DNA of 32,000 nt from Gemmata obscuriglobus (GTDB lineage Bacteria; Planctomycetota; Planctomycetia; Gemmatales; Gemmataceae): NCBI RefSeq assembly GCF_008065095.1, contig NZ_CP042911.1:6930001-6962000 (forward strand), given 5' to 3'. The notes under the pieces were generated by a model. It had not been told where the DNA came from and did no database searches. It saw only the letters and a list, made by a program, of their open reading frames with translations. Shown here in pieces: positions 1 to 32,000 of the stretch (position 1 is its first letter; each line of letters starts with the position of its first letter). A program made the position numbers and the translations under genes.

Positions 1-830
1 ACCGCACCGCACCGGGCGCACACGCGAAATCGCATGCGCGCCCATACGGGTGCGGTGCTGGTGCTGCACGACACCACCGAACTGGATTACTCGGGCCGGG
101 CGTTGCCGCGCATGGGGCCGATCGGCAACGGGCACGGCACCGGTTGGGAGTGCCACAACAGCCTGGCCGTGGACGCGGGCTCCGGGGCGGTCCTGGGGTT
201 GGCCGCCCAGATCCTGCACCGGCGCCCGCCGACCCGATCCAACCGGGGCGAGACCAAAGCCCAGAGGCGTCAGCGGCAGGACCGCGAGAGCCGACTGTGG
301 GTGACGGGGTTAGAGGCCGTGGGCCCGGCCCCGGACGGGCGGCACTGGGTGCATGTGAGCGATCGTGGGTCGGACACGTTCGAGTACCTATCGGCGCTGG
401 TCACCGGGGGGCACCGGTTCGTGGTCCGGTCCCGGCACGACCGGGTGCGATCGGATGAGGCCACATTGCACGCCCACCTGCGGGCGTTGTCGGCGGTGAG
501 CGCCTGGTCTGGGGAGGTGCGGTGTGGCCCGCACGGGGGCTCGACCCGCACCGCGGACCTGTCGGCGGCCGGGGTGCGCGTCGAGTTGCCGGACCCGTCC
601 GGTTCGGCCCCGGCGTTGGGGGTGTGGGCGTTGCGGGTGTGGGAACCGAACCCGCCGGACGGTGTCGACCCGGTGGAGTGGTTCCTGCTCACCGATCGGG
701 CCCTGGACACGGCCGCGGGGTTACGTGAGGTGGCCGGTTGGTATTGTCAACGGCCGATCATTGAGGAGTATCACAAGGCTCTCAAGAGCGGGTGCGGCGT
801 GGAGGAGTTGGGGCACCGCACTCCGGAGAC
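1..830 (+). pseudogene. IS4-family (Tn5/IS50-like) DDE transposase, 5' portion. The N-terminus lies upstream of the window and the frame is interrupted at 830/831 by an IS66-family insertion.
   Basis: Frame 1 is open from base 1, so the ATG at 34 is probably internal. VLVLHDTTELDY looks like the first DDE Asp region. QRPIIEEYHKALKSGCGVEE matches the Tn5 IEEFHKAWKTGAGAE signature. Sense is lost exactly where the IS66-type IR starts at 831. Confidence 0.8.
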
Positions 831-2287
831 GTACTTGTTTAGCGCGCCGGTAGTAGCACAGGGCGAGGTAGGAGCCGGTTGCCGAACCATCGCAACGTTT
901 GGCTGATGTGATCCACGACCGAGAGGGTCCGGCGGCGGCACGTCTCGAACACGGACATCAACACGCCTTGCGCCTTCGCGCCCGCGGCGGTCCGGTTCCC
1001 GCCCCACACCTTGCGGTTCACAACCGCGGGGCGAATCGCCTGCTCGGCCTTCCAGTTGGTGGGCTCGACCCGCGGGTCGAACACGAATGTAAACCACTGC
1101 TCGAAATGGTTCCACAGGTGCTTCGCCAGCGTCACGTACGCCGGCACCGCCCGCGGTCGCGTCACCAGTTCCAGCAGGCGGTCGTCGAACTGCGACCGTG
1201 CGCGTCCCGTTGGTCGTCGGTCCACGTCCCCGGCGCGTACTCATTCCGCCAGTGGATCGCCTCGGTGAACCGCGCGATCACCTGGCGCGGGAACCGCACG
1301 GCCCCGCGGGTCCCCCGCTCCAGCAGTTCCCGCGCGCGGCGGAGCACATGGGCCAGGCACTGCTGGTGGATCGCCCCCTCGAATCGCTCGTAGGAGGCGA
1401 ACCCGTCGTGGCTCAGGACGCCCGACCAGTCCGCCCCGATCACCCGCTCCAGGGCGTCGGCACTGCGTTTCGAGTCGACGCCGTAAGCCGTGGCCCGGTC
1501 GGCGACCCACGCGTGGAGCCAGGCCGGGTGCCCTCCGATCCGCCAACCCGTCTCGTCGGCCGCAATCTGCTCGGACGCCCGCACCTCGCCGAGGATCAGG
1601 TGGTAGTCCGGCTCCAGCCGCGTGGCGGCCCGTAGGCCGATCTGGGCGCTGGCCCCGCGCGTCAGCGTGATGCCGAACAGGGTCTCGAAGACCGACGCGA
1701 CCTTGCCGTGCGACAGCCCCATCTGGGTGTGCAGGAGCGCCGCCGCGGTCTGAGCGTCCGGGCCGACCTGGCTGGCCGCCGCGCCCAGGGCGTCGGACGT
1801 CTGGAGCGGGTGCCGGCCCTGGGTCCGCTTCCCGCACGCCTCACAGTGCCCGATGTGGATACGGAACTTGCGGATCAGCGGCTGGCGTGGGATCTCGGTC
1901 TGGAACTGTTCGGCCGTGCCGGTCTCGACGAGCCGGCCCCGGCAGTGCGGGCACGCGTCGGGGAGGTCGGCCTCGTGGCACTCGGCGACCTGTTCGGGTG
2001 GGGGCGGCGAGCGGTGACCGTGCTTGCCGTGGACATCGCCCGACTTGCGGCCGGGTGGCTTCGGGTTCGGCTTGGGCGGGCCCTTGCGGAACGGAGCGGC
2101 CTGCCGCTTGCCGGCGCGCGTGGCCTCGTCCAGCCGCCGGGTCAGTTCGGCGACCTGGGCCGTGAGTTCGGCGACTTGCTTGGAGAGGTCCCGGCAACCG
2201 GGACACACGAGCTCGTCCATACCGCGATGTTACCAAATCGGCCACCGATCCGCTGCACCCCCGCTGACAGGAGCGCTAAACAAGTAC
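831..2287 (-). mobile_element. IS66-family insertion sequence (1457 bp, transposase-only type) inserted into the IS4 transposase gene
   Basis: Perfect 15-bp terminal inverted repeats GTACTTGTTTAGCGC (831-845) and GCGCTAAACAAGTAC (2273-2287). They are flanked by the direct 8-bp duplication CCGGAGAC (823-830 and 2288-2295); 8 bp is the usual IS66 target duplication length. Confidence 0.85.
839..2220 (-). pseudogene. IS66-family transposase split into two overlapping frames (1162..2220 and 839..1225)
   Basis: ORF 1162..2220 has an N-terminal coiled coil (QVAELTAQVAELTRRL), a zinc finger CPHCRG...CEACG and the DDE core. ORF 839..1225, in another frame, holds the conserved IS66 C-terminus FVFDPRVEPTNWKAEQAIRPAVVNRKVWGGNRT. 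The two frames overlap at 1162-1225, which implies one indel. Confidence 0.75.
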
Positions 2288-2626
2288 CCGGAGACGTTGT
2301 CCGCGGCGGTGGGGGGGCTGAGCGTGGTGGCGGTGGGCCTGCTGGGCCTGCGGGACGCGGCCCGGGACTCGACCCAGAGCGCTCAACCGGCGGCCCCACT
2401 GGTGGGAGCCACCGCGGTCGAGGCGCTGAGCATCTGGCGCACCGGGCGGTCCGAGCCCAACTGGTCCGTGGGGGCGTTCGTGCTGGCGCTCGGGCGATTG
2501 GGCGGGCACATGAACCGACGACGGGATGGAGTGCCCGGCTGGCTCACCCTCTGGCGCGGCCTTCGAAAGCTCACCCCCATGATCCACGTACTCAAAAAGG
2601 CAAGGCCAACTTGTGGCATAACATGA
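2288..2626 (+). pseudogene. IS4-family (Tn5-like) transposase, 3' portion resuming after the IS66 insertion
   Basis: Reading from the second CCGGAGAC copy gives PETLSAAVGGLSVVAVGLLGLRD...LGGHMNRRRDGVPGWLTLWRGLRKL. This resembles the Tn5 SILSFVAVRLLQLRE region and the C-terminal dimerisation region. Deleting 831-2295 in silico restores one continuous frame. Confidence 0.8.
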
Positions 2627-2781
2627 GCTCTTAACCCCAATACCGTTCAATCGGGGGTTTACGACAGTAGGGCTTCCAAGCAAGCTGGTGTTTACCACAA
2701 ATAGGCCATTCACCATGCCCGCTCTCGATCATAAAGTGCCTTCTGGTAACGACTTGATGAGCCCGAGGTGCCGAGGAAATG

Positions 2782-2955
2782 ATGATCCTATGCTCCACAT
2801 TTGATCGTTTCGTGAATGGTAGCCCCATTAGCGTGATGGCTCGGGCGGCCGTCGAACATGCCCTTTGTGCGTCCGCCCTGGATGAACTATTCGACCGCAC
2901 CGCCGAGCGAGGTTATATACCCTACCCGGCCAGCACTGTACTTTGCGCGAAGTTA
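2782..2955 (+). pseudogene. Short 5' remnant of another transposase-like gene, cut off at the IS701-family element
   Basis: ATG at 2782 with GAGG 6 nt upstream. MILCSTFDRFVNGSPISVMARAAVEHALCASALDELFDRTAERGY resembles, from memory only, N-termini of IS4-type DDE transposases. A stop occurs just before the IR at 2956, and no continuation is seen after 4460. Confidence 0.3.
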
Positions 2956-4460
2956 TAGCACTACAGCGCTACTTTGACCTAACTGTAGATTTTGCCGGCC
3001 GTTTCGGCTTTGGCGTTCTTGGTATTTTGCGCGTTCGTGGCTGAACGACGCGTCGTTGTTTGGACGCGGTGGCGGCCCGATTGCGGCGCTGGTGGTACGC
3101 GATGACCTCCAACACCCAGACCCGTGTCGTGGTCTCCCGGGCCCGCTCGAGCCACTCGCGGCTCAGTAGGGCCAGGGCCCGGCACACCTGCTCCGCGGTC
3201 ACCTGGGGATTTTTCCCCCCGCAGTTGTTGGGTGTGTTCGGCCACGAACCCGAGCATGGCCACGCACAGACCCAGGTGCCGCCGCAGGGCCACATAGTTG
3301 CGGCCCTCGAAGTGGGTGAACCCGAGCTCCGATTTACAGATCCGGAACACGTGCTCCACGGCCGCCCGGCGGAACCCGACTCGGACCAGGGCCTCGGCCG
3401 TGGACCCGACCGGGGCGTTGGACACCAGGAACTTCTCCTCGCCCGTCTGGTCGCTGCACGCCCACACCAACCAGTACGGACCCGGCGACCAACCGGCCGC
3501 GCCCGAGGCCCACACCCGGACCCGCTTGGCCCGCCACACCTGGTCCTCGGCGGTGGCCCGGGACAGGCGCAGGATCTGCCACTCCTGGGACCGGAATGCG
3601 CCCGCCTGGCGGACCACGTCCCGGGCCTCTTGGCCCTTCACCCCGGGGACCGGTTGGGCCCCCGAGCGGGCCACCACGCGGCACGAGAACGTGGACGGCA
3701 CCTCGCCCACGAACGCCTGCGTGCGGTCGTCCAGGCCCCGCAGGAGCTCGGGGCTCTTGCCGTACTCGCTGTCGAACGTGAGCCAATCCAGGTGCACCCC
3801 ATTGGCCCGGGCCCGGTCCACCTGTTCCAGGGCCATGCGCCACTTGGGCCGGTGCACCACGTCGTCGGGAATACCCGCGGACCGGCACCGCGAGCGGTCC
3901 TCGGACCAGTCGGCCGGCAGGTACAGGTCGGCGTCCAGGAGGGCCCGGTACGAGCCCCGGGTGACACCCAGGTGCACGGTCACGATGCCGTTGTCCACCT
4001 TGCCCACGCACCCCAGGTACTGGCGACCCACCCCGGGTGTCTTGGTCCCTTTCTTGACCGCGCGGGTCTCGTCGATGAGCCCGACCGTGCCGGTGTCGGC
4101 GCCCGATTCCGCGAGCAACACGCGGGCGATCCGCTTCGGCACGTCGTGTCCCAGGGCCGCATGGCCCCACTGGTGATCCCGGAGGAACTCCTGGAGCGTT
4201 CGCACCGGGGTGCCCGCGGCCAAGGCCACCGGCTCGGCCGTCTTCCGAGGCAGGTCCGATAGCAACCCGCGGGAGTACGTGCGCAGGTGCTCGAACGTCG
4301 GGGCCGATCGGACGTGGGCTCGGAAACCCTCCAGGAACGTCGCCAGCGCCGGGCCCAGGGCCTCCAGTTGAGCTCCCGTCATCGCATCCCTCCTCAGTGC
4401 CGGGAAGCTATTTTAGTTCAAATCAACGCACTACTTGCGACTTTTAGCGCTGTAGTGCTA
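2956..4460 (-). mobile_element. IS701-family insertion sequence (1505 bp)
   Basis: Perfect 16-bp terminal inverted repeats TAGCACTACAGCGCTA (2956-2971) and TAGCGCTGTAGTGCTA (4445-4460) enclose a single IS701-type transposase gene. No flanking direct repeat is visible. Confidence 0.75.
2979..4382 (-). CDS. IS701-family DDE transposase, probably frameshifted near its 3' end
   Basis: 467-aa ORF with typical IS701 features: LIDETRAVKKGTKTPGVGRQYLGCVGKVDNGIVTVHL, DSEYGKS, VEHVFRICKSELGFTHFEGRNY. After ...QQLRGE the sensible continuation (KNPQVTAEQVCRALALLSREWLERA) lies in the other frame (ORF 2969..3295). The switch is at the run GGGGATTTTTCCCCCC (3205-3220). Confidence 0.75.
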   Translation of the reverse strand: MTGAQLEALGPALATFLEGFRAHVRSAPTFEHLRTYSRGLLSDLPRKTAEPVALAAGTPVRTLQEFLRDHQWGHAALGHDVPKRIARVLLAESGADTGTVGLIDETRAVKKGTKTPGVGRQYLGCVGKVDNGIVTVHLGVTRGSYRALLDADLYLPADWSEDRSRCRSAGIPDDVVHRPKWRMALEQVDRARANGVHLDWLTFDSEYGKSPELLRGLDDRTQAFVGEVPSTFSCRVVARSGAQPVPGVKGQEARDVVRQAGAFRSQEWQILRLSRATAEDQVWRAKRVRVWASGAAGWSPGPYWLVWACSDQTGEEKFLVSNAPVGSTAEALVRVGFRRAAVEHVFRICKSELGFTHFEGRNYVALRRHLGLCVAMLGFVAEHTQQLRGEKSPGDRGAGVPGPGPTEPRVARAGPGDHDTGLGVGGHRVPPAPQSGRHRVQTTTRRSATNAQNTKNAKAETAGKIYS

Positions 4461-4546
4461 CCACCCCATAAGTCAACTGCGTAAGTCCTACTTGCTTCTT
4501 GGGTGCGACGAATTCGCCGGACTCGCCGCGCCGGATTGAGTGCGCT

Positions 4547-7500
4547 TCACACCGGCGTGGCCCCCGCCGGCGGGCGGTACAGCTTGAGCGCGTGCCCGCA
4601 CACCTCCACCGCGCCGACGAGTTCACTGCACAGATCGCGCAGCGCCTTCCACAGCGCCGCCGACTCGTAGTGTTCCACCTCGGCCGGGATGTGGTCCAGC
4701 AGCGCCCGCGAGCACACCACCACGAGCCGGTCCTGAACGCGCGAGAACGCCACGTTCGCCCGGTTCAGGTTCAGCACGAACCCCGCGTTGGCCGCGACCG
4801 CGGTGGGGTCGCTCACCGTGCCGGACACGATCACCGTCGGACGCTCGCCCCCCTGGAGGCGCTCCACGGTGTCGATCACCCCGACCGCGCCGCCCGGCGC
4901 CGTGTGCGCCGCCAGTCGCGTCGCCAGCAGGCTCCGCTGTGCCCGGTGCGGGGTGATGACCGCCACCGAGCCCGCGGTCAGTGCCGGCGCCGCAGCCAGT
5001 AGCGCCTCGATCGCGGAAACTTCGACCTGGTTGCTGCGCCGCGAACCGGCCTCGTCGTGGATCGCGAGGAACAGCCCCACGTTCCAGCGCCACACCTCCG
5101 ACCACACGCCCCCGCCCCCCTCGGCGCCGGCAACGGGCGCGCGTGGCAGCCCTGCGAGTTCGATGCGATCCTTGCGGTAGATGCGCCCGATCAGCTCGCG
5201 CACGACGGGCGGAAGTCGGAACGTGAGCCGCAGCCCGGACCACATCGCGCCGCCCGCTGGTACGTGGGCATCAATGATCCGCCGGACCGCGTCGTAGGCA
5301 CTGGCGAACGGCTGGTACAGCACCGCGGGCGGGCGGTCCTCGGCCTCCCAGTCGTGCGCCGTGATCGGCGCCAGTTGGCGGTGGTCGCCGGCGAGCAGGA
5401 TCTGTCCCTTCGGGGCCACCAGCGTAGCGAGCGCGAGGAAGTGCGGGAACACCATCATCGACGCCTCATCGACCACGAGCAGCGATGTCTGGAGCCCTTC
5501 CCCGCCGTTGTAGGTCTTGAGCTTCTCCACCAGCGGCGCGAGCTTCAACAGCCCCGCCGTCGTCCCGCCGATCACCGCCACGCCGCCCGCCGACAGCTCC
5601 GTCAGCTTCTTCTTGGTGCCCAGCAGAGCGGCCGGAATGTTCTCCACCGCCCCGCCCGCGATGTGCTGGCTCGGATCGTTGGTGTGAACCTTAACCAACC
5701 GTATTGGAAGGAGCCGGCGCCCGGCGCCCGCGGCGTGGGTGCGGAACGGTTCGAGGTAGCGGTCGATGCGCTCGAGCAGGTTGTCGAGCGCGGTGTGCGT
5801 GTGCGCCGACAGCAGCACGACGTCTCCAGGGCGCCCCGCGACCAGCACCCGCAGGAGCACGGCCAAAGCGGTCGTGGTAGTCTTCCCGGTCCCCGGCGGC
5901 CCCTGAATCAGTTGCACGCGCGTCGAAAGGCCGTCCACCGCCGCACGCGCCTGGTCGGGCGACGCCGGGTACATTCCCCCGGGCGGGAGCAAGAACGTGT
6001 CCAGCAGCTTCTGAAGCACGGTTGATTCCGCGTCCGGAAGCGGCGGCACGATCGGCGGGCGCGGGTCCACCGGGTCGAACCACGCGTACACGTGGCTCGG
6101 GCGCTGGAGCCGCTCGTCCACCCGCCCCGCGACGTAGTCCGACACGTTCTCGTCGAGCGTCGCGTACCCGCGGTCGAACAGCACCTCGGCCTTCTTGCTC
6201 GCCCCGCTCGACAGCAGGTAGCGGTCCTCCTCGGCGTACATCGCGTCGAGCGTGACCTGCCCGGTCTTCCAGTTCACATCACGCACCACACAGGTGCGCC
6301 CGACCGCCGAAGTGAGCTGCGCGACCGCCTGCCCCTGCTTCGGGTCGCCGTTCCAGGGCGAGAGGCGCGCGAACGCGCCCGGCCCGAACTGGCACCGGGC
6401 TTCGAGGTCCGCGAGCTTCAGCCCGCCGAACGCGAACAGCTCGATCACGCCCGTGATCGTGCTCTTGTCCGCACCCACCTTCACCTGCTTGAGCGGGAGC
6501 GTGCGGCCCGCCGGAACGCGGCCGATCGGCGGCACCAAGTGCATCGCCACCCAGTCCGAGCGCCGCACGTGCTGGTCGAGCCGGAGGAAGTCCGTGGCGG
6601 CGCGGGCCACGCCGTCGCGGCCGAGCTTGAACGCCGGTAGCGCCTTCGGGTCGAGCGGCGCCTTTTCGATCCCCGGGTTTTTCGGCCCAATGCACTCTTC
6701 GAGCCAGCGGAGCGCTTGCACGCGGGCCAGCAGGTACGCTTCGAGCAGCCCCGGCGCCCCGGCCACGCGGTAGCGCTGAACCGCCTCTTGTGCCCGCGGG
6801 TCGCTGTCGGGCAGTGTGCCCCAGACGGCGTGCCAGTATGGTGCCGGCAGCCCGTCGCCGAACCGGGCGCGGACTTCAAATGTGTGCTTCGCACCGGCCC
6901 CTTCTGTGGTCCAGTCGCCGTTGGGCGCGATGTCGAGATCGGCCACGAAGTCGAAGACGCCTTGCGCGAACACCCGGGACAGGTCGCACGCCGCGCCGTT
7001 CACCGCGCGCGTCCAGTGGAACCGCCGCCCGGCCCACTCCAGGGAAGCGACCACGCCCAGCCCGCGCCCGGTCCAGCCGAGCGCGTACCGGCGGTTCACC
7101 TCTTCGCGAACGGCCGAGTACATCTGCTGTTCCAGCCCCTCGCGGCAACCGAACAACTGGCGCACCGGGCCGAGCAGTTCCGGCCCCGCCCGGCAGCACC
7201 CCTCAATGAGGTAGCGCACGTCCGACCGCGACCACACGTAAAAGTGAACCGGCGCCGGCTCGCCCCCGGCCGCCCGGGCGATCACCCCCGCGAGCCGGTC
7301 GAAGAACCGGCGGATCAGTTCGCCCTCGGCGGCGGTGTCGGCCGCGTAGTCCGTTCCGCTCCACGGGACCGGTTGGAACTCCACCACCTCGCCCTCACCG
7401 TGGAGTGGGCGGCACTCGTGAACCGGCTTCCCGAAGCGGTCCTTTCCGCTCTCGGTCAGCTCCTGAACACCCGGAACCGGCGCGCCGTCGGCGAACGGCG

Positions 7501-8686
7501 TGTCGATGCGCTGGGGGCCGCGGGTAACGTGCGCGGCCAGCGCCCCAACCCGGTTCTCGGTGTAGTCGTAATCGACCGCCAGGTACACGCGCAGGAGCCG
7601 CGTGCCGTTGGCCTCGTGCGGCGGCAGGTGCCCGACGCCGGTGTTCGGAACCGGCTCGACTCCGGAACTCGGCACCGGGCGCGAACCGGGGAGCACGGGC
7701 AGCGTGTGCAGACGCGTGCGGGCGCGCAATCGCAGCACATCCAGGCTTTCCGTGAACCCGGGATCGCGGGCCAGCGCCTCGATCTTCGGCTCGAACATCG
7801 GCGGGTTGGCGAGCTGGTCCAGGGTGCCCAGCCCGGCGCCGCGGAGCAGCCGCGTGGTCACGGGGTCGATGCCGAGCAGCTCCACCTGGCGCAACCGCGC
7901 GCTTTCGGCCATGCAGTGCGGGGCGAACGTGCAGCCGTCGCACTTAGTATCGATCTGGAACCCCAGCTCCGCGAGCGGGCGCGACGCCGCGGCATCGAGC
8001 CGCCCGCCCGGCGCGAGCAGGCGCACGAGGTCGGCCTCTTCGTGCGCCAGGTCGAGCGCCGGGAGCGCGAGGATGGACTGGGTGGTGTTGCGTTCGGGGT
8101 CGAGGCGTGCGACCACGCACTCGATCGCCTCGGGCGCCACCGCCGCGCCGCCGATCACCACCGGTCGGCCGCCGAGCAGCCCGCGGAGCAGCACCCGGTA
8201 CGCGGTCACCTGCACGCGGTGGTAGGTGCGGTCGCGGCGGCTGGCCTTACACTCCACCAGCACCAGCACCGGCCCGGCGCCGGTCCACTTCACGAGCATG
8301 AAGTCGATGAGCCCGTACACGCGGAACGCGCCGACGGTGCCCCCGACGGCCACCTGGCGCGCGTACCCCGACGCGCCGGGCGGGAGCGCTTCCAGCACCG
8401 CCGCAATGGCGGACCAGGTCACTTCATCCCGCTTCCCCTTCGGGAGCGGCGCGGCCAGGTCGCGAAACCCCGCGGCCTTCAGCTCCGCTTCCCACTGGTT
8501 CTCGCGCCGGCGCCCGAGTTCGGCCAGCACCGGGTCGAGGTCGGTGCGCAGCCGGTCGAAGAACGGGAGCGGCTCCGTCTCGCGCGCGGCGTGGACCGCG
8601 AGGTGGAACCGGCGGTCGCAGGAGTGGTGGCGGACGTACTCCCCGAGGTCGGTGGCGGTGATCGTGAGCCCGGATGGTGCGTTCAA
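4547..8686 (-). CDS. Cas4/RecB-like PD-(D/E)xK Fe-S nuclease fused to an SF1B (Dna2/Upf1-type, AAA_11/AAA_12) helicase, 1379 aa
   Basis: N-terminal nuclease motifs: GLID128F, VE145CK147AS, Q159vtaY163. Four Cys at C23 and C249dgC252tfaphC258 sit in the Cas4/AddB/Dna2 cluster spacing. HhH-like LLGIDPVTTRLLRGAGLGTLDQL. C-terminal helicase motifs: LIQGPPGTGKT (G929), LLVVDEASM, LLAGDHRQLAPI, VITPHRAQ, DTVERLQGGERPTVIVS, NRANVAFSRVQDRLVVV. The first canonical start in the ORF is TTG at 8686. Confidence 0.85.
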   Translation of the reverse strand: MNAPSGLTITATDLGEYVRHHSCDRRFHLAVHAARETEPLPFFDRLRTDLDPVLAELGRRRENQWEAELKAAGFRDLAAPLPKGKRDEVTWSAIAAVLEALPPGASGYARQVAVGGTVGAFRVYGLIDFMLVKWTGAGPVLVLVECKASRRDRTYHRVQVTAYRVLLRGLLGGRPVVIGGAAVAPEAIECVVARLDPERNTTQSILALPALDLAHEEADLVRLLAPGGRLDAAASRPLAELGFQIDTKCDGCTFAPHCMAESARLRQVELLGIDPVTTRLLRGAGLGTLDQLANPPMFEPKIEALARDPGFTESLDVLRLRARTRLHTLPVLPGSRPVPSSGVEPVPNTGVGHLPPHEANGTRLLRVYLAVDYDYTENRVGALAAHVTRGPQRIDTPFADGAPVPGVQELTESGKDRFGKPVHECRPLHGEGEVVEFQPVPWSGTDYAADTAAEGELIRRFFDRLAGVIARAAGGEPAPVHFYVWSRSDVRYLIEGCCRAGPELLGPVRQLFGCREGLEQQMYSAVREEVNRRYALGWTGRGLGVVASLEWAGRRFHWTRAVNGAACDLSRVFAQGVFDFVADLDIAPNGDWTTEGAGAKHTFEVRARFGDGLPAPYWHAVWGTLPDSDPRAQEAVQRYRVAGAPGLLEAYLLARVQALRWLEECIGPKNPGIEKAPLDPKALPAFKLGRDGVARAATDFLRLDQHVRRSDWVAMHLVPPIGRVPAGRTLPLKQVKVGADKSTITGVIELFAFGGLKLADLEARCQFGPGAFARLSPWNGDPKQGQAVAQLTSAVGRTCVVRDVNWKTGQVTLDAMYAEEDRYLLSSGASKKAEVLFDRGYATLDENVSDYVAGRVDERLQRPSHVYAWFDPVDPRPPIVPPLPDAESTVLQKLLDTFLLPPGGMYPASPDQARAAVDGLSTRVQLIQGPPGTGKTTTTALAVLLRVLVAGRPGDVVLLSAHTHTALDNLLERIDRYLEPFRTHAAGAGRRLLPIRLVKVHTNDPSQHIAGGAVENIPAALLGTKKKLTELSAGGVAVIGGTTAGLLKLAPLVEKLKTYNGGEGLQTSLLVVDEASMMVFPHFLALATLVAPKGQILLAGDHRQLAPITAHDWEAEDRPPAVLYQPFASAYDAVRRIIDAHVPAGGAMWSGLRLTFRLPPVVRELIGRIYRKDRIELAGLPRAPVAGAEGGGGVWSEVWRWNVGLFLAIHDEAGSRRSNQVEVSAIEALLAAAPALTAGSVAVITPHRAQRSLLATRLAAHTAPGGAVGVIDTVERLQGGERPTVIVSGTVSDPTAVAANAGFVLNLNRANVAFSRVQDRLVVVCSRALLDHIPAEVEHYESAALWKALRDLCSELVGAVEVCGHALKLYRPPAGATPV

Positions 8687-8775
8687 CGGCGATCCCTGCG
8701 CGGCGATCCGAGAAAACCAACCAATACCACCGAACGCGCGCGGGTCGCAATCTCAGCCGGCGCGCCCGGCGGCCC

Positions 8776-10293
8776 CTATTTCTGCGCGCGGCGGAACTCC
8801 TGTTCGAGGAACTTCATCCCCTCCGCCTCGCCGTTCGTACCCAACCGGAACTGGAGGTCGAACGTGCTGCGGTCCAGCGAGACGATGTCGCCCTTCGGTT
8901 CGATGGGAACCAGCGTAAACGTGTCGAAGTGGTAGTGCTCCGCGCGGAACGTGTACCGTCCCCACTTCACGTGCAGTTTGTCGCCCTCGACCGTCACCTC
9001 CGCGCGACCGTACGCGCGTTCCTCGTAGCCCCCAACGAACCGCGACAGTTCCAGGCTCGGCTTCGTGTCCCGCTTGCGAGCGGTTTCGCGCCGCTGCTTC
9101 GCCGCGGCAGTGTTGAAGTCCGTCAGCGCCAGTTGCGTCTTGTGGAACGCGACCCAGTCCTCCGCGGGCAGTTCGAGCAGCGCGTCGAGGGCGGTCTTGG
9201 CCACCGCCTCGCACACCAGCGACGGGCGCAGGTTGCACAGCACCATCACCCCGACCTTTTTCTCGGGAACGAGCATGCACTGAGCGCGGAACCCGGTGAG
9301 CGTGCCTCCGTGCGACACGCACGTGACGCCGCGGTAGTCGTGAACGAACCAGCCCAGCCCGTAGCCCGCGAATCGCGTCACCTTCGGCGGCAGGTAGACC
9401 GCGAACGGCCCCTCCGGGAGCAGCAGCATCTGCGGGGTGTGCGTCTCCTTCAGCGCCCGCTCGGTGAGCAGCCGGCGCCCGTCGAACTTGCCGCCCGCGA
9501 GCTGGAACCGGAGCCACGCCGCCAGGTCGCGCGCCGAGCTGTTCACGCACCCGGCCCCGCCCGCGTGGTCGATCTCGTCCCACCCGACCGCCGACACCGA
9601 CTTGTCCAGCCCGTAGTAGTGCGGGGTGGCGTGGTTCGGCCGCCCGCGGCCCTCCTTCCAGGTGGCGCTGGTGCTCGTCATCCCGAGCGGGGCGAAGATG
9701 CGGGCCTTCACCGCGTCCGCCCAGGTGCCCTTCTCGTACCGCCCGGCGATCACCCCGGCCGTCGTGAACGGGACGTTCGCGTACTCCCACTTCGAGCGGA
9801 ACGAGGTCGAGGGCGCCGCCCTCCCCCACCGCTTGATCACATCGGCGCCGTCTGTGCTGAGCGCGGCCCACAGCAGGTCGTGCCGGGGCATCCCGGTGCG
9901 GTGACATAGCAGGTCCCGGAGCGTCACGTCGCGGTCCGCCAGTTCGTCCGAGAGCCGGAAGTAGTCGAGGTGGTCGCGCACCTTGTCATCCCACTTCAGC
10001 TTCCCGTCGTCGGCCAGCATCGCCAGGAGCGTGGCTGTGAACGCTTTTGAACACGACGCGATCGGGAACACCGTGTCGGGCGTGACCTTGTCGTCCGCGC
10101 CCTTTTCGCGCACGCCGAACCCTTTCAGATAAACCACCTCCCCGTCCTTCACCACCACCACCGCACACCCGGGCGCGGAGAACTCCTTGAGCGCCTTCTC
10201 CGCCACCTCGTCAATAATCTTGGGGTCGAACCCGGCGGCCCTCGCCGGGGCCGTGGCGAACAGGAACGCGAACAGGACGGCGCAACAGCGCAT
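8776..10293 (-). CDS. Secreted serine hydrolase of the beta-lactamase/PBP (class C-like) family with a C-terminal beta-rich extension
   Basis: SxxK motif (IASCSKAF), YxN motif (WEYANV), and HGG in the KTG position (SHGGTLTG). The signal-peptide-like start MRCCAVLFAFLFATAPARA at 10293 has GGAGAG upstream. The ORF could extend to 10329. Confidence 0.8.
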   Translation of the reverse strand: MRCCAVLFAFLFATAPARAAGFDPKIIDEVAEKALKEFSAPGCAVVVVKDGEVVYLKGFGVREKGADDKVTPDTVFPIASCSKAFTATLLAMLADDGKLKWDDKVRDHLDYFRLSDELADRDVTLRDLLCHRTGMPRHDLLWAALSTDGADVIKRWGRAAPSTSFRSKWEYANVPFTTAGVIAGRYEKGTWADAVKARIFAPLGMTSTSATWKEGRGRPNHATPHYYGLDKSVSAVGWDEIDHAGGAGCVNSSARDLAAWLRFQLAGGKFDGRRLLTERALKETHTPQMLLLPEGPFAVYLPPKVTRFAGYGLGWFVHDYRGVTCVSHGGTLTGFRAQCMLVPEKKVGVMVLCNLRPSLVCEAVAKTALDALLELPAEDWVAFHKTQLALTDFNTAAAKQRRETARKRDTKPSLELSRFVGGYEERAYGRAEVTVEGDKLHVKWGRYTFRAEHYHFDTFTLVPIEPKGDIVSLDRSTFDLQFRLGTNGEAEGMKFLEQEFRRAQK

Positions 10294-11422
10294 GAGGATC
10301 TCTCCGGAACGTGCGGGAGCCACCATCATTCACGGAACCACATCCCCCGCAAGAGGTGCCCCGCGGATCGCGGCGCCTGTACAGAATTTGGCCGTTTCAC
10401 CTTTCGAGTTCCGGGGGGAGCCGCAACCGTTCGATCCGCAAATCCGGTAACACCCCACCATTATTCCCCTTCATCTCGCTACCAGAAGTTTGCACCTCTC
10501 ACCTCCGGCATCTGACGGAGCGGTGGGCACGGAATTTCGGCCCCTACGGCGGAACCTGCGACGCGAAGCGAATCGCCGCAAGTGCCATCCCGTAAACAGT
10601 TTGCCGCTTTCATTCCACCCTGCGCAGCGGTTACCTCGGTATTTGGTTACGGCCGGAAGCCGGGCTTGCGCCGTGTGATTCGCGGGTAGCGGCGTACCAG
10701 CTCGTGACCAGCGAACCGGTAGCGAATGTCCCGTACCGCCCCCAGCGGGTGTTCCAAGGAGCCCGAAACAGCCCCTCCTCACAGCGATCCGTCGCGCGGC
10801 AACGATCCGCGCGACATTTGCTCCCGCGACTGCGCGACATTCGAGCGAGCAACGCCCCTTCTAACCAGATGGCAGATCACTCGCTCGTAGCCCCGTGGAG
10901 CGGGCGCGGCGAAATTGAGCGTTATGCCGTTTGGGCCGGTATTTCGTGTGAAATCAGTTCAACAGCGGCGCGCGGTTCGCAACTCCGTTTCGCACGCATT
11001 GGGAACTCTCGAAGTTGCATTGGGTAGCGCGGATGACTTCGCACCATCTGAACGTTCCGTCAAGACGCCGTGTGTAGCAACGTCATTATCGCAGCACGGC
11101 TCCCAATACCGAGATACAGCCCATCCGGTCGGGCCAATATCTCTTAAATCCCCCAAGCTACTTGAACTGCGCATTTTTCCGTCTAACGTTAACTCCAATC
11201 GGTCTTACGCTCCGGTCAAAATCTGCTCCGTATTTGTCCGGAAAAAGACTGACAAGCACTGGCAAACGGCTCGCGCCCAACTCGACCTGATTGATGGCCC
11301 CACCTCGGCCGCCCACGCCGGGGATTGATCCGTTTGCCCTTCCTGAACCCCGCTCGGGCCATCTCGCCAGCGGGGTCGGGACGTTCTCCGCACCGCTGCC
11401 CAACACCTTGAGGTAAGTCGCA

Positions 11423-14400
11423 ATGCTGCTCTCGACCCTCTCACGCCGGTTCCGCGACACGTTCACCCCCCGTACCCGCATCGGGGCGCGCACGTGGCTG
11501 CAACTGACGGCTCTGGAGGACCGGTCGGTTCCCGCAATCCTGACCTGGACCGGGGCCGGCGGGAATACGCTCTGGACGAACGTCAACAACTGGGAAGACG
11601 AGACTCTCGCCAACGTCGCACCGGTTGCAGGGGACAGGCTGATTTTCCCGACCGGGGTGAGTGGGCTGACTAACAACGATTACCCGGCCGGCTTTACCCT
11701 GAACGACATCCAGATCCAGGGCGCGGGTTACACACTGACCGGCAACACGCTCGTTCTGACTACCGGACTGGCGGACTCGGTCGCCTCGGGCACGACCGAA
11801 ATCGCGCTGAGCATCAGCGGCGCCGGGGGCATCTCGAAGACCGGCGCCGGGGATCTGGTGCTGATCGCCGGCAACACGCTCACGGGTACGGTGACGATCG
11901 ACGCCGGAACCCTCACCATTACCGCCACCGAATCTCTGGCGGACACGGTCGCGGTCACCGTGAACACCGGCGCGAGTCTCATCCTGGACGGCGCCGACGA
12001 GACCATCGGGTCGTTGACCGGTGGCGGTACGGTCAGCCTGGGCACCTCCACCCTGACGGCGGGCGACGGCAGCGACACGACCTTCAGTGGCACGCTCACC
12101 GGCAGCGGCAATCTGATCAAGACGGGCACCGGCACGTTCACCCTGTCGGGGACCAACAGCTCCTACACCGGAACGGTCGCCGTCGACGCCGGCACGCTGA
12201 GCGTGTCCGCCGGGACGAACCTGGGAACGGGTGCGCTCACGCTGGGAGGCAGCGCCACGCTCCAGGTGACCGGTGCCACCTCGATCGGCAACGCCGTGAC
12301 GTTGAACGGGGCCGCCACGGTCGACAACGCCACGGCGGTGACGCTGTCCGGGGCGATCACCGGGGCCGGCGGGCTGACCAAAACCGGAGCCGGTCAACTG
12401 ACCCTCTCGGGGACCAACACGTACCTCGGCGGCACGACCGTTAGCGCCGGCGGACTGGTCGTCGCCAACGACGACGCCCTCGGCTCCGGCGCGCTGACGC
12501 TCGGCGGCGGGACCCTGATCTTCGACGCGGACCGGACCGTCGCCAACGCGATCACGCTCAACGCGGCGGTCAGCACCATCGTCGTCCCGCCGGCCACCAC
12601 GGTGACCCTCTCCGGCGTCATCTCCGAGACCGGCGGCGCCCGCGGGATCAACAAGTTCGACGGCGGGGCGCTGACCCTGTCCGGTGCCAACACGTTCACC
12701 GGCCCGGTCGCGCTCAACGGCGGCACGCTGACGCTCGCCGGGGGGGCCGCTGTGGCGGACACGGTGGCAGTCACCGTCGCCGGCGGCGCCACCCTCGCGC
12801 TCGGCGCCACCGAGACCATCGGCTCGCTGGCCGGTTCCGGCGCGGTGTCCCTCGGCGCGTTCGACCTCACGACCGGCGGCAACAACGGCAGCACGACCCT
12901 GAGCGGCGCCGTCAGCGGCACCGGCACCTTGTTCAAGAACGGCACCGGCACCTTCACCCTCACGGGCACCAACACCCACACGAACACGACTGTCCTCAAC
13001 GGCACGTTGAGCGTCGCGACCGACGCGAACCTCGGAACCGGTCAGATCGTCTTGGGACCCGGCACCACGTTCCAGATCACCGGAACGACCGACATCGATA
13101 ACACGATCGTGATCGGGGGCGGGGGGAGCGCGACGATCGATAACGCGCTAGCCGTCGAGTTCTCCGGCGGGCTCTCGGGCCCCGGGGGGCTGACCAAAAC
13201 CGGGGCCGGCGAGCTGACGCTCTCAAACAACTCGTCCTACAGCGGCGCGATCGTGGTTTCGGCCGGGACCCTGCTGATCGACGATAATTTCAGCAGCGCG
13301 GTCCAGGTGGCCGGGGGCGCGGTCCTGGGCGGCACCGGCGACCTCCTGGCGGTTTCGGTCGCGGGCGGCGGGACGCTGGCCCCGGGCGGGACCCCGGGGC
13401 GGCTCGACCTGACGGGCGACCTGACTTTGGACCCCGGCGCCATCCTGGCCGCAGAGGTGGTCGAAAACACGCCCGGCGCGCCCAGCGACCCGAACGACCG
13501 GGTGAACGTGACGGGCGCGGTGACGCTGACCGGTGCCACGCTGACGGTCACGACCGGCTTCACCCCGACCGCGGGCAACAGCTACATCCTGATCAACAAC
13601 GACGGCGCCGACGCGGTGGTGGGCACGTTCGTCGGTCTGCCCGAGGGCGCGACGTTCTTCGCGGACGGCGTGGGCTTCACGATCAGCTACGTGGGCAACG
13701 ACGGGAACGACGTGGTGATCACCACGCTGCCGCCGGTGGCCTCGATCGACAGCGTGACGACCGCGGAGGGCAACGAGGGCACCCACGTGGTGACCTTCAC
13801 GGTGACCCTGTCCGAGCCGAGTTCGCAGACGGTGACGATCGACTACGCGACGGCGGACGGTACGGCGGTGGCCGGCAGCGACTACGTGGCGGCGTCGGGC
13901 ACGCTGACGTTCGCCCCGGGCGAGACCTCGAAGACGATCGCCGTGGTGGTGAACGGGGACACGCAGGCGGAGGCCAACGAGACGTTCACGGTGGTGCTGT
14001 CGGGGGCGCTCAACGCGACCCTGGGGGCGGCCACCGGCACCGGCACCATCACCAACGACGACAGCGCGGCCAAGTCGACGGTGGTGAGCGTGAGCACCGG
14101 CGGCGGCACCGCGGGCACGGTGCGCCTGGTGGACCCGGTAACGGGGGCGCCGGGGCAGGAGGTCGTAGCGTTCGCGGGCTTCGGGGGCGAGATCCGGGTG
14201 GCGTCGGGGGACGTGGACGGCGACGGCCGCGCGGACACCGTCACCGGCGCGGGCGCCGGGGCGGCCGGCGGGCACGTGAAGGTGTTCGCGTCCGACGGCA
14301 CGCTGATCCGCAGCTTCCTGGCGTTCGACGGCTTCACCGGCGGCGTGTTCGTGTCGACGGGTGACGTGAACGGGGACGGGTTCGACGACATCGTGGTGTC

Positions 14401-14968
14401 GGCAGACGCGGGATCGGCGCCGCACGTGAAGGTGTTCAGCGGCAAGGACGGGGCGCTGCTGCAAAGCTTCCTGGCCTACGACGCGGGCTTCCGGGGCGGC
14501 GTCCGCGTGTCGGTGGCGGACGTGGACGGCGACGGGTTCGACGACATCGTGACCGGCAACGGCGCGGGCGCGGTGGGGCACGTGAAGGTGTTCAGCGGCA
14601 AGGACGGGTCGGTGCTGCAGAGCTTCCTGGCCTACGACGCGTTCACCGGCGGGGTGTACGTGGCGGCGGGCGACCTGGACGGGGACGGGCGGGCGGACAT
14701 TGTGACCGGTGCGGGCGCGGGCGCGGCCCCGCACGTCAAGGTGTTCAGCGGCCGGACCGGGGCGCAGCAGCAGAGCTTCCTGGCGTACGGGGCGCAATTC
14801 ACGGGCGGCGTGCGCGTGGGCGTGGGCGTGATCGACGGCCGGACCTACGTGCTGACGGGCGCCGGCCCGGGCGCCGGCCCGCACGTGAAGGGGTTCGTGG
14901 ACGGCGTGCAGGAGCTGAGCCTGCTGGCCGGTTCCCCGTCCTTCAGCGGCGGCGTCTACGTGGGCTGA
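11423..14968 (+). CDS. Large secreted repeat protein (1181 aa): autotransporter-associated beta-strand repeats, Calx-beta domain, FG-GAP/VCBS propeller repeats
   Basis: N-terminus ...LQLTALEDRSVPA. Many (G)xLxKTGxGxLTLSGxNTYxGxT units. Passenger-like segment PGGTPGRLDLTGDLTL...GFTISYVGNDGNDVVIT. Calx-beta segment DYATADGTAVAGSDYVAASGTLTFAPGETSKTIAV...ETFTVVL. Five or six DVDGDGxxDIV...HVKVF blades. AGGT lies upstream of the ATG. Confidence 0.85.
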   Translation: MLLSTLSRRFRDTFTPRTRIGARTWLQLTALEDRSVPAILTWTGAGGNTLWTNVNNWEDETLANVAPVAGDRLIFPTGVSGLTNNDYPAGFTLNDIQIQGAGYTLTGNTLVLTTGLADSVASGTTEIALSISGAGGISKTGAGDLVLIAGNTLTGTVTIDAGTLTITATESLADTVAVTVNTGASLILDGADETIGSLTGGGTVSLGTSTLTAGDGSDTTFSGTLTGSGNLIKTGTGTFTLSGTNSSYTGTVAVDAGTLSVSAGTNLGTGALTLGGSATLQVTGATSIGNAVTLNGAATVDNATAVTLSGAITGAGGLTKTGAGQLTLSGTNTYLGGTTVSAGGLVVANDDALGSGALTLGGGTLIFDADRTVANAITLNAAVSTIVVPPATTVTLSGVISETGGARGINKFDGGALTLSGANTFTGPVALNGGTLTLAGGAAVADTVAVTVAGGATLALGATETIGSLAGSGAVSLGAFDLTTGGNNGSTTLSGAVSGTGTLFKNGTGTFTLTGTNTHTNTTVLNGTLSVATDANLGTGQIVLGPGTTFQITGTTDIDNTIVIGGGGSATIDNALAVEFSGGLSGPGGLTKTGAGELTLSNNSSYSGAIVVSAGTLLIDDNFSSAVQVAGGAVLGGTGDLLAVSVAGGGTLAPGGTPGRLDLTGDLTLDPGAILAAEVVENTPGAPSDPNDRVNVTGAVTLTGATLTVTTGFTPTAGNSYILINNDGADAVVGTFVGLPEGATFFADGVGFTISYVGNDGNDVVITTLPPVASIDSVTTAEGNEGTHVVTFTVTLSEPSSQTVTIDYATADGTAVAGSDYVAASGTLTFAPGETSKTIAVVVNGDTQAEANETFTVVLSGALNATLGAATGTGTITNDDSAAKSTVVSVSTGGGTAGTVRLVDPVTGAPGQEVVAFAGFGGEIRVASGDVDGDGRADTVTGAGAGAAGGHVKVFASDGTLIRSFLAFDGFTGGVFVSTGDVNGDGFDDIVVSADAGSAPHVKVFSGKDGALLQSFLAYDAGFRGGVRVSVADVDGDGFDDIVTGNGAGAVGHVKVFSGKDGSVLQSFLAYDAFTGGVYVAAGDLDGDGRADIVTGAGAGAAPHVKVFSGRTGAQQQSFLAYGAQFTGGVRVGVGVIDGRTYVLTGAGPGAGPHVKGFVDGVQELSLLAGSPSFSGGVYVG
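11939..13240 (+). repeat. Internal tandem-like duplication inside the repeat protein gene (two ~165-codon blocks offset by 816 nt)
   Basis: Residues 173-336 (ADTVAVTVNTGASLILDGADETIGSLTGGGTVSLG...) align colinearly with residues 445-606 (ADTVAVTVAGGATLALGATETIGSLAGSGAVSLG...). The offset is 272 aa. Confidence 0.7.
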
Positions 14969-14995
14969 GCCGGGAGCAGTGATGTTTGATCCGGA

Positions 14996-15040
14996 GGCCG
15001 AGGCGTGAGGGGGCACCGTTGTCCCCCTCACGCCTCGGCC
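14996..15040. terminator. GC-rich perfect hairpin between convergent genes (candidate bidirectional terminator)
   Basis: GGCCGAGGCGTGAGGGGG (14996-15013) pairs perfectly with CCCCCTCACGCCTCGGCC (15023-15040) across a 9-nt loop. It starts 28 nt after the stop of the 1181-aa gene. There is only a weak T tract (TTGT). Confidence 0.55.
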
Positions 15041-15189
15041 TTGTACCATATACGTGCCCAGGGGTTGCGCTCGCGAACTCGCTCCGCGCCCTGGCTACGG
15101 CCGGCGCCCTTACAGGCACTCAAAACAAGCACCGCGTGATTCGCGTCACCGCCGGCGAACGTGAAACGGGCGTGCCGACGCGCCAAGCC

Positions 15190-15648
15190 TCAGCTTGCCC
15201 CGTGTGTGGACGGCGGCACGCCCTCCGTGCGAATCGATTCGACCTTGGCGCCTTCCACGGGCGGCCGGTCGAGCCTGACGACGATGAAGCCGCGCAGGAC
15301 CGGGCTCACCAGAGCGACCCGGGCGCCCGCCCGGGGGTTGAGCACCGGAATCCGGTACACGGTGCCGGTCGCGCTCCCGCTGGACAGGTAATCGGCGAGC
15401 TTCTCGGGCAGTACGGGCGGGCGCTTGCCACCGAACTCGGCAAGCACGTGCTGTGCGGCTTCCCGAACGTTGTTCAGCGTCACTTGCATCCCGTCCGTCA
15501 TCATCTCTCCATACAGGGCGGTGCCACAACAAGGAGTATCGACCCGGGCGGCGGCGGATTTGCAACGCCGGCACGTCCCGTTCTCACGTGTCGCCCGCTG
15601 AGACGTGCTCCGGTTGCTCGTGTCAGATTTATTCGTTGAGTCCGTCAC
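15190..15648 (-). CDS. Hypothetical protein; the real start is probably internal (ATG at 15504 or 15501)
   Basis: Codons from MMTDGMQVTLNNVREAAQHVLAEF... to the stop have strongly GC-rich third positions like neighbouring genes. The first 48 codons use many A/T-ending codons. No recognisable motifs. Confidence 0.45.
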   Translation of the reverse strand: MTDSTNKSDTSNRSTSQRATRENGTCRRCKSAAARVDTPCCGTALYGEMMTDGMQVTLNNVREAAQHVLAEFGGKRPPVLPEKLADYLSSGSATGTVYRIPVLNPRAGARVALVSPVLRGFIVVRLDRPPVEGAKVESIRTEGVPPSTHGAS

Positions 15649-15844
15649 GCATACAGGAATTTATCCGCCGCCGGCCGAGTGGCAAACGATGCTGGGTCCG
15701 CAATTGCGAAACGCCGCGCGGCCCTCTGCGGGTCTCCGGCGCGGCGAGTTGGACTCAAATACGCAATAACAACTTATCTGTTAAGGGGCGGTCAGAAGTC
15801 GCGAGAGCGCGAGCGGGCCGGGGGTGACCAGGCCGCCACGCCCG

Positions 15845-17314
15845 TTAACCGTCCCGGAACGGCTTCTTGTCACGGTACAGTTTGAGCCGCGACTCTAAAA
15901 CCTTGCGACCGTCGGCGCCAATGGTCTTGTTCTCGAGTGTCTTGAGCAGCACCGACACGGCTTGGTCGAATTCGCCGGCCTCGGCATAAGCGGCGGCGAG
16001 CGTGTCCCCATAATCGTTCAACTTATCAAGGCTCATTGCCTTCTTGGCGGCCTCGATGGCCTTCTTCCCGTCGCGCACCGCCGGGTCGGGACAGGTCGCG
16101 CACAGCCACGCGATCTGGTGGAACGCGTACGCGTGACGCGGGTTCAGTTCGGCGAGCGTTTCGAAGCCGCGGAGCGCATTCTTGTATTCTTTCTTGGCCG
16201 CCCACCCGGCCGCGAGTTGTTGGTGGGCGTAGATGGACTTCGGGTCGAGGCGCACCGCCGCGCTGTAATCCGCAATCGCCTTGTCGTGCTCCCCCTTCGC
16301 CGCCCACGCGAGGCCGCGGTGCAGGTAGGGGGAGATGTACCGGGGGTCTAATCGAAGCGCTTCGGTGTAATTGGCGATCGCCTTATCGTGCTCCCCCTTC
16401 CCGTACCAAGCCTTGCCGCGGGTCAGGTGTGCGGGCACGTACCGGGGGTTGAGCCGGATCGATTCGTCGAGATCCTTAAGAGCCTTATCGTACTCCTTCG
16501 TGTCGTTGTACGCGTGCCCGCGGTTGCAGTACGCCAGCGAGCTCTGAGGTGACCGGCGGATCACCTCGGTGTAGTCGGCAATGGCCTTGGCGAACTGGCG
16601 CCGGTCGCTCAGCACGTTTCCGCGGCTGAGGTACGCGGACGTGAAGTCCGGTTCGAGCCGGATGCACTCGTTGAAATCGTTGAGGGCTTTATCCAGCTCG
16701 CCTTTTTCCCGCCAGCCGATCCCCCGCATGTAAAGAGCGTGGGTGTTTTCCGGGTCCGCTTTCAATTCGCGGTCCCAGTGGGCCGGCGCCTCGTCCTTGG
16801 TCACGAGGTCATCCTTATGCACCCACCCCTCGCGCACCCGATCGTGGATGCGGACCCAGCCGTCGCCGTTGTCGGACCGGACCTCGAGCGGCAAATTCGT
16901 AGACAGCGGAAACAGGAACTGGCTACCGTCGGCGTCGCGGTCGCCGAACTGGACCAGCCACGTTCGCTTCTTGGGCAGCACCTTCGCGCCGCGTGCCCAG
17001 AGGTTCTTGGCGTCAACCTTCGGAGCCGGCGCGCCCCTCTTCGGCATCTCGCGGACCGCGACCACCTCCGCCTCGCTCTTGTAGATGAGCCCGGACTCGC
17101 CCACCAGCTCCACGAACTCACCGTCGTCCGATTTGACCACGTACACTTTCGATTTGACCAGCACCGCGCCGTTCCTCAGCAGCCCGCCGGTCTGCTTTTG
17201 GCCGAGCTTCACTTCGGCCGTCAGCGTCACCGTCTTGCCGGTCCAGTCCTTGTCGTCGGCCACAGCCGGTGCGGCGAGGACGAGCAACAACATCGGAACA
17301 AATGGGCGCAACAT
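15845..17314 (-). CDS. Secreted TPR-repeat protein with an N-terminal beta-rich (SH3-like) region
   Basis: Start MLRPFVPMLLLVLAAPAVA (signal peptide) at 17314, with GGAGA 4 nt upstream. About 8 TPR units (AxxDxxEAIRLDPxxxxAYxxRG pattern, e.g. KAIADYSAAVRLDPKSIYAH). The longer 603-aa ORF would overlap the rfbF start region (to 17656). Confidence 0.8.
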   Translation of the reverse strand: MLRPFVPMLLLVLAAPAVADDKDWTGKTVTLTAEVKLGQKQTGGLLRNGAVLVKSKVYVVKSDDGEFVELVGESGLIYKSEAEVVAVREMPKRGAPAPKVDAKNLWARGAKVLPKKRTWLVQFGDRDADGSQFLFPLSTNLPLEVRSDNGDGWVRIHDRVREGWVHKDDLVTKDEAPAHWDRELKADPENTHALYMRGIGWREKGELDKALNDFNECIRLEPDFTSAYLSRGNVLSDRRQFAKAIADYTEVIRRSPQSSLAYCNRGHAYNDTKEYDKALKDLDESIRLNPRYVPAHLTRGKAWYGKGEHDKAIANYTEALRLDPRYISPYLHRGLAWAAKGEHDKAIADYSAAVRLDPKSIYAHQQLAAGWAAKKEYKNALRGFETLAELNPRHAYAFHQIAWLCATCPDPAVRDGKKAIEAAKKAMSLDKLNDYGDTLAAAYAEAGEFDQAVSVLLKTLENKTIGADGRKVLESRLKLYRDKKPFRDG

Positions 17315-17543
17315 ACGGTCTCCAAATGGGCAAATTCCGGCATGCAGTTTAGCCGGGCGGAATGAGCGGTTCAACATGCCGCCGCGAGACTCCCCCACGC
17401 GCCCCGTTCCCAGCCCCCCGCACCCACGTCGCGCGTCGCCCTGCGCAGGTTTCCGAGTCGGCCTTGCGGGCGCCGGGCCAGACCGGGTAAAGTCCCCGCC
17501 CCCCCGCAGACGAATTACTTCCGTCAGGGAGGACGGAGGACCC

Positions 17544-18311
17544 ATGCGCGCGGTCATTCTCGCCGGCGGTCTCGGCACCCGGCTCGCCGAGGAAACGGAG
17601 ACGCGGCCCAAGCCGATGGTGGAGATCGGGGGGCGGCCGATCCTCTGGCACATCATGAGCCACTACGCGGCCCACTGGGTCACGGAGTTCGTGGTGGCGC
17701 TCGGGTACAAGAGCGACGTGGTCAAGCAGTTCTTCGTGGAGTACGCGCGGTTCACCGGCAGCCTGTCCGTGAACCTGGCCCGCGGGGAGGTCACGCACCA
17801 CGAGCCGGCCGGCGTGGACTGGACCGTTCACCTCGTCGACACGGGGCTGCACACCAACACCGGCGGGCGGGTGCGGCGCGTCGCGCCGTGGCTGCGGGAC
17901 GAGACGTTCATGCTCACCTACGGCGACGGCGTCAGCGACGTGGACGTGCAGGCGCTGCTGCGGTTCCACCGCTCGACCGGCAAGCTCGCCACGGTGACGG
18001 CGGTCCGCCCGCCGGCCCGGTTCGGCGGGCTGGAGTTCGACGGCGACCTGGTGCGGTGCTTCACCGAGAAGCCGCAGACCGGCGAGGGGTGGATCAACGG
18101 CGGGTTCTTCGTGGCCGAGCCGCAGGTGCTCGACTACATCGGCGGCGACGGCGAGAGCTTCGAGCACGACGTGCTCCCGCGGCTCGTGCGGGACGGCCAG
18201 CTCGCCGCGTACAAGCACGACAAGTTCTGGCAGTGCATGGACACGCTCCGCGACAAGCGGCAACTGGAGGCGCTGTGGCTGGAGGGCCGCGCGCCGTGGA
18301 AGGCCGCGTGA
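17544..18311 (+). CDS. rfbF: Glucose-1-phosphate cytidylyltransferase
   Basis: [38 protein letters not shown]..., [19 protein letters not shown] and [12 protein letters not shown] are hallmark RfbF/DdhA motifs. GGAGGA lies 4 nt upstream of the ATG. Confidence 0.9.
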
Positions 18312-18370
18312 GGAGCGGCGGCGAGGTCCGTGACCGACCGCGAGACACGCAACCAGGAACGGAGGGCCGC

Positions 18371-19357
18371 ATGAGCGGGTTCTGGCTCGATCGACCGACG
18401 CTCGTCACCGGCGCCACGGGGTTGGTGGGCGGGTGGGTCGTTCGCCGGCTCCTGCGCGCGCAGGCGGACGTGGTGTGCCTGGTCCGCGACTGGGCGCCGG
18501 ACAGCGAGTTCGAGCGCAGCGGGCTCTCGAAGCAGGTGAAGTCCGTCCGCGGGGACGTGTGCGACCAGGCGCTGCTCGAGCGGGTGTGCGGCGAGTACGA
18601 GATCGACACCGTCATCCACCTCGCGGCGCAAACGCTGGTGCCGGTGGCGAACCGCAACCCGGTCGCCACCTTCGAGAGCAACGTCCAGGGCACCTGGGCG
18701 CTGCTGGAGGCGTGCCGCCGCAGCCCGAAGGTGCGGCAGATCGTCCTCGCCTCCTCCGACAAGGCCTACGGCGACGCCGAGAAGCTGCCCTACGACGAGG
18801 GCACCCCGCTCCAGGGCCGCCACCCCTACGACGTGAGCAAGTCCTGCGCGGACCTGATCGCGCAGAGCTACGCCACCACCTACAACCTGCCCGTCGCGAT
18901 CACCCGGTGCGGCAACTTCTACGGCCCGGGCGACCTGAACTGGAACCGGATCGTCCCCGGCACCATCCGCTCGGTGATGCGCGGCGAGCGGCCGGTGATC
19001 CGGTCCGACGGGACGCACATCCGCGACTACTTCTACGTCGAGGACGGGGCCGCGGCGTACCTGATGCTCGCGGAGAAGCTGGCCGCCGACCCGACCCTCC
19101 GGGGCGAGGCGTTCAACTTCTCGAACGAGACCCAGGTGACCGTGCTGGACCTCGTGCGACTGCTGCTCGACCAGATGGGGACGCGCCTCACGCCCGACGT
19201 GCGGAACGAGGCGAGCCACGAGATCAAGCACCAGTCGCTCAGCGCCGCGAAGGCCCGCGCCCGGCTCGGCTGGGAGCCGCTGTTCACCCTCGAAGAGGGG
19301 CTGAGCCGGACGGTGCCCTGGTACCGCAACTTCCTGGGAGCGAGAAAAGCCGCATGA
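18371..19357 (+). CDS. rfbG: CDP-glucose 4,6-dehydratase
   Basis: Extended SDR: [28 protein letters not shown]. The N-terminus [11 protein letters not shown] and the overall length are typical of RfbG/DdhB, and the gene directly follows rfbF. Confidence 0.85.
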
Positions 19358-20598
19358 CCGCGACCGCCGCCTCCCCGTCCTGCCGGTCGTGCGGGGCGGG
19401 CGCGCTCTCCCCGGTGCTCTCGCTCGGGAGCACGCCCCTAGCTAACGCTCTGCGCGACCCGGCGGCCCCGGCCGCGCCCGAGCCCACGTTCCCGCTCGAC
19501 CTCGCGGTGTGCCCGCGGTGCTCGCTGGTGCAGATCACCGCCGAGGTGCCGCCCGACGACCTGTTCCGCGACTACGTCTACTTCTCGTCGTTCTCCGACA
19601 CGATGCTGCGGCACGCCGCGGAGCTGGCTCAGCGGGTCACGCGCGACGAGCGCCTGGGCCGCGACAGCCTCGTCGTGGAGGCCGCGAGTAACGACGGGTA
19701 CCTGCTCAAGAACTACCAGAGCGCCGGCGTGCGGGTGCTCGGCGTCGAGCCCGCCCGGAACGTGGCCCGGGTGGCCGTGGAACGCCACGGCATCCCGACC
19801 CGGACCGAGTTCTTCGGCCGCGCGTACGCGCACCAGCTCGTTTCCGAGGGCTACCGCGCGGACGTGTTCCACGCGCACAACGTCCTGGCCCACGTGCCGG
19901 ACCTCAACGGCTTCGTCGCCGGCGTCCGCGCCCTCCTCAAGCCGAGCGGCGTGGCGGTGATCGAGGCGCCCTACGTCAAGGACATGCTCGACGGGTGCGA
20001 GTTCGACACGATCTACCACGAGCACCTGTGCTACTTCTCGCTCACCGCCCTGGACGCGTGTTTCCGGCGGCACGGCTTGGTTATTCGTGACGTGGAGCGG
20101 GTGCCCATTCACGGCGGCACGCTCCGCATCTTCGCCGCGCCCGCCGAGAGCGTGGACGCGGTGTCGGCCCGCGTCACGGACCTGCTCGCGGAAGAGCGGG
20201 CGTGGGGCGTGAACACGTTCGAGCCGTACCGCGCGTTCGCGGAGCAGGTGTCGGCCATCAAGAAGGGGCTCCGCGCGCTGCTCGCGCAGTTGAAGGGCGA
20301 GGGCAAGCGGATCGCCGCCTATGGCGCGTCCGCGAAGGGGAGCACGCTGCTGAACTTCTGCGGGATCGGCGCGGAGACGCTCGACTTCGTGGTGGACCGC
20401 AGCACGGTGAAGCAGGGCAAGCTCACCCCGGGCACGCGGCTCCGGATCCACGCCCCGGACAAGCTGCTCGAGGACATGCCGGACTACACGCTGCTGCTCA
20501 CGTGGAACTTCGCGGACGAGATCCTGCGCCAGCAGGCCGAGTACCGCGCGCGCGGCGGGAAGTTCATCCTGCCCGTCCCGCTCCCCCGCGTGGCGTAA
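19354..20598 (+). CDS. NDP-hexose C-methyltransferase-like SAM enzyme (Zn-ribbon + class I MTase + C-methyltransferase C-terminal domain)
   Basis: CRSCG...CPRCSLVQ zinc ribbon, [15 protein letters not shown] loop, EHLCYFS, and [18 protein letters not shown]-terminal Rossmann-like domain, as in TylCIII-type enzymes. Its ATG overlaps the rfbG stop (ATGA, 19354-19357). Confidence 0.75.
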
Positions 20599-20605
20599 GG
20601 TGGAG

Positions 20606-20722
20606 CAGAAGAGGTTTCACCGGAGAGGGCGCAGAGAGTAAGACATTGAGGTTTAATTCGCCCGCACACGTGGGTCTTTTTCTCTGCGCCCTCTCGTGCC
20701 CTCTGCGGTGAAACCTCTTCTG
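20606..20722. repeat. 117-bp imperfect palindromic element filling the intergenic gap inside the sugar operon
   Basis: 20606-20622 pairs perfectly with 20706-20722 (17 bp) and 20623-20637 pairs perfectly with 20681-20695 (15 bp). There is a 10-nt bulge (20696-20705, a near copy of the neighbouring 10-mer) and a 43-nt A/T-richer loop. Confidence 0.8.
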
Positions 20723-20740
20723 TATTGTCGGATCTTTGCC

Positions 20741-21274
20741 ATGCTGTTCCTTCCCACCGAGCTGCCGGGCGTGTTCGTGATCGAGCCCGAGCCGACGGGC
20801 GACGACCGCGGGCTGTTCGCGCGCACCTACTGCGCGGAGGAGTTCGCCCGCCGCGGGCTCTGCACGCAGTGGGCGCAGTGCAACGTGTCGTTCAACACCC
20901 GGGCCGGCACGCTCCGCGGGATGCACTGGCAGGCGGCCCCGCACGAGGAGGTGAAGCTCGTGCGCTGCACCGCCGGGGCCGCGCTCGACGTGGTCGCCGA
21001 CGCCCGGCCCGACTCGCCGACGTACCGGAAGTGGGTGGCGGTGGAGCTCACCGCCGCGAACCGCCGCGCGGTGTACATCCCGGGCGGGTACGCGCACGGG
21101 TTCCAGACGTTCGCCGACGGCACGGAACTCTTCTACCAGATGTCGGCGTTCTACGTGCCCGGGGCCGCCCGCGGCGCCCGCTGGGACGATCCCGCGCTCG
21201 GGATCGCGTGGCCGCCGTGCGACCGGCGCGTGATCGCGCCGCGCGACCTGTCTTTCCCGGACCTGCCGACATGA
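20741..21274 (+). CDS. NDP-4-keto-6-deoxyhexose 3,5-epimerase family protein (RmlC/RfbC-like cupin)
   Basis: GDDRGLFARTY, NVSFNTRAGTLRGMHWQ, KLVRCTAGAALDVVAD, YIPGGYAHGFQT and WDDPALGIAWP match the RmlC signature order. Confidence 0.85.
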   Translation: MLFLPTELPGVFVIEPEPTGDDRGLFARTYCAEEFARRGLCTQWAQCNVSFNTRAGTLRGMHWQAAPHEEVKLVRCTAGAALDVVADARPDSPTYRKWVAVELTAANRRAVYIPGGYAHGFQTFADGTELFYQMSAFYVPGAARGARWDDPALGIAWPPCDRRVIAPRDLSFPDLPT

Positions 21275-22179
21275 ACCGCCTGCTCATCACCGGCGCGACC
21301 GGTTTCATCGGCGCCCCGGCCGTCCGCGCCGCCCGCGGCCACTTCGAGGTCCACGCGACGGCACGCGCGCCCCGGGCGCCGGTCCCGGACGGCGTACGGT
21401 TCCACCGGTGCGACGTCCTGAACGCGGCCGAGGCCGAACAGCTTGTTGCGGACGTGCGGCCCACGCACCTGCTCCACCTCGCCTGGGTCGCGACCCCCGG
21501 CGTGTACTGGACGACGCCCGAGAACCACCGGTGGGCGGAGGCGTCGAAGCGGCTGCTGTCCGCGTTCGTCCGGAACGGCGGCCGGCGCGCGGTGGTGACC
21601 GGGTCGTGCGCCGAGTACGACTGGGCGGCCGCCGGTGCGTGCCGCGAGACCGACCCGCCCGCGCGGCCGCACACCACCTACGGGCGGTGCAAGCTCGCGT
21701 TCGGGCACTGGGCCGAAACGCTGGGCGCGGCACGGGGCGTGAACGTCGCGCGGGCGCGGCTGTTCTTCCTGTACGGGCCGCACGAGCACCCGGCGCGGCT
21801 GGTCCCGTCGGTCGCCCGGGCGCTGCTCGCGGGCGCGCCGGCGGCGTGCTCTGCCGGCACACAGGTGCGCGACTTCCTGCACGTGGACGACGCCGCCGAC
21901 GCGCTCGTCGCGCTCACGCGGGCCGGGCTGACGGGCGCCGTGAACGTCGGGTCGGGAACGCCGGTCGCGGTCCGCGATGTGATCGGGCGGGTGGCCGCCG
22001 CGTGCGGGCGGCCCGAACTGGTCCGGCTGGGCGAGCGGGACACGCCCGCGGCCGAACCGCCGCTCCTGGTCGCCGATGTGACCCGGCTCCGCGACGAACT
22101 CGGGTGGCGGCCCCGGATCGACCTCGGCACCGGGCTGGACGAGACCGTGGGCTGGTGGAGGGCGAACCGTGCCGCGTGA
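21271..22179 (+). CDS. NAD(P)-dependent SDR epimerase/reductase (probable sugar 4-ketoreductase)
   Basis: ITGATGFIG glycine-rich loop, YGRCK catalytic YxxxK, DFLHVDD. Its ATG overlaps the upstream stop (ATGA, 21271-21274). Confidence 0.75.
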   Translation: MNRLLITGATGFIGAPAVRAARGHFEVHATARAPRAPVPDGVRFHRCDVLNAAEAEQLVADVRPTHLLHLAWVATPGVYWTTPENHRWAEASKRLLSAFVRNGGRRAVVTGSCAEYDWAAAGACRETDPPARPHTTYGRCKLAFGHWAETLGAARGVNVARARLFFLYGPHEHPARLVPSVARALLAGAPAACSAGTQVRDFLHVDDAADALVALTRAGLTGAVNVGSGTPVAVRDVIGRVAAACGRPELVRLGERDTPAAEPPLLVADVTRLRDELGWRPRIDLGTGLDETVGWWRANRAA

Positions 22180-23368
22180 GACCTGCCCAGTGTGCGGCTC
22201 GGCCGGCACCGAACCGTTCCTGTCCCGGACCGGCGTACCCGTTCACCAGAACCTGCTGTTCGACGCGGCCGCGTCCGCCCGCGCGATCGCGCGCGGCGAC
22301 CTGGAGATGCGTGCGTGCGGCGGGTGCGGCTTCGTGTTCAACGCGGTGTTCGACCCGGCACTCGTGGAGTACGGGCCGAGCTACGAGAACAGCCAAAACC
22401 ACTCCGCCGCGTTCAACGCGCACCTCGACCAACTGGCCGACCACATCGTCGTCGGGCGCGGGGTTTCGTCCGGACGCATCGTCGAGGTCGGGTGCGGGAA
22501 GGGCGCGTTCCTTCACAAGCTGCTCGGGCACCCGCGGAGCGCGTGCGACGCGATCGGGTTCGATCCCGCGTACACCGGCCCGCTGGAGGCGCCGGGCTGG
22601 CGGGTCCGGTTCGTTCCCGACTTCTACGGCCCGGAAACGGCGGTGCCTGCCGACGCGGTCGTGTGCCGGCACGTGATCGAGCACATACCGGACCCGCTGG
22701 CCCTGCTCCGCACCGTGCGGGCCGGCGTGGGCGCGTCGGGCGCGACCCGGGTGTTCTTCGAGACCCCGTGCGCCGAGTGGATCCTGCGGAACCGCGTGCC
22801 GTGGGACTTCTTCTACGAGCACTGCTCGCTGTTCACGGCGGAGAGCCTCGCGCTGGCGCTCGCGCGCGCCGGGTTCGGCGTCACCGACGTGCGGCACATC
22901 TTCGGCGGCCAGTACCTCTGGGCCGAAGGCACGGCGGTGTGGGGGGGCGGCCCTCCTCCCGAAGCGCGGGAGCTGAAGAGCGGAGCGCATTCGTGCGCGC
23001 TCGCCCGCGCGTTCACGGCCGAGGAACAGAACCTTCGCGCCGCGTGGAGCGCCATGCTCGAAGAGGCGGGCGCGCGGGGGCCGGTGTTCGCGTGGGGCGC
23101 GGGGGCGAAGGGCGTCACGTTCTGCAACCTCGCGGACCCGGACGGGACGCGGGTCGCCGGGGTGGTGGACGTGAACCCCGCCAAGCAGGGCAAGTACCTC
23201 CCCGGGACCGGGCACCCGATCGCCGCCCCCGGGGCCGCCGCCGGGGCCGCCGCGGTGCTGGTGTTCAACCCCAACTACCTCGCCGAGGTGCGGGACCAGC
23301 TCGCCGCCCTCGGGAGCCGCGCCGAGGTGATCGACCCGATGCAGGAGGCCGTGACATGCGACTCGTGA
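22169..23368 (+). CDS. Second Zn-ribbon SAM-dependent methyltransferase, a paralogue-like relative of the C-methyltransferase
   Basis: CPVCGS...CGGCGFVFN, IVEVGCGKGAFL SAM loop, YEHCSLF, VFAWGAGAKGVTFCN C-terminal domain. The GTG start overlaps the upstream gene by 11 nt. Confidence 0.7.
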   Translation: MPRETCPVCGSAGTEPFLSRTGVPVHQNLLFDAAASARAIARGDLEMRACGGCGFVFNAVFDPALVEYGPSYENSQNHSAAFNAHLDQLADHIVVGRGVSSGRIVEVGCGKGAFLHKLLGHPRSACDAIGFDPAYTGPLEAPGWRVRFVPDFYGPETAVPADAVVCRHVIEHIPDPLALLRTVRAGVGASGATRVFFETPCAEWILRNRVPWDFFYEHCSLFTAESLALALARAGFGVTDVRHIFGGQYLWAEGTAVWGGGPPPEARELKSGAHSCALARAFTAEEQNLRAAWSAMLEEAGARGPVFAWGAGAKGVTFCNLADPDGTRVAGVVDVNPAKQGKYLPGTGHPIAAPGAAAGAAAVLVFNPNYLAEVRDQLAALGSRAEVIDPMQEAVTCDS

Positions 23369-24123
23369 TCGACACCGACGCCCGGACCGTGACCGCCGAG
23401 CGCGGCGGGGCACGCGAGGAGCACCCGCTGGACTCGGCCGCGGCGTTCGACCTCATCACCGAGCACTGGGTCACCGTCGGTTGGACGCAGAAGTACGCCT
23501 ACGGCTTCACCTGGCTCGGGCGCCCGATCATTCAACTGCCCGAGGACATGATCCGGATTCAGGAGGTGCTGCACCGGGTGAAGCCGGACGTGATCGTGGA
23601 AACCGGCGTCGCCCACGGCGGCTCACTCATCTACTACGCGAGCCTGTGCAAGGCGACCGATAAGGGGCGCGTGATCGGGGTGGACATCGAGATCCGGCCG
23701 CACAACCGGGCCGCGATCGAGGCGCACCCGCTGGCCGGTTACATCACGCTCATTGAGGGCAGCTCCACCGCCCCCGAAACGGTCGCGCAGGTGAAGGGCC
23801 TCATCCGCCCCGGCGAGCGGGTGCTGGTGCTGCTCGACTCGAACCACTCCAAGGCCCACGTCCGCGCCGAACTGGACCTGTACGCGGAGCTGGTCAGCCC
23901 CGGGTCGTACATCGTGGCGACCGACGGGATCATGGGCGCGCTGGCCGGGCGGCCCGGGTCGCAGCCCGGGTGGGAGTGGGACAACCCGACCGAAGCGGCC
24001 CGCGAGTTCCAGGCCGCCAACCCGCAGTTCACGCTCGAAGAGAACACGTTCGCGTTCAACGAGGGGAAGATCGCCCGGCACGTCACCTACTGGCCGTCGG
24101 CGTACCTGCGCCGGGCGGCGTGA
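23356..24123 (+). CDS. CmcI / cephalosporin-hydroxylase-family methyltransferase
   Basis: WLGRPIIQLPEDMIRIQEVLHRVKPDVIVETGVAHGGSLIYYA and LVLLDSNHSKAHVRAELDLY are typical of this family. AGGAGG lies upstream, and the ATG overlaps the upstream gene by 13 nt. Confidence 0.8.
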   Translation: MRLVIDTDARTVTAERGGAREEHPLDSAAAFDLITEHWVTVGWTQKYAYGFTWLGRPIIQLPEDMIRIQEVLHRVKPDVIVETGVAHGGSLIYYASLCKATDKGRVIGVDIEIRPHNRAAIEAHPLAGYITLIEGSSTAPETVAQVKGLIRPGERVLVLLDSNHSKAHVRAELDLYAELVSPGSYIVATDGIMGALAGRPGSQPGWEWDNPTEAAREFQAANPQFTLEENTFAFNEGKIARHVTYWPSAYLRRAA

Positions 24124-24132
24124 GCCGGGCGC

Positions 24133-25923
24133 CTACTTCGCGGGCCGCAGCACGATCTGCCGCAGGTCCATCACCGCGGCCCCGGGCTTGGTCTTCGCCT
24201 TCACGGTGAGCGTGTGCCGCCCGGCCGCCGCGACCTTGAGCGTGCCCACGTCGCGGGCCTCGAACGCCTGGAACCCGCCGGTGTCCTTGACCGTAAAGGT
24301 GAGCTTCTCGGCCCCGACGGCGAGTTCCACCTCCGCGCCGCCGCTCCCCCTCCCGCACCCCTGGAGCACCTCGACGGCGAACGTGCCGCCCTTGTCTACC
24401 GTGAAGTCGAACGTCGCGGAGTCGTCCTTGTTCACCCAGAACCCGAGCGTGTTCTTGTGCGGAAGCGGCTCGAACCGCAGCATCGTGCCGGTCACGAGCG
24501 CGGTGCGTGCGTGCAGCGTGATCGCCCCGTCCTTGTCGGGCGGGTTCGGCCGGTAGTCCGGGTTCGGGGTCGGCATCTTCGCGCCCACGTCCGTGCGCCA
24601 GGCGTCGAGCTTCGCGGCCAGGTCCTTCACCACGTCCGGCTTGTCCGCGGCGAGGTTGCGGCTCTCGGACAGGTCCTTCGCCACGTCGAACAGCTCGCGC
24701 CGGCCGTCCTCGTAGTACTCCACCAGCTTGTAGTTGCCCGCGCGAACCGCCCCGCCGGGCCGGCTCCCCTGGTTCGCGTAGTGCGGGTAGTGCCAGTACA
24801 GTGCCCGCGGCTTCAACTTCTCGCCGCCGAACGCCGGCACCAGCGAAACGCCGTCGCGCCGGGCCGCGCTCGTCGCCCCCGTCGCTTCGAGGATCGTGTC
24901 GAAGAAGTCGATGCTGCACGCGACCTGATCCATAACGGTCCCGGGCTTGACCTTGCCGGGCCACTTCGCGATCAGCGGCACGCGAACGCCGCCCTCGTAC
25001 AGGTACCCCTTCCCCTCGCGCAGCGGGGCGTTGATCGTCGGTGCGAACGGCATCCCTTCGAGGGTCGCGAGGCCGCCGTTGTCGCTCGTGAAGAGCACCA
25101 GCGTGTTGTCGCTCAGCTTCAGGTCGTCGAGCCGCTTGAGCACCCGCCCGACGGCGGCGTCCATGCTCTCGACCATCGCGGCGTACACGGGGTTGCTCTG
25201 CCGCCCGTGGACGGCCTGAGTTTTGTACTTATCGACCAGCGGTTGCGGCGCCCGCAGAGGGGTGTGAACGCCGTAGTGCGGCAGGTACAGGAAGAACGGC
25301 TTGTCCTTGTTCGCGGTGATGAACGTTTCGGCCTCCGCGGCCAGCCGGTCCGTGAGGTACTCGTCGGGCGCGGCCTTCTCCAGCCCCGGCATCGTCGCCC
25401 CGGCCTTATTCGCGAAGGGGGCGAAGTAGCTCAGCGGGGTGCCGGTGTGGTCGCCGGCGACGTTCACGTCGAAGCCCTGCTTCTCGGGCTCGAACCCTTT
25501 CCCGCCCAGGTGCCATTTGCCGATGTGCGCGGTGACGTACCCGTGCCCTTTGAGCGTCTCCGCGACGGTGACTTCTTCGAGCGCGAGTTCGTTCTTCAGT
25601 TCGGGCCGCTTGAGCCGCTGGCCGGGCAGGTCCTTGCGCCCCGGGAGCCAGTCGGTGATGCCGACGCGCTGCGGGTACTTGCCCGTCATGATGCTCGCGC
25701 GGGTGGGCGAGCACACCGGGCACGCGGCGTAGAAGTCGGTGAACCGCACGCCGTCTTTGGCCATCCGGTCGATGTTGGGGGTCTTGTAGAACGTGCTGCC
25801 GTAGCAGCCGAGATCCCGCTGCCCCAAGTCGTCGATCACGATCAGCACGACGTTGGGTTTGCCCGCGGCCGAAGCCGGGAGCGCGAAGAAGCCGAGCGCC
25901 AGAACCGCAAACGCGCGTAACAC
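24133..25923 (-). CDS. Secreted arylsulfatase-A-family sulfatase with an extra C-terminal beta-rich domain
   Basis: PNVVLIVIDDLG and the formylglycine site CPVCSPTRASIMTG. The signal peptide (V)LRAFAVLALGFFALPASA starts at GTG 25923, with GGAGA 7 nt upstream. The longer ATG-initiated ORF (to 26382) would overlap the DUF1501 gene. Confidence 0.85.
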   Translation of the reverse strand: MLRAFAVLALGFFALPASAAGKPNVVLIVIDDLGQRDLGCYGSTFYKTPNIDRMAKDGVRFTDFYAACPVCSPTRASIMTGKYPQRVGITDWLPGRKDLPGQRLKRPELKNELALEEVTVAETLKGHGYVTAHIGKWHLGGKGFEPEKQGFDVNVAGDHTGTPLSYFAPFANKAGATMPGLEKAAPDEYLTDRLAAEAETFITANKDKPFFLYLPHYGVHTPLRAPQPLVDKYKTQAVHGRQSNPVYAAMVESMDAAVGRVLKRLDDLKLSDNTLVLFTSDNGGLATLEGMPFAPTINAPLREGKGYLYEGGVRVPLIAKWPGKVKPGTVMDQVACSIDFFDTILEATGATSAARRDGVSLVPAFGGEKLKPRALYWHYPHYANQGSRPGGAVRAGNYKLVEYYEDGRRELFDVAKDLSESRNLAADKPDVVKDLAAKLDAWRTDVGAKMPTPNPDYRPNPPDKDGAITLHARTALVTGTMLRFEPLPHKNTLGFWVNKDDSATFDFTVDKGGTFAVEVLQGCGRGSGGAEVELAVGAEKLTFTVKDTGGFQAFEARDVGTLKVAAAGRHTLTVKAKTKPGAAVMDLRQIVLRPAK

Positions 25924-25970
25924 GAGAGAGTCTCCAGGAGAGGCGGAAGGGGCCGCGCGAGCCGCGCCGG

Positions 25971-27374
25971 CTACGCGATGATGTCCTTGATGACGGCCCC
26001 GTGGTCGATGTCGAGGCGCTTGCGGCCCGGGATCTCGAGCTTCCGCGAGTCGAGGCCGAGTTGATGTAGGATCGTGGCGTGAACGTCGGTGACGTAGTGC
26101 CGGTTCTCGACCGCGTGGAATCCGATCTCGTCCGTCGCGCCGTGAACGACCCCGCCTTTCAAGCCGCCGCCGGCCATCCACACGCTGAACCCGTAGATGT
26201 GGTGGTCGCGGCCGTCGCTCCCCTGCGACCCGGGGGTGCGGCCGAACTCGGTGCAGAACACCACGATCGTCTCTTTGAGCAGCCCGAGCCGCTTCAGGTC
26301 CTTCAGCAGCCCGCCGACCGGCTGATCGACCGCGAGGCAGTTCTTCGCGTGGTTCGCCTTGAGGCCGCCGTGCGCGTCCCACACGCCCGCGCCGCCGGCC
26401 CCGTGCTGGATCTGGACGAACCGGACGCCGCGCTCCACCAGCCGCCGCGACGCCAGCAACTGCATCCCGAAGGGGCGCGTCTCGGGCCGGTCGATCCCGT
26501 AGAGCTTCTTGGTTTCCTCAGTTTCCTTTGAGAAGTCGAGCAGTTCGGGCAGCGACTTCTGCATTCGGAACGCCAGCTCGTAGCTCTTGATGCGGGCGTC
26601 CAGGGCGGGGTCGTTCGGGTAATCCTTCTCGCGCAACTTGTTGAGCTTCCCGGACAGCGTGAAGCCGGCCTTCTGTTCGGCGGCGGTCACCGCCACCTCG
26701 GGCTTGCCGTAGTCGAGCGGGTTCGCCGGATCGACGCGGACCGGGACGGCGTCGTGCGCCGGGCCGAGGTAGTGGCCGTCCTTGAGGTTCCAGTACTCGC
26801 GGCTGCCCATCGACACGAACTGGGGCAGGTTCTCGTTCAGCGTGCCGAGCCCGTAATGCGCCCAGGCGCCGAGCGTGGGGAACTCGCCGTCGAGCATGTG
26901 GCGGCCGGTGTGGAACTGCGTCTGGGCGCCGTGGTTGTCGTCGGTCGTCCACATCGAGCGGATCACCGCCAGGTCATCGACGCAGGAGCCGATGTGGGGC
27001 ACCCAGTCGCTGAACGCGACGCCCGCCCGCCCGTACTTCCGGAACCCCACCTGGAGCGGGTACAGCTTGTTCCGCTGCTGGCCGTTCGCGTCGTTGACCA
27101 CGGTGACCCGGGCGAGTTTGAGCTTCTCGGGGTCCTGCGCGTCGGGCACCGGGCCTTCCTTGATGGTCTTGCCCGCGAACTTGGTGAGCGCCGGCTTCGG
27201 GTCGAACGTCTCCATGTGCGAGACGCCGCCGTTCATGAACAGCCAGATCACCGACTTCGCCTTGGGGGCGAAGTGGGGCTTCCCGTCCGGCGGCGCCCAC
27301 GCCGCGTCGGAGGAGTAGCCGTCGCGGTGGAGCATCGCGGCGAGAGCGAGGGAGGCGAAATCGCGACGGTTCAT
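25971..27374 (-). CDS. DUF1501 family protein (sulfatase-like fold, Tat-type signal)
   Basis: [15 protein letters not shown] (RRDF twin-arginine-type start at 27374), [29 protein letters not shown]. The 60 extra upstream codons of the 526-aa ORF read through a low-complexity repeat and are rejected. Confidence 0.85.
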
Positions 27375-27397
27375 AAGGCACCGGGACGGAAGATAAA

Positions 27398-27491
27398 GGG
27401 CCGCAAAAAGACCACAGAAGAGTTCAAAAGGCAAAAGAGGAATGGCCGCAAAAAAGCACAAAAAGCACAAAAGGAAACCGAAGACATTGAG
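27398..27491. repeat. A-rich repeat flank downstream of the GxxExxY gene (left arm of the cassette)
   Basis: Two copies of GGCCGCAAAAA, a tandem AGCACAAAA x2, CAGAAGAG at 27415-27422 and AAGACATTGAG at 27481-27491. Positions 27432-27473 are the reverse complement of 27964-28005 (41 of 42 nt). Confidence 0.8.
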
Positions 27492-27498
27492 CGGCGAA

Positions 27499-27900
27499 TC
27501 AATCAAGAGCGTCGGCCAGGATGTACTTCTTGATGTAGTAGCGCGGGCCACCGAAGTTGATCAGTAAACCGTGTTCGACACGTGAGCAGCGGAGGTATCC
27601 CAAAAGTTGGGCGGCGTGCTCATCGACGATGTGCCGAACGGCCTTCAGTTCGACCAAAAGCACGTTTTCAACGAACAGGTCTGCAAAGAATTCGCCCAGA
27701 ACGGTACCGTCTTCGTCACGCACCGAGAGCGGGTGCTGAGCGACGACCGCAACGCCTTGCTTCCGGAGCCGGTGAAGGAGAGCGTTCTCGTACACCTTTT
27801 CAAGGTGCCCGTTCCGCAGGTACTCGTGGATCGCGAACCCTGTTTCGCGGACGATATCGCACAGCTCGAACACGCTGCTCCAAGGTTTTATCGTGTTCAT
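27499..27900 (-). CDS. GxxExxY family protein (small PD-(D/E)xK-fold protein, PDDEXK_3-like)
   Basis: [11 protein letters not shown] (G-x-x-E-x-x-Y), [18 protein letters not shown] (D...ExK), [18 protein letters not shown] lies 6 nt upstream of the ATG at 27900. GC content is lower than in neighbouring genes. Confidence 0.8.
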
Positions 27901-27910
27901 TCGTTACCTC

Positions 27911-28012
27911 GTTTTTGCGGCCGTTCCTCTTCCGTCTTTTGAACTCTCTGCGGTCTTGGTTTTCTTTTGTGCTTTTTGTGCTTTTTTGCGGCCATTCCTC
28001 TTCTGCTTTTTG
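27911..28012. repeat. T-rich repeat flank upstream of the GxxExxY gene (right arm of the cassette)
   Basis: Two copies of TTTTTGCGGCC, a tandem TTTTGTGCT x2 and CCTCTTCTG at 27997-28005. The arm is reverse-complementary to modules of the left flank (27413-27485), with the modules in a different order. Confidence 0.8.
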
Positions 28013-28035
28013 TGGCACCTCTGCCATTCTGCGTA

Positions 28036-30429
28036 TCACCGGACGGTGACGAAGTCGTTGTGGTTGAGGAGCGCCTGCACCAGTTGGAGCCGCGCGCGTT
28101 TGCCCCGTTCGGGCTCCTTCACGTCCTTCAGCGTGCCCCGCAGTTCCGCGAGCGCCTCCAGGCAGGTTGCCAACTCGTCCTTCGTGGGCACGGTCCCCAG
28201 CACCGACTCAAACGCGCGTGTCACGAACGCAGCATCATCGGCGCCGGCGAGTTTCGAATGAAGCTGGTCGTTGATCTTCGCGGCGCTCACCTGCGCGAGT
28301 TTGCTGTTCCAGAGCGCCAGCGCCTGCTGCGGCACGATGCTCTCGGTGCGGCGGTAGCAGTCCAGCACGTTGGCGTTGTCGAAGATGTCGAGCAGCTTGT
28401 TGTGCTCGTTGTGCGAGTGGAAGAAGTACAGCGACCGCCGCGCCGAGCCCTCCTGCTGCGCCGCCGGCACCGGCGGCCCGCCGCGGGTGAGGTCGAGGGC
28501 GCCGGCGAGGTGCAGCAGACTGTCGCGCACCGCGTTCGCGTCCATGCGCACCGGGTTCATCCGCCACAGGTAGCGGTTCTCGGGGTCGAGCTTCACAGCC
28601 TCGCCGGCGCCCGAACTTGACGAGGAGAGGCGGTACACGTCGCTCGTCACGATGAGCTTGTGCAGGTGCTTGAAGCTCCAGTTGCGGGCCGTGAACTCGG
28701 ACGCGAGCCAGTCCAGCAGTTCCGGGTGCGTGGGCGGGCCGCCCTTCCGACCGAACTCGAACACCTGGGGCGCGAGCGGTTGCCCGAAGTGGCGCAGCCA
28801 CACGTGGTTCACCGCGACGCGAGCCGTGAGCGGGTTCTTCGGGTCGGCGATCCAGTTCGCCAGCGCGGTGCGGCGGCCGGTGCTCGTCGCCGGCAGCGGG
28901 CGGGCCTTCGATTCGGCCGTCTCGGCGTTCGACTCCGGGGCCTTCACGTACCCGCGGAGGTGCGGCGGGAGCTTGCCCGGGTCGTTCTTGATCTTCTCGA
29001 ACGCGACGTACTCCGCGCGCGCCGCGTCGCTGCCGATCCGGGCCGCGATTGCGACCCAGGGGGCGTGCGCCTTCTTACCGGTGGTGAGATCGGCGGTCAG
29101 ATCCGCCAGCGCGAGCTTCTGCCGGTTCGCCTTCTCAAGTAACGTGCGAGCGTGCGCTTCCGCGAGAGGCTCGTGGGGCTTGTGGGCCGCAACCGGAAGC
29201 GTGACCGCTTGCACCTTCAGCCCACCGGGGGCGAGGAACTTCGGCACCCCGGGCGTAACCACCTTATCTTTGTCAGGAGTGCGTTCGTCGCCGCGAATGT
29301 GAAACGGCGTGCTCACATCAAGGTTGCCGTCGAACGCGCGCGGAATACCGTTCTTCGTCACGTCGAGCTCGCCCGGAATTTGGTCGGTGCGCACCTGGTA
29401 CGGCTCGAAGATCGCGCGGAAGGCGTAGTAATCGGTCTGCTTGACCGGATCGTACTTGTGGTCGTGACACTTCGCGCAGTTCAGCGTGAGGCCGAGGAAC
29501 CCTTTTCCACTGTGCTCGATGACCTCGTCGAGCCACGTGGTGCGGTTGAAGAGGAAGTACGACCGGGCGAGGTAGCCTGTCGCCCGAAGCTTCTGCGGGT
29601 CGGTCGGGTGGAGTTCGTCCGCCGCCAGCATTTGGCGGATCATCTCGGCGTAGCTCAGGTCCGCGTTGAAGCTCTCCACGGTCCAGTCGCGCCAGTGCCA
29701 GATGTGGCGCTGGCTGTTCCGCAGTTCGGCGCCCAGCCCCCACCAGTCGGAGTAGCGCCAGATGTCGAGGAAGTGCCGCCCCCAGCGCTCGCCGTACTGC
29801 GGCGACGCGAGCAACCGGTCCACCACCTTCTCGTAGGCGTCCGGCGCCGGGTCGTTGACGAACGCGTCGATCTGTTCGGCGGTGGGTGGCAATCCGATCA
29901 GATCGACGTACACGCGGCGCAGCAGCACACGCTTGTCGGCCGGAGCGACGGGCTTCAGCCCCTTCTCGCGCCACTTCGCGGCGACGAACGCATCGATCGG
30001 GTGCGCGGCACCGGAATCGGGCAGTGGGGGGCGAGCGACCGGACGGAACGCCCAGTGGTCGCGCGGGTCCGGCTCGGGCGCATCGTCGGCGGGCACCCTG
30101 GCGCCCTGTTCGATCCACAGCCGGACCTTCGCGACCTGTTCGGGCTTCAGCGGGTGCCCTTCGGGCGGCATGCGGGTCGCGTCGTCGGTCGATTCGACCC
30201 GCAGCAGCAGTTCGCTGGCGCCGGGCTTACCGGGCACCACCGCCCCGCCCTTCACCATCGCGGCCCCAGTGTCCACACGCAGCTTCGCCTTCTGCGCGAG
30301 CGCCCCGTGACAGGAGTAGCACCGCTCCTGGAGCAGCGGGCGAATGTCCTTACGGTAGTCGACCGTGTCTGCGGCCGGCGCGAGCGCGGGGAAAATGAGA
30401 GCGGCACAGGCGGTGAGGGAGAATCGCAT
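28036..30429 (-). CDS. PSCyt1/PSCyt2(DUF1549)/PSD1(DUF1553) planctomycete cytochrome-c-domain protein
   Basis: Signal peptide MRFSLTACAALIFPALAPA starting at 30429, CYSCHG haem-type motif, CAKCHDHKYDP, and a C-terminal DUF1553-like region (FDNANVLDCYRRTESIVPQQAL). The 80 extra upstream codons of the 877-aa ORF are Arg-rich and implausible. Confidence 0.85.
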   Translation of the reverse strand: MRFSLTACAALIFPALAPAADTVDYRKDIRPLLQERCYSCHGALAQKAKLRVDTGAAMVKGGAVVPGKPGASELLLRVESTDDATRMPPEGHPLKPEQVAKVRLWIEQGARVPADDAPEPDPRDHWAFRPVARPPLPDSGAAHPIDAFVAAKWREKGLKPVAPADKRVLLRRVYVDLIGLPPTAEQIDAFVNDPAPDAYEKVVDRLLASPQYGERWGRHFLDIWRYSDWWGLGAELRNSQRHIWHWRDWTVESFNADLSYAEMIRQMLAADELHPTDPQKLRATGYLARSYFLFNRTTWLDEVIEHSGKGFLGLTLNCAKCHDHKYDPVKQTDYYAFRAIFEPYQVRTDQIPGELDVTKNGIPRAFDGNLDVSTPFHIRGDERTPDKDKVVTPGVPKFLAPGGLKVQAVTLPVAAHKPHEPLAEAHARTLLEKANRQKLALADLTADLTTGKKAHAPWVAIAARIGSDAARAEYVAFEKIKNDPGKLPPHLRGYVKAPESNAETAESKARPLPATSTGRRTALANWIADPKNPLTARVAVNHVWLRHFGQPLAPQVFEFGRKGGPPTHPELLDWLASEFTARNWSFKHLHKLIVTSDVYRLSSSSSGAGEAVKLDPENRYLWRMNPVRMDANAVRDSLLHLAGALDLTRGGPPVPAAQQEGSARRSLYFFHSHNEHNKLLDIFDNANVLDCYRRTESIVPQQALALWNSKLAQVSAAKINDQLHSKLAGADDAAFVTRAFESVLGTVPTKDELATCLEALAELRGTLKDVKEPERGKRARLQLVQALLNHNDFVTVR

Positions 30430-30726
30430 GGGAGTCGCGTTCCGGCGGGACGGCGAGACGGCGCGAAAGGCCAAAGGCGGTGGAGCACAGGTTAAACGAC
30501 CCGAACGCCGCACGCAAGCGCCCGACACATCAGCATGACGGGCCATTCGGTCGTGCGTTCCTCGGTCCCGGCGGAGAACGCCGTGGCTTTTTCGAGCATG
30601 CCGCGCGCTGCGTCGAGACTCTTCACCGCGGTCCAGCGCCGCCGGTTCACCTCGACGACGCGGGTACACGGCCAGCGGGTAGCGGCGGGTGGCGTTCCCA
30701 ACTACCGATACGCTTCAACCGGACCT

Positions 30727-30846
30727 CAGTAGTTTCAAGTTCCAGGTTCCAGGTTCCAAGTGGAGTCACGAGCGACACGAATCGCCGGCGCGTTTGACGA
30801 GTTGGGTTCCGACTTGGAACTTGGAACCTGGAACTTGGAACTACTG
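30727..30846. repeat. 120-bp palindromic element whose arms are built from GGTTCCA/TTGGAAC heptamer repeats
   Basis: CAGTAGTTTCAAGTTCCAGGTTCCAGGTTCCAAGT (30727-30761) against ACTTGGAACTTGGAACCTGGAACTTGGAACTACTG (30812-30846). 33 of 35 positions are complementary, with a 50-nt spacer. Confidence 0.8.
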
Positions 30847-31021
30847 AACCTGGCATGAGTCGTCTCGGGTGGCGGATGCCCCGTCCGGCAACGGCGATGC
30901 GGCCACCGGTCTAGCGGGTCGAAGAATGAGAGTTCCAAGAGAAGTCCACCGGTGCGGTTGCGGTGCCCGTTCCGGGCGGATAGTGTCGAGAGTGTCGCCC
31001 TCACTCTCTGGGACGCCGCCG

Positions 31022-31864
31022 ATGTCTCGTCTCGCCGCCCTCACCCTGCTCTGCGGTCTGCTGCTGCTCAACGATGGCAGAGGCCAGGAACCGAAAGGGA
31101 ACCCCTGGGGCAAATCCGCACCGGCGCCGAAGCTCCAGCGCGCCGTTTACGCCGTCAAGAACGCCGACCCGGCCGTGCTCGCCCAGGTGATCGGACCGCA
31201 CTTCAGGGGCGAGGCCAGCGCGTTCGCCGCACCGCCCGGGTCGGGCAACGCGGTGCTCGTCAGCGGCACCGCTGAAACCGTGCCCGAGGTGATCAAACTG
31301 CTCGAACTGCTGGACCGCAAGCCGCGCACGGTCGAGATCGAAGTTACCATCGCCGAGGTGCCGGCCAAGGACTGGAAGGAAGCCGAGCCGAAGCACGAGG
31401 AGCTGGCCAAGTGGGGGCAGCGGATCAAGCTGACGGCCGTCGAGGGGCAACCGGTGTCTACCCAGATGGGCGCCAGCAAGCCGATCGTGACCAGCACCGC
31501 GGTCACCCCCGGCGGGTTCGGCGGACCGGGGGGAGCCGGCGGACCGGGGGGAGCGGCCGGGGGCCGGGGCGGGTTCCAGCAGCGGTCGATCAGCTACCAG
31601 GATGTCGGAACGACCGTGAAGGCGTCGGCGCGGGTCGGGGCCGACGACATTGTGGCCGTCGAGTTGAGCGTGAAGGGCACCCGGGTCCGAACGCCGGACG
31701 CGACCGATGAGCCGGCGGCGCACTCAGTGGAGACCGGCTCACTGACCACGAATGTCAGCGTTCCGGCCGGGAAAAGCGTGGTGGCCCAGGCGGTGCGAAC
31801 CGAGGGGAAAGGCGGGGCCACGATATCGGTTGTGGTCGTCACCGCGCGCCCGACTGCCAAGTAA
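31022..31864 (+). CDS. Short secreted secretin-like protein (secretin-N-type domain plus a truncated secretin-like beta region)
   Basis: Signal peptide MSRLAALTLLCGLLLL. VYAVKNADPAVLAQVI...AVLVSGTAETVPEVIKLLELLDRKPRTVEIEVTIAEV follows the GspD/PilQ N-domain pattern. SYQDVGTTVKASARVGADDIVAVELSV resembles the start of a secretin core. A Gly-rich linker lies between them. Confidence 0.55.
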   Translation: MSRLAALTLLCGLLLLNDGRGQEPKGNPWGKSAPAPKLQRAVYAVKNADPAVLAQVIGPHFRGEASAFAAPPGSGNAVLVSGTAETVPEVIKLLELLDRKPRTVEIEVTIAEVPAKDWKEAEPKHEELAKWGQRIKLTAVEGQPVSTQMGASKPIVTSTAVTPGGFGGPGGAGGPGGAAGGRGGFQQRSISYQDVGTTVKASARVGADDIVAVELSVKGTRVRTPDATDEPAAHSVETGSLTTNVSVPAGKSVVAQAVRTEGKGGATISVVVVTARPTAK

Positions 31865-31933
31865 CCGCGCCGCCCGCAGCTCGTGCCGTCACGAACTCGT
31901 CCCAGTGGACCAGGACGAGTCACCTCCGGCCGG

Positions 31934-32000
31934 CTACCGCCAGTGCCGGTGATGATGGTGGTGCGGGTGGCAGCACCCCGCGGCCGACAGGAGCAGCACA
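31934..32000 (-). CDS. 3' end of a small ORF running out of the window: ...VLLLSAAGCCHPHHHHHRHWR*
   Basis: The reverse strand reads GTG CTG CTC CTG TCG GCC GCG GGG TGC TGC CAC CCG CAC CAC CAT CAT CAC CGG CAC TGG CGG TAG (stop at 31936-31934). It shows a hydrophobic stretch, a lipobox-like AAGC and a His-rich tail. Only 22 codons are visible. Confidence 0.25.
   Translation of the reverse strand, partial: VLLLSAAGCCHPHHHHHRHWR

Follow-up and report, generated by a model that had tools for sequence, protein, structure and literature searches.

The architecture described below is already known: it was published and biochemically characterised as Bad (bacterial DNA2-like) of Geobacillus stearothermophilus (Wilkinson et al., NAR 2020), which the first-pass annotation of this locus had overlooked. 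Bad, a monomeric Fe-S cluster protein, acts as a 5'-3' translocase and helicase and as an ssDNA endonuclease, and it requires a 5' tail (PMC7430649). In Geobacilli its gene adjoins that of a DNA methyltransferase, and Bad was put forward as a restriction subunit of a new kind (PMC7430649). Eukaryotic Dna2 (mouse 5eax/5ean; PMC4716839) also carries an Fe-S RecB nuclease before an Upf1-like SF1B 5'-3' motor. Nhi (nuclease-helicase immunity) and the Mokosh proteins MkoA/MkoC, which belong to single- or two-gene defences, combine a nuclease and an SF1 Upf1-like helicase in one protein, and the ATP-dependent R-M systems Type III Res/Mod, class 2 DISARM (DrmMII) and Druantia II (DruM) pair a large ATPase-nuclease with a separate methylase. 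The TM0106 family (TIGR03491), Cas4, AddB and EXO5 are of the same nuclease class, with C...CxxCx5C cluster ligands, and are without a helicase.

We inspected a 32-kb stretch of a Gemmata genome (the window) and 20-28 kb of DNA from relatives. The window contains an uninterrupted ORF of 1379 codons with a TTG start at 8686 and a stop codon at 4547-4549. The 1379-aa, TTG-started ORF at 4547-8686 had been annotated by coordinates only; it was confirmed, and we add that its strand is the minus strand. Two findings back the TTG start: the 98% identical orthologue from Gemmata sp. JC717 (NCBI protein P0001) has the same length and the N-termini of homologues align with the TTG-started protein. AGGGA is present 6 nt upstream. 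Codon differences from the JC717 orthologue are 111 synonymous and 26 non-synonymous (dN/dS 0.09), and therefore the ORF is a real, selected gene, which is under strong purifying selection. The gene is intact and its motifs are conserved. Its features are as follows.

4547..8686, minus strand: whole gene, 1379-aa predicted Fe-S nuclease + central region + SF1B helicase (ORF list and translation)
7892..8686, minus strand: RecB/Cas4/EXO5-type PD-(D/E)xK nuclease, residues 1-265 (conservation, family-wide profiles, Foldseek)
7697..7891, minus strand: helix-hairpin-helix (HhH) region, residues 266-330, LLGIDPVTTRLLRGAGLGTLDQLA... (weak HHH_5, short helices)
7082..7606, minus strand: putative RNase-H-like alpha/beta module, residues 361-535 (model, weak Foldseek matches)
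6617..7081, minus strand: conserved Trp/Arg-rich alpha/beta region, residues 536-690 (invariant columns, model)
5972..6616, minus strand: helical stalk and beta-barrel before the motor (Upf1/Dna2 '1B/stalk'-like), residues 691-905 (model)
4667..5971, minus strand: SF1B (Upf1/Dna2/IGHMBP2-type) helicase core, residues 906-1340, Walker A K935 (Pfam, motifs)
4547..4666, minus strand: conserved C-terminal tail (LWKxLRxLC, C1353), residues 1341-1379 and stop (invariant columns)

Conservation was measured on an alignment of 66 homologues. The catalytic residues of the nuclease (D128, E145-x-K147, Q159xxxY163) and its 'iron-staple' cysteines (C23...C249-x2-C252-x5-C258) were found where they had been placed earlier. 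Every sequence has D128, E145, K147, Q159, Y163, C249, C252, C258 and K935, and at least 90% of the sequences have C23. Pfam detected nothing outside the helicase in the window protein. Among ten relatives, PDDEXK_1 matched nine by Pfam, and Cas4 matched five by Pfam and nine by NCBIfam, all weakly. Foldseek placed human EXO5 at the top of the list for the nuclease (E = 3e-4), with AddAB and, as weak matches, Dna2 ranking lower, and residues 60-190 were modelled at pLDDT 80-90 even in the shallow model. Residue conservation, family-wide profiles and the EXO5 fold match together bear out the assignment as an Fe-S Cas4/RecB nuclease, and by analogy the window protein would bind a 4Fe-4S cluster. 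The HhH call finds weaker support in HHH_5 matches in 4 of 10 relatives (E >= 0.04) and in short helices at residues 268-307 of both models.

The central region (~570 aa, between nuclease/HhH and helicase) was modelled at pLDDT 88, and this model gave no PDB or viral fold match. The region occurs in 245 of 1.84 billion representative proteins, and all complete matches share the nuclease + central + helicase architecture. Its first part, residues 361-535, is modelled mostly at pLDDT >90 in the order b1-b2-(hairpin)-b3-aA-b4-aB, with D374, Y375, E377, R379, H386, D450, E454, H481, Y483 and W485 invariant and E489 and E495 at least 90% conserved. No Pfam family covers this part. The strand and helix order is right for the RNase-H-like module proposed earlier, while Foldseek returned RNase H, PIWI and exonuclease folds only as weak hits (E >= 0.05); on the model we tentatively suggest an RNase-H-like fold, with a possible catalytic role. 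The likeness of residues ~365-560 to TM0106-type nucleases is tentative as well. TIGR03491 matches locally in 10 of 10 relatives (best E = 3e-6), where it covers no more than the last part of the nuclease domain and reaches at most about residue 350. For the window protein it spans residues 246-294 at 17-18 bits, far under the cut-off of 97, and so stops before the RNase-H-like part.

Residues 536-690, modelled at pLDDT of about 70-95, conserve LGWTGRGL, W551, H557-W558, F603-E604-x-R606, Y617-W618 and R655...R660-W661, and had no match in structure and sequence searches. Beyond them, residues 693-726 are modelled as helices and 729-846 as a six-strand barrel (pLDDT >90). Among PDB entries matching the central model, the Upf1 helicase domain 8rd3 came first (prob 0.90, E = 0.02) and generic beta-barrels came next, in agreement with the earlier proposal of a beta-barrel preceding the helicase. 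A beta-barrel and stalk also precede helicase domain 1A in Dna2.

In the helicase, AAA_11, AAA_12, AAA_19 and AAA_30 score above the Pfam cut-offs, and the SF1 motifs are conserved (Q912, GPPGTGKT 929-936, DEAS 1073-1076, GDHRQLxP 1100-1107, TVERxQG 1273-1279 and VAFSR 1312-1316). PDB sequence matches are to IGHMBP2, Dna2 (E = 1.2e-8), Upf1 and RecD. The Upf1/Dna2-type SF1B assignment therefore stands, with all motifs conserved and IGHMBP2, Dna2 and Upf1 as the closest solved structures. In the C-terminal tail L1345, W1346, K1347, R1350 and C1353 are invariant.

The best PADLOC match of the helicase part was Mokosh MkoA (E = 3.5e-35), with MkoC (lower) and DpdJ also matching. A protein of this kind could be an RNA-directed, Upf1/Mokosh-like effector, whose helicase acts on RNA, whose nuclease acts on foreign transcripts or RNA-DNA hybrids and whose RNase-H-like module acts on hybrids. 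RNA helicases (IGHMBP2, Upf1, Sen1) are among the closest solved helicases, the putative RNase-H-like module has conserved acidic residues, and an NYN RNase domain is added in some relatives. Against this, the PADLOC helicase matches are confined to residues 924-1342, the generic SF1B core; outside that core the PADLOC models, including Nhi, gave nothing except Cas4 matches at E >= 0.02 in the nuclease, and none covers the central region. The Mokosh nuclease is of the PLD type, unlike the Cas4/EXO5-type nuclease with four cysteines found here. Fe-S nucleases of the Cas4/EXO5/AddB/Dna2 type and HhH motifs act on DNA. The recurrent partners described below are likewise all DNA enzymes (C5 DNA methylase, HhH-GPD DNA glycosylase and an AddAB-like pair), and Bad acts on DNA (PMC7430649). 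We consider an RNA-directed effector very improbable.

The Gemmata protein resembles Bad in having, on one polypeptide, an N-terminal 'iron-staple' RecB nuclease, a large central domain without recognisable homology and a C-terminal SF1B helicase. Both are rare and sporadic in bacteria and archaea, and in about 40% of loci with relatives of the Gemmata gene, as with Bad, a DNA methyltransferase lies next door. They differ in how far the Walker A Lys lies from the nuclease Asp (807 residues in the Gemmata protein, 665 in Bad, D150 to K815), in the partner found in relatives, which is a C5 methylase and not a Type-III-like N6-adenine enzyme, and in that the Gemmata copy is without any methylase. 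Word-index searches and the best 150 matches of a full central-region phmmer scan, most of them without an organism label, contained no recognisable Bad-family, Geobacillus or Methanomicrobia protein; the analogy with Bad is thus one of architecture and does not extend to demonstrated homology of the central domain. Dna2 lacks the ~370 extra residues between nuclease and barrel (HhH, RNase-H-like, Trp/Arg-rich), and an RPA/SSB-binding N-terminus is not evident in the Gemmata protein. Moreover, the Gemmata gene belongs to a family that is mobile and often linked to a methylase, and that is not universal.

Only one neighbour of the gene in relatives is both widespread and recurrent, a C5 DNA methylase (PF00145), which directly adjoins it in 16 of the 40 loci with both flanks visible (~40%), equally in genome or long-contig loci (8/20) and metagenome loci (8/20), and in 6 more loci where one flank only is visible. 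The gap between the two genes is -59 to +345 nt in 20 of 22 linked loci. All 18 complete copies have intact PPCQ and ENV motifs, and identities between methylases track those between the helicase-nucleases (r = 0.75); judged by sequence, the linked methylases are orthologous and catalytically intact. In PADLOC they match DruM2, Type II MTase and DrmMII best. The combination recalls Type III, DISARM and Druantia, from which the family differs by an SF1B unwinding helicase in place of an SF2 translocase or switch, by its Fe-S Cas4-type nuclease, by loci devoid of DISARM/Druantia accessory genes, and, in the window copy, by the missing methylase. HhH-GPD glycosylases are present at 4 loci and bring to mind Vsr/Mig, which accompany m5C R-M systems. 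Because of this partner, single-gene defence in the manner of Nhi, as first suggested, is not the general logic of the family, and the same partner sets many relatives apart from Nhi and Mokosh.

At none of the seven or more Gemmataceae loci examined does a methylase lie within 7-10 kb of the gene, non-C5 methylases having been screened by a crude motif search only. The description as a stand-alone gene thus holds for the window and all examined Gemmataceae loci, and fails for partnered relatives elsewhere. The linkage in relatives could mean that the protein is a restriction subunit of the classical kind and that the gene for its methylase lies in another part of the Gemmata genome, in a split R-M system, the copy thus not being truly solitary, which the limited spans inspected would allow in genomes of this size. 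This seems very unlikely, given the uniformly unlinked Gemmataceae loci and the other lineages, which keep both genes nearly always <350 nt apart; separation of R from M genes is unstable in evolution. Gemmata genomes are large, and P0025 lies on a 9.2 Mb contig.

The gene does adjoin transposases, namely DDE_5 (2979-4382) and a truncated member of the IS66 family (1162-2220), so the annotation was right to place it at the border of an IS cluster. The cluster is incidental, because the 98% identical JC717 orthologue is without it: homology to the JC717 contig stops exactly at the stop codon of the gene, and the corresponding place there holds an LRR gene and no IS. Around it the window also holds genes for a beta-lactamase-family protein, a PATR/FG-GAP surface protein, sugar-nucleotide functions and a sulfatase, and does not form a defence island. 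DinB-family genes are neighbours at locus L002 and on a Chlorohelix plasmid.

These ordinary surroundings are consistent with a housekeeping role in DNA-end processing, in which the protein is a bacterial/archaeal functional analogue of Dna2 or RecD without an immune role in Gemmata, working alongside a 3'-5' helicase-nuclease (AddAB, for instance) to resect the 5' strand at double-strand breaks or to trim 5' flaps where forks have stalled. Eukaryotic Dna2 does such work with a 3'-5' helicase partner (PMC4716839). In Gemmataceae (about 40 clusters, 54-98% identity) the gene looks vertically kept, which fits this reading, as does the purifying selection. In one clade a convergent AddAB-like pair, in place of the methylase, lies 0-200 nt away at four distinct loci, and in Bathyarchaeia (>120 clusters with 67-100% identity, located on megabase contigs) the gene is near-core; both observations count against a defence reading and favour DNA-end processing. 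The DinB-family neighbours and a Salinibaculum relative between thyA/DHFR and a PolB gene point the same way. The first-pass annotation had held that syntenic core copies beside replication or repair genes would argue for housekeeping. Elsewhere the AddAB-linked clade and Bathyarchaeia partly approach this; in Gemmataceae there is no conserved synteny with such genes, and neighbours vary among relatives at 98%, 82% and 74% identity and four metagenome loci. Also against housekeeping, the family is rare and horizontally spread, with a sporadic bacterial distribution, and its genes are frequently on plasmids or integrative elements: a Streptomyces relative is in an integrative element with FtsK, SpdB and RepSA, an integrase is present at a Myxococcota locus and integrases on a Haladaptatus plasmid. 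Haloarchaeal plasmids with relatives carry SacI R-M or DUF262 genes and an HNH gene, and other defence-type neighbours are Mrr_cat with a solo Cas1, DndB, AbiE and Schlafen/AlbA_2. Tight coupling to a C5 methylase would be needless for a pure repair enzyme. We regard the housekeeping role as a possible, though doubtful, alternative.

We favour, with a probability of about 0.5, a Bad/Dna2-type end-loading helicase-nuclease from a methylation-linked restriction-like module, kept alone in Gemmata, where it would serve a restriction-like defence, methylase-independent or trans-methylase, with some overlap into end resection. The product would be a monomeric, ATP-driven 5'-3' DNA helicase-nuclease with a 4Fe-4S 'iron-staple' RecB/Cas4-type endonuclease placed before an SF1B motor. 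If it works as Bad and Dna2 do, the enzyme would thread a free single-stranded 5' end, either a tail or a flap, through its nuclease, and 5'-3' translocation would then unwind the duplex as the tracked strand is cut; polarity, substrate and biological role are all inferred. Between the two active sites, the HhH and the family-specific 570-aa region (RNase-H-like, Trp/Arg-rich, stalk, barrel) probably grip the duplex or the displaced strand and couple the enzyme to partners. The commonest context of the family is a restriction-like module with a C5 methylase, sometimes with an HhH-GPD glycosylase, and the Gemmataceae lineage would have retained the enzyme without the methylase, a loss scenario that uses a rough neighbour-joining tree. 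In Gemmata the enzyme may degrade DNA with exposed 5' tails, invading or broken. Solitary copies persist in several clades (Gemmataceae, cyanobacteria, Bathyarchaeia), which is unusual for a restriction subunit; the enzyme would therefore be harmless to unmethylated self DNA or have a non-defence role.

The helicase-nuclease gene and the mobile elements next to it occupy the following positions of the window.

8686 to 4547, minus strand: whole helicase-nuclease gene, a single ORF of 1379 codons with a TTG start
2979 to 4382: DDE_5 transposase, apparently intact
1162 to 2220: truncated IS66-family transposase

The TTG start assigned in the first-pass annotation was borne out. The NCBI protein of the orthologue in Gemmata sp. 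JC717 (98% identity) is likewise 1379 aa long, the N-termini of the relatives line up with that of the window protein in the alignment, and a purine-rich AGGGA is present 6 nt upstream of the TTG. The residue numbering given there was also exact, as judged from the translation and the alignments. Between the window and the JC717 genes we counted 111 synonymous and 26 non-synonymous codon differences (dN/dS 0.09). The helicase-nuclease gene is real, intact and under selection; we rejected a pseudogene or relic because of the intact ORF, the invariant catalytic residues and this dN/dS value. The IS cluster, at the edge of which the gene had been placed, is indeed present (transposases at 1162–4382), but it is incidental: nucleotide homology to the JC717 contig stops exactly at the stop codon (window 4547), and JC717 has an LRR gene where the window carries the two transposases. 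As it is missing from a 98% identical orthologue, we rejected the cluster as a part of the system.

We judged residue conservation in alignments of 20 and of 66 homologues. The RecB nuclease motifs proposed from the sequence (D128, E145-x-K147 and Q159xxxY163) were invariant in the 66 sequences. The four cysteines proposed along with them span the domain in a C-(n)-C-x2-C-x5-C arrangement, in which C249, C252 and C258 were invariant and C23 was at least 90% conserved in the same set. The nuclease of the window protein itself was below Pfam detection, and PDDEXK_1 matched 9 out of 10 relatives. Cas4 was matched weakly (5/10 relatives by Pfam, 9/10 by NCBIfam). TIGR03491 (TM0106 RecB-like) gave a local match in all the 10 relatives, always far below the cut-off; for the window protein, the score was 17–18 bits against a cut-off of 97.45 and the match covered residues 246–294 only. 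The first structure model (residues 1–905, 10 sequences, pLDDT 56) was good solely over residues about 60–240, the nuclease domain, and was used for this domain only. The top four Foldseek matches of the nuclease model were human EXO5 (E = 3e-4 to 1e-3), itself an Fe-S nuclease of the Cas4 type, and AddAB and Dna2 were found further down the same list. The modelled fold resembles the AddB, Cas4, EXO5 or Dna2 nuclease, and the motifs predict an iron-staple RecB/Cas4-type nuclease with a 4Fe-4S cluster site.

The helicase was the only part of the window protein seen by Pfam. AAA_11, AAA_12, AAA_19 and AAA_30 matched over residues 909–1330, AAA_11 with 57 bits and AAA_12 with 53 bits against a cut-off of 27. 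The SF1 motifs Q, I, Ia, II, III, V and VI were tested and found to be present and invariant, the Walker A lysine K935 being invariant among both the 20 and the 66 homologues, and the PDB sequence matches were IGHMBP2, Dna2, Upf1 and RecD. These observations agree with the SF1B motifs recognized in the first-pass annotation and class the helicase, by its sequence, as SF1B Upf1/Dna2-like. A 5'-3' polarity on ssDNA would be expected from this family membership and from Bad, the bacterial DNA2-like helicase-nuclease of Geobacillus stearothermophilus.

A second model covered the central region (residues 290–905, 119 sequences) with a pLDDT of 88 and a pTM of 0.87, and had the following parts.

Residues 361–535: putative RNase H-like alpha/beta module
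Residues 536–690: Trp/Arg-rich alpha/beta module
Ahead of the barrel: long 'stalk' helices
Residues 729–846: six-stranded barrel

Against the PDB and the BFVD viral library, the central model had no match at E <= 1e-3. Its best PDB match, 8rd3 (prob 0.90, E = 0.02), is a Upf1 helicase domain. This agrees with a barrel and stalk of the Upf1/Dna2 1B type and supports the beta-barrel that had been anticipated before the helicase. An RNase H-like module had been suggested as well. The strand and helix order at residues 361–535 is that of an RNase H-like fold, but the RNase H, PIWI and exonuclease matches were weak, so that this module is plausible and not proven. Within it, D374, E377, D450, E454 and H481 are invariant, and E489 and E495 are at least 90% conserved. 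Pfam had no family over residues 330–905 in the window protein and 10 relatives. A phmmer search with these residues against 1.84 billion representative proteins gave 245 matches (84 at E <= 1e-30); in matches of 1300–1550 aa the central region sits at about residues 330–930, and the shorter matches look like contig-end fragments. By these searches the region is rare and essentially confined to the nuclease-helicase architecture. The central region, a large, conserved and confidently modelled domain without a structural relative in the PDB or BFVD, would represent a new fold. A phage origin was rejected, because the phage homologue is a 100-aa helicase fragment at most and there was no viral fold match.

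The nearest described design is that of Bad, a monomer with an Fe-S cluster that is an ssDNA-dependent ATPase, a 5'-3' translocase and helicase and an ssDNA endonuclease, and that loads from a 5' tail (Wilkinson 2020, PMC7430649). The structure of its central domain was described as 'completely unknown', and in Geobacilli the bad gene adjoins a Type-III-like N6-adenine methyltransferase, from which its authors proposed a new class of restriction enzymes (PMC7430649). Both proteins combine an Fe-S nuclease, a central domain and an SF1B helicase in one chain, a likeness at the level of architecture. However, the distance from the nuclease Asp to the Walker Lys is 807 residues in the window protein and 665 in Bad, an adjacent methyltransferase is absent at the window and the examined Gemmataceae loci, and the adjacent methylase of the wider family (16/40 loci) is a C5 enzyme. 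Searches with the Gemmata, Bathyarchaeia and Methanomassiliicoccus proteins or the central region returned no named Geobacillus or Methanomicrobia protein among the matches listed. Because of this and the differing Asp-Lys spacing, we treat the helicase-nucleases as a sister family of the same design and not as proven members of the Bad family. Nor is the window protein a Dna2 orthologue, since its 570-aa family-specific central region has no counterpart in Dna2 and the family occurs sporadically, some of its copies being carried by plasmids and integrative elements. No full-length match backed the likeness to Nhi that had been proposed: PADLOC listed no Nhi match for the window protein, its Cas4 matches were at E >= 0.02, and the helicase core (924–1342) alone matched MkoA, MkoC and DpdJ. 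Going by these matches, the protein belongs to none of the PADLOC systems. In the literature we found no follow-up to the 2020 Bad proposal; the design is already published, and no description was found of the family, its C5-methylase module or the central-region fold, which are apparently undescribed.

By analogy, we consider it probable (about 0.75) that the window protein is an Fe-S, ATP-driven 5'-3' DNA helicase-nuclease; its nuclease would lie in front of the motor and a 5' ssDNA tail would pass through it, the arrangement demonstrated for Dna2 and Bad.

Full-length relatives at 42–50% identity were found in Myxococcota, Cyanobacteria (Microcoleus, Okeania, Aphanothece, Nostoc and Calothrix), Actinomycetota (Streptomyces, Actinoplanes, Kocuria and Nocardia), Pseudomonadota (Janthinobacterium and P. 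fulva), Bacteroidota, Armatimonadota and Acidobacteriota. Relatives at 23–40% identity occur in Chloroflexota (including a copy on a Chlorohelix plasmid), Halobacteria (Haladaptatus and Halorubrum plasmids), Methanomassiliicoccales and Bathyarchaeia. The last group has more than 120 clusters at 67–100% identity, which suggests that the gene is near-core there. A Walker A-dominated pattern scan of genome contigs added at least 12 full-length or partial relatives (L004-L015), and metagenome loci were found by a scan with central-domain patterns. A 1567-aa halobacterial relative on the Salinibaculum sp. KK48 megaplasmid (L094:1311-12681) can be aligned over its whole length at 23% identity and is named 'bifunctional RecB family nuclease/DEAD/DEAH box helicase' by NCBI; it has thymidylate synthase/DHFR genes on one side and a family-B DNA polymerase gene on the other, a replication-type context. 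Two proteins, P0452 (1556 aa) and P0504 (1537 aa), have an extra NYN/Zc3h12a-type RNase domain (PF11977) fused to the family architecture. Two copies, possibly pseudogenes or assembly errors, are broken up: that of Hymenobacter (L010:9929-14169) into two ORFs of 960 and 438 aa, and that of a Microcoleaceae MAG (L008:9998-13699) into four. An upstream C5 methylase ORF of 646 aa overlaps the start of the Hymenobacter helicase-nuclease gene.

We clustered the neighbouring ORFs across 22, and then 78 loci, with mechanical ORF calling. The only widespread recurrent neighbour in the 78 loci was a C5 cytosine DNA methylase (PF00145). Where both flanks were visible for at least 1.3 kb, it adjoins the gene in 8/20 genome or long-contig and 8/20 metagenome loci; six further methylase-positive loci have only one flank visible. 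The methylase gene is mostly co-directional and immediately downstream, and the gap is −59 to +345 nt in 20 of the 22 loci. Pairs of this kind occur, for instance, in Kocuria aegyptia, Pseudomonas fulva and Streptomyces, and one of the partner methylases is at L086:12240-13463. Of the thousands of genes in a genome, few encode C5 methylases, and so an adjacency of about 40% is far beyond chance. PPCQ and ENV motifs were kept in all the 18 complete methylases and the FxGxGG motif, as searched, in 15. The methylases are mutually orthologous at 42–87% identity, apart from two divergent copies at 26–29%, and between loci their identities rise and fall with those of the helicase-nucleases (r = 0.75). 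Their best PADLOC matches were generic (DruM2, Type II MTase and DrmMII). This census by similarity covered C5 enzymes only; a crude motif screen for N6/N4 methylases found none in 342 neighbour ORFs of the methylase-less loci. With a C5 methylase beside the gene in about 40% of loci, the single-gene logic of the first-pass annotation is not that of the family in general. In rough neighbour-joining trees, methylase-linked loci are on many deep branches, and the methylase-less groups are compact clades (Gemmataceae, cyanobacteria, an AddAB-linked clade and a few others). This pattern would fit an old pairing followed by repeated methylase loss, the trees being crude and the direction inferred.

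Two other types of genes recur beside the family.

L121:10086-10718, L127:11342-12076, L101:1325-2059, L144:5104-5958: HhH-GPD DNA glycosylases (PF00730)
L087:12270-17905, L006:5634-11279, L116:10081-15542, L118:3876-6806: AddAB-like pairs

The glycosylase, the third recurrent neighbour (4 loci), comes right after the methylase in two loci and directly upstream of the helicase-nuclease, with no methylase seen, in the other two. It may accompany m5C systems as a Mig-type T:G repair enzyme, or be a functional partner itself. In the AddAB-like pair, the UvrD-type helicase has about 910 aa and the PDDEXK_1 protein about 910–960 aa. The pair is convergent with the gene at 0–200 nt in one clade, made up of Janthinobacterium, Armatimonadota and two metagenome loci, and hints at a link to DNA-end resection. 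Mobile contexts were a copy in a Streptomyces integrative conjugative element, integrases near some loci, and haloarchaeal plasmids that also carry SacI R-M, DUF262 and HNH genes. Defence-type neighbours were Mrr_cat and a solo Cas1, DndB, and AbiE and Schlafen/AlbA_2. In one metagenome locus (L091:6992-14929), an Mrr_cat restriction-type gene is on one side of the helicase-nuclease, and the C5 methylase followed by a solitary Cas1 on the other. For the whole family, a restriction-like module is indicated by the methylase linkage, which is tight and co-diverging, by the glycosylase seen in a few loci and by the mobile contexts.

About 40 clusters at 54–98% identity are from Gemmataceae. We examined four metagenome loci along with the window, JC717, a relative at 82% identity and one at 74% (on a contig of 9.2 Mb), and found that the neighbours of the gene vary among them. 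None of these loci has the methylase within 7–10 kb, nor a glycosylase or an AddAB-like pair, so that the absence of an obvious partner noted earlier holds for all of them; the cognate methylase beside the nuclease, as in an R-M-like module, is present in relatives and absent in the window. The window and JC717 share the upstream side only, with a beta-lactamase-family gene and a PATR/FG-GAP gene. We rejected the beta-lactamase-family gene, 90 nt upstream, as a partner because it is common to the JC717 contig only and not to other relatives. The rest of the window has sugar-nucleotide, sulfatase and planctomycete-specific genes and is not a defence island. Its further features are as follows.

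11423 to 14968, plus strand: PATR/FG-GAP/Calx-beta surface-protein gene, 1181 aa
15845 to 17656, minus strand: TPR gene
17448 to 18323: match to the JC717 NTP-transferase gene
18433 to 24123, downstream of the NTP-transferase gene: sugar-modification cluster (C-methyltransferase with a zinc-binding domain; NAD epimerase/dehydratase; CmcI-type rhamnosyl O-methyltransferase)

The surface-protein gene has an internal direct repeat of ~490 nt (76% identity, 14266-14746 versus 14415-14896) and is 80–87% identical to that of JC717, far more diverged than the helicase-nuclease gene (95%). A second local indel distinguishes the strains: the TPR gene and its surroundings (15000-17450) have no counterpart in JC717, whose NTP-transferase gene comes immediately after the PATR gene. 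The sugar cluster probably serves a deoxysugar or glycan pathway, with no relation to the helicase-nuclease.

For the Gemmata copy, where the methylase is missing, we favour, at about even odds, a restriction-like role that needs no methylase: the enzyme would act on DNA with exposed 5' tails and overlap with end processing. The main rival, a purely housekeeping role in resection or flap processing, draws on the clade linked to AddAB, on the nearly core gene of Bathyarchaeia and on the ordinary genes around the Gemmata copy; we regard it as less likely, though a substantial possibility. A split R-M system, with the Gemmata methylase encoded at a distance from these methylase-less loci, and an activity directed at RNA both appear improbable, in this order.

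In practical terms, the Gemmata genome gains an annotation that improves on 'AAA family ATPase'. The family broadens the restriction-subunit idea put forward for Bad to dozens of lineages with a tightly linked, co-diverging C5 methylase, and its natural 'minus-methylase' clades, such as Gemmataceae, are usable as controls. Should the pair restrict DNA, an R-M-type system with an unwinding SF1B helicase and an Fe-S nuclease would be a first. Tentatively, and with more doubt than belief, we propose that the family is the motor-nuclease subunit of a new ATP-dependent R-M class. A Dna2-like Fe-S helicase-nuclease, in place of an SF2 translocase, would unwind and shred DNA, a C5 methylase, sometimes with a Mig-like glycosylase, would mark self, and the 570-aa central region, with its novel fold, would sense whether the DNA is methylated or serve as the docking site of the methylase. 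The solitary Gemmataceae, cyanobacterial and Bathyarchaeia copies would then be domesticated descendants, now serving DNA-end processing. If true, this would represent a prokaryotic path from immunity to a Dna2-like repair enzyme.
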